A stretch of 64,000 nucleotides of DNA from Nitrosopumilus sp. (GCA_965218695.1 OZ244651.1:2232337-2296336), one strand, 5' to 3'; numbered from the stretch's first letter, positions 1 through 64,000 are shown. The notes: generated from the sequence alone by a model not told the origin. Translations and numbers: made by a program.

Positions 1-719
1 GATCTTGGGCCGTATAGAGCCAGATTCTCTTTTGTTTCGCCAGAATTTCCATATATGGTTGGGACTATTGTCGTGTAATGCTCATAGACGTAAACAAGAT
101 CGGTGGCGGGATTTGTGATTATTTTCCAGTCGTTATGAGATTCCTCCACCATAAAATCATTTTTTACGTTTCTTATTATCGAGTTTGATTCAACATCAAA
201 CATGGCTATACGGTCATACCGGCCATCCAAATCTTTGCCACACGCGTCTCTTTGTACAACATTGTTTGGTTTATCAGAAACATACGAATAGCTTTCAGTC
301 AGCGTCACGAATATTTTTCCATCTATGAATGCGCCACTTGTAGCAATAATCTGCCAAATACCGGGCTCTGTTGGCTTGATTGTTACCGTTGTCTGGGGAG
401 GAAATCCAACATCCCTAACAACAGAAAAGAAACGATAATCATCGGAAATTTGTCCACGCATTCCATAATAGGGTCTGCCGTCAGAAAAATCATCATCAAC
501 AATTTCAAAGCCCTTTGGCAAAATGATTGTAAATTCTGTTGACCATGTTTTTTCATCAGAAGCCTGTGTCCAATTTTCATCATAATTATCAGGTGTGGGA
601 GAGATGATAAGATCAAACTCCTGGCCCAGTACCGGAAGCTCAGATATCTCTATTTGCGTAAATCCCGGAGGAGGAGAAGGCGACGTAGCAAAGGCGTCAT
701 GGGATGCAATTGAGATCAT
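1..719 (-). CDS. hypothetical secreted protein, partial (3' end runs off the window)
   Basis: Absent from the supplied track because it is open at the window edge. Read by hand: plus-strand triplets starting at multiples of 3 from 717 down to 3 contain no TTA/CTA/TCA. The first ATG is the complement of 717-719 (MISIASHDAFATSPSPPPGFTQIEISELPVLGQEF...). In-frame codons upstream, back to the stop at 753-755, read FKIFLVIFVII, which is a signal-peptide h-region without a canonical start. The region is visibly AT-richer than the rest of the window. Confidence 0.45.
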   Translation of the reverse strand, partial: MISIASHDAFATSPSPPPGFTQIEISELPVLGQEFDLIISPTPDNYDENWTQASDEKTWSTEFTIILPKGFEIVDDDFSDGRPYYGMRGQISDDYRFFSVVRDVGFPPQTTVTIKPTEPGIWQIIATSGAFIDGKIFVTLTESYSYVSDKPNNVVQRDACGKDLDGRYDRIAMFDVESNSIIRNVKNDFMVEESHNDWKIITNPATDLVYVYEHYTTIVPTIYGNSGETKENLALYGPR

Positions 720-1042
720 GATGATTACAAAAATGACCAGAAAAATTTTAAATTAATTCAAAAATGAAATCTCTCCAGTACCAACAGCGTATTTTGGGAT
801 CGAGTGGTTATAAGTACACGGTTGGGGCGGTTCTCAGGAGACGGCATATTAGATGATCAGATTGATAGTCCCATAATAGAAGCCATGCGTAATCCCTCCA
901 TTTCGTTGGGTTAAACCAGAAAAACCCAGAAAATATTAAAAATTCTGATTTAATTCTCGCCATGTTAGCCATGTGGGGATCCTGTCCTGCCAGAAATACA
1001 AAATAACGTGCGCAACCTTGCAGCACCACGATGTGCACGGAA

Positions 1043-2356
1043 TTAATTGTTTGAAACGGCGCTGCCGGGGACGTTTGCCTCTTCCCAGTTTATTACCGGC
1101 CCCAGCGTGCTACCTGAAGGAGGTCCTTTCTTCATCTGGTTCCACAGGAGGTCCAGGTTTACGAGTCCGGTTATTATGTTAAATTCCCTGTTAAAGTCGC
1201 CAATCTTTCCCTTGTATGGCGCGGTAAGCCGGCCGTACCGCTTCAGCCTGCCGATGGAGTGCTCCACCTTTACCCTGGCCGAGTTGACGGCGTGGTTGTG
1301 CTCCTTTTCCTCCTTTGTAAAGCGCTTGTGGTTCTTGGTCTTCTTGTGCGGCTGCAGGGTGTTTGTGCCGGGCAGATCCTTTGCGATTCCCTTGTAGCCG
1401 CGGTCAGTAAGGGTGTGGATCCTGTCCTCTTCGGGGGTGTCCTCGTCGCACATGCGGTCCCACCATTTTCCAAACGGCAGCGGGCTCTCCCTGAGCAGCG
1501 TGATGTCGTGGACGGATCCCACGGTGCTGCCGGATATGGCGACTATCACCCCGTTTTCATTTATGCAGACTGTGGTGTTGAGCGTGAATTTCTTCTTCTT
1601 GCCCGAATACATCATGCTCCTCATCTGTTTTTCGTCCGGCCTCTGTATGGGGCAGTGCGTGCCGTCGATCATCATGATGCCCCCGTCAGGCCCGGAAATT
1701 ATTTTTTTGAGATCCTCTTTTGTCTCCGTGCCTGCTATCTCCTTTGATATGTTGGCAGCAGTGGGCAGCGCCGCCTCGAGTACCGCGTCCATGACGTCGA
1801 TGTACCTGGACACGGTCGCCTGGTCTATTCCAAAGAATGCCGCAAGCGCGCCCTGCGTGGGGTTGCCCTTTTTGTACATCAGTGACATGAGTAGCGCGTG
1901 CCTTGGGTACAGCTTGCAGCGGTTCCCGGGATCCGACGCCCTCGTCTCGTCGTTCCTGAAGAGCGGGGATTTGCCGCTTTGTCTTATCCATGCCTCGGCC
2001 CTGTCAAGTATGTACTGGAATTGCCCCCTGCCCTTCAGCGTCGCGTCATGAAGCTTCTTCCCGACGCCGATGACGTCGTCAAACACCTCCACGCGGTGCA
2101 GCAGGGCGGGCTCCCCTGCGGCTCCGGACTCGGAGCCGTCCCGCGTGCTCCACAGGCTTTGCTCGTGCTTGGCGGCTGCCTCCAAGCGCTTGATGTCAGC
2201 GTCCTGGCGCTTGATGTCAGCGTCCTGGCGCTTGATGTCAGCGTCCTGGCGCTTGATCATGTATCTGAGAGCCTTGTTCTCTTTTTGCAGGTCACTTGTT
2301 TCCTGATTCGACAACAGTATGAACCGGCATATTCTGGTTTTAATTGGATGGATCAT
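1043..2356 (-). CDS. DDE transposase, PIF/Harbinger (DDE_Tnp_4)-like
   Basis: 437-aa ORF with the motifs MIDGTHCPIQRP, LTDRGYKG and NSARVKVEHSIGRLKRYGRL, typical of Harbinger-type DDE nucleases. The N-terminus carries (IKRQDAD)x3. Confidence 0.8.
   Translation of the reverse strand: MIHPIKTRICRFILLSNQETSDLQKENKALRYMIKRQDADIKRQDADIKRQDADIKRLEAAAKHEQSLWSTRDGSESGAAGEPALLHRVEVFDDVIGVGKKLHDATLKGRGQFQYILDRAEAWIRQSGKSPLFRNDETRASDPGNRCKLYPRHALLMSLMYKKGNPTQGALAAFFGIDQATVSRYIDVMDAVLEAALPTAANISKEIAGTETKEDLKKIISGPDGGIMMIDGTHCPIQRPDEKQMRSMMYSGKKKKFTLNTTVCINENGVIVAISGSTVGSVHDITLLRESPLPFGKWWDRMCDEDTPEEDRIHTLTDRGYKGIAKDLPGTNTLQPHKKTKNHKRFTKEEKEHNHAVNSARVKVEHSIGRLKRYGRLTAPYKGKIGDFNREFNIITGLVNLDLLWNQMKKGPPSGSTLGPVINWEEANVPGSAVSNN
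2186..2257. repeat. 21-bp tandem repeat, 3.4 copies (GCGCTTGATGTCAGCGTCCTG)
   Basis: Three perfect units at 2186-2206, 2207-2227 and 2228-2248, plus a 9-nt partial unit. It encodes the heptad IKRQDAD inside the transposase N-terminus. Confidence 0.95.
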
Positions 2357-2733
2357 AAATTTTTGACAGCAGGGCTAACATGTCAGCGCGGAGTTTGAAA
2401 AAGTTCCGGATTACGCATATTTTCTAATGCATTCCCCAACCAGGATCAGTTGTAACGCCATACGCTGGGATCAATACGGCAAAAAGGCTGCGGGTTTGGC
2501 CGGAACACACATGAGGACAAATGACCGATACTGATTCAAAATACCGCACGATGCCACCCGGCTCTTCAAAGCCACACCAGAACATGCTTCCGAGACATCG
2601 TGAGGAAATTTTGCATCAATCCCGTACTGAATTAATGTCATTTTGTACAAAAATCGCATCTGGAACCCGTATGAGAATGGCGTTTTCAACACAAGATCAG
2701 TGCATAAACTAAACACTCAGCTGCCAGCTGCAT

Positions 2734-2988
2734 TTGCAGAAGAATCCGGTTGCCTTAAAAGCCTTAACTAAAGACACTAAACTAGATTTGGTCCACTCAG
2801 AGCACAACAGATCAAAGAAGAGCGGTGGGTTTGCCCTGATAATCCTAGGCGCGTTGCTGTTGTTTCTTGCGCCCAACATCTATCCCCAAATGCCCCAGTT
2901 TGGCACCGCCGCCTTGATTGGGGGAATGGTAGTAGGGGGAATCGGGTTCTATCTGAAATTTGTAAGGGGACGTTCAAGGAACAGATAA
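2734..2988 (+). CDS. small membrane protein, hypothetical
   Basis: 84-aa ORF with two hydrophobic helices (FALIILGALLLFLAPNIY and ALIGGMVVGGIGFYL). It lies 21 nt upstream of the next gene. Confidence 0.4.
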   Translation: MQKNPVALKALTKDTKLDLVHSEHNRSKKSGGFALIILGALLLFLAPNIYPQMPQFGTAALIGGMVVGGIGFYLKFVRGRSRNR

Positions 2989-3009
2989 GGAAAGATTCAT
3001 CAATTAGAA

Positions 3010-4347
3010 GTGACACAAAAGAGCGTGAGATTCTTTCCCAGAAAGGACAGCGCAGTCTCCAAGGATAGTGACGAGTACATTGTAAAAGAAGAGCTTGAGG
3101 CACGCTCAGAGGCACTGCAGGCCGAGGTAGACAAGAGTCAAAGTGAACTGGACAGGATTCAAGAGGAACGCGAGGAGAGGCGTGCTGAACTGCAGGACAT
3201 CACTCAAAAGGTTCAGGTAGTAAAGGAAGAGTATAACACGTCAGTCGGCACCCTGATGTCAATCAAGAAGGACCTGAATCAAAGCAGGATGGATCTTGAT
3301 TCCATACACAGGGAACACAAGGAGGTCTCAACTAGGATCAGGAATTCTGAGGTCAGTGTGGAGATTGGCATGAGTCTTTCCAAGGCAAGAGATTTGCTCC
3401 TCAATACAAGGAATGAGATTAGGAAGGCAACGCAGGAGCGCGAGAGGGTAAAGGAGCAGATGGAGCAGGAGAAGACTGTCCTGTCAGGAATCAAGGAGGA
3501 GACCAGGAAGGCAGCAGAGTGCGATGATGCAGGGGAGCAGAAGATTCTATCAGGAATCAAGGAGGAGACCAGGAAGGCAACGCAGGAGCGCGAGAGGATA
3601 AAGGAGCAGATGGAGCAGGAGAAGACTGTCCTGGCAGGAATCAAGGAGGAGACCAGGAAGGCAGCAGAGCGCGATGATGCAGGGGAGCAGAAGATTCTAT
3701 CAGGAATCAAGGAGGAGACCAGGAAGGCAACGCAGGAGCGCGAGAGGGTAAAGGAGCAGATGGAGCAGGAGAAGACTGTCCTGTCAGGAATCAAGGAGGA
3801 GACCAGGAAGGCAGCAGAGCGCGATGATGCAGGGGAGCAGAAGATTCTATCAGGAATCAAGGAGGAGACCAGGAAGGCAACGCAGGAGCGCGAGAGGGTA
3901 AAGGAGCAGATGGAGCAGGAACGCAAAGCCCTGTCCACCGTAAAAAGGGAGCAGATGAAGGCAAAGGAGGAGCTGGAGGAGACCAACGCCATGCTGTATA
4001 ACGCAAAGGAGGACATGGGTAAAAAGACAAAAGTCCAAGAGACAGGTCCCCTTACCATCAAGGAAAAGGAGTTTATTCATGGGAACAGTACTGATCAGAG
4101 AGGTTCTGCAGGGATAATTGAGGCGGCAAGTGCAGTAGTCAGCTCCCTGAAATCAAAACTCAAGGCAACACAGGACAAGATTGATTCGGTCCAGGCTCTT
4201 TTGGAGGAAGAAAGGGAGAAGCATAAAAAGACCAAGCAGAAACTGGAGTCATTCAGGAAGGGCGCAGTCAAGTCAGAACAGAAGTCAGAACAGAAGTCAG
4301 AACAGAAGTCAGAACAGAAGTCAGAACACGGCAAGGATGCATCCTAG
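3010..4347 (+). CDS. coiled-coil repeat protein, hypothetical
   Basis: 445-aa ORF with a GTG start and an extremely E/K/R/Q-rich sequence. It contains 3.3 near-identical 50-aa repeats (KATQERERVKEQMEQEKTVLSGIKEETRKAAERDDAGEQKILSGIKEETR) and a C-terminal (SEQK)4. Confidence 0.7.
   Translation: MTQKSVRFFPRKDSAVSKDSDEYIVKEELEARSEALQAEVDKSQSELDRIQEEREERRAELQDITQKVQVVKEEYNTSVGTLMSIKKDLNQSRMDLDSIHREHKEVSTRIRNSEVSVEIGMSLSKARDLLLNTRNEIRKATQERERVKEQMEQEKTVLSGIKEETRKAAECDDAGEQKILSGIKEETRKATQERERIKEQMEQEKTVLAGIKEETRKAAERDDAGEQKILSGIKEETRKATQERERVKEQMEQEKTVLSGIKEETRKAAERDDAGEQKILSGIKEETRKATQERERVKEQMEQERKALSTVKREQMKAKEELEETNAMLYNAKEDMGKKTKVQETGPLTIKEKEFIHGNSTDQRGSAGIIEAASAVVSSLKSKLKATQDKIDSVQALLEEEREKHKKTKQKLESFRKGAVKSEQKSEQKSEQKSEQKSEHGKDAS
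3421..3920. repeat. 150-bp tandem repeat, 3.3 copies, near-perfect
   Basis: Units start at 3421, 3571, 3721 and 3871, each beginning AGGAAGGCAACGCAGGAGCG. Only a few substitutions differ between units, and the array is in frame within the CDS. Confidence 0.95.
4273..4329. repeat. 12-bp tandem repeat TCAGAACAGAAG, 4.75 copies
   Basis: Perfect units at 4273, 4285, 4297 and 4309, plus a partial unit. It encodes (SEQK)4-SEH at the C-terminus of the coiled-coil protein. Confidence 0.95.
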
Positions 4348-4353
4348 GAACGG

Positions 4354-4803
4354 TCACAGTTCCTTAAAATGCTTGATCCATTTTGATTTGATCTCCTGTT
4401 CTGAGAGGCCCATATGGTACAATGGGGAGAGAACCTGGGAGACCTGTGATACGTCCACCATGATAATTGACCTAATCGGGCTTGTCACGCCACGATCCCG
4501 GTACCGGCTTATGACTGCCTTGCTGAGTGCATCGTCATCATCAAGGATTCTGGCCTGTCCCTGAAACAGGTAGCCTCTGCGTAAGATCGGATCAATTACG
4601 TTAATCTCAACATTGGGATTGCTCTGCAGGTTTTTGACTGTGTCAGGCGAGCAGATGTCTGCAAAGGCCAGAGTCTTTGAGTCCCAGTAGATTATCGTGC
4701 CCTTGGGGGAGACGTTGGGTCTCTGGTCGGGACTCACAGTTGCAACATATCCAAGATTCTGCAGATCCAAAAAAGCGCTTATCTCACTAGTAATCATTGC
4801 CAT
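4354..4803 (-). CDS. pyridoxamine 5'-phosphate oxidase-like FMN-binding split-barrel protein
   Basis: 149-aa ORF. GYVATVSPDQRPNVSPKGTII...NPNVEINVIDPILRRGYLFQGQARIL resembles the PNPOx-like family. The call rests on motif recognition only. Confidence 0.6.
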   Translation of the reverse strand: MAMITSEISAFLDLQNLGYVATVSPDQRPNVSPKGTIIYWDSKTLAFADICSPDTVKNLQSNPNVEINVIDPILRRGYLFQGQARILDDDDALSKAVISRYRDRGVTSPIRSIIMVDVSQVSQVLSPLYHMGLSEQEIKSKWIKHFKEL

Positions 4804-4820
4804 TCATGCACACCACATCA

Positions 4821-4919
4821 CTACCGCATGAGCTCTGTTAGGAACTGGGAGAGAAAGAAGAATCCGATTCCGCCTCCGATTATCGCAATCCAGGCTGCAA
4901 TCTGTTTGGGTTTGGACAT
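4821..4919 (-). CDS. 32-aa single-pass membrane peptide, hypothetical
   Basis: Hand-translated as MSKPKQIAAWIAIIGGGIGFFFLSQFLTELMR. It is below the size cutoff of the track. Confidence 0.25.
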   Translation of the reverse strand: MSKPKQIAAWIAIIGGGIGFFFLSQFLTELMR

Positions 4920-4968
4920 TTGTGTGTGATGTTGCAGGCTCACTATTGAATCTAATTGAGAGGAACAG

Positions 4969-5060
4969 GTACATACTCAGGTCCCCCTCAAACTCAGGCG
5001 TGAATATACGTAAAACAGTACATGTTTACGCCTAGACAATACCGGGACCTGAGTATGTAC
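4969..5060. mobile_element. MITE copy 1 (92 bp, 17-bp TIR GTACATACTCAGGTCCC)
   Basis: Perfect 17-bp terminal inverted repeats, flanked by the 8-bp direct repeat AGGAACAG (4961-4968 and 5061-5068). It matches the copy at 27722-27813 at 91 of 92 positions. Confidence 0.9.
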
Positions 5061-5266
5061 AGGAACAGCCAGGTTGGCAGTGTTTTGTATTGCAGTATGG
5101 CTTGTGACGCCGGATGGTAGGGAGTATCAAGTGTTTGTCGCAGGACGGATGCCCCAGTCAACACGGGCTTGGTTTTCCATGGCGAGTTGCGGCAGGATGA
5201 CGACGGTTCCATATTGGAGAGCCATGCATTCAGACAGTTATAATTAGGATGATTGTGCTCTTGGCA

Positions 5267-5449
5267 TCATTGGTAGGCATCCGGAGTGTTGGAAGGTTTT
5301 TTCTCTTTATAGCAGGAGGCATAGTGGCCATAGTGGTAGGCGCCTTTATGATCAGAGGCACCATGCACATGTGGGACAAGCCAAAAGACGATGATAATGA
5401 CTAAAAGGCATGTATGGTAAACCAGTATCGTAATTGCTTGATGATTCAT
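5267..5449 (-). CDS. small His-rich membrane protein, hypothetical
   Basis: 60-aa ORF with one TM helix followed by HVHGASDHKGAYHYGHY. Its start overlaps the divergent ORF at 5434, so at most one of the two starts is right. Confidence 0.25.
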   Translation of the reverse strand: MNHQAITILVYHTCLLVIIIVFWLVPHVHGASDHKGAYHYGHYASCYKEKKPSNTPDAYQ

Positions 5450-5751
5450 CCATAAGAAGATCGCTGGACATATACGTCAAGAGACGGATTCAGGAAATTC
5501 CAAGTGAGATCAGGCAGACATTTCCAGCCGTAAAGAAGATCTGGAAATGCAGAAGCGATCTGGATTTTATCTACGGGTACTATGTGGGAAAGATTGAGGA
5601 AGGCTCGCTCCACTATCTGCTCAAGGCAACGCGCGCATCCGTCGGGGGCTACGTGGATACCTTTGAAATCAGGGGCGTCATAGAGACGCACAAAAAGGAG
5701 CTGCAGGATGCGATAAGGAACGCGTTAAATCAAACTAGAAATACCACGTGA
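5434..5751 (+). CDS. hypothetical protein
   Basis: 105-aa ORF with a TTG start and no internal Met. The composition looks protein-like. Confidence 0.4.
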   Translation: MLDDSSIRRSLDIYVKRRIQEIPSEIRQTFPAVKKIWKCRSDLDFIYGYYVGKIEEGSLHYLLKATRASVGGYVDTFEIRGVIETHKKELQDAIRNALNQTRNTT

Positions 5752-6175
5752 TGCCAGCATTTGTATGGTAGGCCCGCAGGATGGAGGTTTTGGATTTGAC
5801 CAGTCCAAAAAATACACAAGCGTAGACAATATTGATGAGATCTGTGTCCAATGTCAGGCAGGACAGCATAAAAAATGCCTGAAGAAGGCAAAGCAGCAGA
5901 GTGTCTGCGAGTGCGAGCACTGCATGATTTTTGGTTAGCAGTGTGCCAGGGATGTCATTGATTCTCAGACACTTGCCTGGGAACAGAATCACATGCAGGT
6001 ATACACAGCCAAAATCCGTTGCATTTTTCCGTATTTTTTTTGGTGCTCGGCAGATCTTTTCTGATTTGGCTCCCGTCTGATTCTTTTCAGGATTATGGCA
6101 ACGTGCAGAGCCACACATGGGGGCACCATCCCGGCAAATGTCAGTGCGATGAACCTTGGGGGGTGATTTCAACAC
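5735..6175 (-). CDS. hypothetical membrane protein
   Basis: 146-aa ORF with a hydrophobic C-terminal half. I recognise no family. Confidence 0.2.
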   Translation of the reverse strand: MLKSPPKVHRTDICRDGAPMCGSARCHNPEKNQTGAKSEKICRAPKKIRKNATDFGCVYLHVILFPGKCLRINDIPGTLLTKNHAVLALADTLLLCLLQAFFMLSCLTLDTDLINIVYACVFFGLVKSKTSILRAYHTNAGITWYF

Positions 6176-6219
6176 ATGACGCCGAGAATTTTAATACCAT
6201 TCAATGATATTGATGCATA

Positions 6220-6330
6220 ATGTCAAACGAGTACAAGTTTGAGTGTGAATTCTGTGGAAAGGATTTTGGTGCGGAGGTTGTGGAGCTGGCGCTGCATATT
6301 GGCAGGATGCACGACAGGCCAAGAGACTAG
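6220..6330 (+). CDS. 36-aa C2H2-type zinc-finger mini-protein
   Basis: Hand-translated as MSNEYKFECEFCGKDFGAEVVELALHIGRMHDRPRD, giving the pattern C-x2-C-x13-H-x4-H. The TATA-like TTTTAATA at 6189-6196 lies about 25 nt upstream. The stop TAG (6328-6330) spans the IS630 junction. Confidence 0.5.
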   Translation: MSNEYKFECEFCGKDFGAEVVELALHIGRMHDRPRD

Positions 6331-7438
6331 AGTCACGTTCAGAAATAATTTCGCCTCCCGAAAGGCAACTCGACCGAAAAGCTTTTTGATCGCAGGATTC
6401 CCGGGCCATCACGGACGAGAATGACAGGAAGATACGGGAGCTCACGGAGGCCATGAGGGCAGAGAAGGACGCCAGGATCCGCAACAGGATCATGGCAGTA
6501 CGCGGGGCGCTCGCAGGATACGCCACAAGGGACGCGGCGTACTTTGCAGACGTGGACCGGCGCACGGTGCAGCTGTGGGCGGCGCGGTTCGACGAGGACG
6601 GCATGGATGGCCTCCGGGACGCTCCCGGAAGGGGCAGGCCCCCACGCGTAAAGTACGAGCGGATCAAAAAGCTTGCAGACAGGCTCAGCGGCAAGAACAT
6701 GCTAACCCCGAGGAAGCTGCGGAACTGGATACGCGGGAAACTATTTGCAAGGTACAGCTTGTGCAGCGTGCGCAGGATAATGCGATCCCTTGGGTTCTCG
6801 TCCAAGAGGTCTACCACGGAGTATGCCTCGGCAGCCGGCGGCGGCGACGAGGTAAGGCAGTGGCAGGCTGACGCTGCAGGCACGATATCCGGCGCAAAAC
6901 AGCGTGGATCTACAATCGTGGCGCAGGACGAGTCCATATTCATCAGGATTGGAACGAATGGAAGGAAACCGTGGTCGCGCGTCGGGGATCCCGTGGCCGT
7001 CGGCAGGAGCGGCAGGAGGGACAAGACGATCGTGTACGGCGCGCTTGCCGGGGACGGAACCAGGCTTATGCGGCAGTACGAAAAATTCGACGGCCCGACG
7101 TTCGTGAAATACCTCAAGGAGGTGCGCCGTAAATGGGGCAAGGTCCTGCTCATAACGGACAATGCGAGCCAGCACAAGCACGGGAAGGTGCGGGAATATT
7201 TGGAGGGGCACGACGAAGTGAGGATCCTGTACCTGCCTACCGCGACGCCAAAGCTCAGCGCCGTCGAATCTGTATGGAGGGATGCAAAATACAGGCTGGT
7301 GACCTCCGAACACTACGAGACGCTGGAGGACCTGACGCACGCGGTGTCAGAATATTTCAGGACGTGCTCGATCAAGCTCGACATCTACAGATTCCTGTAC
7401 CGCTGCATATGAGGCGAAATTTTCACTGATCGTCACTC
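6330..7438 (+). mobile_element. IS630-family insertion sequence (1109 bp)
   Basis: 28-bp TIRs GAGTCACGTTCAGAAATAATTTCGCCTC (6330-6357) versus the reverse complement of 7411-7438, matching at 23 of 28 by hand. It is flanked by a TA/TA duplication at 6328-6329 and 7439-7440, as expected for IS630/Tc1. Confidence 0.9.
6453..7412 (+). CDS. IS630-family DDE transposase
   Basis: 319-aa ORF with an N-terminal HTH region and the DDE_3 motifs VAQDESIF, LITDNASQHK and PKLSAVESVWRDAK. Confidence 0.9.
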   Translation: MRAEKDARIRNRIMAVRGALAGYATRDAAYFADVDRRTVQLWAARFDEDGMDGLRDAPGRGRPPRVKYERIKKLADRLSGKNMLTPRKLRNWIRGKLFARYSLCSVRRIMRSLGFSSKRSTTEYASAAGGGDEVRQWQADAAGTISGAKQRGSTIVAQDESIFIRIGTNGRKPWSRVGDPVAVGRSGRRDKTIVYGALAGDGTRLMRQYEKFDGPTFVKYLKEVRRKWGKVLLITDNASQHKHGKVREYLEGHDEVRILYLPTATPKLSAVESVWRDAKYRLVTSEHYETLEDLTHAVSEYFRTCSIKLDIYRFLYRCI

Positions 7439-7785
7439 TAGGCCTCGGACTAGGCCGCAAGGCATGACGGATGTTCCATGGGGAGTCCCCCAAGGCAGGC
7501 CGTAGTAGGGCATTCATAAAACCTGCAGATCAGGCGTCTGCCGGCTTTCAGATGATGCAGGCATGAACTCCTTGTTCGGGTTTTTCGTGCGTCAAAATGT
7601 ATACAGGAACAGTCTGCCCCAAATCAGGATTGGCCGGCTGGGCACGTCATAGTACCCGAAGGCACGCAACGTCGGTTGGTCCGTGACTGTTTTTCCTGGG
7701 ATATATGATAATATATATTACTTTCTGGGTTTTAGAATTTTAAGACGATATTAAAAAATATATACTACCATATTACTAGAAGCCC

Positions 7786-8070
7786 ATGCATATGAAATAC
7801 GAGATGGGTCAAATGAGGCAAGAGATTGCCAATCTGCGTGCCGCATGCGGGAAGGGCGATGCAGCCAGCACGTTCGGAGACCGATGCATGACGACCACCG
7901 GATCACCACACGGAGAATTCCGGATCATGGCAGGTACCCAACGTAATCCACTATTCATGACCCACACACACGACAGGCATATCACAGTATACCGATGCCA
8001 GGAGACAGGCACAGACTCGTGCAGCCTGTGGGGAGTCGTTGGCTTCAGGTGTGAGGAGATCGATGACTAG
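7786..8070 (+). CDS. hypothetical protein
   Basis: 94-aa ORF preceded by a very AT-rich stretch (7700-7785) that could hold a promoter. Confidence 0.35.
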   Translation: MHMKYEMGQMRQEIANLRAACGKGDAASTFGDRCMTTTGSPHGEFRIMAGTQRNPLFMTHTHDRHITVYRCQETGTDSCSLWGVVGFRCEEIDD

Positions 8071-8351
8071 TGCCCTATTTTCTGGTGTCGATTAATGACG
8101 AGAAGGAGACAGAGTATGTCTGTCTGGAGGCAGAGACCCCGCTCAAGGCAGTCAGGGCAGTCGAGATAGACGACAAAAAGTATGCAGGAAAGACCCATGT
8201 GGAAGTAAGATGCTGGCTTATGAACCACATAATGGAAAATTCCTCTGCCATCCATAGGATGATAAAACAACCCGAAAAATATTACAAAAGCCTCGCCGTC
8301 GCACACATGATATTCCCAGGCGTATGGACATCTGCAGAGGATGATGACTGA
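8070..8351 (+). CDS. hypothetical acidic protein
   Basis: 93-aa ORF with a GTG start that abuts the stop of the previous ORF. Confidence 0.35.
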   Translation: MPYFLVSINDEKETEYVCLEAETPLKAVRAVEIDDKKYAGKTHVEVRCWLMNHIMENSSAIHRMIKQPEKYYKSLAVAHMIFPGVWTSAEDDD

Positions 8352-8532
8352 TACTGCCTCCTGGGACGCCGTTTCCGGCTTGGACAGGGCGCGCAGCCTG
8401 CCAGGTCCATGGCACAGACAAGCAGACAGACGCCGATGCGGCAAAATCCGCACACGCCAAGCACGACAATTTAACCAAATTCCCACACGCCCGAATAGGG
8501 CATTGACTGCAAAGGAATCGAGGACAGAGAAG

Positions 8533-9045
8533 CTATGCGCCGGGATTCGGCGTTGCAGCTAGCGTGCCGAGGATTTTGTCAATCTCGTAAAGTGCTATCT
8601 TGTCCCGCCCGATCAGGTCAAATTTCTGCAGGATTGCTTCAAACTTTGTCTCCTCGTGGGTCTGTTCAGCCACAAACCATTCAAGAAATGTACGCGTGGA
8701 ATAATCCCCTTCCCTTTGTGCAATGGCAACCATGTTGTGAATCGCCTTGGTGACTGCCCGCTCGTTTTCCAGGGAAATTTTCATGACGGATTCTAGGGAT
8801 TCAAAGGAGCTGGCCGGTGCGTCAATGGAGAGGGGCGCGGCACAGGCCCCCATCTCATTCAGGTAGCGAATTATTTTAATCATGTGGGCTCGTTCCTCGT
8901 CGGACTGGGCATAAAAGTATGCAGCAGCGCCCCCATATCCGGTAGTCTCAGACCATGATGCCATTGCAAGATAGACGTTCGATGCAGCAGACTCGAGTCG
9001 GACCTGATTGTCCAGTGCCTGTTTCAATTCGTCAGATATTCTCAT
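8533..9045 (-). CDS. ftn: ferritin (non-haem, Ftn-like)
   Basis: LESAASNVYLAMASW...AQSDEERAHMIKII...ENERAV...FLEWFVAEQTHEE gives the ferroxidase-centre pattern. The track ORF runs to 9090, but MRISDELKQ (ATG at 9045) matches the usual ferritin N-terminus. Confidence 0.85.
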   Translation of the reverse strand: MRISDELKQALDNQVRLESAASNVYLAMASWSETTGYGGAAAYFYAQSDEERAHMIKIIRYLNEMGACAAPLSIDAPASSFESLESVMKISLENERAVTKAIHNMVAIAQREGDYSTRTFLEWFVAEQTHEETKFEAILQKFDLIGRDKIALYEIDKILGTLAATPNPGA

Positions 9046-9259
9046 GATGAATGGCGTGAAGCACTCAATTAAAAACCATTCCCAGAACAACGGGTGTGTC
9101 CTAGAGGCATAGTAGTGGCCAAAGCAATCCGATCACCCTCTGCCAATAATTCCGAAAACTACCGAGCCTCATGAAATAATTTGTCCATCCGTGCTGTGAC
9201 TGGCAGGCCTGAATGTCTCCGGGCATACATTCAGATCACAGGCATGCTCATATCCGCTC

Positions 9260-10384
9260 ATGATGACTGTTGTCAAGAAAAAGCAAGGCGCTGCCGACCC
9301 CGGCAGTCGCACAAGGACAGTTCCCGCAGCCGGACCGGCATCAGGGCAAAAGAGGCTCAAGACGGGATCCATGTTCATGCCGAACGTGAGCGAAAAGAGG
9401 CTGGTGCGGATGTGTGCAAAAGAAAAGAACAAACTGGCCAAGCTCAGGCTGCTTGCGTGCATCATGAGAAAGCAGAGCCATAGCATCAGGGAGATCTGCA
9501 GGAAGCTTGTCATGCCGTATTCCACCGTGCGCGACTGGCTGGTGCGGATGCAGGAGCGGGGATTGAGGGCCAGGTTCAACAGGGTGCGGCATGGCAGGAA
9601 AAGCAGGCTGCCCAAATCATTCCTCAGGACGGTTCGGTCGTGGCTCAAGAACAGGCCAAAAAAGTACGGGTTCGAGTCAGGCTCCTGGCAGCTCAACTTG
9701 GTGTTGGAGATGATCCGGCGGAGGTTTGGAACGGACTGCTGCTGCAAGGAACGCACGCTGCGAAGGATGCTCAAAAGGATCGGGTTCTCCTACCGAAAGG
9801 CAAGGCCGGTTCCGCCCAAGTCAGCCTCCAAAAGCGAACAAGAAGAGTTCAAGGCGGCAGCCGGCAGGAGGGCAAAGGAACTGGTCACTGAGGGGTACGA
9901 CGTGTTCGTCGAAGACGAGGCCGCAGACGGCATGTCGCAGGAACCGGGCTACGGGTGGAGGCCCAAGGGAGGACGCGACGAGATCCAGACCGGGTTCTCA
10001 AAAAAGGGTGTAAGCCTGCTTGGCATCATGGGCACGGATACCCTCTACGTCCGCATGGCAGATTCTGCAAACTCCGAGACGTTCAAGGGGTTCCTCGGGG
10101 ACGTGCGCAAGAAGCACCCGAAATTCTACATGGTCCTGGACAACGCGTCGTACCACAAGTCGCACACGGTCCGGGAATACGTGGCCGGCACAGGCGGGGA
10201 CGTGGAGATGGAATTTCTCCCGCCCCGCACGCCGCAGCTTAACCAAATTGAAAACGTCTGGAGGGACCTCAAGAAGCGCCTTGCCGGCAGGTACTTCAAA
10301 TCCACAGAGGAACTAAAGGCGGCGATAACGGCAATCCTTGAAAAAGAGATGGGCAATCGACTCGTTGGTTATCTGGTAAATTAG
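9260..10384 (+). CDS. IS630-family DDE transposase (second, diverged copy)
   Basis: 374-aa ORF with VFVEDEAAD, MVLDNASYHKS and PQLNQIENVWRDLK. A likelier start is the internal MFMPNVSEKR. A sequence near 9159-9185 (TA-CCGAGCCTCATGAAATAATTTG) resembles the left end of IS630 copy 1. I could not pair it with a right end, so the element boundaries are unresolved. Confidence 0.85.
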   Translation: MMTVVKKKQGAADPGSRTRTVPAAGPASGQKRLKTGSMFMPNVSEKRLVRMCAKEKNKLAKLRLLACIMRKQSHSIREICRKLVMPYSTVRDWLVRMQERGLRARFNRVRHGRKSRLPKSFLRTVRSWLKNRPKKYGFESGSWQLNLVLEMIRRRFGTDCCCKERTLRRMLKRIGFSYRKARPVPPKSASKSEQEEFKAAAGRRAKELVTEGYDVFVEDEAADGMSQEPGYGWRPKGGRDEIQTGFSKKGVSLLGIMGTDTLYVRMADSANSETFKGFLGDVRKKHPKFYMVLDNASYHKSHTVREYVAGTGGDVEMEFLPPRTPQLNQIENVWRDLKKRLAGRYFKSTEELKAAITAILEKEMGNRLVGYLVN

Positions 10385-10607
10385 CCACATTAGCGTGAAA
10401 ATTCATTCTTGCGTGTGAAATAATACGGATCCTTGTTTGCATGTGGCCTGATTTCTGTGCAGGCCGTGGCTTCAACCACGTCAGGTTTGACAAGATGCAT
10501 GATTATGTGGTTAATTTAGACAAAGGTGAGCGGATTGTTCTGGCCTATACTAGGCATATACCCCCGGATGACAAAAGATATGGATCGGCGGATCACGGCA
10601 TCGCCTA

Positions 10608-11570
10608 ATGACTACAAAGAAACGCGACCAACGACAGTACGATTTGGTTCAGCAGTACCTGTCGGGCCTCATGCTGAATACCGTGCTGGGAATAATCAAG
10701 AATCTTGGGGATCCGTACGCCGTCAGGCCCGGCCTGGGCGGCATGACGGCATACCCGCCTGGCGCCATGGCAGCTGTCTGCATCATGCTTGAGGCACAGC
10801 GCACGACCTACCGTAAGATGGTCGGCATCCTCCGAAACAATAGCGCCATGGCAGCCAAGATGGGCCTAGAGAAAATTCCCTCCAAGAGCACGATAGCACG
10901 CGCCTACGGCCTGATCCCGGAATGGTACCTGGCAGAGGCACACCGGATTGCCATCAGGGAGGTGGAGGCAGGCTCCCTGGCAGCAGACGGTACCGGATAC
11001 TCGTACCTGCGGTTTGTCAGGTGGTTTGACGTCAGGACCGACAGTTTTCGTACCAGAAAGGGATGGGTCAAACTGCACGCAATCGTGGACATACGCACCA
11101 GGGTGATAATCGACTGCATGGCAACTGACAGCGCAGTGGCAGACATAAACGGGCTGTACGCGATGCTCGGCAGGTTAGGCCGGGGCACCGGCGACTTTTG
11201 CCTGGATTCTGCATACCTGGCAAGGCTAATGTGCAACATGATATCTGCGATGGGAATGGTACCCCGCATCAAGCCAAAATCCAACACCATACGCAACGCC
11301 AGGGGAAGCCAGTCGTGGCGCGAGATGGTAAGCCTGTACATGGATGAACGGGACAGGTTTGACTCGGAATACCACCAGCGCAGCATCATCGAGGCAGTCT
11401 TTGCCGCCCTCAAGAAGATGTACGGGGACAGCACCAGGTGCCGAAAACACGAGAACCGGACAAGGGAGACTGCGATCCGTGTCATGTGCTACAACATCGA
11501 GCTCGTGGCCAGATTGCAGGCAAAAGACGGCAGGCTCACACAGGATCAAATCGCGACACTTGCAGCGTAA
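10608..11570 (+). CDS. IS5/IS4-superfamily DDE transposase (DDE_Tnp_1-like)
   Basis: 320-aa ORF with AADGTGYS, CLDSAYLA and YHQRSIIEAVFAALKKMYG. It is a paralogue of the ORF at 14837-15805. GTCTTGACACGCGCC at 11578-11592 resembles that element's terminus, which suggests a right end near 11592 (low confidence). Confidence 0.8.
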   Translation: MTTKKRDQRQYDLVQQYLSGLMLNTVLGIIKNLGDPYAVRPGLGGMTAYPPGAMAAVCIMLEAQRTTYRKMVGILRNNSAMAAKMGLEKIPSKSTIARAYGLIPEWYLAEAHRIAIREVEAGSLAADGTGYSYLRFVRWFDVRTDSFRTRKGWVKLHAIVDIRTRVIIDCMATDSAVADINGLYAMLGRLGRGTGDFCLDSAYLARLMCNMISAMGMVPRIKPKSNTIRNARGSQSWREMVSLYMDERDRFDSEYHQRSIIEAVFAALKKMYGDSTRCRKHENRTRETAIRVMCYNIELVARLQAKDGRLTQDQIATLAA

Positions 11571-12014
11571 CCGGCGCGTCTTGACACGCGCCTCCTAGCG
11601 GAGCCTCCGCACAGTGTCTTGGATTTGGGGGATTTTATGGGTTGTGGAGGATCGATGGTGCGGCACTGTTGGCGTCGACGGGTTCTGGCACCAATCGTGT
11701 CTTTGGCATTCTGGTACATGGGATGGCATTTTTTATTACTAGGACACACCCCAGAACAACCGGACACGTGTTTCGGCCCAGCACAAGGATTCATTGTGCA
11801 AAAATTTGAACCGGTTAGAATCAACGGTAGTGTGAAAGAAGTCATGCATGGTGGCCATTGAAGGCCGGTATTTCACTATTGGAAATAGCCCAAAACGGAT
11901 CATCACGCTTGTGCTTTATCTCGTCTTCTTGTCACTCATGCCTCATCCCTTGACACATTCCAAAAGCGTGCAATGCCGAGCGTTGCCATTCTAGCGGAGA
12001 TTATCCCACACACA

Positions 12015-13037
12015 TTATGCAATTTTTTTAGAGTTCACAAAGACGCCCTTGCGGGATGTGACCCTGCCTATCTCATGGCTTGAGATCCCGTGTTCCTTGA
12101 AGATCGACATGATGCCTGCGGCCTGATCTCCGGGCGCAATCACGCAAAACCCCACGCCCATGTTAAACGTCCTGTACATCTCCTCTGGCTCCACCCCCTG
12201 CTCCTCTATGAGCCTCATGATGGGAGGCATCTCCGGCAGGGAGTCTATCTCATAGCCTGTGTCCTTGAGGCGCAGCAGCTTGGTAAACGAGCCACCCGTT
12301 ATGTGTGCCAGTCCGTCCACTTGGCACTTTTGAACGATCTCAAGAACGGACTTGGTGTATATTGCAGTGGGCTCCAAAAGCGCATCCCCTATGGTTCCAA
12401 CCCCCTTGATGCTGTCTGTTATGGAGTACTTTGGAAAGAGTGCCTTTCTTGCAAGCGAGTAGCCGTTTGAATGAATTCCCGTGCTGCCTGCCCCTATGAT
12501 CACATCGCCTGGCGCTATCCTGTCTCCCAGTATCATCTGGTCCTTCTCAACCAGCCCCACCACCATTCCGGCCAGATCGAATGCAAAACCGTCACCATTA
12601 ATCACATCAGGCATTATCGCAGTCTCCCCGCCGACAATCGGCACTGCTGATCTCTCTGCCCCCTTGACCAGCCCCTCCATAATCTCCCGGATAATGCGTT
12701 GGTCGTTTCTGTTTGCTGCGATATAGTCCACAAAGGATATCGGCGTCGCGCCGATGCATATCACGTCGTTGACATTCATTGCGATGCAGTCAATGCCTAT
12801 TGTATCATACCTGTCCATCATGCCTGCGATCATCACCTTGGTTCCAACGCCGTCAGTATGCGTGGCCAAAAGGGTGCCGCCTGCAATCTCCACAACCCCG
12901 GCATAGTGTCCAAAGCCGTGGGCGATCCTTACCTTACTTTGAAGATTGTGCGTTGATGCAATCATCCGGCCAATCTCGGTCTGACTCTGCTTGATCTGGG
13001 AGATGTCCACGCCTGCATTCTTGTATGTCAGCGGCAT
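12015..13037 (-). CDS. purM: phosphoribosylformylglycinamidine cyclo-ligase (AIR synthetase)
   Basis: 340-aa ORF with YKNAGVDI, THTDGVGTKV and GIDCIAMNVNDVICIGA. Confidence 0.92.
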   Translation of the reverse strand: MPLTYKNAGVDISQIKQSQTEIGRMIASTHNLQSKVRIAHGFGHYAGVVEIAGGTLLATHTDGVGTKVMIAGMMDRYDTIGIDCIAMNVNDVICIGATPISFVDYIAANRNDQRIIREIMEGLVKGAERSAVPIVGGETAIMPDVINGDGFAFDLAGMVVGLVEKDQMILGDRIAPGDVIIGAGSTGIHSNGYSLARKALFPKYSITDSIKGVGTIGDALLEPTAIYTKSVLEIVQKCQVDGLAHITGGSFTKLLRLKDTGYEIDSLPEMPPIMRLIEEQGVEPEEMYRTFNMGVGFCVIAPGDQAAGIMSIFKEHGISSHEIGRVTSRKGVFVNSKKIA

Positions 13038-13059
13038 GATGAGGTGCCTGTCTTCTTTG

Positions 13060-13066
13060 AATAAAA
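13060..13066 (-). promoter_or_regulatory. TATA-like box of purM
   Basis: The minus strand reads TTTTATT, 23-29 nt upstream of the ATG at 13037. The IS end lies only about 15 nt further upstream. Confidence 0.4.
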
Positions 13067-13376
13067 GAATTTGCGTGGACTCAGTTAACGCAGAAGTAGC
13101 AACAATTTAGTGCATGATTGGATAGAATGCCTATTCCAATACCCATGTTGAAAGCCTCAAACATGCCAATGTCTTGTCCTGCCTGCATGATCTAGATGCA
13201 TGGCGTGGGCATGGCGGTACCGGGTGTCGGTGGCCGTGCCCATGGGCAAAAGACAAACATTCAGTGGCACGCTGGATACGTTTGAAGGCAAAACGCAGTA
13301 CTGCGTCCGGTTCTTCGGAATGGCTACGCACCGTCCGTCCGTCCGTCCATTCCTGCAAGAGACGGCCCTGCGGAAT

Positions 13377-14639
13377 CTACTTCAGGGGTGGCAGGGTGCC
13401 TTGGATGCGGCGGCCGGCCGCGCATCCGGCAGCGTGGCAGATGCAGCACGGATCCGGCGGCTTGTGCCTGGCAAGATCCCGGGGAATGGTCATCAGCAAA
13501 AGGATTGCCTTCATGTCAATCTGCCTCATTGTCAAATACACCCCGCTGCCGCCTGACATGCCCGGATTGCGTGTCAGCTCGGCATTTGCCAGAACCCACA
13601 CGTTGTACAGGATCATCGAGTAGAGAAAACAGAACAGCCGTGCGGTACTGGAGGTACTGCGCGTCCTTACCCTTTGGCTCTCCACCATCCTGTATCCCGT
13701 TTCTATGACCCACCTCTTGGAGTACAGGTCTGGCTTGATTCCGGGCACGCTTGTGGCAAACGCGATGTATTCCTCCTCGGGCTTTTTGCCGCCTGATTTC
13801 CTGCTTTTTCTTTTGCGTTTTGTTATTATCATGGTGTATTCCTCGTAGTCGTTCTTGGTCTTTGCTATGCGGAACCTGGACACTGCCATGCGCTCCCCGC
13901 GATCAAACTGCGCGATGGCCCGGATCACGTTGGTCGTGTTGACGCATGGCATGAGAAAGTCCACGCCCGTCTCATGCAGTGTCCGGATGACGTCGGTGGA
14001 AAAGAATTCGCGGTCAAGCATGGCAACCCCGATTCTGACCCTGTTGTCCCTGCACGTTTTGATGATCCGCCGTACAAAATCAGAGGCGTCTTCAAGGGCG
14101 GGCATGTGAATCACGCCAAGCGCAAGGTTCATCCTCCTGTTGACGCACTGCGCCGTGACGTAGCGCTCAAAACTGCCCGTCTTGCCCTTGCTCTTTGAGC
14201 GCACTACGTCTTCGTTGTGGTTGGAGTCCCAGCGGGGTATCAGGTGCATGTCTATGGCCACGTCCATCTTCCTGCCTGCAAGCATGCCCAGCTCCTGCAA
14301 CCTGTCCAGCTGGACGCCTATCTTTTCGTTAAACGCCTTGATCAGCTGATCCCTCTTGATCCTGGATATCGTGTCCCGGATCCACTCGCCGCTGACGGCC
14401 CGGCGGTGGGATTTTTTCAGCCCCGACAGGAAGGTCGTGGCATTGCGCATGGCAGACGCGTATCCAAAGGCCGAGACGCCAAGCAGCGCAGCTGCCACCA
14501 TGACCCTGTGAAAATCGGCCGGCCCGTACGTGGTGTTGTGCCTTTTGGGGGGCGGAATTCCGGGATCAAACGTCTCCGATACCCCGTCCATGACCGGCCC
14601 GCCCATCATGGCCGGATTGTTTTTCAGGGAACGCCGCAT
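13377..14639 (-). CDS. IS4-family (ISH8-like) DDE transposase, 5' region interrupted by the nested IS
   Basis: 420-aa ORF with DVAIDMHLIPRW, AMLDREFFS and YSKRWVIETGYRMVE. The reading frame continues in frame across the nested IS into 15889-15968. Confidence 0.8.
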   Translation of the reverse strand: MRRSLKNNPAMMGGPVMDGVSETFDPGIPPPKRHNTTYGPADFHRVMVAAALLGVSAFGYASAMRNATTFLSGLKKSHRRAVSGEWIRDTISRIKRDQLIKAFNEKIGVQLDRLQELGMLAGRKMDVAIDMHLIPRWDSNHNEDVVRSKSKGKTGSFERYVTAQCVNRRMNLALGVIHMPALEDASDFVRRIIKTCRDNRVRIGVAMLDREFFSTDVIRTLHETGVDFLMPCVNTTNVIRAIAQFDRGERMAVSRFRIAKTKNDYEEYTMIITKRKRKSRKSGGKKPEEEYIAFATSVPGIKPDLYSKRWVIETGYRMVESQRVRTRSTSSTARLFCFLYSMILYNVWVLANAELTRNPGMSGGSGVYLTMRQIDMKAILLLMTIPRDLARHKPPDPCCICHAAGCAAGRRIQGTLPPLK

Positions 14640-15888
14640 GCGGGGCGTTGTCCACCTTTTGATAATCCTGCTCTATTTCACACTATTTTTGGTTCATTTT
14701 GGCATCCCAAACCTGGACTCTGAAGGGGTTTCTGGTGTCGGCAGGCTTGCGGTTGGTCGTTTTTGAGCCGTTTTCATCTAGTGGTGCATGGCATCCGCTG
14801 GAACCGGAAACCGGCATTCTGCCCCTACCGGGACCCCTATGCTATCAGGTTGTAGCAGATGCTTCGCAGGATTATCTGGAGTCTCTGCATGGGAAACGTC
14901 TTTGCGGCCACGACGGAACCGAACCTCTCCTTCATGGATGAGAACACGGACTCGACAAGACTGCGCTGGTGGTACACCTTCTCGAACCCTTCCCGATCCC
15001 GCCTGAACCAGCGGAGCATCTCTGCCCTGGGATTGAAGCCCTTTGCGGTGTGGTTCTTGCGGGGCCAGATCACCGGTTTTCTGCCGCTGTCGTAGATCAT
15101 CTTGCAGTTTGCGTGCGCGTCATACGCCGAATCCAGCATGACGTGCCCGTCGCCGTCTGGCGTGCGGGCAAACATCTTCCGGAATATCGGCGAGTCGTGG
15201 GCAAGTCCGGGCGTCACCATGCATGCGGCGATCCTTCCGTGCGGGGCTACCAGTATGTGCAGCTTGACGAACTGACGCCTGGGTATGATGCCCTTCTTGG
15301 CATCCTCCCAGTCGGCGTAGATGTTGATGGAAAATCCGCTTGCGTCCCCAAGGAGCGGACCGTGAGCGTCACTCCCTGCCTGTCCCAGGATCACTTCCAT
15401 CAGAATCTTCTGCTTTTCTGCCAGCCTCTTGGCTGCCGCATGCAGGCACGATTTGGACGGAACGGCTTTTAAGCCGCAGACGTGCAGTGAACCTGGGTTT
15501 GCCTCGAGGTACGAGACGTGTTCCCGGTACGAGTTGCCGCGAAACTCCTTGTCCATGAGGCAGATCAAGTAGGAGATCATGCGCCGGTCCTTGTCGGACT
15601 TGGGCTTGCAGATCTCGTACAGGATGGTGGTAAGGGCAAGGATTCCGATTGACACTCGTTTCCCCTCCCCACTCCTTCGCATCTCGTATTTTTTGCTGTA
15701 GCCTTTCGGGCGCACCCATTTCTTCTTGTCTTCCTTGTCTCTGTTCTTTGCTTTCCTCTTTTTTCTATTGGAATTCATTAATTGTGGGCAGGATCGGTGA
15801 TCCAAAACTTTTCGGATGTCTGACGCTAATGATCTTTAAGCGTAACGCTGCTTTTTTGAGGAAGATGTGGACAACGCCCCGCATGCGG
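14634..15888 (-). mobile_element. IS5/IS4-type insertion sequence nested in the ISH8-like element
   Basis: A perfect 22-bp inverted repeat CCGCATGCGGGGCGTTGTCCAC at 14634-14655 pairs with its reverse complement at 15867-15888. The outer 10 nt are themselves palindromic, so the split between TIR and TSD (for example GCATGC) is ambiguous. Confidence 0.85.
14837..15805 (-). CDS. IS5/IS4-superfamily DDE transposase
   Basis: 322-aa ORF with GDASGFS, MLDSAYDAH and YHQRSLVESVFSSMKERFG. Confidence 0.85.
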   Translation of the reverse strand: MDHRSCPQLMNSNRKKRKAKNRDKEDKKKWVRPKGYSKKYEMRRSGEGKRVSIGILALTTILYEICKPKSDKDRRMISYLICLMDKEFRGNSYREHVSYLEANPGSLHVCGLKAVPSKSCLHAAAKRLAEKQKILMEVILGQAGSDAHGPLLGDASGFSINIYADWEDAKKGIIPRRQFVKLHILVAPHGRIAACMVTPGLAHDSPIFRKMFARTPDGDGHVMLDSAYDAHANCKMIYDSGRKPVIWPRKNHTAKGFNPRAEMLRWFRRDREGFEKVYHQRSLVESVFSSMKERFGSVVAAKTFPMQRLQIILRSICYNLIA

Positions 15889-16358
15889 TTCTGCGGGCCG
15901 GGCATGGCAGTCACTTCGGGTTTCGCCGCCTGCCTGATGCAGCGCCGTTTCCGGCAGCAGCCGTGCAAACCTTAAATCCCAATTCCGTGAATCCGATATG
16001 GTGTGTGAGCCCGTTCATGGTGGTTCATTGACGGGTACTCTCACTCCATTCTTTTAAGCTGCAATGACATGTAATTTGCACCTGCCGGCAGCTATTTTTG
16101 GCAACGCCTGCAGATTCAGTGCGGATGCGCACGAGATGGCGCGGGCGTGTCCTGCATGTCAGGCAGGATCTTTTACTTCTGTGTTAACTGGGACTGGCTC
16201 TCCTGAGTCTGGATGGTTTTAGTTGACTGTGATGGAAGAGTGGCAAATGCCGTTAGAACTGGAGTTACTGTTCTGGATTTTAGGCATATTGCCCATCACA
16301 GTCACTAGTACCAAGATGCTAATCTAATATATTTAATGCGGGGGAATACACGCATGGT

Positions 16359-16775
16359 ATGGCCACAATTGACGTCGAAGTGGAGATCAACGCCACGCCC
16401 GATGCAGTATGGGAGATAGTCTCGGATGTGGACTCTGAGCCAAGATTTTGGAAGGGAACAAAGGAGATCAGAAACATATCCAAGGAGGGAGACAAGATTC
16501 ACAGGGAGATTACGATCGCATTCAGGGATCAAAAATGCCTGCAGGACGTTCAGATGTACCCCAAGGAGAGGATCGAGGCAAGATTTGTCAAGGGCATCAT
16601 CGACGGGGACAAGACGATACTGCTGGTGCCAAGAGGCGACAACACCATACTCCGCACCACATGGAACATAAGGCTGACAGGCATGATGGGGATATTTACA
16701 GGCATGATTAAAAGCCACATCAAGAGCGGAACCGAGCAGGCCATGCACAGCATCAAGGCTGAAATCGAGAGATGA
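16359..16775 (+). CDS. SRPBCC (START/polyketide-cyclase-like) ligand-binding protein
   Basis: 138-aa ORF. The N-terminal IDVEVEINATPDAVWEIVSDVDSEPRFW is typical of the SRPBCC fold. Confidence 0.7.
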   Translation: MATIDVEVEINATPDAVWEIVSDVDSEPRFWKGTKEIRNISKEGDKIHREITIAFRDQKCLQDVQMYPKERIEARFVKGIIDGDKTILLVPRGDNTILRTTWNIRLTGMMGIFTGMIKSHIKSGTEQAMHSIKAEIER

Positions 16776-16778
16776 TTC

Positions 16779-17993
16779 ATGGATCCGGTAGCTGACATCC
16801 TCAACTATCTGCTGGCCGCGATTCTTGTTGGGGTATGCGGGGCATGGGTGTTTCTCATCAAATCAATGACGAACTCATTCAGGCTGACCCCGTACCTTGA
16901 CAGGTTTACAGACACCTCAAAGTCACGCCCCCGGGTATCTGTAATAATTCCTGCAAGAAACGAGGAGGGATTTGTCGGAAGATGCCTGGAGTCCCTTGCC
17001 ATCCAGGATTATGAGGATTACGAGATAATTGTAATCGACGACTCGTCTGAGGATGGCACATGGGACATAATCTCAGAGTTTGCCCAGAGATACCCCAATG
17101 TGGTCCCGGTCTCTGCAAGGCCCAAGCCAGAGGGGTGGATGGGAAAGAACTGGGCATGCATGGAAGGATACAGGAAGGCCACAGGGGATCTTTTGCTGTT
17201 TACGGACGCAGATACAAGACACTCCAAAAAGGTGATATCGATGGCAGCAGCCCACCTAATCTCGTCTGACCTGGATGCCCTGTCGGTAATTCCAAGGATG
17301 CTGACGCTGGATGTCTGGACTAGGATCACGCTTCCGATGATCTCGACGTTTCTGCATACCCGGTTTTCTGCATTGAACGTGAACAATCCGGCAAAGAAGA
17401 CAGGCTACTTTTTTGGAAGCTTTTTCATACTTTGGAGGAAGACCTACGAGGGCATAGGGACGCACGAGGGGGTAAGGCAGGAGATAATCGAGGACGGCGC
17501 CCTTGGCAGGAAGGCAAAGGAGATGGGACACAAAATAAGGATGGTGAGGGGGGAGCACCTGATAGAGGCAATCTGGGCCAGGGACAGGGGCACGCTGTGG
17601 AACGCCCTGAAGAGACTGATGGTTCCCCTGTATCTCCAGGACGGACGGATGGCAGTGGGGATATTTGTCGCAGTCACATTTTTGCTGTTTGTGCCGTTTC
17701 CAGTATTCGCCGCGTCAGTAGCGTCCATGCAGGATGCCACGTCAGCAGGCGTGCTGTGTGCGGCGGCAGGAGCCGCATCCCTGCTGATCCACATCGGGGC
17801 GCTGATTGAGACAAGGGTCGGACTCGGACTGAGATCCGTCTATGCGCTGGCTGCGCCTCTGGGGGGACTGGTAGTCACGCTGGGTTTCCTAAGCGGCCTG
17901 CTTCAGGCAAACAGTTCGTCTTCCGTGACATGGAGGGGAAGAAGCTACTCCAAGACGGATCACAGCCAGGCACAGTCAGGAGTACGCATCTAA
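16779..17993 (+). CDS. family-2 glycosyltransferase, membrane-bound
   Basis: 404-aa ORF with VSVIIPARNEE, IIVIDDSSEDGT and FTDADT (DxD), plus N- and C-terminal TM helices. It starts 4 nt after the SRPBCC gene. Confidence 0.8.
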   Translation: MDPVADILNYLLAAILVGVCGAWVFLIKSMTNSFRLTPYLDRFTDTSKSRPRVSVIIPARNEEGFVGRCLESLAIQDYEDYEIIVIDDSSEDGTWDIISEFAQRYPNVVPVSARPKPEGWMGKNWACMEGYRKATGDLLLFTDADTRHSKKVISMAAAHLISSDLDALSVIPRMLTLDVWTRITLPMISTFLHTRFSALNVNNPAKKTGYFFGSFFILWRKTYEGIGTHEGVRQEIIEDGALGRKAKEMGHKIRMVRGEHLIEAIWARDRGTLWNALKRLMVPLYLQDGRMAVGIFVAVTFLLFVPFPVFAASVASMQDATSAGVLCAAAGAASLLIHIGALIETRVGLGLRSVYALAAPLGGLVVTLGFLSGLLQANSSSSVTWRGRSYSKTDHSQAQSGVRI

Positions 17994-18148
17994 AAATTAA
18001 GGCAGGAGTCCTGCCCGCACCCACATGCGCAGGTAAACGTGTGTCCGTGCATGGCATATCGGATTCGGCGTGTTGTTTTGACCAGAGAGCCTGCCAGAAG
18101 AATCCAACAACATAAGCCTTTTAGATAGAAAACCGATCCAAAGACCAC

Positions 18149-19414
18149 ATGGGCGTCTCAAGCCAGCTGACCGTCGTCATAGTTGGTGCAATAATAGCAG
18201 CTGCAATCGTGGCAGTACCATTCATTACACCTGTAAAACAGGACACCGGGATTATCTCCGATCCCGGATTGGTAGTCGTTCCGGCAGAACCCGCAGAGGC
18301 GACAGGCCAGCAGACGCTGGAGGCAGTGTCTGCCCTGTCAGAGAAGGTGTCTGCCCTGTCAGAGAAGGTGTCTGCCCTGTCGGGGCAGGGTGGATCTACG
18401 GAAGGCATTCCCTTAGGGACTGCATCGAATGCTCCAACGGAGGCCTCCCTAATGGAGATATTTGAGAGAGCAGAGCCTGGAGTGGTCAGGGTCAACGTAG
18501 AGAGGGTGATCATGGATAATGAAGGGCAGACGGTGGGATCAGGATTCGTCTTTGACACGGAGGGGCACGTCATCACCAATGCACACGTAGTCCAGGACGC
18601 ACAAAAGGTGGTAGTCACATTTCTTGACGGAAGATCATACAAGGCAGAGATCATAGGGGCAGACGAGTCTGCTGACGTTGCAGTAATCAGGGTGGATGCA
18701 GACGCATTGCTTTTGCATCCGCTGATGCTTGGCAACTCATCCAATCTCCGCGTGGGGGAGTCAGTGGCGGCCATAGGAAATCCGTTTGGCCTGTCAGGAT
18801 CAATGACGGCAGGGATAATCAGCCAGCTAGGAAGGCTCCTTCCGTCAAACACGGGATACTCCATACCGGACGTAATCCAGACAGACACTGCAATCAATCC
18901 TGGGAACTCCGGCGGTCCGCTTTTGAACATGATGGGGGAGACTGTGGGGATCAACACTGCAATCCAGTCGGCCACAGGGGAATTTACAGGTGTGGGATTT
19001 GCAATTCCTTCACAGACCATCAAAAAGATAATACCCATACTGATCGAGACCGGGGAGTACAGGCACCCGTGGGTTGGAATCTCAGGAACCGACATCTATC
19101 CGGATTTGGCCGACGTTTTAGGACTGGAAGAGTCCATAGGATTCCTGATCGTGACTGTCGTGGAGGACAGCCCTGCATTCAATGGGGGGCTCAGGGGTTC
19201 AGACGAGACCATCCAGGCTGACGGGACAGACTATCAGGTAGGCGGGGATGTCATATTATCGGTGGACGGAACAGACGTCAGAAAGATCGATGACATCCTG
19301 ATACACCTTCAGAGGGTAAAGACGGTAGGAGACGAGATGGTTTTGGGAATTCTAAGGGACGGCCAGACCATTGATGTTACAATCGTGCTGCAGGCAAGGC
19401 CTGGCCCGAACTAG
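18149..19414 (+). CDS. HtrA/DegP-family serine protease with PDZ domain
   Basis: 421-aa ORF with a TM anchor, triad contexts TNAHVV, DVAVIRVD and GNSGGPLL, and a C-terminal PDZ-like region. Confidence 0.9.
   Translation: MGVSSQLTVVIVGAIIAAAIVAVPFITPVKQDTGIISDPGLVVVPAEPAEATGQQTLEAVSALSEKVSALSEKVSALSGQGGSTEGIPLGTASNAPTEASLMEIFERAEPGVVRVNVERVIMDNEGQTVGSGFVFDTEGHVITNAHVVQDAQKVVVTFLDGRSYKAEIIGADESADVAVIRVDADALLLHPLMLGNSSNLRVGESVAAIGNPFGLSGSMTAGIISQLGRLLPSNTGYSIPDVIQTDTAINPGNSGGPLLNMMGETVGINTAIQSATGEFTGVGFAIPSQTIKKIIPILIETGEYRHPWVGISGTDIYPDLADVLGLEESIGFLIVTVVEDSPAFNGGLRGSDETIQADGTDYQVGGDVILSVDGTDVRKIDDILIHLQRVKTVGDEMVLGILRDGQTIDVTIVLQARPGPN
18326..18381. repeat. 21-bp tandem repeat GTGTCTGCCCTGTCAGAGAAG, 2.7 copies
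   Basis: Perfect units at 18326-18346 and 18347-18367, plus a 14-nt partial unit. It encodes the heptad VSALSEK in the HtrA linker. Confidence 0.95.
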
Positions 19415-19508
19415 ATACGTTTCATGATGGCCCACATGCATCGCCGGCACTGGCAGAGGGGTCTGAATCGACACAAGCATAAATACAGCCAACCCGGAAT
19501 CCATTCTA

Positions 19509-20678
19509 TTGAACAAGCTTGTATTAAACTCGGAGAGTTTAAACGGCATATTGGATAACAGGGCAGTCACGCGTCAGGAACTAGTCGAAATTTATCAAGA
19601 TGCCACAAGGAATCCTGGCGAGCTGTTCTCAACGGCACAGACCCTGCGAAGGAGGTTCAAGGGGGACGCAGTCACGTTCTCAAAAAAGGCGTTCCTCAAC
19701 ATAGTCAACCTGTGCAGGGACACATGCACGTACTGCACATACAAGGCAGAACCCGGGGAGGAGAAGGCATCGATGATGTCATGGCAGCAGACTACAGACA
19801 TGCTGCATCTTGCAAAAAGATACAGGTGCGTAGAGGCGCTTTTTGTTACCGGCGAGAGCCCGGAACACAGATACGCCGAGGCGCGGGAGTGGCTGGCAGA
19901 CAACGGGTTTGGAACCACGGCAGAGTACCTGATTCACGCGTCAGAGGCCGCACTGGAGATCGGCTTGTTCCCACACACAAACGCAGGAAACCTGAGCATG
20001 GAGGACATGAGGGAGTTGAAAAAGACGAACGTCTCCATGGGCCTGATGCTTGAGAACGTAAGCGAGAGGCTGACTGAGAGGGGAATGCCCCATCACATGG
20101 CGGCAAGCAAGAGGCCGGAGGCCAGAATGCAGACGCTCGTGGATGCGGGAAGGCTTCAAATCCCCATGACTACGGGAATACTGATTGGCATAGGAGAGAC
20201 TGCAGAGGAGACCATCGATTCCCTTCTTGCAATAAGGGACATTCATCACAGGCATGGAAACATACAGGAGATAATTCTGCAGAACTTTCAGCCAAAACCA
20301 GATACCGGGATGCACGGCTGTCCGCCTGCCGGCCACGACCACTTTAAGATAATTGTGGCCCTTGCAAGAGTCATCATGCCTGAGATGAACATCCAGATTC
20401 CGCCCAACCTCTCCCCCGAATCATACCAAGAGTTCCTCACAGTCGGGATAAACGACTGGGGCGGGATATCCCCAATTACGCCGGATCATGTCAATCCGGA
20501 GTTTGCATGGCCCGAGATCGGCACGGTGGAGAAGAGATCGGCAGACGCAGGATTCAGGCTCGGCTGCAGGTTTCCGGTGTATCCGGAGTTCCTTGGAATG
20601 ATCGGCGGCAGGCTCAGGGAGAAGATCTCAGCAATCGAAGACGGGAAGGGACTTGTAAGGGAGGAGTACTGGAGATGA
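19509..20678 (+). CDS. cofG: FO synthase subunit 1 (7,8-didemethyl-8-hydroxy-5-deazariboflavin synthase)
   Basis: 389-aa ORF with the radical-SAM motif CRDTCTYCTY. TTG start, with no in-frame Met before residue 89. Confidence 0.85.
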   Translation: MNKLVLNSESLNGILDNRAVTRQELVEIYQDATRNPGELFSTAQTLRRRFKGDAVTFSKKAFLNIVNLCRDTCTYCTYKAEPGEEKASMMSWQQTTDMLHLAKRYRCVEALFVTGESPEHRYAEAREWLADNGFGTTAEYLIHASEAALEIGLFPHTNAGNLSMEDMRELKKTNVSMGLMLENVSERLTERGMPHHMAASKRPEARMQTLVDAGRLQIPMTTGILIGIGETAEETIDSLLAIRDIHHRHGNIQEIILQNFQPKPDTGMHGCPPAGHDHFKIIVALARVIMPEMNIQIPPNLSPESYQEFLTVGINDWGGISPITPDHVNPEFAWPEIGTVEKRSADAGFRLGCRFPVYPEFLGMIGGRLREKISAIEDGKGLVREEYWR

Positions 20679-21937
20679 CGGTTACAGAGGCACTTCTCAG
20701 GAATGCAGACCCGGTCATCGCAGGCATTTTGGACAGGGCACTTTCTGACAGGGAGGTATCTGCCAGAGACGGACTGGCGCTGTACGGCGCTACGGGCACG
20801 GACTTTCATCTTGTAGGGATGGCAGCCGACGAGATCAGGAGGAAGAGGATCGGGGATGTTGTGACGTACGTGGTAAACAGGAACATCAACTTTACAAACG
20901 TCTGCATAAAGCAGTGCGGCTTTTGCGCATTCAGCAGGGACTTTAGGGAGGAGGAGGGCTACCTTCTTCCAGTCGAGGAGATCGTCCGGAGGGCAAAGGA
21001 GGCCCACAGCCTGGGGGCAACCGAGGTCTGCATCCAGGCAGGACTGCCGCCGGACATGCCAGGCGACATGTACGAGAACATCTGCAGGGAGATCAAGAGG
21101 GAGATTCCGGATATCCACATACACGGATTCTCACCAGAGGAGATCCTTTACGGCGCACAGAGACTGCAGGTACCGGTGAGGGAGTTTCTCAAAAGGATGA
21201 AGGATGCGGGGATCGGCACCCTGCCCGGGACATCAGCTGAGATCCTCAACCAGGAGCTGAGGGACAAGATATCCCCGGGAAGGATAAGCGTGAGGGACTG
21301 GGAGCACGTGATCAAGGAGGCGCACAGAATCGGGATAAACACCACGTCCACGATGATGTTCGGGCACCTGGAGACCCTCAAGGACAGGATAGAGCACATC
21401 GTGAGGCTGAGGGATATCCAAAAGGAGACGGGAGGGTTCACGGAGTTTGTGCCGCTGGACTTTGTCCATAACGAGGCGCCCATGTACACCCGCCACATCC
21501 ACGAGGGAATCAAGCCGGGCGGCAGCGGCAACGACGTGCTCCTCACACACGCCATTGCGAGAATCATGCTCAACAACTCCATCAACAACATACAGATGTC
21601 ATGGGTAAAGGAGGGGCAGAAACTCTCCCAGCTGCTGCTCATGTGGGGCGCAAACGACTTTGGCGGAACGCTGATCAACGAGAGCATATCCACGTCTGCA
21701 GGCGCAGACCACGGGCAGCTGCTAAGGCCCATGGAGATCAGAAGGATGGCAAGGGAGATAGGAAGGGTTCCGGCCGAGAGGGACACCGTGTATAACATCC
21801 TGAAAAGGTTTGACGGGGAGGACGAGGGCATGGAGGAGAAGGGACTGGATGCAGTCACAGACACGTCCCGCTTTGGATCATACGCGGAGCTGATAAAGAT
21901 CAACAGGTTCAACTACAAGAATCCAAGAAAGAGTTGA
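20675..21937 (+). CDS. cofH: FO synthase subunit 2
   Basis: Radical-SAM motif CIKQCGFCAF. The track ORF starts at 20507, but MTVTEALL (ATG at 20675) overlaps the cofG stop as ATGA. Confidence 0.85.
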   Translation: MTVTEALLRNADPVIAGILDRALSDREVSARDGLALYGATGTDFHLVGMAADEIRRKRIGDVVTYVVNRNINFTNVCIKQCGFCAFSRDFREEEGYLLPVEEIVRRAKEAHSLGATEVCIQAGLPPDMPGDMYENICREIKREIPDIHIHGFSPEEILYGAQRLQVPVREFLKRMKDAGIGTLPGTSAEILNQELRDKISPGRISVRDWEHVIKEAHRIGINTTSTMMFGHLETLKDRIEHIVRLRDIQKETGGFTEFVPLDFVHNEAPMYTRHIHEGIKPGGSGNDVLLTHAIARIMLNNSINNIQMSWVKEGQKLSQLLLMWGANDFGGTLINESISTSAGADHGQLLRPMEIRRMAREIGRVPAERDTVYNILKRFDGEDEGMEEKGLDAVTDTSRFGSYAELIKINRFNYKNPRKS

Positions 21938-23289
21938 CCTCCCTAGAGGATGCGCTGACCCATTCGAGGAACGCAGGAATCGACGAGTGCGAGATAGTCC
22001 GCGCGACAAGAAGGGTCACCACAGTACGAATAACCGATTCGGCAATAGCAGAAGTCAAGCAGGGCCTGGATGACAGGTACGGAATCAGGCTGATTCACCA
22101 GAAGAGGATTGCCTCTATTCAGACGGCCAGCAGCGATGATCTGCGGGGATCCGTTGACGATGCGCTGAATTCGTCAAAGAGCCTCAGGCCCAGGGAGTTC
22201 TGGGGCGGGCTGCCGCACGCAGCACGTCCCGTGCAGCTCGAGGGTACGTTTGATGAGAGACTCAGGGACGTCTCGGGGGCAACGGCTGCAGACATTGCAC
22301 AGGACATGATAAACTCGGCTGCAGACGACAGGGTTGACACCGTTACAGGATCGCTTAACATAGTCTCGGAGCGTTTTGAGATAGAAAATTCCAACGGACT
22401 GCACCACGCAGACGATGCAACGTACATTGCAGGAATCATCAATGCAGACTCTGAACACGGAGTCGTGCCGGTATCCGGCATCGGCCACTCCAGTGCAAGA
22501 ACCCTGTCGGGCTTTTCGGCAGGACGTGCAGGACAGGACGCAAGGGAGATGTGCATCGGGTCAATAAACCCGCAGAAGATAGAGCCTGCAAGATACTCGG
22601 TAATACTTGAGCCGTATTCGGTGGGAGAGCTGCTCTCGTTTGTCGTCGCGCCAAACTTCAACCTCAAGACGTTTGCAGAAAAGAGGAGCTGCTTTGCAGG
22701 CAGGATTGGGGAGAGGATTGCAGCAGAGGAACTGAGCATGGCCGACGACCCACACATGCCAGAGGGGATAGGGACAAGATCCATAGACGACGAGGGCGTG
22801 GGCACCCAAAAGAGGCTGCTCATAGACAGGGGCGTCATGAGGGGCACCTTTTCAAACATGCTTGACGGCTACAGGGAGGGGACAGAGTCGTCTGGAAACG
22901 CCACAAGGCATGGCATCCCGATGGGCCGAAGCTGTGATCCAGTTCCGGACTCTGCTGCACACAACCTGACAATAGAACCCGGCAGAATGTCCCAAGACGA
23001 GATGATAAGGGATACCAGAAGAGGGCTGCTGGTCGGGAGGCTCTGGTATACGTATCCGGTAAATCCCATCAGGGGCGACTTTTCATGTACGGCAAGAAGC
23101 GGGATAAGGATAATCAAGGACGGCACAGTTGTTCCAGGAGTGCCAGTCAGGATAATACACAACCTACATGCCATGCTTGGCAGCATCTCGGGGATTGGAA
23201 GCGACCAGAGAAGCGTCATTCAATGGGCATCGCGCCCGGCAGCCGCACCGTCAGTCAGGATAGACGGCGTCCCGGTAGAGGCCATATGA
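21934..23289 (+). CDS. pmbA: PmbA/TldE-family peptidase component
   Basis: 451-aa ORF with the family-typical N-terminus (...VTTVRITDSAIAEVKQG...) and C-terminal GDFS...IKDG. It lacks HExxxH. Its TTG start overlaps the cofH stop (TTGA). Confidence 0.8.
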   Translation: MTSLEDALTHSRNAGIDECEIVRATRRVTTVRITDSAIAEVKQGLDDRYGIRLIHQKRIASIQTASSDDLRGSVDDALNSSKSLRPREFWGGLPHAARPVQLEGTFDERLRDVSGATAADIAQDMINSAADDRVDTVTGSLNIVSERFEIENSNGLHHADDATYIAGIINADSEHGVVPVSGIGHSSARTLSGFSAGRAGQDAREMCIGSINPQKIEPARYSVILEPYSVGELLSFVVAPNFNLKTFAEKRSCFAGRIGERIAAEELSMADDPHMPEGIGTRSIDDEGVGTQKRLLIDRGVMRGTFSNMLDGYREGTESSGNATRHGIPMGRSCDPVPDSAAHNLTIEPGRMSQDEMIRDTRRGLLVGRLWYTYPVNPIRGDFSCTARSGIRIIKDGTVVPGVPVRIIHNLHAMLGSISGIGSDQRSVIQWASRPAAAPSVRIDGVPVEAI

Positions 23290-23492
23290 GGAGTCACCAC
23301 CCCTCTTTGAAGAATGCCAGGGCCAAGTATGCAGCAGCAGCAGGCAGCAGCATAACCGCCCCCAGCCTGTCTTATTCCCGTACCGTGTGACTTGACATGC
23401 ATTGAAACAATCACTCTCTCCCCCCAAAAGAGAGTCCCATCGGCAGAATGCATGCCCAGGCAGATCCCGGATCCTGACACGTGGCCGGCTCC

Positions 23493-23544
23493 GGTTCTGT
23501 GAAGTTGTAGGTACATAGGCATGAATATGGATCTTCTCCAGATT
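23493..23544 (+). repeat. left 52-bp terminal inverted repeat
   Basis: GGTTCTGTGAAGTTGTAGGTACATAGGCATGAATATGGATCTTCTCCAGATT. Confidence 0.9.
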
Positions 23545-23600
23545 GATGCTCGGGAGGGCACTGTTCAGAATTGTGGATCAATGTTAAATCATGCCAAGCC

Positions 23601-23720
23601 AGATCATCTATGGTAACCCGTCCCCGGACCTATCCTTGCCTTGCGTCCGGCTTGCCACTTTGTGTATGCCTTTTGCCCTCTTAAGCATTATCTGCGGACA
23701 GAATCCTGCCAGATCCGCAG
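23601..23720. repeat. about 120-bp repeat arm shared with 34047-34319
   Basis: AGATCATCTATGGTAACCCGTCCCCGG...CTTAAGCATTATCTGCGGACAGAATCCTGCCAGATCCGCAG aligns by eye with both inverted arms of the palindromic element at 34047-34319. Confidence 0.75.
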
Positions 23721-23773
23721 AAGATACGGCTGTTTGCCCCGCGACGTGACATGCATAATCCCTTCCGGGGGGT

Positions 23774-23792
23774 CTGGGGGGCGTCCCCCCAG
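23774..23792. other. perfect GC hairpin (8-bp stem CTGGGGGG/CCCCCCAG, 3-nt loop)
   Basis: Seen directly in the sequence. It lies about 90 nt downstream of the IS110-type gene on the minus strand. Confidence 0.6.
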
Positions 23793-23881
23793 CATTCATG
23801 TAAAAACATCCCGTCATTCCCATAATTTGTGCACAGCATCCGCTATATCCGGCAGGTCTGCTGACGTCACCGGTTCTGCGT

Positions 23882-24955
23882 CTACACCCTCATCAGCTTC
23901 TTCATCTTGGTGCGGTACAGCGTCTTGTTCCTGTCCACGTACAGGGTGCCGTCCGACAGCATATGCCATATGATCGTCAGCATCTTGTTTGCGACGTGCG
24001 TCATGGCAATGTACGGCTTGTGCCTCTTGATCAGGCGGGCATAGTACCCCTTCATCCTCACGTCGTGGTGCGCTGCGACCATCGCGCACTGGATCATCAC
24101 CCAGTTGACCTTCCGGTTCGAATCCTTCTTCATCCTGCCGTGGTACAACGTGTCGCCGGACTGGTGGAGCGTGGGACACATCCCGGCCCAAGACACGAGC
24201 TTCTTTGGGCTGTCAAACCTTTCGATGCCGTCGATCTCCGCTGACACGAGTGCAACCGAGAACACGCTCATCCCCGTCATGCTCAGTATTTTGGAGCTGT
24301 AGCTGCCGCTGACGTAGCGCCTGATCTCGCCTTCGGTCTTTTTTATCTCGCCGTTGTAGTGCCTTATCCTGGATATGCAGCGGTCAAGGACGAACCTGTC
24401 GTGGACGCTTCCCATGTCCGCCCCCACGAGGTATTCCAGTACCTTCTCGCTCCAGACGTCTTGTCCACCGTCCTTGGGGCTGATGTCGTACTTGTCAGTC
24501 AGCGTGTGCCCGAAGTTGATCTCGCTTGTCCTGTCCTGCACCAGACGGATCTGGTATCTGATGACCTGCTTTATCCCACGGGATTCCGTGGATCCTATGT
24601 GGCATGCGGGAACCAAATCGGCCCTGAGCAGGTGGGCAAGCGTCCTTGCGTCGACGGTGTCGTTCTTTATGCTGGCCCACGCGATTGCCTTGATCTTGAA
24701 CGGGTTGGCAAGGTCGATGGGGATTCCCGCCTGCTCAAACGCGTCTGCCGTCTTTATCCAGTGGTTTCCGGTAGACTCGCAGACCGCCCTGCACTGCCCG
24801 TATTCGGTCCTGGCACTTGCCGCAAACTCGGAGGCGCCTGCCACGGTGTTGGCGTACGAGGATTCCTCGAGAATGTTTCCCTTTGAATCCATTATGCACG
24901 TGACGCACTTCCTCTTTCCAATGTCTATTCCGATACTCTTTTCTATTTTTCTCAC
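23882..24955 (-). CDS. IS110-family DEDD recombinase/transposase
   Basis: 357-aa ORF with IGIDIGKRK, CESTGNHW, NDTVDARTLAHLLRADL and the C-terminal LVSWAGMCPTLHQSGD (Transposase_20-like). Confidence 0.88.
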   Translation of the reverse strand: MRKIEKSIGIDIGKRKCVTCIMDSKGNILEESSYANTVAGASEFAASARTEYGQCRAVCESTGNHWIKTADAFEQAGIPIDLANPFKIKAIAWASIKNDTVDARTLAHLLRADLVPACHIGSTESRGIKQVIRYQIRLVQDRTSEINFGHTLTDKYDISPKDGGQDVWSEKVLEYLVGADMGSVHDRFVLDRCISRIRHYNGEIKKTEGEIRRYVSGSYSSKILSMTGMSVFSVALVSAEIDGIERFDSPKKLVSWAGMCPTLHQSGDTLYHGRMKKDSNRKVNWVMIQCAMVAAHHDVRMKGYYARLIKRHKPYIAMTHVANKMLTIIWHMLSDGTLYVDRNKTLYRTKMKKLMRV

Positions 24956-25149
24956 CTCCCTTTTGCTTGTGGCAGGCCGGAAGCTGCAAACATCTATCAG
25001 GGCTCGGAACCCAGTAACACAGCAGCTCGGATGGCCCCATTCACTAAACAGGCCTTGATGGCCATGATCTGATAGGGGTCGGCCCGCTACGTATGGTGGG
25101 CGTGTGGGGTTATCATGCGTTCACCAAAAATGAACAGTACCTACTGGAA

Positions 25150-26913
25150 GTAATTGTTTCGCTTTTTGAAGTAACCGGATGGCCTAGCGGACATCCATGG
25201 TACCGGGAATGAATCTAATAATTTCGTACTCGGGATGACAAAGTTAGACCATCGCGATCCAAGTACGAGTGGGTGCCAGTCCCTTCGATCTTTGGAAATG
25301 AAGGAACCAGCACGCCGAACATGCTTGGAGGCGGAGGAATTTAAGGCAATGCACGAACACTCCTTGCCGCAAATCCCGCTGGATGCCGGGGCGTGCATGG
25401 AACCAGGGTGCAGGTGCTGCCTGCACTGGGCAAAAATGTTCGGCGACGTGCTAGGCCCAACCCGCAAGATCCTGGAGGCAGCCTGCGAAATTGCAGGCGA
25501 GTCGGGCGCAGACTGGAAGGAGGCCGGGCGCCTGCAGGCGCTCGTCTCGTCCCTCACAGAGGACAACAAGAGGTACGCCAAGACAAACAGGGATCTCAAC
25601 GCCAAGGCAAACGGGATCAGCGTCCCCGCGCCCAAGAAGAAGGCCGGTCAGGGAAAGAAGGCCGCCGGCAGGCCCAAGGGGCAGAAACCCACCGTCAACT
25701 GCAGGCCAAAGCGCGTGGACCGCGTCGAGGAGATCGACTGCAAGGAGTGCCCCGACTGCGGCGGCGGGCTCTCTGGGAGGGTGACTGCCGAGTACGATCG
25801 CATCGTGACTGTCATGCGCGTCCTGTTGGAGAACGTCAGGTACGTCATCAAGCGGCGCTGGTGCCGCGTGTGCAAAAGACAGGTCTCCGGGAGGGTTCCC
25901 GGCGCGGCAAAACACGCGCGCCGTTCATCAAACTTTGACGCGGTCATGACGTCCCTGAACATGAATGGCATGTCGCATGCCAGGACCGCAGAATTTGGCG
26001 GCGACGCGTTGGGGCACGTAACCTCGCGCTCGTCTGCCTACCGCGGCAAGATCAGGCAGGCCGGGCGCATGGCGCCGGAACGCGATTCGGTAAGGGAGCG
26101 CGTGCTGGAGGCGCCACACCTGAACGTAGACGAGTTTCACTGGCCGCTGGGCGGCAAGCGCGGCTACGGGATAGTGGCTCTGGCAAAAAATCACTGCCTC
26201 GTGGAGGTGGCCGACTCGCGGGACATCAAGACGCTCCGCCAGACGCTCCCGGGCTACCGGGGAACCATAACGCAGGACTCGTATCCCGGGTGGCTCCACG
26301 TGGGATCGTGCCGCCAGATGTGCGTGTGGCACCAGGAACGCCTGGTGCAAAAGGACGTCCTGACCAACCCCGGGGGTGACGTTCCGGCGTTTCTGGACAG
26401 GCTGTCGGCAATCCACATGAAGATTTACCGCGCCTCCAGGATCAAGGACCGGCACCCAAGGATCGTCGCTGCCCGCTGCATAGACGCGGAGCTGCGCGAG
26501 CTGATGAACGAACCGTTTGCAGGCGACGGGGACGGCACCATCGCCCGGCACAAGAAGAGGTACCCGCGGGAGGGATATTTCATGACCACCTGCCTGCACG
26601 TGGACGGCATCGAGCCTGACAACAACGCAGTCGAGAGGGCCAACCGGAGGTTCGTGGCCGTAAGGAGCGACGGGGGCGGGAACCGCTCCAGGAAGGGCAT
26701 GGATGCCAACTCGATCCTGTTCACGCTGCTGGCAACTGACAGGATCAACAAGGACAGCTTCTTTGATCACCTGGTCCGCTCGTCTTCCGGGGACGGATGA
26801 GGCGCCGTCCGACGGCACGTGCAGTGCGTCACGGGGAAAAAGAGTCCACGGTAAGGGGAAGGCTGCACCCGCTCCGCTGCCAAGCAGCCCACTTCAAAAA
26901 GCGAAACTATTAC
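25150..26913 (+). mobile_element. IS66-family insertion sequence, single-ORF type (1764 bp)
   Basis: TIR GTAATTGTTTCGCTTTTTGAAGT (25150-25172) matches the reverse complement of 26891-26913 at 22 of 23. The 8-bp TSD is TACTGGAA (25142-25149 and 26914-26921). Confidence 0.9.
25235..26800 (+). CDS. IS66-family transposase (TnpC-like)
   Basis: 521-aa ORF with the zinc-ribbon CPDCGG...CRVCK and the motifs NVDEFHW, TQDSYPGW and DNNAVERANRRFV. Confidence 0.88.
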   Translation: MTKLDHRDPSTSGCQSLRSLEMKEPARRTCLEAEEFKAMHEHSLPQIPLDAGACMEPGCRCCLHWAKMFGDVLGPTRKILEAACEIAGESGADWKEAGRLQALVSSLTEDNKRYAKTNRDLNAKANGISVPAPKKKAGQGKKAAGRPKGQKPTVNCRPKRVDRVEEIDCKECPDCGGGLSGRVTAEYDRIVTVMRVLLENVRYVIKRRWCRVCKRQVSGRVPGAAKHARRSSNFDAVMTSLNMNGMSHARTAEFGGDALGHVTSRSSAYRGKIRQAGRMAPERDSVRERVLEAPHLNVDEFHWPLGGKRGYGIVALAKNHCLVEVADSRDIKTLRQTLPGYRGTITQDSYPGWLHVGSCRQMCVWHQERLVQKDVLTNPGGDVPAFLDRLSAIHMKIYRASRIKDRHPRIVAARCIDAELRELMNEPFAGDGDGTIARHKKRYPREGYFMTTCLHVDGIEPDNNAVERANRRFVAVRSDGGGNRSRKGMDANSILFTLLATDRINKDSFFDHLVRSSSGDG

Positions 26914-26969
26914 TACTGGAACAAGAAAAGGGTGCGTTAGGACTTTTCCTGCTTGTCGACCCGTGTTTT

Positions 26970-27287
26970 CTATATGGAATTCCATGACATTATGATGGGA
27001 GGACCGAAACAGGCCGGACCTATGGAAACCGCCTGCCCGCCCGTGAGGCCAATGCCGATGACTACCATGGGCATCACGTACCACCACTTGAACCTCTTTG
27101 CCTTCCATACGCCGACTGTCGCCATCGTGGCGAATATCGCCGTCGCGGCCGGCCCTAGGCACCACACTACCCCTGGAAAGTTCAGCCACATAACAATCAT
27201 GGCCAGTTGGTACGCGGCCCCGATTATGCCCGCGCCGGCAAACCACGCGTATGCATTTCTGGTAAAAAAAAGGAGGGTGGGATGCAT
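26970..27287 (-). CDS. small polytopic membrane protein, hypothetical (cargo of the TIR element)
   Basis: 105-aa ORF with about three hydrophobic helices. Confidence 0.35.
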   Translation of the reverse strand: MHPTLLFFTRNAYAWFAGAGIIGAAYQLAMIVMWLNFPGVVWCLGPAATAIFATMATVGVWKAKRFKWWYVMPMVVIGIGLTGGQAVSIGPACFGPPIIMSWNSI

Positions 27288-27311
27288 CAGTCTACTGTGT
27301 AAAAGAAGGCA

Positions 27312-27350
27312 CTGGTAAATTTAGGTGATTAGATCACCCTAATTTACCAG
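27312..27350. other. imperfect palindrome / hairpin
   Basis: CTGGTAAATT-TA-GGTGAT tag ATCACC-CT-AATTTACCAG gives a 10-bp plus 6-bp stem with a 2x2 internal loop. It is followed by a C10 run at 27360-27369 and lies just downstream of the 27369-27566 ORF. Confidence 0.5.
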
Positions 27351-27368
27351 AGTCACTGACCCCCCCCC

Positions 27369-27566
27369 CTAGGCTTTCAAGAGATCGCGGATCAGATTGG
27401 CAGAATCTGCCTTCTTTTGTTGTTTCAGGTGGGCCTTGTTGCTACTGTGTATCACCCAAGCTATCAGACAACTGGCTACGAGTCCTATGGCAGATCCGAT
27501 TATTGTACCCAATTCTATCAATTCTAACAATGAAAGCCCGAATATTGGACTTATGTCCGTTATCAA
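27369..27566 (-). CDS. small membrane protein, hypothetical (cargo of the TIR element)
   Basis: 65-aa ORF with a hydrophobic N-terminal half and a K/Q-rich tail. Confidence 0.35.
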   Translation of the reverse strand: MITDISPIFGLSLLELIELGTIIGSAIGLVASCLIAWVIHSSNKAHLKQQKKADSANLIRDLLKA

Positions 27567-27666
27567 TGAGAAGTATCCATGCTTGGCACTTATGTGAAGT
27601 ATTTTTTCGTCACCGAACTCAATTCAGAGAAGACTCATTTCCAGCTCCCGTAAACCCGACAGAACC

Positions 27667-27718
27667 AATCTGGAGAAGATCTATATTCATGCCTATGTAC
27701 CGATAACTTCACAGAACC
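27667..27718 (-). repeat. right 52-bp terminal inverted repeat
   Basis: AATCTGGAGAAGATCTATATTCATGCCTATGTACCGATAACTTCACAGAACC. Confidence 0.9.
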
Positions 27719-27721
27719 CCG

Positions 27722-27813
27722 GTACATACTCAGGTTCCCCTCAAACTCAGGCGTGAATATACGTAAAACAGTACATGTTTACGCCTAGACAATACCGGGA
27801 CCTGAGTATGTAC
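27722..27813. mobile_element. MITE copy 2 (92 bp)
   Basis: Differs from copy 1 by one substitution. The 8-bp TSD is GAACCCCG (27714-27721 and 27814-27821). That TSD is made of the last 5 nt of the 52-bp TIR plus the first 3 nt of its TSD. Confidence 0.9.
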
Positions 27814-27831
27814 GAACCCCGGCTCCGCAGG

Positions 27832-27863
27832 TTTATAATGCAGTGTACCGTACTATACGGTAC
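27832..27863 (+). promoter_or_regulatory. TATA box plus perfect palindromic operator candidate
   Basis: TTTATAA at 27832-27838. GTACCGTA-cta-TACGGTAC at 27845-27863 abuts the ATG at 27864. Confidence 0.5.
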
Positions 27864-28208
27864 ATGCAATCAAGACTCACGTGTATGACCCCGGAAGTGG
27901 CGGATCAGTTTGGAGACTTTATCATAAAGAGGGCCGAGCAGACACAGGACGTGGTAAGGGCAAGAACGAGGGATTTTAGCATGCTGTCCCTGCTGAAACT
28001 GCTGTATCAGCTCAGGGGCAGTCCCATGTCGTTTGTAGAGCTGTATACAAGGTCGGAGATCAGAATGAAGAGATCATTCCTGAATTACCTGCACCTGTGT
28101 GTGGACTATAACTTTGTCAAGAGGGAGGCAGTCGGATGCCGGGTAAGATACTCCATCACGTGCAGGGGGAGGACCATGCTGGATCTCTTCACGCAGAAAG
28201 ATAATTAG
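27864..28208 (+). CDS. winged-helix DNA-binding protein, putative regulator
   Basis: The track ORF starts at GTG 27843. ATG 27864 lies about 29 nt from the TATA centre and would give a leaderless mRNA. SLLKLLYQLRGSPMSFVELYTRSEIRMKRSFLNYLHLCVDYNFVKRE resembles a wHTH. Confidence 0.55.
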   Translation: MQSRLTCMTPEVADQFGDFIIKRAEQTQDVVRARTRDFSMLSLLKLLYQLRGSPMSFVELYTRSEIRMKRSFLNYLHLCVDYNFVKREAVGCRVRYSITCRGRTMLDLFTQKDN

Positions 28209-28230
28209 GCAGATCAGGCAGTACAAGATC

Positions 28231-28956
28231 ATGCAGAATGAATTTCCCGAGGCGGAGGTCTTTGAGACAAGAGACGTGGAGATGAACAGTCCGGTAATAT
28301 TTGCAGGATTCGTAGGGGCCGGCCTCGTAGGCCCGGTAGCAATAGACCACATAATCAAGGAGCTGGAGATGGACGAGGTGGGAGTGATAAGATCAAAGTA
28401 TCTCCCCCCGTCCACTGTCTTTATGAGGGGAAGGCTTCGCCATCCGTTCAGATTCTACGCAAACAAGAACGGAACAATCTGTGCAATAATCTGCGAGGTG
28501 ACCCTGAGGATGGACGGACTGTACTCGATGATATCGACCATTCTGGACTGGGCTGCATTGAAAGGCTCAAGGGAGATTGTGATTTTGGACGGGGTTGCAA
28601 GTGAGGCGCATGACAACAAGGCGTACTGCGCAGCAGAGGATGACTTGATCAGGACAATGGCAGACAAGGACATCAACATGATACCGCAGGGGTTCATTAC
28701 GGGTATGCCGGGAGGCATACTCAACGAATGCCTAGTAAGAGAGATCCAGGGCATAGCCCTGCTGGCAAAGGCAAACGACATGGAGCCTGATTCGGCGGCG
28801 GCGGCAACGCTCGTTGAGGCGCTTGGTAGGTTCTACGAGATTGACATAGATGCCACCGGACTGCGTGAGGAGAGCGAGAGGATTCAGTCAGAGTTCACCG
28901 AGCTCTCTGACAAGTATGTAAAGCATAGAAGAGAGATAACCGGGATGTACATGTGA
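28231..28956 (+). CDS. PAC2-family protein (proteasome-assembly-chaperone-like, COG1938)
   Basis: 241-aa ORF. NSPVIFAGFVGAGLVGPVAIDHII...RHPFRFYAN resembles archaeal PAC2 proteins. Confidence 0.65.
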   Translation: MQNEFPEAEVFETRDVEMNSPVIFAGFVGAGLVGPVAIDHIIKELEMDEVGVIRSKYLPPSTVFMRGRLRHPFRFYANKNGTICAIICEVTLRMDGLYSMISTILDWAALKGSREIVILDGVASEAHDNKAYCAAEDDLIRTMADKDINMIPQGFITGMPGGILNECLVREIQGIALLAKANDMEPDSAAAATLVEALGRFYEIDIDATGLREESERIQSEFTELSDKYVKHRREITGMYM

Positions 28957-29025
28957 GGGTATGGCTTCACAGACGGGAGACGCCGGTTCGAAATTCATTT
29001 TAAGCCGGGGATACACGCGTATGTC

Positions 29026-29355
29026 ATGCCAGATGTCACGTATGATGATTTTGCCAAACTCGACATCCGGGTAGCAAGAATCGTTGCAGCCCAGCCCATA
29101 CCTGGAAAATCAAGGATTCTCAAGGGACGGATTGATCTGGGAGACGGGGATCAGCGTGATGTGATTATAGGGGGCGCACAGTATTTTCAGCCCGACGAGA
29201 TTGTAGGGATGACGGCAGTGGCGGTTGTAAATCTGGAACCAAAGAGGCTGGCCGGAGTCGAGTCAAGCGCAATGCTGCTAGCCGCAGACGTAAACGACAA
29301 GCCGTTCTGGCTTACCGTATCCGGGGATGCTCCTCCTGGAAGCCCCGTAAAGTAA
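29026..29355 (+). CDS. tRNA-binding domain protein (CsaA/Trbp111-like)
   Basis: 109-aa ORF with FAKLDIRVARIV...VVNLEPKRLAGVESSAMLLA. Confidence 0.8.
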   Translation: MPDVTYDDFAKLDIRVARIVAAQPIPGKSRILKGRIDLGDGDQRDVIIGGAQYFQPDEIVGMTAVAVVNLEPKRLAGVESSAMLLAADVNDKPFWLTVSGDAPPGSPVK

Positions 29356-29471
29356 GTCGGTCGGTCGGCCGGCCGGCTGCCAACGGCAGATCATGCACGC
29401 CCCCGACGAATACGGCACAGGCAGTACCCAGGCATGGGCGGTGATCTTAAATGAAAAAGTTGGATCTATGA

Positions 29472-30032
29472 CTAGTCATAAATCATTAGATTCTTCTCTT
29501 CTAGCATCGAATGAAGGTTGTTCACTGACCGGTAAACGTCGGGCTCTTTTTTGGCACCCGTACAGACAAGCTTTCCTGAGGAAAATAGCAAAATGACTGT
29601 CTTGGGGTCTAGCATTCTATGAATGAGTCCTGGAAACTGTTCTGGCTCGTACATGCTTCGCGGCAGCGTCCTTGCGGCCTGTTCAAGATGAATCCTTCCA
29701 CCTAGGTTGATCGATGCTACGATGTTCTGAATCTCTACTACTGCGTCCTTCTTTACCTTGATTCCGCCCTTGCGGAGCTTTTGAACCACCGTCTTGACTG
29801 CCTTTCTTGCCATCTCCTCTGATTTGGAGCCTGTACATACCATCTTTCCCGAGGTGAAGATCAGTGTCGCAGTCTTGGGTACCTTGAGTCTGAAGACCAG
29901 TCCGGGAAACTGATCCGGATGGTACTCTACGTCCGGAAACGTCCTTGTGATCTCGTTGAGATCCATCTTTTGATCCACAGATGCCGAGGCTACAACATTT
30001 TCCACACTTACAATAGGTTTCGTTTGTGGCAT
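29472..30032 (-). CDS. tbp: TATA-box-binding protein
   Basis: 186-aa ORF with two direct repeats, each carrying QFPGL...SGK(M/L)VCTG(S/A)K. Confidence 0.95.
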   Translation of the reverse strand: MPQTKPIVSVENVVASASVDQKMDLNEITRTFPDVEYHPDQFPGLVFRLKVPKTATLIFTSGKMVCTGSKSEEMARKAVKTVVQKLRKGGIKVKKDAVVEIQNIVASINLGGRIHLEQAARTLPRSMYEPEQFPGLIHRMLDPKTVILLFSSGKLVCTGAKKEPDVYRSVNNLHSMLEEKNLMIYD

Positions 30033-30124
30033 ATTCCGCTTTTTGGTATTTGAACTATAATAAAAAAGTGCTTTTCTCGTCCGGTATTAGACATGCTTTT
30101 TAAGGAAAGTGTGCTCGCAGGGCG

Positions 30125-31480
30125 ATGACCCGGGAAAAGAGGCCCAAGAGGCACGACAAGATGCTGGAATTGGAGTCCGTGGTGCGCTGGCGGGGGCAGC
30201 TCAACGAGAGCGGCATCAGCAGCGGCATAAAAATCAACACCTACACGCGCGCCGTCTACCTGTCCAAGCTGTACCATTTCAACGAGTGGCTGGTCAAGCG
30301 CGAGTTCACCGTGCGCGTGCCGGTCGTAAAAAGCAAAAGGACGGTCCGCGAAAGCAGGCGGATGCCGTTTGCCAACGTGGAGGTGCTGCTCCACTTCGGC
30401 GAGGACGACAACGCCAAGAAGGTAAAGAGGATCGTTCAGGACTACCTGGCGGTGCTGCGCGACAGGGGGCTGTCCAACTCCACCATGGCCGGAGCGTGCT
30501 CGGCCATCAAGTCGTACTTTGACACGAACGACGTGGTAGTCAACGTCAAGCCACATTCGCTCAAGAGAAACGGATCAGTGGCTGTCGACGAGACCAAGCT
30601 GACGCTGCCGGAATTCTACAAGATGATGACCGTCGGCAAGATGAACCACCTGACGCGCGCCGTCCTCATGGTAAAGTTCCAGGCGGGGCTGGACAGGAGC
30701 ACGCTCGCCGACAGGTTCAACTTCCACGCGTACGCGCAGATCGCGAAGTTCTGCGGGACCAAGAACCACCGCGAATGGAGCCTCGACAAGTGCCCGATCC
30801 CGATCAGGCTCGTGCGGGTAAAGACCGGCGTCCAGTTCACCACCTTCATAGACCGCGACGCGCTGGCGGCGCTCAAGGACTACCTGGCGTGGAGGGAGGA
30901 AAATCACCCGTCGCACGATCCCGACGGCCCGATCTTCATCACCACGAAGGGCGAGCCGGTGTCCGTCGAGTGGGTGTCGCACACGTTCGCGAAGGGGGCC
31001 AAGTACTCCATGACGCAAAAGCGCCTGGGCCCACGCAAGGTCAAGCTGACGTCGCACTCCGTGCGCCACCTGCTCAAGACGACCCTCATCACCTGCGGGT
31101 GCGACCGATACGTGGCAGACTACGCCATCGGGCACGCGCCCGACACCTATGAAAGGCCGGATCTGTGTCCGGACAAGCTGAGGCGCGAGTACGCCAAGGC
31201 GTCGCACGCGATCAACATAATCTCCAAGGCCGCATCGAAGATAAACGACATGAGACCCGCAAACGCCATGGAAAAGGATCTGGAGGCAAGCAAGGCCAAG
31301 GTAGAGGAGTTGGAAAAGAAGGTCAACGAACTGAAGGCCGAGATTGCCAAGAAGAACGCCAGAAGCGCAGACGCCGTATCCAAGCTCGACATGGTGGTAA
31401 GGGCGATCATCGACGCGTCAGGCGATCCCGACGGGGACTTCCGCCAGAACCTCAAGGACAGGCTCGGCGGACTGCCTTAG
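30125..31480 (+). CDS. tyrosine recombinase / integrase
   Basis: 451-aa ORF with the catalytic-region motifs LTSHSVRHLLKT (HxxR) and AIGHAPDTYE (H...Y), followed by a coiled-coil C-terminal tail. Confidence 0.8.
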   Translation: MTREKRPKRHDKMLELESVVRWRGQLNESGISSGIKINTYTRAVYLSKLYHFNEWLVKREFTVRVPVVKSKRTVRESRRMPFANVEVLLHFGEDDNAKKVKRIVQDYLAVLRDRGLSNSTMAGACSAIKSYFDTNDVVVNVKPHSLKRNGSVAVDETKLTLPEFYKMMTVGKMNHLTRAVLMVKFQAGLDRSTLADRFNFHAYAQIAKFCGTKNHREWSLDKCPIPIRLVRVKTGVQFTTFIDRDALAALKDYLAWREENHPSHDPDGPIFITTKGEPVSVEWVSHTFAKGAKYSMTQKRLGPRKVKLTSHSVRHLLKTTLITCGCDRYVADYAIGHAPDTYERPDLCPDKLRREYAKASHAINIISKAASKINDMRPANAMEKDLEASKAKVEELEKKVNELKAEIAKKNARSADAVSKLDMVVRAIIDASGDPDGDFRQNLKDRLGGLP

Positions 31481-31649
31481 CGTGCCTTGACTCCAACGCG
31501 ACTCTCAATCTGCAAGAGACGGGATAATTGCGGGTTGTTCCGTGCGGACGCGATGCTTGCCCTCAGTAACCAACAGATTAGGCAACGCATGAAACAGAAA
31601 CGGCAGGCACAGTCAAAAATACTGGTTCAAATGCGGCAACCATAAAGTC

Positions 31650-31979
31650 CTACTCGTCATCCTTTTCAATACCCCTTTTCCTGTCGTAACGGCGGATGAT
31701 TACTGGCAAGATTGCGCCTGCCATGAAAAGCGGACTGGCAGTGACTAAGAACGTGAGAAAGAATACGTGCCTTTCCGTTTTTATCTCGCACGGCCACGTG
31801 ATTCCGTCCACCGAACATGGCGGAATCTGCATTTGCCATTGGGGGCAAGGTTGCATGATTCCGTTCACCTCATACCAGCAATTGTCAGAATTGTGCCTGA
31901 CGGCAGGCTCCAGAGGGAGTGCCAGCGCAAGATATGCGATCACGGCCACCGGGAGCAAGAAGAAAAACCCCCATGACAA
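31650..31979 (-). CDS. Cys-rich small membrane protein, paralogue A (possibly frameshifted)
   Basis: 109 aa from a TTG start, closely similar to the protein at 52815-53183. The conserved ATG (MKTGHKIILV, near 32003) is out of frame by 1 nt because of an extra base in a G5T5 run (plus strand A5C5, 31963-31972). Confidence 0.55.
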   Translation of the reverse strand: MSWGFFFLLPVAVIAYLALALPLEPAVRHNSDNCWYEVNGIMQPCPQWQMQIPPCSVDGITWPCEIKTERHVFFLTFLVTASPLFMAGAILPVIIRRYDRKRGIEKDDE

Positions 31980-32000
31980 GAATAATCTTGTGCCCGGTTT

Positions 32001-32267
32001 TCATTTTTTGATCCTCCACAATGCCAAGACGCCCATGCAGGCAAACGACACACCCAGCATGAGGAACCCAGCCGGTTCTTCTGGCACGACGTCAAAAAGA
32101 TTTGTGGACGCCGACGTTCCAAAGAAGTTGAGCCCACTAATGTGTGATGACTCGTTGTTGCAATCTGGCAGCATTTCGCATGTGAGCCAAACAACGTGTG
32201 GCACCTGAGGCCAAACTGCAAAGAAGGCCAGAGTCGTGATTGCCGGGGCTTTGTACCGATTTCTCAT
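32001..32267 (-). CDS. small secreted protein with a PEP-CTERM-like C-terminal tail
   Basis: 88-aa ORF with a signal peptide (MRNRYKAPAITTLAFFAV) and the C-terminal VPEEPAGFLMLGVSFACMGVLALWRIKK. Confidence 0.5.
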   Translation of the reverse strand: MRNRYKAPAITTLAFFAVWPQVPHVVWLTCEMLPDCNNESSHISGLNFFGTSASTNLFDVVPEEPAGFLMLGVSFACMGVLALWRIKK

Positions 32268-32289
32268 CTTCTGAATTTCGGCTTCGTTT

Positions 32290-33888
32290 GTAACTGTGTA
32301 GTTTTTTGATCAAATGCTGAATTCCATGTCTCCAAGAAACTATGTATTTTTTTGACATAGGACCAGACCCTCGCGCAGGACCGTGCCAAGATCATCTCCC
32401 CTTGCCTTGCATGTCTGCTTGATGCTCATCAGCGTGGCAATGGCGTCTGCGCCCTTCTTTGACCTGCTCCCGTTGCTGTTCTTGCGCAGGATGACGCACG
32501 GCCTGATGGCCCGCTCTGCCCGGTTGTTGTGGTATTCGACATCGTCTGTCTCCAGAAACGCAAACAGGTGATCCCTTTCCCGCACCAGCCTCTTGCGCAT
32601 CCTGTTGCAGTGCTTGCAGTCGCGGTTCTTCTCGAGCCTGCCTATCATGGACGCGATGCGACGATCCAGCCTCTTCTTTGCGGCAAGCGCGTCTGCCCCT
32701 CCCGGAACGGCGCCGTCGACGTGCGAGTCCCGCAGTATCGCGCGCAGCGTCCTTGCGTGCCGACGGTAGTCCTGGCCGGGATTCTTGTATCTCAGGGTGG
32801 CCTTGACGTCCCGGACGTAATGCAGGTGGCACTTTTGGTGCATGGCTCCTATGACGTTCCACGCTCCCCACGAGTCAGACGTCACGCATCCCGGGTAGTC
32901 CTTGCCGAGCATCTTTTTTGGAACCTTCGAGTTCCTGCGGCGGTGCACCTCGTAGATTACGGCGTACCTTGTTACCACCGCCCACAGCCAGTAGTTCGTG
33001 CCGTCGACGCGCCAGACGGACTCGTCCCCGTTTATCGCAGGCGAGTTTCTTACCTCCTCCTTGATCTTCTCGTACAGCGGCCCGAGCTCCCGGGCCATCC
33101 TGCACACCATACGGTTTATCGCAGATTCCGTGATTCTTGCCGAGTACATCATCATGACAATATTGCATATTCTGAGGTCTGACATGCCGTGCAGCCTGAG
33201 GATGACCATCATTATCATAAAGTTGATCCCGTACCTGGAGTTTGGCAGTGCCAGCGGAGTCCTGCCGGACACGGTCTTCTTGCAGTTCCTGCAACGTCTT
33301 CTCTTTACTGTCACCTTGATGTGCTTTAGTTCCGTCTTGGCAGCCTCCCTTACCACCTTTGTGTACGTGGATACGCACTCGGAGAGGTCGGAGCTGCCGC
33401 AGTTGTCGCACGTGTGGGGATCTGCCGTCTCCTCTGCGTCTATTCTTTCAGGACGCGCAAGGCCCGTGCGCCTGTGGACGCTTGGCTTGCCCTTGGCCTT
33501 TGTGCGGCGTCTGGCACTGCCCGTCTTTTTGTCAGGTTTTGCGCCGATGCTCCTTGCAACGGCAGCCGATATGGTGCCCCTTGCTTCCTGCAACTCTGCC
33601 GTGAGGTCCTGGATCTGCCTGAGGGCGGCAGCGTAAAGATCAGTGAGTTTGGCTATCTGCTGGTCCTTTTTGGCCAGCTGCCCTGCCATCATCTCCACTT
33701 TTTCCTCCAGTTCTGCAATCCTTGACTCGGAATTATCATCAGACATAATGCAAACCGTGGGAACTGATGATCTAAAAATTGGAATGGAGAGAAAAACTCG
33801 ATCAAGTGATTAAAAATAGTTTCAAAAAAACTACACAGACGTTTGTAGGCATGGAATTCAACATTTGATCAAAAAACTACACAGTTAC
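32290..33888 (-). mobile_element. IS66-family insertion sequence, single-ORF type (1599 bp)
   Basis: 39-bp TIR GTAACTGTGTAGTTTTTTGATCAAATGCTGAATTCCATG matches the reverse complement of 33850-33888 at 38 of 39. The 8-bp TSD is CTTCGTTT (32282-32289 and 33889-33896). Confidence 0.92.
32340..33746 (-). CDS. IS66-family transposase (TnpC-like)
   Basis: 468-aa ORF with an N-terminal coiled coil, CDNCGS...CRNCKK, NGDESVWRV, VTSDSWGAW and HNNRAERAIRPCV. Confidence 0.88.
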   Translation of the reverse strand: MSDDNSESRIAELEEKVEMMAGQLAKKDQQIAKLTDLYAAALRQIQDLTAELQEARGTISAAVARSIGAKPDKKTGSARRRTKAKGKPSVHRRTGLARPERIDAEETADPHTCDNCGSSDLSECVSTYTKVVREAAKTELKHIKVTVKRRRCRNCKKTVSGRTPLALPNSRYGINFMIMMVILRLHGMSDLRICNIVMMMYSARITESAINRMVCRMARELGPLYEKIKEEVRNSPAINGDESVWRVDGTNYWLWAVVTRYAVIYEVHRRRNSKVPKKMLGKDYPGCVTSDSWGAWNVIGAMHQKCHLHYVRDVKATLRYKNPGQDYRRHARTLRAILRDSHVDGAVPGGADALAAKKRLDRRIASMIGRLEKNRDCKHCNRMRKRLVRERDHLFAFLETDDVEYHNNRAERAIRPCVILRKNSNGSRSKKGADAIATLMSIKQTCKARGDDLGTVLREGLVLCQKNT

Positions 33889-33918
33889 CTTCGTTTAATT
33901 ATAATGGTTCCGAGTGTC

Positions 33919-34319
33919 GGTTCTGTAACGTTATCGTGTGCTGTGTATGGATCTTCTCCGGGTTGGATCGCGGTTGAGGCTACACATTCACGGGGGCTCT
34001 TCAAACAAGACGGTCTGACGCATATCGATTGGATGAATTTTGTCTAAGATCCACATCTATGTTAACCCCTCCCCGGGCTTGTCCAAGTTTTGCGTCCAGC
34101 TTGTCATATTGAGTATGTTTTTTTCCTTCTTAAGCGTTACCTGCATGCAGAATCCTGCCAGATCCGCGGGACAACAAGATCCAAACCTTGCCGTTTTCTG
34201 CAAATTTGACTGAATTCTTCTTGCAGGTAACGCTTAAGAAGACAAAGGGCATACCCAAAGTGACAAGCTGGACGCAAAACACGGATGAGTCCGGGGAGGG
34301 GTTACATATATGTGGATCT
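33919..34319. repeat. degenerate third copy of the 52-bp TIR end module, followed by a 273-bp palindromic element
   Basis: 33919-33970 (GGTTCTGTAACGTTATCG...TATGGATCTTCTCCGGGTTGGATCG) resembles 23493-23550. 34047-34150 and 34214-34319 are inverted copies of each other, and both resemble 23601-23720. Confidence 0.7.
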
Positions 34320-34440
34320 GGAATGCCCTGTGGAGCATTTCTGGTGATCCTACTGATTGGTTTGCTGAAATCTTCGCCTTAGTCTGGCTTTCTTTGTAAT
34401 TCTCTGTCGTGATTAAAGAAAAAGATTAGTTGTCTACGTC

Positions 34441-35004
34441 TTATCCGCCTCTTCCCAGATGTTCTGTTATCTTTTCTAGGTCCAGAGCCTCGTCATCCCA
34501 TTGTTCATGGTATTTACCATTTTCACGTAGAACAAATGTAGATTGAATTCCTTGTGAATCATAGTATGTTCCATGTACTAAATCATCTACGGGATTATCC
34601 AGATAAACCAAGACTTGAGCATCTCTCTCGAATGTTGGAACCGGTTCAAATTTGGTTGTGACTTGATTGTGCGTTCCACCTACAGTCCTTACTGTGATAA
34701 GAGCACCTTCTAGCCCATCATCGCCCAAAAGAACATCGGTTACACGAAGATCAGTCAGTGTAAAGACCTTGGGGAAGACCAATTCACCTACACTAAAGTA
34801 GGTAAGATATGTCCTTGAATCATCTACGATGCCTTTAACGGCGATATCGGCTTTTTCTGCCATTTTTTCTGCTGTGCCTTCGACCATAAACCCATGTGTT
34901 TTACTTTCATGAGGTATGTATCCCATCACTGCGACAGTAAAAACCAACATGACCGTTAGAGAAACTCCAATGGCTGGAATGGACACCAATTTTTTACGGC
35001 TCAT
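34441..35004 (-). CDS. membrane-anchored hypothetical protein (AT-rich island cargo)
   Basis: The likely start is MSRKKLVSIPAIGVSLTVMLVFTVAV (ATG at 35004); the track ORF extends to GTG 35034. I recognise no family. Confidence 0.55.
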   Translation of the reverse strand: MSRKKLVSIPAIGVSLTVMLVFTVAVMGYIPHESKTHGFMVEGTAEKMAEKADIAVKGIVDDSRTYLTYFSVGELVFPKVFTLTDLRVTDVLLGDDGLEGALITVRTVGGTHNQVTTKFEPVPTFERDAQVLVYLDNPVDDLVHGTYYDSQGIQSTFVLRENGKYHEQWDDEALDLEKITEHLGRGG

Positions 35005-35304
35005 TTTCAGTATTTTCCTTGAATTTCTGATCACCTAAATTTGCCAGTGCCATGTAACATTATCAGGTGCCAAGCATGGAATATGAATTTTCTCTGAAAT
35101 GGTGTGGTGGATGGAGAAAGGCATTTTATGGGAACTGGTAATGCGGTCCACCCCGTTGGAAGTATGAGCAGCTCTCTGTCTTCAACTTGGCAATTCTTCG
35201 TGCACGCCTCTGCATAATATTCCATCGATGAGTATGCTCTTGGTGTGGTAGAAGACTGATGTTGGATCCGTCGGAATGTGTTTCCCGTCAGGTGGATCTT
35301 CTGG

Positions 35305-36054
35305 CTACTGCTCCCATGCTCTTGCCTGTGCCTCTTCGAGGTACCTGTCGCAGTCATCACCGTCTTCTATCAGGATACAATCGCCGTACTCGCCGACGAC
35401 TAGCCAGTAGTATAGGTCTGCTTCGCGCATCTCATACGGGGGACGTCCAAGCAGTGTTTGGGTCTCCACAATCTCCAGTATCTCCGGTGCCAGCACACTC
35501 ATGCTGCCAAACATGTCCTCCAGGCTTTCACTGACCGCGCCTACTGGGTATTCTGCCTCCAGGTATGCGTGAAGTTTTTGCAGCGGCTCCAGATCAGGCT
35601 GCTGGTACGTTCCGGCCAGCTTGCTTTCATGTATTACGAGTGCTGCCACCTTTTCCGGATTTACTACCGCGTCTGTCAGTACAACAAAGTTGGTTGTACG
35701 TATACCCAAGTTGATGGATTCCTCCATGTGTGGGTTGCCTTTGCTTGCCTCCAGCCTTTCGTTCCAGCGGGTATAATTCCACCTGATCTCTTCTATTCCG
35801 TCAAAGTGTTCAACTAACGCAGGGGACATTTCGTACGGTATGCGGTAGCCGTCAAAGATCTTCCCGTTTGAGATGGATTCATGCCTCAACTCGGCTATTG
35901 ACCGCTCTTCCTGTGTTTCCTCGCTCGGGGCATCTGCCAGCCCGTCATCATTTCCTACAAAGGACAGTCCGGCCTGCACTACCAGAAGCAATGCCACAAC
36001 TGCAAGCATTCCAGCTAGGATTAATTTTTTGCCAGTCATTGCCTTTTTGTTCAT
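35305..36054 (-). CDS. secreted/anchored hypothetical protein (AT-rich island cargo)
   Basis: 249-aa ORF with the signal anchor MNKKAMTGKKLILAGMLAVVALLLVV and an acidic mature part. Confidence 0.6.
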   Translation of the reverse strand: MNKKAMTGKKLILAGMLAVVALLLVVQAGLSFVGNDDGLADAPSEETQEERSIAELRHESISNGKIFDGYRIPYEMSPALVEHFDGIEEIRWNYTRWNERLEASKGNPHMEESINLGIRTTNFVVLTDAVVNPEKVAALVIHESKLAGTYQQPDLEPLQKLHAYLEAEYPVGAVSESLEDMFGSMSVLAPEILEIVETQTLLGRPPYEMREADLYYWLVVGEYGDCILIEDGDDCDRYLEEAQARAWEQ

Positions 36055-36387
36055 TGTTGATGTGGGAAAGTTTGGTTTAATAGGCTTTGATTAAAGATCT
36101 GTGGGCTCTGGTAAGTTTTGGTGATCTGTCGTTCACTGTTCAAAAGTGTGTTTTGGGATATTCTCAGGATTCGGTTCCGCCGCATTTCATCAGGGCGTTC
36201 GAAAGTGTCATGCCCCCAATAATGTGGTTCAAAAGTGAACTGAGTCACATTCACACCTTGGTGGTAGATTTTCGTGATCTCAGTACGATCTTTTGAGTAA
36301 CAAATGAGAGATCACTAGAATTTGCCAGAGCCATCGGCACCATACGCACATACAGGTCGGGGGCTTATATCGATAAGTATACAACCT

Positions 36388-37719
36388 TTACAGTTGTAAA
36401 GTCGTGCGTACCGCGTTGTTCCACGCCATCTTGTGGACGTACTTGATCCTGTAGTCGTCTTCCACGAGTCCGGCGTACAGTTTAACGAATCCGTCCATGT
36501 CGTCCAAAAGCGACAAGGCCCATTTGATGCCGTCCAAGACGCTAGATACAATCACTTGGCAGCCGTGTTCCATCCCGATCCGTTCCGCTTCCAGCACTGC
36601 CGCTCCCATGTCGCCGACCGGCGTAGCGGCCAGCAGTCTGTATTTGTTGGCAGATGGGGCTTTGGAACCGCCTCTTACGCGCCGCACGATCACTGGGGTG
36701 ATCGACTTTCCAGGCCGGATCTCGACTAACTCGTAGACGAATCCGGTATCTGGATCGAACTCCTTCACGTGCCCGAACGCGCTAGCTCCCGTACCGCGCA
36801 CAACCGTCTCGGTTACCGACGCGCCGCCCCACGCGCCGTTTCCAGCAGCTTCCCTGTAGGCAGCATGAACTGCCAGCGTAGGAAGTCTTATCCTTGCCTG
36901 GTCGCCGCACTTGAAGTGCTTTTCAAGTATCCTTTCCACATCATTTGCAGTCAGGCCTACGGGCCTGTCGAGTTTTGCCTTCCCTATCTCGCGCAAGTCA
37001 ACCAAGACCTTGAGCGCGTAAACCAGAAGGTCTCTCGGATTGGCCTTGCCGTCCTCCACGTGGCCCAGCATGGACAAGAACGCCTCCCTGACTCCCCCGC
37101 CACCGATGTCGCCGGGATATTCAAATCCATACGGCGCCTTCCAGTCAAACGAATGATCAGACCACCCCGATCTCCGATCCGCAGAGAAGCCGTTGGACTC
37201 CAGAAACGGCGTGACAGTCCCGGCATCCAGATTGCGCCCGGAATAGCCGCCCGGAATGTCTGAGCGGTGCAGCCGCACGTCCTGTCCGGGATCGGTGCAT
37301 TTCTTGAGCAACGACGTGATCATGACCGTGACTGCCGCCCCGTTGCCTGACGACGCCACCGTTTCCACCATTTCCTTGGCCAGCTTGTACGGTGCGTGCC
37401 CGCCACCGGAGGCAGCTATATTCAGGCATTCTCGGAGAATATGACGTGCATTCATCATTTTTGCAGGGAAGAAATGGCATATAAGCGCGGCACTCAGCGT
37501 CAGGAGGTAGCGGCTGGCGGCAATCCTCCGGGAACTGACGTTCTCTGCGGACTGGACATAAATCTTGTATTGCTCAAGAATGTCTGCGGTAAAGGAGCCA
37601 TCATATGTTTTCTTGGTCTTGCGAACCAGATCCTCGTCCTGTCGGTCAGTCACGCACATAGTGGGCGGATGGTCGGGTGGCTTGCCTGCATCGTGTAGTC
37701 GCTCTTGCACCAACCACAT
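36388..37719 (-). CDS. orphan 443-aa protein of unknown family
   Basis: Long ORF with protein-like composition. An alternative start is MCVTDRQ at 37659. The segment FDPDTGFVYELVEIRPGK is reminiscent of a PD-(D/E)xK-type nuclease signature, but I cannot assign a family. Confidence 0.6.
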   Translation of the reverse strand: MWLVQERLHDAGKPPDHPPTMCVTDRQDEDLVRKTKKTYDGSFTADILEQYKIYVQSAENVSSRRIAASRYLLTLSAALICHFFPAKMMNARHILRECLNIAASGGGHAPYKLAKEMVETVASSGNGAAVTVMITSLLKKCTDPGQDVRLHRSDIPGGYSGRNLDAGTVTPFLESNGFSADRRSGWSDHSFDWKAPYGFEYPGDIGGGGVREAFLSMLGHVEDGKANPRDLLVYALKVLVDLREIGKAKLDRPVGLTANDVERILEKHFKCGDQARIRLPTLAVHAAYREAAGNGAWGGASVTETVVRGTGASAFGHVKEFDPDTGFVYELVEIRPGKSITPVIVRRVRGGSKAPSANKYRLLAATPVGDMGAAVLEAERIGMEHGCQVIVSSVLDGIKWALSLLDDMDGFVKLYAGLVEDDYRIKYVHKMAWNNAVRTTLQL

Positions 37720-37901
37720 CTGCGCCCGTCTTTCCAGATGTTTACTTCAAACCATTCCATTGCTGTCTCGTCATCGGGAAACTTTTCAAACAGTTCTGTC
37801 AGGGTTATCCCCTTGCCGATGCGGTCTTGGGGCGGTCTGGGCACGTACCCGTTCTGGTAACTGCTTAGGTTCACGCCTAGGCTCGTCTTGCAATTGGTCA
37901 A
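37650..37901 (-). pseudogene. IS1595-family transposase relic (N-terminal zinc-ribbon segment only)
   Basis: GITLTELFEKFPDDETAMEWFEVNIWKDGRRCGWCKS matches the N-terminal Zn-ribbon region of IS1595/ISXO2-like transposases. No DDE domain follows, and the 5' part is interrupted by a MITE. Confidence 0.6.
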
Positions 37902-37950
37902 GTTTACGCCTGCTAATCCTGAAATTCACGTACGAACCTAAGCAGTTACC
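37856..37950. mobile_element. 95-bp MITE with IS66-like termini
   Basis: Perfect 17-bp TIR GGTAACTGCTTAGGTTC (37856-37872) pairs with GAACCTAAGCAGTTACC (37934-37950). The flanking 7-bp direct repeat is CCGTTCT (37849-37855 and 37951-37957). The terminus GTAACTG.TTAG resembles the TIR of the IS66 at 32290. Confidence 0.8.
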
Positions 37951-37999
37951 CCGTTCTGCGACGAATGATTTAATTTAGAACCGCGACAGGTAGCATCTA

Positions 38000-39121
38000 G
38001 TGAATTTTACAGACATCGGTCTTGACCAAATCTTCTCAACAGGCGACGACACCAACCCCCTGCTGATGCTGGTCTGGATCCTGCCGATAATCCTCTTTGT
38101 GTTCTACGGACAACGGATCCAGCTGTATGTGACCTCGGGGGAGATCAACAAGGCCATCAAGAAGCTTGACGGGTTCAGGACAGAGGCCAGAACCGAACTA
38201 ATCAACTATGTGAATCAGAACCTAGAGCCAAAAGACGATCCGGTAAGGAAGATTAACCGCTTTCTGGACTATTTCACGATCATGCCAGTAGACATGGATC
38301 CTGCAGGCATAGTGGAAAAGGTCAGGCACACAGTCAGATCCAGGGAGGACTACACCAGGGAGCATGCACGGTCACTCTCGCCTGGAGTCGGTGATCTGGA
38401 ACTGAGCAAGGTTCAGACCCTAATCGAGATTGCATCCTCGCTGCAGATGATTCACAAGATCATCAACCACATGTTCCTGACTGCAAAGAGACAAAACAAC
38501 TATCCGCTGATCCTGCCCCTGCAGATGATTCTCCCATTCATAATGGAGCATGCAGTGGCGATGAAGGAGGCAATCCCCGCATTCAAGTCAGGACAGCCCA
38601 TAGGCGACGGGATAGGGCCCATGGTGGTTGGAAGAATGATGTTGGAGAGCAAAAAGGAGGCAGCGGCGTTTCAGACGGTTCTGGCAAGGACCGAGTTTGA
38701 GGGCAGGACGGTGCTTCTCCTGAAGGCAAAGGGGCCTGACTCCACTGTGGGACGGCCTGCAGACGCGCTGGAGGGCATCATCTCCAAGGACAGGATGGAC
38801 ATGATAATAATGGTCGATGCGGCACTAAAGATGGAAGGTGAGGAGTCTGCGTCCGTGGCGCACGGGTTTGGCGCGGCAATAGGAGGAATCGGGACGGAGA
38901 GGTTTCAGATCGAGGCGGTTGCAACCGACAACGGCATCCCGGTACTCTCGATTGTGGTAAAGCAGTCGGTCCGGGAGGCCATAACCCTCATGACCAGGAA
39001 CATATCCAATCAGGCAGACAACGTGCGATCCCAGGTGTATGAGATGATTCTTGAAAATACCCGGCCGGGCCAGTCAGTACTGGTGATTGGCGTGGGCAAC
39101 ACGGCAGGAGTTCTGCAATGA
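38000..39121 (+). CDS. conserved archaeal membrane-anchored protein (DUF1512-like)
   Basis: 373-aa ORF with a GTG start and an N-terminal TM (LLMLVWILPIILFVFYGQRIQ). The family name is from memory. Confidence 0.55.
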   Translation: MNFTDIGLDQIFSTGDDTNPLLMLVWILPIILFVFYGQRIQLYVTSGEINKAIKKLDGFRTEARTELINYVNQNLEPKDDPVRKINRFLDYFTIMPVDMDPAGIVEKVRHTVRSREDYTREHARSLSPGVGDLELSKVQTLIEIASSLQMIHKIINHMFLTAKRQNNYPLILPLQMILPFIMEHAVAMKEAIPAFKSGQPIGDGIGPMVVGRMMLESKKEAAAFQTVLARTEFEGRTVLLLKAKGPDSTVGRPADALEGIISKDRMDMIIMVDAALKMEGEESASVAHGFGAAIGGIGTERFQIEAVATDNGIPVLSIVVKQSVREAITLMTRNISNQADNVRSQVYEMILENTRPGQSVLVIGVGNTAGVLQ

Positions 39122-39300
39122 TTCACATGGAGAGGAAACTCACCAGAGAGTACACCGTTGAAAAGTGCACAAAGTGCGGCTCCTTGGAACAGAGAAAGTT
39201 TTCTGCAGGTGACATTCTGTTCAACGTATCTGGCAAATGCGCCTCATGCGACGGCGCGATGCGCATCGAGAAGATCTTTGGCGAGACGCTATTCTACTAG
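39118..39300 (+). CDS. small zinc-ribbon protein
   Basis: 60-aa ORF with CTKCGS...CASCDG. Its start overlaps the preceding stop. Confidence 0.5.
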   Translation: MIHMERKLTREYTVEKCTKCGSLEQRKFSAGDILFNVSGKCASCDGAMRIEKIFGETLFY

Positions 39301-39310
39301 ACTGTCATTA

Positions 39311-40222
39311 TTATGCCTCGGTGGTGATGGTCACGCCGTTCTCGTTTGGAATAAACGTGTGTTCTGCCTGGGCCACCCTCTGCTCGTGTATCTCTACAAG
39401 GACTGGATATGCCTTGACTGCCTTCTTTTTAACCAGAAACTCCAGCAGTCTTCTTGCCTCGGCCCCCTCAAACTCTTCTGTCAGCCACCTAAGCGCAAAG
39501 GGCAGCATGTTAAAGCTCTCCCAGATAAAGTCAAGCATCCTATCTGCCTCCTTGTCCTTTGTCCTTTTACGGGAGTTCAAGGCAAAGATGTTCTTTGTCT
39601 TTCCGTTCCTGACGAATCCTCCCCCGTTCTTGGTTGTGACAAACGGCTCGCACGCATAGGCTGCGCCGCTTGAAAGTGAAAATCCTCCAATCGACCACGT
39701 GTTTGGGATGGTCTTTCCTGCGTGTATGGTGTACTGGTCCAGCGAATGGCCGCTGAGGTTTATGATGGGTTTGGCCCCCATCTGCTTTATCGTCGACTCG
39801 ATGGTCCGTCCGATATCCCTTGCCTTTACGTCTGCCTTTATCATCGCCATCGCGTTCTTCAGTGCCTTCTCGGATGCCTCAACAAGGCCGTCATATCGGG
39901 TATCATAGCACACAGTCACTGCCGTGTCTGCAATGTATCCGTTTATCTGCGCCCCAAGGTCAATCTTAACCAGATCGGTGTCCTTGATGGTGATTGGATC
40001 GTTTGGTTCTGCCGTATAGTGTGCTGCAACCTCGTTGATGCTGGTGTTTACCGGAAACGCACACTTTGCGCCCCTGCTTCTAATCTGGCCTTCCACCTCC
40101 TCACATATCTCATAAACTGTCATTCCAGTCCAGTCTTTTGCCCTGACCATCTCCCTTACCTGGGATGCAATCTTTCCGGCCTTGAGATAGTCGTCTGTCT
40201 GCATATCATGGATTCCCTGCAT
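39311..40222 (-). CDS. map: methionine aminopeptidase, type 2 (archaeal)
   Basis: 303-aa ORF with the archaeal/eukaryotic MetAP2 layout, including the C-terminal inserted helical domain. Confidence 0.88.
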   Translation of the reverse strand: MQGIHDMQTDDYLKAGKIASQVREMVRAKDWTGMTVYEICEEVEGQIRSRGAKCAFPVNTSINEVAAHYTAEPNDPITIKDTDLVKIDLGAQINGYIADTAVTVCYDTRYDGLVEASEKALKNAMAMIKADVKARDIGRTIESTIKQMGAKPIINLSGHSLDQYTIHAGKTIPNTWSIGGFSLSSGAAYACEPFVTTKNGGGFVRNGKTKNIFALNSRKRTKDKEADRMLDFIWESFNMLPFALRWLTEEFEGAEARRLLEFLVKKKAVKAYPVLVEIHEQRVAQAEHTFIPNENGVTITTEA

Positions 40223-40276
40223 GCCATTAAAATGATTATCTGTGAGGCTTAAATTGGGTTGTTTTTAGGATTCGTT

Positions 40277-40350
40277 GGGATCGTGGTCTAGCTTGGTATG
40301 ATTCTGCGTTTGGGACGCAGAGGTCGCGCGTTCAAATCTCGCCGATCCCA
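40277..40350 (+). tRNA. tRNA-Pro (anticodon UGG)
   Basis: Hand-folded. Acceptor stem GGGATCG/CGATCCC. Anticodon stem CTGCG/CGCAG with loop TT-TGG-GA. T arm GCGCG-TTCAAAT-CTCGC with one C-U mismatch. Discriminator A, and no encoded CCA. Confidence 0.8.
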
Positions 40351-40493
40351 TATGTTATAACCGAGCCAAGACGTGGTGTGGGTGCCGGGCAATGAAGAAG
40401 AGTTAGAGTGATGATGATGATTATACAGTGAAATAACCCAATTGGCACTGAGCTCCGGCATGTTTTTATGAATTCCAGCATCCATTACTCCTG

Positions 40494-40739
40494 TTGAATT
40501 TTGAAAGACGAGACATAATCCTGATTGTGGGGCTTTTGCTGTTCATGATTGGGTTGATGCCGTTCATGCCTCCAATTTATGCGGTCCTCATAGTGATTGC
40601 CATGTATTTTGGAATCAAGGTGTACGTGGGACAGCGGAAACGGTCGATACTGCGCGACACAGGAGAGGGAATATGCATGGAGTGCGGCTCCAAGGTATCC
40701 GGCAAGAAGTGTCCTGTCTGCGACGCAGAGGAACAATGA
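40494..40739 (+). CDS. small membrane protein with C-terminal zinc ribbon
   Basis: 81-aa ORF with a TTG start, two TM helices and CMECGS...CPVCD. Confidence 0.45.
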   Translation: MNFERRDIILIVGLLLFMIGLMPFMPPIYAVLIVIAMYFGIKVYVGQRKRSILRDTGEGICMECGSKVSGKKCPVCDAEEQ

Positions 40740-40869
40740 GCTTGCAGGGAAGCCATGCCGGTCAGAATCCGAATCATTCCCCCATTATGGGGGAAAGATG
40801 TATAACTTTAACAACAAGCTCAATTTTTACTATTTCTATTTTAAAATGATATTGATGGTACAAAAAACA

Positions 40870-43002
40870 ATGATGGCTCGGAGTCTGTATGTGATACCCT
40901 TTCTGATCCTGTTTGGGGCCGTAGCGTATGCCCAGACCGGGGAGGCACCTGCAGACGATGCCTCACAGTCGCCCTTGATGGTGGATACGGACATGTCCGA
41001 GTATATCCATGGCGACACAATCATAATGTCTGCCCATACGTCGGTGCCCATTCCAGACGAGTTCCTGTCGTACTACGTCAGTGATCCCAACGGTCAGGTG
41101 ATCCACAGGGAAACGATAGGTGGTTCTGGCGGCAATTTTGACAACCGCATATTTCTCACCGGCAATCTTGTATACGGGACCTATGTGATCACGGCCGACT
41201 ACGGCGACCAGCACGCCTCTGCAACCTTTGAGGTGACAGGCCCCGTGGTTCCCGACGTCATCCAGGTGGCAGCCTCACTGACTGTTGACTCAGACGTGGA
41301 CGTTTACGTGACAGGAGACACCATGCTATTTAGCGGGGTAGTCGAGGACATCGATTCCTACAGCGCCAGCACCCCGGTAAGGATCACCATATCCTACGAC
41401 GCTGCTGCGTCTGCCGGCATCAGCAGGCAGACTGGCAGCACATCCGATTATATCGTTACGTCCTTCCCTGACGGCACGGGCAGTTTTTCAGCACAGGTCA
41501 AGGCAGTCTCAAACCTCTTTGGTACAGGAAACTATGTTGTCACTGCCACATATATTGACGGCACTGCCACAGACGCGTTCCAGGTTGTAGAACCCCTGGA
41601 TCTGGACAATGCTGCAATTACTACTGACAGAGACGTGTACGGGTATGGACAGGCAGTACACCTGAACGGCACGATTCCACCAAGCGCAGTCACCTCGCTT
41701 GACATCACGCTGACGCGCCCTGACGGGACAGTCGAGGAGCATCAGGCAGACATCAGCGACCAGAGATTCTCATGGTCATGGACCGTTCCAATCACCCAGC
41801 CCGCAGGCGGCTCTGACCCCCTGGGCATTCTTGGCTTTTACACCATAGGCATCTCCGCGGAGGACACCGACAGGGAGATCATCTTCAAGGTATCAGAAGA
41901 TCCCGAAAACGACTCACTCACAGAGATTCCAATCCTTGTCCGCACCGACAAACCCGTGTATCTGGTGGAGGAGACGTTCAGCGTAACCGGAAATGTGATC
42001 GTGGGCGACCAGGGAGACGCACTTGCGCCGGACAGGGTCACAATACAGGTAAATGACGGGGTGTTCTCGTTCAGGCACATCTATGAGGCACAGGTATATC
42101 CTGATCAGGGCGGCAAGTTCTCAAGCGTCTTTGACATACCGATAACGGTGTTTGAGGAAGGCACGTACTTTGTAAGGGCAATTTATGGGGATTCGCGGGC
42201 AGAGACCTCGTTTGATGTAGTCAGCGAGATTGACCTTGATGCCGGGGAACACGTCTCGGTGTTTGCATCCCCGGACAAATCCAGGTACAATCCCGGAGAT
42301 GCCATCGTAATCACTGGGGGCACGAACAAGCCTGCGGACATAACAGAGTTTGATGTGAGCATAATTCAGATATCAGGGACCACGTGCGAGCCCGATGTCT
42401 GCCAGACGGCATCTGCAGCTCCGGGCGAATCCGGACTGTTCACACACACGTTCGTCATTCCGGACACCGAATCGGCCATAGGAAAGTACGCAGTTGTCGT
42501 GGATGCCGGGGTTGACACAGTATCGACCCAGTTCCAGATAGTCGGGGAGACGCCTGACCCCAGGGTAATATTTGAAAAGGGCCACAGGATACCCGAAAGA
42601 ATGATTACCGTCACCACAGGAGAGAGGACGGTAGACGGCACCGCATTTGAGCCCAGGGTTGTCTTTGGCTCGGTGGTCACTGCAACCGGAAGCAGCACGT
42701 CTGATGTAAACCTCAGGGTTCTAAGCGATGCGGGAACGTGCATCATAGGCACGGCAGACGACTGTCTTGTGTCCGAGTCCACCCGAAGGCCAGGGCAGAT
42801 ATATGACACTGTGGATGTCGACGGGATGATGCTCAACGTGCGGTACAGCGGTCCGGACGTGCAGGTGGAAAAGTTTACGATTCTGCCTGAATCCGACGAT
42901 GCCTCCCTGCCGGATGCCGGCTGGAATGTCGAGGTGGTAAAGGCCGACGAACAGGTCTCGCGGTTCTACTACAAGGTCACGTACAGGACGGCGGCACAGT
43001 AA
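40870..43002 (+). CDS. secreted protein with repeated Ig-like/MG-like beta-sandwich modules
   Basis: The track ORF starts at 40597. MMARSLYVIPFLILFGAVAYAQ (ATG at 40870) is a signal peptide preceded by the AT-rich TTTTAAAA. The module starter recurs at least 5 times (TDMSEYIHGDTI, SDVDVYVTGDTM, TDRDVYGYGQAV, TDKPVYLVEETF, PDKSRYNPGDAI). Confidence 0.7.
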   Translation: MMARSLYVIPFLILFGAVAYAQTGEAPADDASQSPLMVDTDMSEYIHGDTIIMSAHTSVPIPDEFLSYYVSDPNGQVIHRETIGGSGGNFDNRIFLTGNLVYGTYVITADYGDQHASATFEVTGPVVPDVIQVAASLTVDSDVDVYVTGDTMLFSGVVEDIDSYSASTPVRITISYDAAASAGISRQTGSTSDYIVTSFPDGTGSFSAQVKAVSNLFGTGNYVVTATYIDGTATDAFQVVEPLDLDNAAITTDRDVYGYGQAVHLNGTIPPSAVTSLDITLTRPDGTVEEHQADISDQRFSWSWTVPITQPAGGSDPLGILGFYTIGISAEDTDREIIFKVSEDPENDSLTEIPILVRTDKPVYLVEETFSVTGNVIVGDQGDALAPDRVTIQVNDGVFSFRHIYEAQVYPDQGGKFSSVFDIPITVFEEGTYFVRAIYGDSRAETSFDVVSEIDLDAGEHVSVFASPDKSRYNPGDAIVITGGTNKPADITEFDVSIIQISGTTCEPDVCQTASAAPGESGLFTHTFVIPDTESAIGKYAVVVDAGVDTVSTQFQIVGETPDPRVIFEKGHRIPERMITVTTGERTVDGTAFEPRVVFGSVVTATGSSTSDVNLRVLSDAGTCIIGTADDCLVSESTRRPGQIYDTVDVDGMMLNVRYSGPDVQVEKFTILPESDDASLPDAGWNVEVVKADEQVSRFYYKVTYRTAAQ

Positions 43003-43036
43003 GTTCCAAATACTGCCTGCCACGTACTCTGGTAAG

Positions 43037-43534
43037 ATGAATCTTCAGGTTCTGATGTTCCATCAGGACGACCCAAGAAAGTGCACGGCTGCAAAGATGG
43101 TAAGGTTTGGCCTTGCCAGAAGCATCCAAAGGATTGGCAGGAGGGGGCTCGTGCTGGACCCGTTCTCAGACCAGGTACTGCTTCCCCGGGACAGGTTCCT
43201 GGTCAACGCCATAATCGGGATCGACTGCTCCTGGAGCCTTGCAGAACGGGAGTTTTCAAGACGGTTTGGCCGCATCCGCAGAAGGCTTCCGCCACTGCTT
43301 GCAGGAAACCCTGTCAACTATTCCAAACTCGGCAAGCTGACAACTGTCGAGGCACTGTCTGCGGCCCTGACAATTATGGGATTTCAGGAGCAGGCCGCCG
43401 ACCTGCTTGGCAAGTTCAAGTGGGGCCACACGTTTCTTGATCTCAACAGGCACCTCCTCGAGGAGTACTCTGGGCTTGAAGACCAGGCACAGATAGAGGA
43501 AATCCTGAAAGAGTACCGCCTCGTGCAGACATGA
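43037..43534 (+). CDS. tsr3: 16S rRNA aminocarboxypropyltransferase Tsr3 (DUF367)
   Basis: 165-aa ORF with HQDDPRKCTAAKM...GIDCSW...LLAGNPVNYSKLGKLTTVEA. Confidence 0.8.
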   Translation: MNLQVLMFHQDDPRKCTAAKMVRFGLARSIQRIGRRGLVLDPFSDQVLLPRDRFLVNAIIGIDCSWSLAEREFSRRFGRIRRRLPPLLAGNPVNYSKLGKLTTVEALSAALTIMGFQEQAADLLGKFKWGHTFLDLNRHLLEEYSGLEDQAQIEEILKEYRLVQT

Positions 43535-43620
43535 TGGTTGCCTCCTTGCCAGACCGAGGGGGCATGTGGCATCAAAATATTCATAAGCAATATCTATGAG
43601 GAAGGACGGAGTTATTCCAG

Positions 43621-44586
43621 ATGAGATATGTACTTGCCCTGGCTCTGATACCGCTCCTTGCATACACTCCGAACGCGTTTTCAGAGGGTCTTGAGGTGTT
43701 TACATCAAGCTCGGTGTACTCTCCCGTGCACAACCTGCAGATCTACGGAACCGCGCTTCCAGAAGAGAACCTGATAATACGCCTCTTTGCCCCGGACGGC
43801 TCGATTGCAAAGTTTGACCAGATAACGACAGAGCACGACGGCAGATTCAACTACAACCTGCTGGAGTGGCCCGAGCCCACCGTCGGATTCCCCTACGGAA
43901 CGTACACGGTGGAGGTGATCAGCACGGTGCAAAACGGCCTGTCAGAGAGCGTCGATGTAAAGTTTTCATCCACAGCAGAGCTGCGCGATGTGCCGGTGGA
44001 AAGGCACGTCACGGTGTCGGTGTTTGCGCCCGAGACTGCCGCAATCAACCAGCCAATCAGGGTGTTTGTACAGACTACCAGCGACGGCCTGTTGCTTGGG
44101 AACAGCCCGGAAGACCTGCTTGATGATACGCACGTCCATCTGCCGTCAGGCGTCTCAGTCAAACTCTCAGACTCCTTTGAGACGCTGCACCGGGGACTGC
44201 ACTTTGTGGATTACGTCCCGGTAGAGGAGGGCACGCATGTCTTTCATGTCGTGGCATTCACTCAGGGAACCACCTCGCACGGCTCTACTGCCACCAACGT
44301 ACTCAGACAGGATCTTGGCGGAATATCCGATCAGATAGTCCGGCTCAACTCCGTACTTGACGAGACCTCAGCCGAGCTTGACGTGCTAAAGTCCCAGATT
44401 GCAGACTTTGATGTGACCCTTGACCAGGCAAGCGACACCATAAACAACAGTACCGGGGCCATCAGGGACTCGGTGGACTTTATCAGCGAGGCCTCAACCC
44501 AGCTCAACTCGCTGCTCTTCCCAATCATTGCATCAATAGGAATCATAGTGGCGCTGCAGATAGCCATCATTGCCAGAAGAAGATAG
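43621..44586 (+). CDS. secreted protein with Ig-like N-domain, coiled coil and C-terminal TM anchor
   Basis: 321-aa ORF with the signal peptide MRYVLALALIPLLAYTPNAFS and the C-terminal LLFPIIASIGIIVALQIAIIARRR. Confidence 0.65.
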   Translation: MRYVLALALIPLLAYTPNAFSEGLEVFTSSSVYSPVHNLQIYGTALPEENLIIRLFAPDGSIAKFDQITTEHDGRFNYNLLEWPEPTVGFPYGTYTVEVISTVQNGLSESVDVKFSSTAELRDVPVERHVTVSVFAPETAAINQPIRVFVQTTSDGLLLGNSPEDLLDDTHVHLPSGVSVKLSDSFETLHRGLHFVDYVPVEEGTHVFHVVAFTQGTTSHGSTATNVLRQDLGGISDQIVRLNSVLDETSAELDVLKSQIADFDVTLDQASDTINNSTGAIRDSVDFISEASTQLNSLLFPIIASIGIIVALQIAIIARRR

Positions 44587-44613
44587 TTATACCAACACCT
44601 ACAAAAGGATGAC

Positions 44614-47600
44614 GTGCACCGGTTCATTCTCATGCTGACAGCACTTGTGCTTTTTGTAGCTGCTGCAGCTGATGCAGCTGATGCGTATGCCATCTCGATA
44701 GACGAGGTGCCCGGCGCGCTCCAGCAGGACATCATACTTCCCGACAGCCGGATCATCCAGATGGAGTACGAGTTCAACCCCAATGCCGCAAAGAGATACA
44801 TAGTGTTTGGCGGATGGCAGGCAGACGCGCCGCTGCTGCCGTACGGGACAGGTTATGATGCAGGGTTCCTTACAGTCTCGGTGCTGTCCGAGGAGGAGGC
44901 CCTGTTTCTGGCAAGACAGGGGTACCACGTGATCGAGGACTTTAAGCTGGACTTTCACGCCGGGGGCGTGCTACAGGACGGATCAAGGACGGTCCAGATA
45001 GCCGGCCTTGATAGGCCGGAGTACGATGCGGCAGGGGCCGGGGTGACAGTTGCAATAATTGATACCGGAGTCGACTTTTCAAATCCGGACATACGGCACT
45101 CGCTTGCACGCGACGGCATAGGCCACCCGGTAATGCTCGACCCGGACGGACAGGGGATAGTGATCACCAACTCCACGTTCTTTGGGAACATAGATGACAA
45201 CGGAATAATCAGGAACTACGACAGGGCGCTTCCCGAAAACGTGACCTCGTCTGTGTATGTCAATGACGATGGGGTGTTTTTGGATTTATCGCAGGGCGGC
45301 AGGGGCACGACGATCCAGGTGTACAACTCGTTTTATCCGGACATAGGGTCATCGCCGGTACTTGACGGCACCATCATCAATGACATGAAGATCGGCGATG
45401 ACAACAGGGACTACATAAGATCGATGAGCGGGATGTACCATCTTGGCGCCATGTACCAGGGGTACCTGTCCGGATCGCTTGCAGGGATGCAGGTGGTGCC
45501 GGTGCTGGTGGTGGATTCGGTGGTGCCCGGGGTGTACGATACGGTAATTCCCGATCTGAGCACGTCATGGAGCGACTATACCCGGAACAGCCTGGAGGAC
45601 GGCCAGATGCCAGAGTACGACTTTGACTTTACTGACGAAAAGCCAATAGTGCTTGGGAGCGGAAACGAGTTTCTGGTGTATGACTCGGACGAGGACGGCA
45701 TGGATGATTACAGTGCAGGCACCGTGGGGGCACGGGTCCTGGACATATACGATGTGATGGATATGAACGTGACTGACTTTGATGATGTCCTGGGGGCCGT
45801 AAACGGGACACTGCTGCCTGCGCTGGATCCTGACGGGATGTTCTTTGGAGTGATGACTGACTTTGCAGGCCACGGGACGGCCAGCGCATCAGTCATAGCC
45901 TCAAGCGGCCAGATGTCCTACGACCTCTACAATGACACCCAAAAGTACTCGCTGCCCGGAGTGGCGCCGGATGCAAGCATACTGCCGGTCAAGGTGCTGT
46001 GGTTTGGGGACGTGGTGTATGGCTGGCTGTGGGCGGCAGGATTTGAAGAGAACGACGGTGCATGGAAGTTTTCAGGAGCGCCAAGGGCAGACATACTCTC
46101 AAACAGCTGGGGGATCTCGGCATTCCCGCGAATCGGGGTGTTTCCGGGGTATGATTCGTTGTCCCTGCTGCTAGGAATACTTGCAACCCCGCACTCGCTG
46201 GACGATGACTATCCGGGGGTGCTGATGGTCACAAGCGCAGGAAACGCGGGGCACGGATACGGCACCATGGGTCCGTCTGCATCGTCGCCGCTGGCTGTAA
46301 CTGTTGGCGCCACAAACAACAACGTCATAGTGGGGTACAGCACGCTCAAGGACCAGCCGCGGTTTGGAAACACCACCGAGCACCTGAACCACATAATAGA
46401 CTTTTCAAGCAGGGGTCCTGGCGCCATAGGGTTTCCCAAGCCTGACACTGTGAGTGTCGGGGCATACGGGTTCGTCCCAAAGACTGTAACCAGCATCGAG
46501 ATAGAGTCGACTGCCGGGCCGTTTTCAACGTATGGCGGGACCAGCATGGCAGCGCCGATGGTTGCCGGAATTGCCGCAGTCGTGATGGGGGAGATGACTG
46601 CGCAGTCACATGACCACGACCCGCTCCTGATTAAGAGCATACTCATGTCGACTGCGACTGATCTGGGCAATGATCCGTTTGTACAGGGATCAGGCCTGGC
46701 AGACGCAGGAACGGCCCTTGACTACGTCCACGGGAACCGGGGCGTGTTTGTGGTGGACAATACTGCCTCGTATGACAATATTCGGAACGTGCTTGATCCT
46801 GCAATGACACAGTTCAATATGACAGCAGCGCACATTGAGGAGTTTGAGTTTCCGACGCGTCCTGCCCCCATGACCAGCTGGTTTGCAGGGCATCTCCTGC
46901 CAGGCGATCGGACGACTGCCTCATTTACCATACGGAACCCGGGAGACGAGGAGCTGTCAGTCAGGGTGATTCCCCAGGAACTGTCGCTGATCGAGAGCGG
47001 GTTCTACAAGGGGGACACGGCAGTGCGCAAGCTGGACCCCGTACTGGAGGCGACTGACGGGTATGCTCCAAACTATATCCGGCTTGCCGACATACAAAAC
47101 CAGACAAGCACTGCAGACTTTTTCGACAGGAGCGATCCGATTCCCGAAGAGACCTCGCTGATGGTGCTAAACGTGCACTTTCCGTTTGGCGAATTCATGA
47201 ACAAGACGGCAGACGTCTATGCCGATGATCTGAGGATCTCGTCTTTGTACGTGTATGACTGGGTGGATGCAGACGCAGACTCCAAGGTGGCAAGCAGCGA
47301 ACTGTCGCTTGTGAACAGGGGCGGCTCCTGGGGCACGGTACAGGAACTGAGGGTGTCGGATCCTGCAGAAAAGTTCGAGGGGACTCCACTGGTGGGGGTG
47401 TATCCTGTTCCTGAAAAGTACTCTTACTGGGTCGGCGCCATAAACCAGAACGCGACATCGATGGAGTATACCATCTCTGCAAGCTACTACGAAAGGGACG
47501 ACTGGTCCATGGTGTGGCCCGGACAGGACACGGTGAATGTTCCGCCCGGGGGGTCTACAACAGTCGATGTGACGCTGGTGGTCCCCGATGATACGGAGAC

Positions 47601-48726
47601 GGGGGTGTATCAGGGATTTGTGCGGTTTGAGGGGGACACGCACGTGGCAAACGCGCCGGTCTCATTTGCAGTCAGGAACCCCGTGTCAGAAGACGACCCG
47701 TCGATGCTGATCATGGGAGTCGAAGGCGGCGATCCAATGTACGGGAACGGGTACACAAAGGGCGCATTTGACATGACAGGCCGCTACATGACAGGCGACT
47801 GGCGGCAGTACTATTTTGACGTGCAAGACGAGTCCATCAACTCTGCGGCAATCAAGATATCGTGGGCAAGTGAGGATACAAGCATTGCAGCGTTTGTAGC
47901 GGATCCGACAGGCCAGATAATACACACAAACGTCCCATCAGGAGTATTCGGGCACTTCCTCAACTGGCCCTCAATTGACTGGCTGGGCACATCACCGTTC
48001 AGCGGCGGAGGCGGATTCTTCCCGGTGGACGACAACAACGAACATCTAACCGTTCTGCACGTGCCGATAAACCAGACCGGCACATACACGCTGCTGACAC
48101 ACTCGACCCTGTTTGGCGGGGATGCCATTACCGAACCCGTCACGCTTGCAGCCCTGTTTACAAGCATCTTTGAAAATGATATTCCGGAGGATGTGGCTGA
48201 GGATGTGGCTGAGGATGTGGCTGAGGATACGGTAGAAGACACCCCAACGGATATCCCGGACAATGCAGGGAACACAAGCAGTTCTGAGGTTGACACGGAT
48301 GAGGCTGTAGGTGATGAGACTGCAACCCGGCAGGATGACGACGGGGTGATAAGGGAGTCTGATGATTCGGATACAATATCCAAGGACGTAACCGGGGAAT
48401 CTGGAATGCCGGAACTGGAATCAGGCCTGCTGACAATAGAGCCAGAGGCAGTCACGGAGCCTAGTGCGGTGGAGAGGCCCGATGGGGCGGTGGAGCCGGA
48501 CACGTCCGGCATTGGCGACAGGCCTGATGATAATGACGTGGCACCAGAGGACGGCGTAGTAGAATCTGGAAGCGACGCAGGCTCTGAATCAGGATTTGAT
48601 GGGAATTCATCTGAACCGTATCTGATTGGGATTGCCGTTGGTGCAGGGGTTACGATTGCAGTGGTGGTCGGCATTGTTCTGGTGCTTAAAGAAAGAAAGG
48701 CCAAGTGGCTGCCTGCAGCGAAATAA
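44614..48726 (+). CDS. subtilisin-like (S8) serine protease, very large, C-terminally anchored
   Basis: 1370-aa ORF with a GTG start and a signal peptide. The triad contexts are VAIIDTGVD, HGTASASVIA and GGTSMAAPMVAG. It has an acidic low-complexity tail and a terminal TM followed by KERK. Confidence 0.9.
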   Translation: MHRFILMLTALVLFVAAAADAADAYAISIDEVPGALQQDIILPDSRIIQMEYEFNPNAAKRYIVFGGWQADAPLLPYGTGYDAGFLTVSVLSEEEALFLARQGYHVIEDFKLDFHAGGVLQDGSRTVQIAGLDRPEYDAAGAGVTVAIIDTGVDFSNPDIRHSLARDGIGHPVMLDPDGQGIVITNSTFFGNIDDNGIIRNYDRALPENVTSSVYVNDDGVFLDLSQGGRGTTIQVYNSFYPDIGSSPVLDGTIINDMKIGDDNRDYIRSMSGMYHLGAMYQGYLSGSLAGMQVVPVLVVDSVVPGVYDTVIPDLSTSWSDYTRNSLEDGQMPEYDFDFTDEKPIVLGSGNEFLVYDSDEDGMDDYSAGTVGARVLDIYDVMDMNVTDFDDVLGAVNGTLLPALDPDGMFFGVMTDFAGHGTASASVIASSGQMSYDLYNDTQKYSLPGVAPDASILPVKVLWFGDVVYGWLWAAGFEENDGAWKFSGAPRADILSNSWGISAFPRIGVFPGYDSLSLLLGILATPHSLDDDYPGVLMVTSAGNAGHGYGTMGPSASSPLAVTVGATNNNVIVGYSTLKDQPRFGNTTEHLNHIIDFSSRGPGAIGFPKPDTVSVGAYGFVPKTVTSIEIESTAGPFSTYGGTSMAAPMVAGIAAVVMGEMTAQSHDHDPLLIKSILMSTATDLGNDPFVQGSGLADAGTALDYVHGNRGVFVVDNTASYDNIRNVLDPAMTQFNMTAAHIEEFEFPTRPAPMTSWFAGHLLPGDRTTASFTIRNPGDEELSVRVIPQELSLIESGFYKGDTAVRKLDPVLEATDGYAPNYIRLADIQNQTSTADFFDRSDPIPEETSLMVLNVHFPFGEFMNKTADVYADDLRISSLYVYDWVDADADSKVASSELSLVNRGGSWGTVQELRVSDPAEKFEGTPLVGVYPVPEKYSYWVGAINQNATSMEYTISASYYERDDWSMVWPGQDTVNVPPGGSTTVDVTLVVPDDTETGVYQGFVRFEGDTHVANAPVSFAVRNPVSEDDPSMLIMGVEGGDPMYGNGYTKGAFDMTGRYMTGDWRQYYFDVQDESINSAAIKISWASEDTSIAAFVADPTGQIIHTNVPSGVFGHFLNWPSIDWLGTSPFSGGGGFFPVDDNNEHLTVLHVPINQTGTYTLLTHSTLFGGDAITEPVTLAALFTSIFENDIPEDVAEDVAEDVAEDTVEDTPTDIPDNAGNTSSSEVDTDEAVGDETATRQDDDGVIRESDDSDTISKDVTGESGMPELESGLLTIEPEAVTEPSAVERPDGAVEPDTSGIGDRPDDNDVAPEDGVVESGSDAGSESGFDGNSSEPYLIGIAVGAGVTIAVVVGIVLVLKERKAKWLPAAK
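48187..48222. repeat. 12-bp tandem repeat GAGGATGTGGCT x3
   Basis: Three perfect units encoding (EDVA)3 in the acidic tail of the protease. Confidence 0.9.
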
Positions 48727-48919
48727 GCCCAGGATTATACACAGTCATGCATCCGCGCTGTAGGTGTCTCTGACAAAGATCTCCGCGAGCAGGTTGTTGT
48801 CAATGTGGATCCGCCCTTCCCGAGCAGTCCATGCAGGTCACGCTGACGTCTGCGCAAACACGAACTTTGACGCATGTGCCTTGCGCGGCAAAGTTGCTGC
48901 TGTGAGAGAATGTGGGAAT

Positions 48920-51397
48920 TTATACCTTCACGGATTGCCGTCTCTTGTAGACGCCAAGATATATGCCAATTCCGACTGTTATTGCAACCAGGAGGGCGAT
49001 CCATATCCCGTACTCGGGTCCGGTCTCCACAACCTCAATTTCAGTGACGGTTTGGGTGGGCAGACTGGTGCTGTCATCAACCACAAGAAAACTCGACTCG
49101 TAAAAGTCGGGTTTTAGGACCGACTCTGACACTGCAAATATCTTGATGTTGCCTGCGCCGATTCCAAGGCTTTGCGTATCCTCTGCAGCCACCGTGATCA
49201 CGGTACGGTCTGCACTTATCTCCTGGGTCTGGGACATCACCTCCCCACTGCTGCTTGTCAGAAAGTAGATGATTGAATCTGCGCCATCGGTACCTATCTC
49301 GATCTCAAGGGCCTCTCCCTTTTGAACGATGTCTGCTACATCGGCATATTGGATGGTGGGGAACTTGACCTCCTCAAACTTTGACCACTGGCCTGCCGGG
49401 AACGGGTATGACTCGTCATCAAATGCGCTGACACGGATTGTCCTTGCCTCCGGACTGTATGAATTCAGGTAGAACGGGCCGTTGCTTATCACTGCATGAT
49501 CATTTTCTGCAATCCATGCTGCAGACGCGCCGTACCGGTCCTGAAGGTATTCTGTATCCAAGCCATCCAGTGCGGCAGGCACATGTCCCTCATCGTTGAA
49601 CTCCAGCAGGGACTCCCTTACGAGGCCTGCATCGTTTGGAATCAGCAGTGAAAGCCAGCTGATGCCCTTGCTTGTGGCAGCTGATCTTGAAAATGACGCC
49701 TTTCCGTCAATCACCACGTCTTCCATGGCTGCTGTGATCTCCCACGGTACGGAGCTCCACAACGAGGCCCAGTCTGCAATCTCGTTTTCATCAAAGTGCC
49801 AATAGTCCACGTAGACCTCGATGGTGTCATCATCGACAGGATTTACGCCGATTATTGTCTGGGTGTACTGGGAGGCCCTTGGCGTAAATGACGAGTCAAA
49901 CGTCTTGTCGTTTTCACCGGCCTCGCTTCCCCATTCCATCACAAAATAAAGCGAGTACATGATATCGTTCATGTCCATCCATTCCCCGTTGTGCCATTTG
50001 CTGAACTTGAAGTCAAATGTAGCCTTGCTTGTGGCAGACGCGTTGTGTGGCACATTGGTCCACTCCTGCAGCAGCGGATCCCATGTTATTGCCCCGTCCG
50101 GAAGATCCAGCTTGCCGTCCGGCCCTGCAGTCTCAACCTGGTAGTCTGCCCTTACCGGAAACGTCTCCCCGGTGTACGGATGCTTGAATGTTGCAGGATC
50201 CGACAGGATGCCCCATATGTGATTGCTGTAGACGTCTGTCAGGCCGGCCACCGGATTCCACGAACCCTGGTAGATGTGCTTGACTCCTATGGCGATGTCC
50301 CCGTCATCGCTTCTTGCATTAATCGGGGTGAACCTGGTTGGAATTCCTGCGCCAAAGTCGTTGATTATGCCCGAGGTGCCCTCATTTACCACATACTGGT
50401 CAGTATTGCTTGCAAGAAAGACCCTCACAGACTCTGAAATGCCCTCGGTAACCCCGTCCTGAATCAGGGAGGCCCTCTCTTCGGCGTCCGAATAGTTTCC
50501 GGTGTATATGTTCTGGGTCAGCAAATCCAGCTTTTCATTTTCATAGTTCCAGTACGTCGGATCGTTGAATCCTGGCATGTTTGAGAACCACGGGGCATAC
50601 ATCTGTCCGATTCCGACGGAGTCATACCTTACAAATGCAGAACTGCCCCATCCTTCCGTGTACAGGTGCCATTGCAGGCCGGCCGGATCCGAGCCATAGA
50701 CCACGGCAAAGGCCTTGTTGAGATCACCAAAATCCCTGTTGACTGTGAATCCCATTCTTTCCAGCTCTGATGCCAGAATCTCGCCTATGGATTTTCTGAT
50801 CGGATCATCGCTTCTGATAAATATCGTAACCTCGACTGGCACAGAGTCTGCCAACCACACGCCATCTGTCTTGACTGCCCCACGCTCAATCATGGATTTT
50901 GAGATAATCTCTTCTGCAAGCGCCGGATTGTATACAAAGTTAAACCCCTCCACCTGCTCAATGACTGTCAGGTACTCCGGGTGTGACGGATCATAGTATG
51001 ACACGGTTGGCGCACCAAACCCCCCCATCAGCTCGTTTACAAACAGCTTCCTATCGACCAGATAGTTCAGTGCAAATCTGGCATCCCTGTCGGCAAATGG
51101 GTTGAGCTGTTCGGTTTCGGCCGGATTTACAAGCATGCTAAACGAACCGCCAGTAGAGTTAAACACGTGCAGCCCCCGCTGGGCATCCTTTCCCTCCAGC
51201 CTGTCTGAGGGAATGGCCCAGTAGTAGATGTCCAGGTTCCCGTTCCGGACCTCCTCCAGCGCTATGTTCTCATCCAGATACTGGATAAACTTGATGGAAT
51301 CCACGTACGTGCCCTGGTCTGCAAACGCCTCTCCAAACACGGCCACACTAAGAATAATCGGTACTGCCACCAGCCACTTCATCATAGTGTCATCCAC
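48920..51397 (-). CDS. ABC-transporter solute-binding protein, family 5 (peptide/nickel type), with C-terminal extension and anchor
   Basis: 825-aa ORF with a signal peptide and NPFADRDARFALNYLVDRKLFVNELMGG, typical of SBP_bac_5. The C-terminus reads GPEYGIWIALLVAITVGIGIYLGVYKRRQ. Confidence 0.85.
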   Translation of the reverse strand: MDDTMMKWLVAVPIILSVAVFGEAFADQGTYVDSIKFIQYLDENIALEEVRNGNLDIYYWAIPSDRLEGKDAQRGLHVFNSTGGSFSMLVNPAETEQLNPFADRDARFALNYLVDRKLFVNELMGGFGAPTVSYYDPSHPEYLTVIEQVEGFNFVYNPALAEEIISKSMIERGAVKTDGVWLADSVPVEVTIFIRSDDPIRKSIGEILASELERMGFTVNRDFGDLNKAFAVVYGSDPAGLQWHLYTEGWGSSAFVRYDSVGIGQMYAPWFSNMPGFNDPTYWNYENEKLDLLTQNIYTGNYSDAEERASLIQDGVTEGISESVRVFLASNTDQYVVNEGTSGIINDFGAGIPTRFTPINARSDDGDIAIGVKHIYQGSWNPVAGLTDVYSNHIWGILSDPATFKHPYTGETFPVRADYQVETAGPDGKLDLPDGAITWDPLLQEWTNVPHNASATSKATFDFKFSKWHNGEWMDMNDIMYSLYFVMEWGSEAGENDKTFDSSFTPRASQYTQTIIGVNPVDDDTIEVYVDYWHFDENEIADWASLWSSVPWEITAAMEDVVIDGKASFSRSAATSKGISWLSLLIPNDAGLVRESLLEFNDEGHVPAALDGLDTEYLQDRYGASAAWIAENDHAVISNGPFYLNSYSPEARTIRVSAFDDESYPFPAGQWSKFEEVKFPTIQYADVADIVQKGEALEIEIGTDGADSIIYFLTSSSGEVMSQTQEISADRTVITVAAEDTQSLGIGAGNIKIFAVSESVLKPDFYESSFLVVDDSTSLPTQTVTEIEVVETGPEYGIWIALLVAITVGIGIYLGVYKRRQSVKV

Positions 51398-51461
51398 ATG
51401 TAATCATATATTAATGCCGCTGAATCCCGCGGGTAGTTGGAACTTGCCAGCACCCAAAGCC

Positions 51462-52595
51462 TACGTTGTACAAAAAGTAGTTCCTCCCCTAGCCAATGGA
51501 GCCGGCGTGTTTGGAAGCAAGATCAGCCTGGTGTTGAGTGGAAGCAGGGGTGTGTGGGCAAGAACGATGTACTCCAATCGGTGGCGGCATATGGGAACCC
51601 GGAGAGTACGCATCATGAAAAAGCTGGACGAATCGAAGGTAAGGTGGATACTTTCGGAGAAGGACAAGGGATCCACCAATTCATGCATCTCCAAGGCCAT
51701 GGGTGTGTCGCCGCGGTGGATAAGGAGGCTGTATTCCAGGTACAGGGGACAGGAACGCAGCAGCGTGGCATATCCGATGCACACGGGCAGGCCCGCATGC
51801 GGCCTTCCCGGCCGGAAGGAACACTCCGCGGTACTGTGCGCCAAGGGCAATGACCATGTTGGGGCCGTACGCCTGCACGGGTGCATAAGGGACGTCACCG
51901 GAATAAATATTCCATACAACCGCATACACATGGTATTGCGTGACGAGGATCTGGCTGCCAGACAGCCCAACAAGAGCAAGCGCCGCAAGTGGATCCGCTT
52001 TGAGCGCACCTACTCCAACTCGATGTGGCACACCGACTACAAGCTGCTTGACGACGGCAGGTGGTTCCTGTGTTACGAGGACGACGCCTCGCGGTTCGTG
52101 ACTGCGTACGGCACGTTTGAGCGCGCAACGGCAGAAAACGCCCTGTCGGTATTGGACGAGGCGATAAGAAACCACGGCAAGCCTGCATCCATAATGACTG
52201 ACCGCGGATCCCAGTTCTACGCCACCGCATCAGAGGCAAAGAAAAAGGGTGCATCCGAGTTCGAAAAGAGGCTGGCAGAGCTTGGCATCAAGCAGATTCT
52301 GGCAGGCGTGAGGCACCCGCAGACCAACGGCAAGCTGGAGAGGCTGCACGGGGAGATCCAGCGGAAGCTGCCCGAATTTGAGGCGATAATGATGCGCAAG
52401 AGCGACCCGGTGGACCTCTTCATGCAGTGGTACAATTACGACAGACCGCACATGTCACTTGGCCTAGACGGGGAGGAGACGCCAGCCCAGGCGTTTGTGC
52501 GCAAGATGCCACCCAAAGGAGAGATAGTAATAGACGAGCAGACAGGGGAGGAGTATCATGTGGAGTAAGGGAGGAACTACTTTTCGTATTCCACA
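51462..52595 (+). mobile_element. IS481-like (rve integrase-core) insertion sequence
   Basis: Inverted repeats TAC-AAAAAGTAGTTCCTCCC (51469-51488) and GGGAGGAACTACTTTTC-GTA (52569-52588) match at 19 of 20. A 13-bp direct repeat AGCACCCAAAGCC lies at 51449-51461 and 52596-52608, 7 nt outside each repeat. Confidence 0.75.
51615..52568 (+). CDS. IS481/IS3-type transposase (rve core)
   Basis: The track ORF starts at 51228 inside the neighbouring gene, and MKKLDESKVRW (ATG at 51615) is the plausible start. Motifs are WHTDYKLL, IMTDRGSQF and HPQTNGKLERLHGE. Confidence 0.85.
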   Translation: MKKLDESKVRWILSEKDKGSTNSCISKAMGVSPRWIRRLYSRYRGQERSSVAYPMHTGRPACGLPGRKEHSAVLCAKGNDHVGAVRLHGCIRDVTGINIPYNRIHMVLRDEDLAARQPNKSKRRKWIRFERTYSNSMWHTDYKLLDDGRWFLCYEDDASRFVTAYGTFERATAENALSVLDEAIRNHGKPASIMTDRGSQFYATASEAKKKGASEFEKRLAELGIKQILAGVRHPQTNGKLERLHGEIQRKLPEFEAIMMRKSDPVDLFMQWYNYDRPHMSLGLDGEETPAQAFVRKMPPKGEIVIDEQTGEEYHVE

Positions 52596-52814
52596 AGCAC
52601 CCAAAGCCACCCACACATGTTTGATGCGTCTGCACCGTCTCCAATTGAACTCGGACAGGCAATAATCAAGATGCAGTTTCCAAGACATGGGGCTTTGAAT
52701 TTGGACTACGATGTTTGTTGTTCCAAAGTCGCAACCGGCAGATCCGGCAACGCACGAAGCAGAAACGGCAGGTACGCTCAAAGGAGATGGCGCAGGTACC
52801 GCAACCGCAAAGTT

Positions 52815-53183
52815 CTACCCTTTGTCTCTTTCAATACCCCTCTTCCTGTCGTAGCGACGGATAATTATTGACAGGACGGCGCCTGTTATGAAAAGCGGGC
52901 TGGCAGTGACCAAGAATGTGAGAAAGAATACGAACCTTTCGGTTTTTATCTCGCATGGCCACGTGATTCCGTCCACCGGACATGGTGGAATCTGCGTTTC
53001 CCATGGGGGGCAAGGCTGCATGATCCCGTTTACCTCATACCAGCAGTTGTCAGAATTGTACGTGGCGGCAGGCTCCAGAGGGAGCACCAGCGCAAGAGAT
53101 GCGATCGTAGCTGACGGGAGCAAAAAGAAGACCCCCAGGACAAGAATAATTTTGTGCCTAGTTTTCATTTTCTGATTCCCCAC
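52815..53183 (-). CDS. Cys-rich small membrane protein, paralogue B (intact)
   Basis: The probable start is MKTRHKIILVLGVFFLLP at 53168. The conserved core is NSDNCWYEVNGIMQPCP.W..QIPPC.VDGITWPCEIKTER, followed by a TM and RRYDRKRGIE. Confidence 0.6.
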   Translation of the reverse strand: MGNQKMKTRHKIILVLGVFFLLPSATIASLALVLPLEPAATYNSDNCWYEVNGIMQPCPPWETQIPPCPVDGITWPCEIKTERFVFFLTFLVTASPLFITGAVLSIIIRRYDRKRGIERDKG

Positions 53184-53187
53184 TAGC

Positions 53188-53679
53188 CTAGATTGAAATG
53201 ATGCTCAATACGGAATCCTTGGTGATGTTGTTCTGCTGGACAAACCCGGCTGTGACTTCAAGGACATAGAATGCATTACCGTCGGGGACGATGCTTGTGC
53301 ATGTCGTAATCTCAAGGGCGGTCTTGCACGGGGGAACGTCCTCTGCTATATGGACCACCATGCCGTCCTGATCAAACCAGATCATGTCAAGGGCGAACTG
53401 CATGTTGAGCATCCAGATGGAATGGGGGCCCGGGTCATCAAAGACAAATATCATGCCCTGATCAGACGGGAGTGGGTCCTGGAACATCAGTCCCCGAACC
53501 CGCCTTGGGTCAGTGTCTGCAATCTGGACCTCAAGGGGGATGTCGTCTATCAGGATTGTTCCCCTGGGAAACTCGACGGATTCGAGCTTGCTTTCGCTTG
53601 GGATGGATATCAGCCCCACGATGCCAATGATTACAGCGGCAATCGAGATTGGCACCAGTGCCTGCGTCCTGGTGGTCAC
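53188..53679 (-). CDS. DUF192-family protein
   Basis: 163-aa ORF with a TM anchor and ...RVRGLMFQDPLPSDQGMIFVFD...IWMLNMQFALDMIWFD. Confidence 0.7.
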   Translation of the reverse strand: MTTRTQALVPISIAAVIIGIVGLISIPSESKLESVEFPRGTILIDDIPLEVQIADTDPRRVRGLMFQDPLPSDQGMIFVFDDPGPHSIWMLNMQFALDMIWFDQDGMVVHIAEDVPPCKTALEITTCTSIVPDGNAFYVLEVTAGFVQQNNITKDSVLSIISI

Positions 53680-53780
53680 AAACTAGGTTGGGGTGCCTCC
53701 TTTTTAAAACTAGGCTGTCAGGGCGTATGTGCAGTCGGCATGCCGTCCTGCAGGGGTTTGGGATGAGCATGCAGGACTGG

Positions 53781-54146
53781 TCAGAGTACCGATTCCTTGA
53801 AGCTGCGAATGGTGCCGATTGTGTTTTTTGTCTCATGTCCTATATCGGTAATGGTTGTACCGTTGTACTTTTTGTCAAAATACCTGCCTGTTGCAATCAT
53901 GGCGCCGCCTACTGCGCAGCTGACAAACGTTGGCTCCGGAATCCAGATCATGGCCAGTCCGAGCTTTTGGAGTTTCTTGCCAGGTGCCGGGGCCTTTTGA
54001 AGTGCGCCAAGCGAGCCGGCCACGTGCCGGTCGCCCACCTGGGCAACATCAGAGTACATGCTTGCCATTCTGTGCACAGACGCAGAATGCCGTCTGAGTT
54101 TGTCCAGTCGTTCCTTTAGGAGATCTGTCATACAGTGTGCCATCAT
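53781..54146 (-). CDS. hypothetical protein
   Basis: 121-aa ORF. I recognise no family. Confidence 0.35.
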   Translation of the reverse strand: MMAHCMTDLLKERLDKLRRHSASVHRMASMYSDVAQVGDRHVAGSLGALQKAPAPGKKLQKLGLAMIWIPEPTFVSCAVGGAMIATGRYFDKKYNGTTITDIGHETKNTIGTIRSFKESVL

Positions 54147-54431
54147 GGAATGAATAGTTAAGATTCAATGATCAAATACGATCACTACGAGGTCAATAAA
54201 GGATAACAAAATTTCCAGAGCGTCACTGTACAGCCCGTCCGGGAAACACGTGCATGCTGGTCTGGAGGGAGTCGCCAGAGGAAGAGGCACCATGCAGGAG
54301 AAGGGCTCATCCATTGGACCAAGGCAGGTACGGCCAATTCTGCAAGCAGTCATGCCCGGTTTTGGGGAATGCCTGAATATGCACGACTGAAGGGGACATC
54401 CAATTATACTAGAATCAGCCAAAGGGATTAG

Positions 54432-54896
54432 ATGAGCGACAAGAGCGTAAGAAGGCTTGACTCAATCAAGGCCGCCCACCGTCTGGAGAGGACCAAGTCA
54501 AGCGCCAGGATGGAGGACTATCTGGAGATAATCTCCGAGCTGATAGAGCTGAAGGGGTATGCGACCATGCAGGATGTCTCAATGTACATGAACGTCAGCG
54601 CGCCAAGCGTGACCAAGATGCTCAAGCGGCTTGACGAGAACGGGTTTCTAGAGTATGAAAAGTATCACGGCATCAACCTGACACGCAAGGGAGCGCAGGT
54701 GGCAGAGGGAATCAGGCAGAGGCACAGTACGCTGCTGGAGTTTTTTGAGATACTGGGAATAGAGTATGACATGGCAAGCCAGGATGCCGAGGGAATCGAG
54801 CACCACCTCAACCCAGAGACGACAAGGCAGCTGGGAAAGTTTGTTGCGTTTCTGAAATCAAACCCGGAGATCATCAAGGAGTTCAATAGTCTCTAA
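54432..54896 (+). CDS. DtxR/MntR-family metal-dependent transcriptional repressor
   Basis: 154-aa ORF with MEDYLEIISELIELKGYATMQDVSMYMNVSAPSVTKMLKRLDENGFLEY...HHLNPET. Confidence 0.85.
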   Translation: MSDKSVRRLDSIKAAHRLERTKSSARMEDYLEIISELIELKGYATMQDVSMYMNVSAPSVTKMLKRLDENGFLEYEKYHGINLTRKGAQVAEGIRQRHSTLLEFFEILGIEYDMASQDAEGIEHHLNPETTRQLGKFVAFLKSNPEIIKEFNSL

Positions 54897-56730
54897 GGCA
54901 GACCCGGATGTCGTCAGACGACTTCAGGCCGGTGATCTTGTGGGCAGTCTCAGAGCGGCGCGGTATCTTTATCTGTCCCCGCCTGCCTATCCGCACAGGT
55001 CCCAGGGATTCATCGCCTGCATAGAGGTCTGCATGCATCGAGGCGTACCTCTTGCTGACAGTCAGGAATACTGCACCCCGCGACTCCGAGAAGGCGAACG
55101 GAAGGTCGCCGGACTCTGTAGCAGCAGCAGCATCATCATCATCCCCGGACTCCCTCTTGACGATATCAACATGGATGTTGAGGATCTTTTGAATCGACTC
55201 GATGTTGGAGCCGCCGCGGCCGATGATTGACCTGATGGACCGCTCATCCACTGACACCCTTGCCCTGTTCTCAGATACCAGTTCCACCTGCACGCCCGGA
55301 TCATACATTCGAAAGGTGTCCTTGATCCTCTCTTCTGCAAGCTTTTGGAGGCCCGCCTTCTGGGACTTGCCTGCAACCGGCACGATTACGTTCTCCTCGC
55401 CAAACGTATAGATCTCGTGCTCAAGCGTGTTGTCATCAAAGTCCCGTACCTCTATTACCGGCCTTGCCAGATCAGACTCGGTCATCCCCGAGGGGACCTT
55501 CACCTTCAGCTCCAGGTCGTAGACCTTTTTGATTCTGCCGTCCATCACAAAGATTACAGTATCCAAAACGTTGGGGATTATTCCAAGTTCGATCTTGCCT
55601 ATGAAGCGCTGGATTGCGTCTAGGGGCGAGTTTGCATGGATCACCCCCACCAGTCCTACCCCGGACATCCTCATGTCTGCAAACGTTCCAAAGTCCTCCC
55701 GCCGCCTTACCTCGTCAAATATGGTATAGTCCGGACGCACGAGCAGCAGGATGTCGGCTGCATTCTCAAAGCTTCCGTCGAGCTTGCCGTACTGGGTTAC
55801 TCCCGAGTCAACCTGCAGATCCCTTGGGGACTCGAATGTCTTGACTATCTTGCCTTGCTGGTGGTAAAAGTTTCCGATGCTCGAGGCAAACGTGCTCTTC
55901 CCGGAACCGGGTGCGCCCGATATCACGATTCCCTCTGCCCTGTCAGTAAGGCGCACCATCAGCTTGTCAGATACCGAATAGTCCTCAAGGGTGAGTCTTG
56001 CTATCGGGTGCACTATTGTTATCTCGATCGATTCTGAAAACGGCGGACGCGTTATGGCTATGCGGTAGTCCAGGTACTGTACGACAGATGCCCCGGTCTT
56101 TGAGATCTCGACTGTGCCGTCGTCTGAGGCGTCAGCCAGGTCCAGTATCTGCGAGGAGATGAGGTTCAGGTACTCTGCAGACAGCGTCTCGTCGCCTATG
56201 ACGGCCAGCAGGAACGCGCCAGGCCGTCCCCTCTTTGCCATGGGCTTCTGGTTCTCCTTGAGGTGCACGCTCATGGTCTCAGAGTCAAAGAACTTTAGGA
56301 ATTCCAGGGTTGTGCTGTGGCCGGCATCCCTCAAAAGGACGGTCCGTATTCCCTGCGCCCGGGCCACCAGGTGCTGGACACGGTCTGACGTGTAGAGTAC
56401 CGCCCCGCTGTCCCTGGCCATGTCTATGACAAGGGCGTCTATTCTTCCCCCGGCGGCAAGCACGATGTCGTCGCCTGAGGGATGATCCCCCCTTGTCGCA
56501 ACCTGCAGGCCGTAGCTGCCGGATATGTCTGCAAGCCTCTGCATCTTCTTGAGCCCCTCAAACCCCTGCTCCCTGTTCATGGACGCCTGGGACTGCAGCT
56601 CGTCGACGACTGCCTGCGGTATGATAATCTCGGAGTTGCGTATGGAGCCGGACTCGATCTGGGCGATGAGCTGGCCGTTGATTATGACGCTTGTGTCTGC
56701 CACTATCTTGGACATTATGCTCATGAGCAC
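54883..56730 (-). CDS. PIN-domain ATPase with C-terminal KH domain (COG1855-type)
   Basis: 615-aa ORF with an N-terminal PIN-like VADTSVIINGQL, the Walker A motif GAPGSGKST, and a KH GxxG motif (IIGRGGSNIE). Confidence 0.8.
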   Translation of the reverse strand: MLMSIMSKIVADTSVIINGQLIAQIESGSIRNSEIIIPQAVVDELQSQASMNREQGFEGLKKMQRLADISGSYGLQVATRGDHPSGDDIVLAAGGRIDALVIDMARDSGAVLYTSDRVQHLVARAQGIRTVLLRDAGHSTTLEFLKFFDSETMSVHLKENQKPMAKRGRPGAFLLAVIGDETLSAEYLNLISSQILDLADASDDGTVEISKTGASVVQYLDYRIAITRPPFSESIEITIVHPIARLTLEDYSVSDKLMVRLTDRAEGIVISGAPGSGKSTFASSIGNFYHQQGKIVKTFESPRDLQVDSGVTQYGKLDGSFENAADILLLVRPDYTIFDEVRRREDFGTFADMRMSGVGLVGVIHANSPLDAIQRFIGKIELGIIPNVLDTVIFVMDGRIKKVYDLELKVKVPSGMTESDLARPVIEVRDFDDNTLEHEIYTFGEENVIVPVAGKSQKAGLQKLAEERIKDTFRMYDPGVQVELVSENRARVSVDERSIRSIIGRGGSNIESIQKILNIHVDIVKRESGDDDDAAAATESGDLPFAFSESRGAVFLTVSKRYASMHADLYAGDESLGPVRIGRRGQIKIPRRSETAHKITGLKSSDDIRVCLRDY

Positions 56731-56899
56731 GGCAGGCGCCCTAAATTACTTTTCTAAGGCCGTCTCGCGAGGGGCCGGGGAGTCATGCCCCCAGAAGGTG
56801 CGCCTGCCGGGCCACTCCCTGGAATGCTTGAAGAAAACAGACCTGTCAGACTAAAATAACTTACACTGTCAGAAAAAACCTCATTCCAGAATACATGCC

Positions 56900-57034
56900 A
56901 TGCAACCAGACAGAAACCACCGGTTCTACAAGGATTGCGCAGAATACTTTGAGTACCTGCGGAAGAAATGCGCCACCGACTACGGCTTTGAGGACGAGTA
57001 TTACTTTACCATGCCTGCCATATCGGGCAGGTGA
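56900..57034 (+). CDS. 44-aa hypothetical mini-protein
   Basis: Hand-translated as MQPDRNHRFYKDCAEYFEYLRKKCATDYGFEDEYYFTMPAISGR. It is below the track cutoff. Confidence 0.3.
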   Translation: MQPDRNHRFYKDCAEYFEYLRKKCATDYGFEDEYYFTMPAISGR

Positions 57035-57071
57035 GCAAAAGACTTACCAGTGCATGCATTCCACGTAGGAT

Positions 57072-58481
57072 ATGAACCAGGACCTACAGGAGATGGCAGA
57101 CAGGGCAGTAAGGTATGCTGCAGACTCTGGTGCCAGGTACTGCGACGCCAGGGCAGAAGAGTACGAGATGGGTGCAGTGCGGATTGAAGACGGCCAGACC
57201 GACCATGCCAACATCACCAGGGACAGCGGCGTCGGGGTGAGGCTGACAGGATCCGGCTCTTGGGGGTTCTTCTCGGTTACGTGCCCGCAGTCATTCGAGC
57301 AGATTAGGCGCGGCATAGACGGCATCCTGGAAAGGTCATCAGGTTCCGGAATAGGCCTGTATCCGGGTACCGCCGCAAAGGCCGGGGTGGTGGACTATCC
57401 GGTCTTGAAGAGGCCGGACATGGAGGAGATGATACGGGTCGGGGTACAGTGCGGCAAGACGATGCTTGGCGTTCCGGGGGTCATAAAGTCGACTGTGGTC
57501 CCGCAGTACTCCAGGTGTTCAAAATACTTTGCAAGCAGCGAGGGTGCAGAGATTCTGCAGAACTTTACCGACGTGACGGTACACATGGCTGCCACCGCAC
57601 ACGATTCCGGACTGACGCAGTCAGTGGATGCGGTCGAGGGCGGAAGGGGAGGAATGGAGATGATTACAGACCATGACAGGGCATACCAGACCGCACAGGA
57701 CATTGCACAAAAGGCATCGCAGCTGACCGGCGCAAGGCCGGCAGCAGAGTCCAAGGCCACGACGGTGGTGATGAATCCGGACTTTGTAGCGCTGCTTGCC
57801 CATGAGATATTGGGCCACCCTTCAGAGGCCGACAGGGTGCTTGGAAGGGAGATGGCATGGGCCGGCGGCGCATGGTGGAAGGGCATGACGGGCCAGAGGA
57901 TCGGCTCAGAGGAGCTCAACGTGTTTGATGATCCCACCATCAGCGGAAGCCTGGGATGGTACCGGTTTGACGACGAGGGGGTCAGGACAGAGAGGACTCC
58001 CCTCGTGCAGGACGGGGTCCTGACAGGCCACATGCAGAGCAGGGAGACGGGGAGCGTCTTTGGCACAAGGCCGACGGGAAACATGAGGGCTGCAGACTAC
58101 AGGCACATGCCGCTCATCCGCATGGCCTGCACCTGCATCGGGGGCGGCACCCAGAGCCCAGAGGAGATAATAAGAGGAGTCAAAAGCGGATACCTGATAT
58201 CGAACATGAAGGTGCCGTCAATCGACATGAGGCGGCACAACTGGAGCATCTCGTGCCAGTATGCGCACAGGATAGAGGACGGCGTCATAACGGACCTGTG
58301 CAGGGACGTGATAGTGGTGGGGAATGCGCCGGAGTTCTTCAAGTCGATTGATGCGTGCGGGAGTGACTTTGCCGTAAGGCCGATCACCAACTGCGGCAAG
58401 GGCGATCCGATGCAGGCTATGGGGATGGGAAACGGCGGCCCCACGATCCGGGGAACGGCGACAGTCAGGAGTGCAGGCTAG
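57072..58481 (+). CDS. tldD: TldD-family metallopeptidase
   Basis: 469-aa ORF with the HExxxH motif in LAHEILGHPSEADR. Confidence 0.85.
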   Translation: MNQDLQEMADRAVRYAADSGARYCDARAEEYEMGAVRIEDGQTDHANITRDSGVGVRLTGSGSWGFFSVTCPQSFEQIRRGIDGILERSSGSGIGLYPGTAAKAGVVDYPVLKRPDMEEMIRVGVQCGKTMLGVPGVIKSTVVPQYSRCSKYFASSEGAEILQNFTDVTVHMAATAHDSGLTQSVDAVEGGRGGMEMITDHDRAYQTAQDIAQKASQLTGARPAAESKATTVVMNPDFVALLAHEILGHPSEADRVLGREMAWAGGAWWKGMTGQRIGSEELNVFDDPTISGSLGWYRFDDEGVRTERTPLVQDGVLTGHMQSRETGSVFGTRPTGNMRAADYRHMPLIRMACTCIGGGTQSPEEIIRGVKSGYLISNMKVPSIDMRRHNWSISCQYAHRIEDGVITDLCRDVIVVGNAPEFFKSIDACGSDFAVRPITNCGKGDPMQAMGMGNGGPTIRGTATVRSAG

Positions 58482-59072
58482 ATGGACAGGCTGGAGATCC
58501 TAAGGCAGGAGGTGGTATCCTGTACAGGATGCAAGCTTCACAAGACCAGGATCCGCGCAGTCCCGGGCGTCGGGAATCCTGCATCAGATGTCATATTTAT
58601 CGGGGAGGCCCCCGGGAGGACAGAGGACATGAGAGGCCAGCCGTTTGTCGGGGCCGCAGGCCAGAGGCTCTCCCAAGCACTGGAGGCTGCAGGAACGTCA
58701 AGGGACGCAGTATACATTACAAACGTTGTAAAGTGCAGGCCGCCGGACAACAGGGTTCCGGATGCCGCAGAGAGGGAGGCGTGCAGGAGGCACCTTGACG
58801 AGGAGATGCAGGCAATAAGGCCGAGGATAGTCTGCATCATGGGCAATACCGCGTTTGGCTCCATACTGGGCAGGACCGGCATAGGCAAGGTCAGAGGCAA
58901 GATGTGCAGAATGGGTGATCAGCTGTACTTTCTCACCGTGCATCCGGCAGCCACCCTGTACAAGCAGGAACTGGTCGGCGTGCTGAACGGGGACATTGCA
59001 AGGCTCTTTGAGATAGTCAAGGATATGAGGAGGGGCATAGATGTCAGGGCGGACATTGAATATCCTTCCTAG
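58482..59072 (+). CDS. udg: uracil-DNA glycosylase, family 4
   Basis: 196-aa ORF with CTGCKLH and IGEAPGRTEDMRGQPFVGAAGQRL. It starts at the base after the tldD stop. Confidence 0.88.
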   Translation: MDRLEILRQEVVSCTGCKLHKTRIRAVPGVGNPASDVIFIGEAPGRTEDMRGQPFVGAAGQRLSQALEAAGTSRDAVYITNVVKCRPPDNRVPDAAEREACRRHLDEEMQAIRPRIVCIMGNTAFGSILGRTGIGKVRGKMCRMGDQLYFLTVHPAATLYKQELVGVLNGDIARLFEIVKDMRRGIDVRADIEYPS

Positions 59073-59610
59073 GGAGTTTTACATGCAGGGTACGGTCCTG
59101 GCCGCAAGAAGCCTTCTGGGAAAGAGGCTGGTCAGGAGGACAGGCGGCGGCGAGATCTCAGGAATCATCACGGAGACTGAAGCCTACGGGCACGCAGATG
59201 ATCCGGCAAGCCATGCATTCAGGGGCGCCACCGAGAGGAACAGGGTGATGTTCGGAGAGGTTGGCACGGCATATGTCTACTTTACGTATGGAATGCACTT
59301 TTGCTTTAACGTGGTGGCAAGGGACGGGGCGGCCAAGGCAGGCGCGGTCCTCATCCGCGCAATCAGGCCCGAGAGTGGCATGGAGATAATGCTTCAGAAC
59401 AGAAGGGTCCGCGATGTAAGGATTCTTTCAGACGGGCCTGCAAAGCTGACGCAGGCGCTGTGCATCACACGGGAACACTCCGGGATCGACCTGACAGCAG
59501 GCCCCCTCCTGTTCATTGCAGAGGGCATCAGGGCAGACAGGATTGCAGCCTCGCCGCGCGTGGGGATCAGAAAGGCGACAGACAGGCTCTGGAACTTTAA
59601 GATGGGCTAG
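59041..59610 (+). CDS. DNA-3-methyladenine glycosylase (AAG/Mpg family)
   Basis: 189-aa ORF with LPREFY...ARSLLGKRLV...ITETEAYGHADDPASHAF...YFTYGMHFCFNVV. It overlaps the udg 3' end by 32 nt. Confidence 0.85.
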   Translation: MSGRTLNILPREFYMQGTVLAARSLLGKRLVRRTGGGEISGIITETEAYGHADDPASHAFRGATERNRVMFGEVGTAYVYFTYGMHFCFNVVARDGAAKAGAVLIRAIRPESGMEIMLQNRRVRDVRILSDGPAKLTQALCITREHSGIDLTAGPLLFIAEGIRADRIAASPRVGIRKATDRLWNFKMG

Positions 59611-60245
59611 TTGCGATCATCGGCATCATCATCAAGAGTCCACGGGGCGACCCTCCCAAGGATTCTATGCCAGTCCAGCTTTAGGAGCAGTATTACGACT
59701 GCGCTCATCGAGGCACCAAATATTATGATGCCGATGTATACTGGTGTTGCGTCGTTGACGTTTGCCAGGAACGGCTCTGCAAGGGACAGGCCGAGGTGGT
59801 GGGATACAAACACGATGACATAACTCAGGACAATCTTTCCTGTAAGGGTAGCCACAAAGAAGCGTACAGGGTTGTACCGGGCAAGTCCCAGCGGGACGTA
59901 TACCAGATCGTCAGGGATGGGCGTGGCTGCTGCAAAGAATGCAGCCCCCGCACCATACCTCTTGACCAGCCTCTCAAACGGCCGCATCCGGTGCCTGGTA
60001 TTTTCGTTGATTATTCGCCGTCCCCCGTAGCTTGCATAGAAGATTATCTGCTTTGCAGCAGTGGCAGTAACAGCAGAGAGTATCGCCAGGACGTGCAGGT
60101 CGTACTGGTCGCCCACCGACATGGTCGCAAGCAGCAGGAATCCGGGCAGCGGGACAAACGGGACAAGCGAGCCGATAAAGTTTACAAGCCCGAGACTCAG
60201 ATAGCCGACCTCGGGGGCAAACGGGAACAGATCGACAAGGTCCAC
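59607..60245 (-). CDS. DedA/VTT-domain membrane protein
   Basis: 212-aa polytopic ORF with ...FAAATPIPDDLVYVPLGLARY... Confidence 0.7.
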   Translation of the reverse strand: MDLVDLFPFAPEVGYLSLGLVNFIGSLVPFVPLPGFLLLATMSVGDQYDLHVLAILSAVTATAAKQIIFYASYGGRRIINENTRHRMRPFERLVKRYGAGAAFFAAATPIPDDLVYVPLGLARYNPVRFFVATLTGKIVLSYVIVFVSHHLGLSLAEPFLANVNDATPVYIGIIIFGASMSAVVILLLKLDWHRILGRVAPWTLDDDADDRN

Positions 60246-60546
60246 AATCAGATCTCTTTCATGTGTTAATTAAAAGACTCTATGTGCAGGTGTTCTGCAA
60301 AGGCTGCAGATGGCCGAATGCCTCTCCCGGCTGACGCTGCGTGCAGGTGTCATGAGCCTCCCTCCTCCCCCTAGAGAGCGTCTGCCGGACAGTCCCGGAT
60401 GCGGCCATGGCCTGCTTTGGGGGCAGTACCGCGCCGTCATGCACGGTTCTGATCTGCATGCACTGCCAAAGGCGATCTGGCATATCATCCAGGACAGCAT
60501 GGGCAAGGGAAGCACTTTTTACCATATGCCATTTTTGCAAGAAACC

Positions 60547-60918
60547 ATGAGGATACTTGCAGTGGATGACGATCCGGACATCACACAGATGTTGGAAATG
60601 ATCGTCAAGTCCCTTGGGCACGAGTTTGACTCGGCATACGGAGGCAGGGAGGGTTTTGAGAAGATCCGCAATGGGGCGTATGACCTGGTATTCCTGGATC
60701 TCTCGATGCCGGACTTTATGGGATCGGACGTGGTAGAGACCTTGATCGAGCATGACCTGATGAACCGACAAAAGATAGTACTGTTTACGGCCTTTTATCT
60801 CGGAACGGGGCATCTGGAGAGGGAACTACAAAAAAAGGGCATCCACTCAGTCATGACAAAGCCTGCCGACATAGACCAGATCATAGACAAGATAAACGAG
60901 GTAGGGAAAGGGGCATAG
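60547..60918 (+). CDS. CheY-like response-regulator receiver protein (stand-alone)
   Basis: MRILAVDDDPDI...DLVFLDLSMPDFMG...MTKP. The track ORF starts at 60310, but the receiver fold begins at ATG 60547. Confidence 0.8.
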   Translation: MRILAVDDDPDITQMLEMIVKSLGHEFDSAYGGREGFEKIRNGAYDLVFLDLSMPDFMGSDVVETLIEHDLMNRQKIVLFTAFYLGTGHLERELQKKGIHSVMTKPADIDQIIDKINEVGKGA

Positions 60919-60930
60919 CCGCCGTTTGAG

Positions 60931-60951
60931 GTGGTGGTGGTGGTGGTGGTG
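60931..60951. repeat. (GTG)7 microsatellite
   Basis: Seen directly, 13 nt downstream of the receiver gene stop. Confidence 0.95.
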
Positions 60952-61185
60952 GCCGGACACGGGTCATGCATGGCCGCCTCGTGCGTTGCACCATACGAAT
61001 TCGGTCTGGACACTAAAAGAACGGACGCATCTGTTCACAATACCGGTGGTCAGGCCAGGTTTTTGCGTGTCCCGGAGATCACCGGAACCGCGCCAAAGCG
61101 GTATGATCTTGAGGCATTTTCGGCAACATCTGCAGACCCGTCTCCTTGGATAAGGATTAAAATATTATGCCCTGATGGGAATGGT

Positions 61186-61563
61186 ATGATAGGGCAGACC
61201 TTTGATGGCATCTGCAGCGAGATAGCTACATTCAGCCCGTACATCAGGTTTGTGGGCGTCATAGACGGGGATGGCCATCTTTTGGCGTACAGGAGGAGGT
61301 CGAACATGGTGCCGCTGCTGAACCAGCAGAATACCACGCGCCAGTTTACGCACATTGCCGTAAAGACGGGCATGGAAAAGTCCTTTGACACGAGTCTTGG
61401 AGAGGTGGAGTTTGTCTGGGAGGAGAGAAGAAGGGTTCAGACTATCTCCTTTGGGGTAGGATCCTTGAGGGTGTGGCTGTCAATTGACAAGAAGGTAATC
61501 AGATCAGAGGTGCTCAGAATCATCGACTCCTGCCTGCCAATAGTAAGAAAGTTTTCAGAATAG
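61186..61563 (+). CDS. hypothetical protein (about 125 aa)
   Basis: MIGQTFDGICSEIATFSPYIRFVGVIDGDGHLLAYRR... begins at ATG 61186, about 20-25 nt after the TATA-like TTAAAATATT (61157-61166). The longer track ORF starts inside the microsatellite. Confidence 0.5.
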   Translation: MIGQTFDGICSEIATFSPYIRFVGVIDGDGHLLAYRRRSNMVPLLNQQNTTRQFTHIAVKTGMEKSFDTSLGEVEFVWEERRRVQTISFGVGSLRVWLSIDKKVIRSEVLRIIDSCLPIVRKFSE

Positions 61564-61620
61564 TCCTGCTGCAGGATCATCCCCCGTATATCATGCACCG
61601 GGCATCACGGATATGCGGAT

Positions 61621-62592
61621 TTATTCTGCAGCAGGGCTCTTCTCTTCAAGCCAGCAGCGCACGTATCCGGTACCGGTCTTGAACTTTGGCGGAACCTCCT
61701 TGCATTTTTCAACTGCCAGGGGGCACCTGTCAATGAACCTGCACATGGTGGGGGCATCAAGCAGGCTCGGGGGTATTCCGGGGATTGATTTTGGCCTGTC
61801 GCCCCTCAGCCTCGGAATCGACTGCAGCAGCCCCTGCGTGTACGGGTGTCTTGGGTTATTGTAGACCTCTTCTGAGGTGCCAAACTCTACAATGTGCCCG
61901 CCGTACATCACTGCAACCTTGTCTGCAATCTCGGAGAGGACTGCCAGGTCATGCGTGATGAGTATGAACGAGACGCCCTGTTTCTTTAGGGATTTTAGCA
62001 GGTTGACTATCTGGGCCTGAATCAGGACGTCAAGGGCGGTGGTAGGCTCGTCGGCAATCACTATGCTCGGCTTGAGCAGCAGGGCCATTGCAATGACTAC
62101 GCGCTGCTTCATTCCGCCGCTAAGCTCGTGCGGGTACTTGCGGAGGACGGCCGGGTCAAGGCGGACGGACTGGACTGCATCAGATATTGCGCCGTCAAAG
62201 TCGCCTTCGAACCTGTGCCGCTGCAGGATCTCTATGAACTGATCCCGGATCGTAAAGACCGGATCCAAGGAGTTCATTGCGCCCTGGAACATCATGGAGA
62301 TCTTCTTCCACCTGTACCCAGAATCAAACGCAGACTCCTCCATGTCCAGAAGCGAGCGTCCGTCGAGGGTTATCCTGCCCTGCACCGTTCCGCCCGAGAT
62401 CATCCGGATTACCGACAGGCCCAGCGTGCTCTTTCCGCATGCGCTCTCGCCTGCGATTCCCATCGACTCCCCGTCGTGCAGATCAAAGTCTGCATCATCT
62501 ACTGCATATACCGGGCCTCCGGACGTGGCATACGTTACGCAGAGTCCGCGGGCATCTAGCAGTGCCATGTCCTCAGATCCAAGTTGTAGCAT
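61621..62592 (-). CDS. ABC-transporter ATP-binding protein, oligopeptide/dipeptide (OppD/DppD) type
   Basis: 323-aa ORF with Walker A GESACGKST, signature LSGGMKQRV, Walker B IVIADEPTTALD, and the C-terminal NPRHPYTQGLLQSIP. Confidence 0.9.
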   Translation of the reverse strand: MLQLGSEDMALLDARGLCVTYATSGGPVYAVDDADFDLHDGESMGIAGESACGKSTLGLSVIRMISGGTVQGRITLDGRSLLDMEESAFDSGYRWKKISMMFQGAMNSLDPVFTIRDQFIEILQRHRFEGDFDGAISDAVQSVRLDPAVLRKYPHELSGGMKQRVVIAMALLLKPSIVIADEPTTALDVLIQAQIVNLLKSLKKQGVSFILITHDLAVLSEIADKVAVMYGGHIVEFGTSEEVYNNPRHPYTQGLLQSIPRLRGDRPKSIPGIPPSLLDAPTMCRFIDRCPLAVEKCKEVPPKFKTGTGYVRCWLEEKSPAAE

Positions 62593-62713
62593 CTGCCTTC
62601 ATTAAGGGATATAAACAACACCGTCAGAGACTGATTGGATTGGAACATTTAGCATGCATGGAGGAGTGGTCTGCAGCGTACCCGGTACCGGGACGCCTCG
62701 GGGGCGGCAGGCC

Positions 62714-64000
62714 ATGACGTTTGTCAAGACGCACGACATAGCAGATATCGGCGCAGGGATGATCGGGGAGCGCGTGGTCCTCGGGGGCTGGGTCGAGGAT
62801 CTTAGGAAGATGGGCAAGATGTCATTCATCACGCTCCGGGACGTGTCGGGAATATCCCAGGTGATCGTAAAGGGGGAGACAAACGAGGGCATGGGAGAGA
62901 TCAACAGGCAGAGCACAGTCAGGGTGAGCGGAACGGTCCAGGAGACAAGGGCCAGGGACTATTCGTTTGAGATTAATGCAGATGCCGTGGAGGTGCTGGG
63001 AAGGGCCGTCCATCCGCTTCCGGTCGACCCGATTGGCAGGCTGGAGAGCAACATCGATACTAGGCTGAACCATCGCGCCCTGGACATGAGAAACCAAAAG
63101 ACTGCATCAATATTCAAGATGAGGCACCACGTGCTGCAGTCCCTGCGCAGCACCCTGACACAAAAAAAATTCATAGAGATAACGACGCCCAAGATCATCG
63201 GCAGCGCAAGCGAAGGGGGCGCCAACCTGTTCTCGCTGGAATACTTTGGAAAGACGGCATACCTGGCACAAAGCCCGCAGCTGTACAAGGAGCAGATGAC
63301 CATCGGGCTGGAGAGGGTCTTTGAGATATCAAACTTTTACCGTGCAGAAAACTCCCACACGGGCAGGCACCTGAGCGAGTTTACCAGCATAGACATAGAG
63401 GCAGCATTCATGGACTATGACGATGTCATGGACGTGCTGGAGGGCCTGGTGACTGCAGTGTACAAGTCTGCATCAGAGAACTGCAGGGCAGAGCAGGAGG
63501 CCATCGGGAATACCATCAGCGTCCCAAAATCTCCGTTTGAGAGGATCACGTACGGGCAGTGCGTCGAGGAGCTCCGCGTGGAGGATCAGAAGGTGGAGTT
63601 TGGAGACGACCTGCTGGATTCGCATCTGAGAATAATAGGAAAGAGGCATCCGGGATTCTTCTTTTTGACGGACTGGCCGATACGGCTCAAGCCGTTTTAC
63701 ATCATGGAGAAGGACGAGGATGCCACCGTCTCCCGCTCCTTTGACCTGCAGTACGGGTACCTGGAGCTGTCGTCCGGAGGCACGAGGCTTCACGATCCCG
63801 AGGTGCTAAAGGGCAGGCTGAAGGAGCAGGGGCTTGACCCGGCCCAGTTTACAGACCACCTCAAGGCCTTTGACTGGGGGATGCCGCCGCATTCCGGATG
63901 GGGGATGGGGCTGGACAGGCTGATGGCCACCATAATCGGGGTGGACAACGTCCGCGAGGTCGTGCTGTATCCGAGGGATCCGGACAGGCTCAGGCCGTAA
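62714..64000 (+). CDS. aspS: aspartyl-tRNA synthetase (archaeal type)
   Basis: MTFVKTHDIADI... (ATG at 62714) with the class-II motifs FYRAENSHTGRHLSEFTSIDIE and GWGMGLDRLMATIIG. The stop TAA occupies the last three bases of the window. Confidence 0.9.
   Translation: MTFVKTHDIADIGAGMIGERVVLGGWVEDLRKMGKMSFITLRDVSGISQVIVKGETNEGMGEINRQSTVRVSGTVQETRARDYSFEINADAVEVLGRAVHPLPVDPIGRLESNIDTRLNHRALDMRNQKTASIFKMRHHVLQSLRSTLTQKKFIEITTPKIIGSASEGGANLFSLEYFGKTAYLAQSPQLYKEQMTIGLERVFEISNFYRAENSHTGRHLSEFTSIDIEAAFMDYDDVMDVLEGLVTAVYKSASENCRAEQEAIGNTISVPKSPFERITYGQCVEELRVEDQKVEFGDDLLDSHLRIIGKRHPGFFFLTDWPIRLKPFYIMEKDEDATVSRSFDLQYGYLELSSGGTRLHDPEVLKGRLKEQGLDPAQFTDHLKAFDWGMPPHSGWGMGLDRLMATIIGVDNVREVVLYPRDPDRLRP

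Follow-up and report, generated by a model that had tools for sequence, protein, structure and literature searches.

A worn integrase-edged island between tbp and the DUF1512 gene in a Nitrosopumilus genome

The tbp/DUF1512 locus and its junctions

The window, i.e., the whole 64-kb stretch of DNA analysed, belongs to a Nitrosopumilaceae member whose genome is high in GC and dense in insertion sequences (IS). As the initial annotation proposed, accessory DNA with an integrase at its edge was found between tbp and the DUF1512 gene (Table 1). The two core genes are 7,967 bp apart in the window. Of 41 related loci from ammonia-oxidising archaea compared by synteny, 36 have tbp within 200 bp of the DUF1512 gene (median 144 bp), and in the closest species (L004/L005) the gap is 418 bp and the island genes are absent. 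Set against nearly all relatives, the 7.9-kb piece is thus shown to be inserted DNA. The same genes in the same order, as expected of core DNA, were not found in relatives, which lack them; within the species, each of the three contigs (the window, L001, and L002) has the island.

The promoters of both flanking core genes were preserved. The annotated distance of 92 nt between tbp and the integrase, the return of housekeeping genes at the DUF1512 start, and the placement of the only tRNA gene outside the island were all correct, and nearly all other items of the initial annotation lay where it had put them. Unrelated insertions that lack an integrase occupy this spacer in three relatives, i.e., a TnpB-type IS (L037), a gene for a 137-aa secreted protein (L049), and a 3.4-kb block (L021), whose ORFs, on our reading of the translations, may encode a cupredoxin-like and a large metallophosphoesterase-like protein.

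Table 1. Features of the island and its flanks (window positions)
Feature	Position	Strand	Basis or remark
tbp (TATA-box-binding protein), left flanking core gene	29472-30032	-	Pfam TBP, 1.2e-58
tbp TATA region, retained	~30051-30063		promoter block AACTATAATAAAA conserved in relatives
Left junction	30065-30079		intergenic similarity to relatives lost in this interval; blastn homology to L004/L005 stops at 30078
Tyrosine integrase, 451 aa, psiM2/psiM100 type, C-terminal coiled coil	30125-31480	+	PF00589, 32.6 bits (passes cut-off of 27.1 bits)
Non-coding stretch 3' of integrase, end of integrase module	31481-31565		~80% identical to equivalent L091 stretch
Duplicated segment	31568-32029		82% identical to window 52733-53192
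p109, 109-aa Cys-rich membrane-protein ORF	31650-31979	-	within duplicated segment
p88, 88-aa ORF, sorting-signal-like C-terminus	32001-32267	-	translation
IS66-family element	32290-33888	-	Pfam 1.5e-34, NCBIfam 9.7e-67
IS66 transposase, single ORF, 468 aa	32340-33746	-	
IS66 terminal inverted repeats, 64-67 bp	32290-32353 and 33825-33888		
42-bp sequence, single copy	33917-33958		inverted pair around p249 gene in L093
Palindromic MITE-like element, 273 bp	34047-34319		101-nt arms, 81% complementary
p197, N-terminally anchored protein, AT-rich (GC3 0.33)	34441-35034	-	ORF translation
p249, signal-anchored protein, two conserved Cys	35305-36054	-	alignment of homologues
Short dispersed repeat	36104-36300		79-80% identical to L009 and L091 sequences
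SacI/EcoT38I-type restriction-endonuclease homologue, 356 aa	36388-37458	-	homologues; Foldseek
Fragment weakly similar to N-terminus of 8xMP family	37471-37578	-	24.5 bits, below cut-off of 30
IS1595 transposase relic	37650-37856 (to 37901 incl. MITE part)	-	weak Zn-ribbon match
93-bp MITE within IS1595 relic	37857-37949		perfect 16-17-bp terminal inverted repeats
Right junction and retained DUF1512 promoter block GACGAATGATTTAATTTAG	37959-37999		comparison with relatives
DUF1512 gene, right flanking core gene	38000-39121	+	Pfam 4.7e-57 and 1.5e-63; synteny
tRNA-Pro, sole tRNA of window	40276-40351		

The integrase and the att search

The integrase ORF is intact and points into the island, its first base lying 46-60 bp in from the left junction. 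Its family comprises at least 120 homologous clusters (90% identity), with several paralogues per genome, and was not found in IMG/VR contigs. The family profile matched the XerA structure 5hxy (E 0.0017). The tyrosine recombinase catalytic set, i.e., β-hairpin Lys, His-x-x-Arg, His/Trp, and Tyr nucleophile, is present; each of K233, H311, R314, H337, and Y342 is kept by 114-120 of the 120 homologues. The first arginine (Arg I, in the motif TG-L-R-x-S-E-L) appears to be missing, and Asp190 stands at its position in 120/120 family members. D190 was aligned with the R of AGLRVSEL in Pyrococcus abyssi XerA, in a weak alignment segment, and R197, seven residues after it, is conserved in 117/120 members. 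The invariant Asp is the sole unusual feature of the island.

The nearest annotated relative is the Int of psiM100/psiM2 (Methanothermobacter, Leisingerviridae), at 23.5% identity over aa 98-409 (pairwise E 5e-17). Its canonically spaced Tyr aligns with Y342, the C-terminal coiled coil is common to both proteins, and psiM100 Int likewise lacks Arg at the first-arginine motif, having Gly there (SGMGSAEL vs. AGLDRSTL in the island protein). In psiM100, 48 bp separate the annotated attL core from the integrase start downstream of it, the same layout as at the island junction. However, the 28-kb psiM100 is a tailed provirus that is complete, has defined att cores, and resides in a host of another phylum, whereas the island has neither viral genes nor att.

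Homologues of the integrase also edge other multigene insertions in L097-L099; these carry ParM-like and tRNA-Leu cargo and lie 90 bp from where the ribosomal-protein L18 gene begins. Another homologue was found at a different locus in L091, and a blastn match to L091/L092 covers 30177-31560. Similarity at the DNA level to other integrase loci is confined to the integrase gene and ~80 bp, and the cargo is not shared.

Like the initial annotation, our search found no att-type direct repeats above shuffled controls. No exact repeat of at least 9 bp was detected between the island ends, and the best imperfect matches fell below the 95th percentile of the controls. Because no att repeat exceeds chance, integrase-mediated entry is a proposal, and this result counts against it.

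From these alignments, a tentative proposal is that the integrase belongs to a large, uncharacterised archaeal tyrosine recombinase clade related to psiM2/psiM100 Int, in which the canonical first Arg is never present. The active site may be rebuilt by the conserved Arg downstream together with the C-terminal coiled coil. Such enzymes might place their elements in divergent promoter spacers beside highly expressed housekeeping genes, i.e., tbp here and ribosomal protein L18 in L097-L099, via att cores so short as to escape notice. If true, the clade would be a mechanistic variant of site-specific integration.

Cargo genes and insertion sequences

The small Cys-rich membrane-protein gene, p109, is indeed duplicated, but the second copy is not inside the island as first described; the paralogue was located at 52824-53144. 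Compared with that paralogue, the island gene carries a frameshift of 1 nt close to its 5' end. The neighbouring 88-aa ORF had been called PEP-CTERM-like. Its C-terminus, i.e., PEEP, then a hydrophobic stretch, then RIKK, is the sole basis for that name, and no family model in Pfam, NCBIfam, PHROGs, or PADLOC matched.

The annotated IS66 element was recovered with the DDE_Tnp_IS66 transposase, long terminal inverted repeats, and 8-bp target duplication (CTTCGTTT) of its family. It lacks the TnpA/TnpB accessory ORFs, and we take it to belong to the single-ORF (ISBst12-like) group. The element is missing from L001, a strain 99.9% identical, which shows that it moved recently. The palindrome noted downstream proved to be a MITE-like element related to window positions 23599-23722; in L001 its sequence is broken up by further IS elements, and an Rfam search of it returned a single match, a sub-threshold hairpin. 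The right end was confirmed as an IS1595 relic with a MITE. The relic is 67% identical to the IS1595 transposase of L006/L007, survives only around the N-terminal zinc ribbon, and is apparently truncated at both ends. The MITE is flanked by a 9-bp target duplication (CCCGTTCTG, at 37848-37856 and 37950-37958).

The AT-richer block seen initially was supported by the scan of composition, with GC 0.41-0.45 at 33.75-35.25 kb and a tetranucleotide z of ~2.5. Two anchored proteins of no recognisable family lie in this part of the island, p197 and p249, and neither had a match in Pfam, NCBIfam, PHROGs, or PADLOC. The start of p197 was elsewhere put at 35004 by a gene caller (187 aa), and only 16 representatives were found among 1.84 billion proteins. 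For p249, 15 homologues were found, in this lineage only and in other IS-rich contexts. The AF2 model of p249 was unusable (pLDDT 50). In L093 the p249 gene lies between 42-bp inverted repeats, and the single island copy of this sequence is probably the remnant of a cassette end.

The largest cargo gene had been read as an orphan 443-aa protein. This was not borne out, as the true gene encodes 356 aa of a known endonuclease family. The 87-aa N-terminal extension, into which the 8xMP-like fragment had been read, is spurious; it is missing in all homologues, and a conserved TATA element precedes M88. Foldseek gave a full-length match to EcoT38I (E 8e-9, probability 1.0), the fold of SacI/EcoT38I type II endonucleases (PF09566; PDB 7e8r, 7edb). 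Sequence homologues at 30-43% identity carry PF09566, and the profile gave no hit to the window protein itself.

By alignment, the active site of the island protein reads H...E-x-R vs. the canonical D...E-x-K, i.e., GHV...ELVEIR vs. GDI...EAVEIK in methyltransferase-linked homologues. Close homologues have R, Q, or L at the K position, and a methyltransferase fusion of Staphylococcus epidermidis keeps the canonical motif. Some members of the family adjoin, or are fused to, a DNA methyltransferase, whereas the island gene has none; no methyltransferase family matched the island ORFs scanned (Pfam, NCBIfam), and none was found near the closest archaeal homologues either. Because two of three catalytic residues are replaced and the island has no methyltransferase, the endonuclease homologue is probably dead.

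In the main island ORFs, no replication, conjugation, or virion genes and no casposase hallmark genes were recognized with Pfam, NCBIfam, PHROGs, and PADLOC. PHROGs matched the integrase alone, with no capsid, terminase, or portal. PADLOC matched no cargo protein; on the integrase it gave weak matches of no evident relevance, e.g., LmuB to the coiled-coil tail. The initial suggestion of unrecognisable cargo, perhaps an undescribed module, was not upheld, since the largest cargo gene falls in a known endonuclease family and seems to be inactivated. The present cargo seems to do little, consisting of this spoiled homologue, two lineage-specific surface proteins, the frameshifted p109, and a sorting-signal-like peptide.

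Origin of the island

The island is a worn patchwork of a known kind and holds nothing categorically new. The explanation to which we lean, with moderate confidence, is a decayed thaumarchaeal cryptic integrated element, probably immobile, in the permissive ~145-bp divergent-promoter spacer of tbp and DUF1512, reshaped by IS activity. Site-specific recombination at a short att core, the route of other thaumarchaeal elements, would have let the integrase bring in the first part of the DNA or more. The right att site may then have been removed by a deletion associated with the IS1595 copy. Afterwards, cargo would have been replaced or added by IS-driven shuffling among co-resident relatives. The insertion of the IS66, which is still strain-polymorphic, the palindromic MITE, the IS1595 relic, and the second MITE into the island is shown.

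Krupovic et al. 2019 (PMC6563490) described integrated elements of Thaumarchaeota that target intergenic sites, have att cores down to 8 bp, and carry restriction-modification cargo, and very short or undetectable att sites were reported for the cryptic ones (PMC6563490). The island shares with these cryptic elements the tyrosine integrase at the edge, the intergenic target, the small size, the lack of virion and conjugation genes, the restriction-modification-related cargo, and the internal IS (PMC6563490). It differs in having no recognizable att repeats and no replication or partition genes, in ending on the right with an IS relic, and in cargo pieces that occur separately elsewhere.

A possible but clearly less probable explanation is that the spacer is a tolerant insertion hotspot, in which an integrase module, the p109 segment, IS66, a TIR-bounded p249 cassette, the AT-rich p197 piece, the endonuclease-like gene, and IS1595 accreted independently, the integrase having moved only itself. 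The island is made of at least eight segments with separate nearest relatives and differing composition, GC3 being 0.87 in the integrase and host-like in the remainder outside p197. Homology to L091 stops at 31560, and the p109 duplicate begins at 31568. The repeats around p249 in L093 resemble a mobile cassette, unrelated insertions occupy the same spot in L021, L037, and L049, and at least nine transposase genes lie in the 64-kb window. However, the integrase lies right at the island's border with its reading direction inward, a placement shared with psiM100 and L097-L099, and for most segments no independent boundaries, i.e., target duplications, were found. Such accretion is largely compatible with the decayed element and differs solely in how much the integrase brought.

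It is quite improbable that the endonuclease-like protein and the two surface proteins form an undescribed defence or host-interaction system on a still-mobile element. In several genomes, members of the endonuclease-like clade are 57-83% identical, retain an intact frame, and share a conserved promoter, which suggests selection, and all three genes lie on the same strand. However, the three are never neighbours elsewhere among the few loci seen, and an operon is unlikely given the 270-333 bp between the genes. The replaced catalytic D and K and the variable K position, the lack of PADLOC and PHROGs matches, and the absent att sites with a degraded right end also speak against it. The window contains 9 GAGCTC sites vs. 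9.1 expected, i.e., there is no avoidance of this sequence. The other cargo genes were found singly in IS-rich contexts of related genomes, never linked to an integrase; with this scatter and the patchwork composition, the possibly undescribed module of the initial annotation was not borne out.

Ancestral core DNA lost by relatives is effectively refuted by synteny; although all three same-species contigs have the island, it demands parallel precise loss in at least 36 lineages across Nitrosopumilus, Nitrosarchaeum, Nitrosotenuis, Cenarchaeum, and Nitrosopelagicus, each leaving the conserved ~145-bp spacer with its shared promoter blocks.

The insertion in the tbp/DUF1512 spacer

The 7.9-kb stretch between tbp and the DUF1512 gene is an insertion of real accessory DNA. 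The initial annotation had described an accessory island at this place, and the description was accurate, with empty sites being found in relatives. In 36 of the 41 related loci holding both genes, the gap was 200 bp or less (median 144 bp), which clearly speaks against ancestral core DNA, i.e., relatives carrying the same genes without an integrase. The conserved order in relatives was metAP, a small Zn-ribbon ORF, the DUF1512 gene, tbp, and a tRNA-binding protein gene. Their spacers have a common left block (…GTATTTGAACTATAATAAAAGCACTCGCCAT) and a common right block (GACGAATGATTTAATTTAG). The window retains the left block to approximately 30063, and the right block restarts at 37959. Therefore, the insertion lies between two core promoters, both of which are intact.

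Exact-protein look-up of TBP recovered L001 and L002, same-species contigs with 99.9% DNA identity, and both have the island. Scanning JGI metagenomes for exact matches to the tbp promoter revealed no empty site of the same species. Two contigs of a related species (L004/L005, 78-84% identity), also recovered by the look-up, have a 418-bp gap whose DNA is unrelated and in part tandemly repeated. The repeats at L004 2356-2698 are CCGGCTATCTGA, in two copies, and GGTAGGCC, in three. This spacer, 418 vs. approximately 145 bp, may be the scar of a past insertion too.

Different, integrase-less insertions were found at the same spot in three other lineages, i.e., a 583-aa TnpB-like ORF, read from its C-terminal Zn-ribbon motif (L037), a 3.4-kb block (L021), and a secreted protein of 137 aa that is rich in Met (L049). 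Another related locus, L003, has yet another neighbour there. The tbp/DUF1512 spacer is a permissive site. The tRNA-Pro gene was rejected as integration target because it is separated from the island by three syntenic core genes, which form an unbroken block in relatives.

Features of the island, its flanking genes and the transposase genes of the window
Feature	Coordinates	Strand	Remarks
TBP	29472-30032	-	archaeal flanking gene
Tyrosine integrase	30125-31480		intact ORF, 451 aa; passes Pfam Phage_integrase threshold
Integrase module	30177-31560		70-73% identical to L091 and L096-L099, including approximately 80 bp past the stop codon
Duplicated segment	31568-32029		82% identical to window 52733-53192; 109-aa Cys-rich membrane protein
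88-aa ORF			segment of the patchwork
IS66			8-bp target duplication; missing from L001
L093-like stretch	33919-34055		99% identical to L093
Palindromic MITE			273 bp; interrupted by other IS elements in L001
p197 gene	34441-35034	-	AT-rich, GC3 0.33
p249	35305-36054	-	94% identical to L093
Short dispersed repeat			segment of the patchwork
Endonuclease-like gene	36388-37458		356 aa; 81% identical to L009
IS1595 relic			last segment of the patchwork
Two-domain DUF1512 protein	38000-39121	+	archaeal flanking gene
Transposase genes	1043-2356, 6453-7412, 9260-10384, 10608-11570, 13377-14639, 23882-24955, 25235-26800, 32340-33746, 51228-52568		at least five IS families

The integrase and the ends of the island

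The integrase belongs to a family of at least 120 homologous clusters, with members of 450-540 aa and several copies in each genome. K233, H311, R314, H337, and Y342 were conserved in 114-120 of the 120 aligned members. The motif of the first catalytic arginine (Arg I), normally TG-L-R-x-S-E-L, is Q-A-G-L-D-x-S-T-L in this family, with Asp in 120/120. In a weak HMMER alignment, the Arg of Pyrococcus XerA (AGLRVSEL) was aligned to the family Asp. In profile comparison with an E. coli XerD sequence, only the C-terminal half was aligned, and the Arg-I region fell outside.

Among annotated relatives, the closest is the psiM100/psiM2 integrase, from a Methanothermobacter prophage (psiM100) and phage (psiM2) (L101 1291-2499; tblastn E 2e-8, pairwise E 5e-17). 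At the Arg-I place it has Gly (SGMGSAEL), whereas the island integrase has Asp; both are without Arg. In both, a conserved Arg is placed further along (LRRLN in psiM100, LADRFN in the island), the canonically spaced Tyr of psiM100 aligns with Y342, and a C-terminal coiled coil is present. Because the psiM100/psiM2 integrase is also without Arg at this position, the missing Arg I is treated as a probable clade trait and not as decay. The annotated attL core of psiM100 is 48 bp upstream of the integrase start, and the junction in the window is 46-60 bp upstream. The absence of Arg I spans at least two archaeal phyla.

Homologous integrases (58-59% identity) head a multigene insertion 90 bp from the start of the ribosomal-protein L18 gene (L097-L099), and others sit at further loci (L091 and L096); the family is therefore considered mobile-element-borne. 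The L097-L099 elements, covered short of their far ends (10001-21368), carry a 90-aa Cys-rich Zn-finger ORF and a ParM-like (ALP_N) protein. A tRNA-Leu(taa) gene is carried in the L097 element and the related L096 element, and L098 has a second integrase copy in tandem, 7.3 kb downstream. A viral origin was rejected, as no integrase relatives were found in a pattern-based scan of IMG/VR contigs with the single sequence and the family alignment, and PHROGs gave integrase matches only. The thaumarchaeal family is widespread and of possible specialist interest, and its non-canonical active-site motif, common with psiM2-type viral integrases, is the only island feature with some reach.

Exact and mismatch-tolerant searches of the left end against the right end, the integrase 3' flank, and internal boundaries gave no att repeats above shuffled controls. 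The ancestral spacer motif ATAAAAGCACTCGCCAT was absent from the entire window. Published thaumarchaeal elements have att cores down to 8 bp, and some have no detectable att (PMC6563490). The right end of the island is secondary. It is formed by the IS1595 transposase relic, which survives only around the N-terminal zinc ribbon and encloses a 93-bp MITE. The inverted repeats of this MITE (16-17 bp) are perfect, and its target duplication is 9 bp long. When the MITE is subtracted, the interval from the transposase N-terminus to host DNA is too short for a start codon and a terminal repeat. Because so little sequence is left, a deletion would have removed the IS1595 end and whatever lay beyond it, possibly including attR.

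Patchwork interior and cargo

By blastn segmentation against all fetched loci, the island interior was found to be a patchwork. GC3 ranges from 0.33 to 0.87, and tetranucleotide outliers were placed in the integrase region and the 33.5-36.5 kb block. In related genomes, p249 and the endonuclease-like gene were found singly, in IS-rich regions; no cargo gene was found beside a homologous integrase elsewhere. The best reading of the island is a cryptic integrated element of thaumarchaeal type, now decayed, which sits in a permissive promoter spacer and was remodelled by IS and MITE activity. Equally, the island may have accreted through independent insertions, with the integrase module being one of them. 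Read as a decayed element, it is a clean worked example of a strongly conserved 145-bp promoter spacer of ammonia-oxidising archaea that was opened by a mobile element and then became an IS dumping ground.

Compared with the intact paralogue (80% aa identity), which has an rve-type IS on one side and a DUF192 gene on the other, the island 109-aa ORF has a frameshift close to its 5' end. The duplicated DNA starts just past the end of the integrase-module homology. In Rfam, the palindromic MITE had only a sub-threshold match to a plant-miRNA hairpin, which was judged to be a chance resemblance; the other Rfam match in the window was tRNA-Pro. A 42-bp sequence forms an inverted pair around p249 in L093 (1526-1567 and 3398-3439), and one copy is present in the window (33917-33958). 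The L093 arrangement resembles a transposase-less mobile insertion cassette.

A hydrophobic anchor is present at the N-terminus of both p197 and p249, and neither protein matched a family. Fifteen homologues of p249 share two conserved cysteines, and its AF2 model was unusable (pLDDT 50). For p197, a library of 1.84 billion proteins gave only 16 weakly related representatives, none giving annotation. A surface or secreted role is predicted for both. A defence system was rejected, with PADLOC being negative for all cargo. Downstream of both p249 (35029-35053) and the endonuclease-like gene (36310-36334) is a direct repeat of 25 nt (84% identical), which may be a terminator or regulatory element common to the two, or else belong to a dispersed repeat.

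The 443-aa protein initially annotated as an orphan has 14 homologues, so that status was not borne out. All 14 are approximately 355 aa, and the alignment is confined to residues 88-443. In the window, L009, and L007, a TATA-like element (CTTATATG) is conserved approximately 25 nt upstream of Met88. The gene was therefore assigned from Met88 onward, and the extra 87 codons are read-through of upstream junk, i.e., the IS1595 relic and a weak 8xMP-like fragment.

Homologues at 30-43% identity have PF09566 (SacI endonuclease), and a cytosine-methyltransferase fusion of a Staphylococcus plasmid is 29% identical over 85% of the protein. The AlphaFold model of the island protein (pLDDT 80) matched EcoT38I endonuclease over the full length (Foldseek E 8e-9). 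Sequence searches with the protein, its profile, or a distant homologue gave no useful PDB match, and the fold search alone succeeded. Literature searches on '8xMP' and on the EcoT38I structure returned nothing relevant. A PF09566-type homologue is located directly 3' of an N6/N4 methyltransferase on a 28-kb (27,975-bp) circular virus-like contig, L010. This contig, which also encodes a D5-type primase, a terminase-like ATPase, and a Phage_capsid_4 protein, has the complete methyltransferase and SacI-like endonuclease pair. L010 is a plausible vehicle for the SacI-like family.

Methyltransferase-linked homologues have predicted beta-strands with G-D-[IV]…E-x-[IV]-E-[IV]-K. In the window protein, the corresponding residues are G-H-V…E-L-V-E-I-R; among its close relatives, the first position is H or R, and the last is R, Q or L. 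No methyltransferase was found in the island or beside the closest homologues, and the window shows no depletion of GAGCTC (9 observed vs. 9.1 expected). A nuclease-dead derivative is the most likely identity of the protein, which would be retained for another role, probably DNA-binding. This SacI/EcoT38I-like clade, conserved without methyltransferase partner and catalytic residues, may be an exaptation and is likewise of possible specialist interest. Current understanding of archaeal mobile elements is changed neither by this clade nor by the integrase motif.

Host lineage and insertion sequence load

In a scan with one genome per species, TBP matched only Nitrosopumilaceae and other Nitrososphaerota. 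Further archaeal flank genes are tRNA-Pro and methionine aminopeptidase, the latter called from conserved synteny and not by family scan. The IS load of the 64-kb window is very high, with at least nine transposase genes of the IS5/DDE_Tnp_1, IS630/DDE_3, IS110, IS66 (two copies), and rve types; none are reported for Cenarchaeum symbiosum A (PMC6563490). With a window GC of 53.7%, the source lineage appears to be IS-expanded and high-GC, like host-associated thaumarchaea, i.e., a symbiont-looking genome.

The second IS66-family element (25150-26912) encodes a 521-aa transposase (25235-26800, GC 0.63) and is missing from the same-species contig L002. Nine bp are common to both flanking blastn alignments, suggesting a target duplication. 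Like the island IS66, this element is polymorphic between strains. GGGCCC is under-represented in the whole window (3 observed vs. 10.5 expected, maximal-order Markov model). The strongest tetranucleotide outlier of the window is 2000-5500 (z up to 4.4), which exceeds the island. It includes a 445-aa ORF (3010-4347), whose sole family match is sub-threshold and probably spurious, and which adjoins an IS5-type transposase gene (1043-2356).
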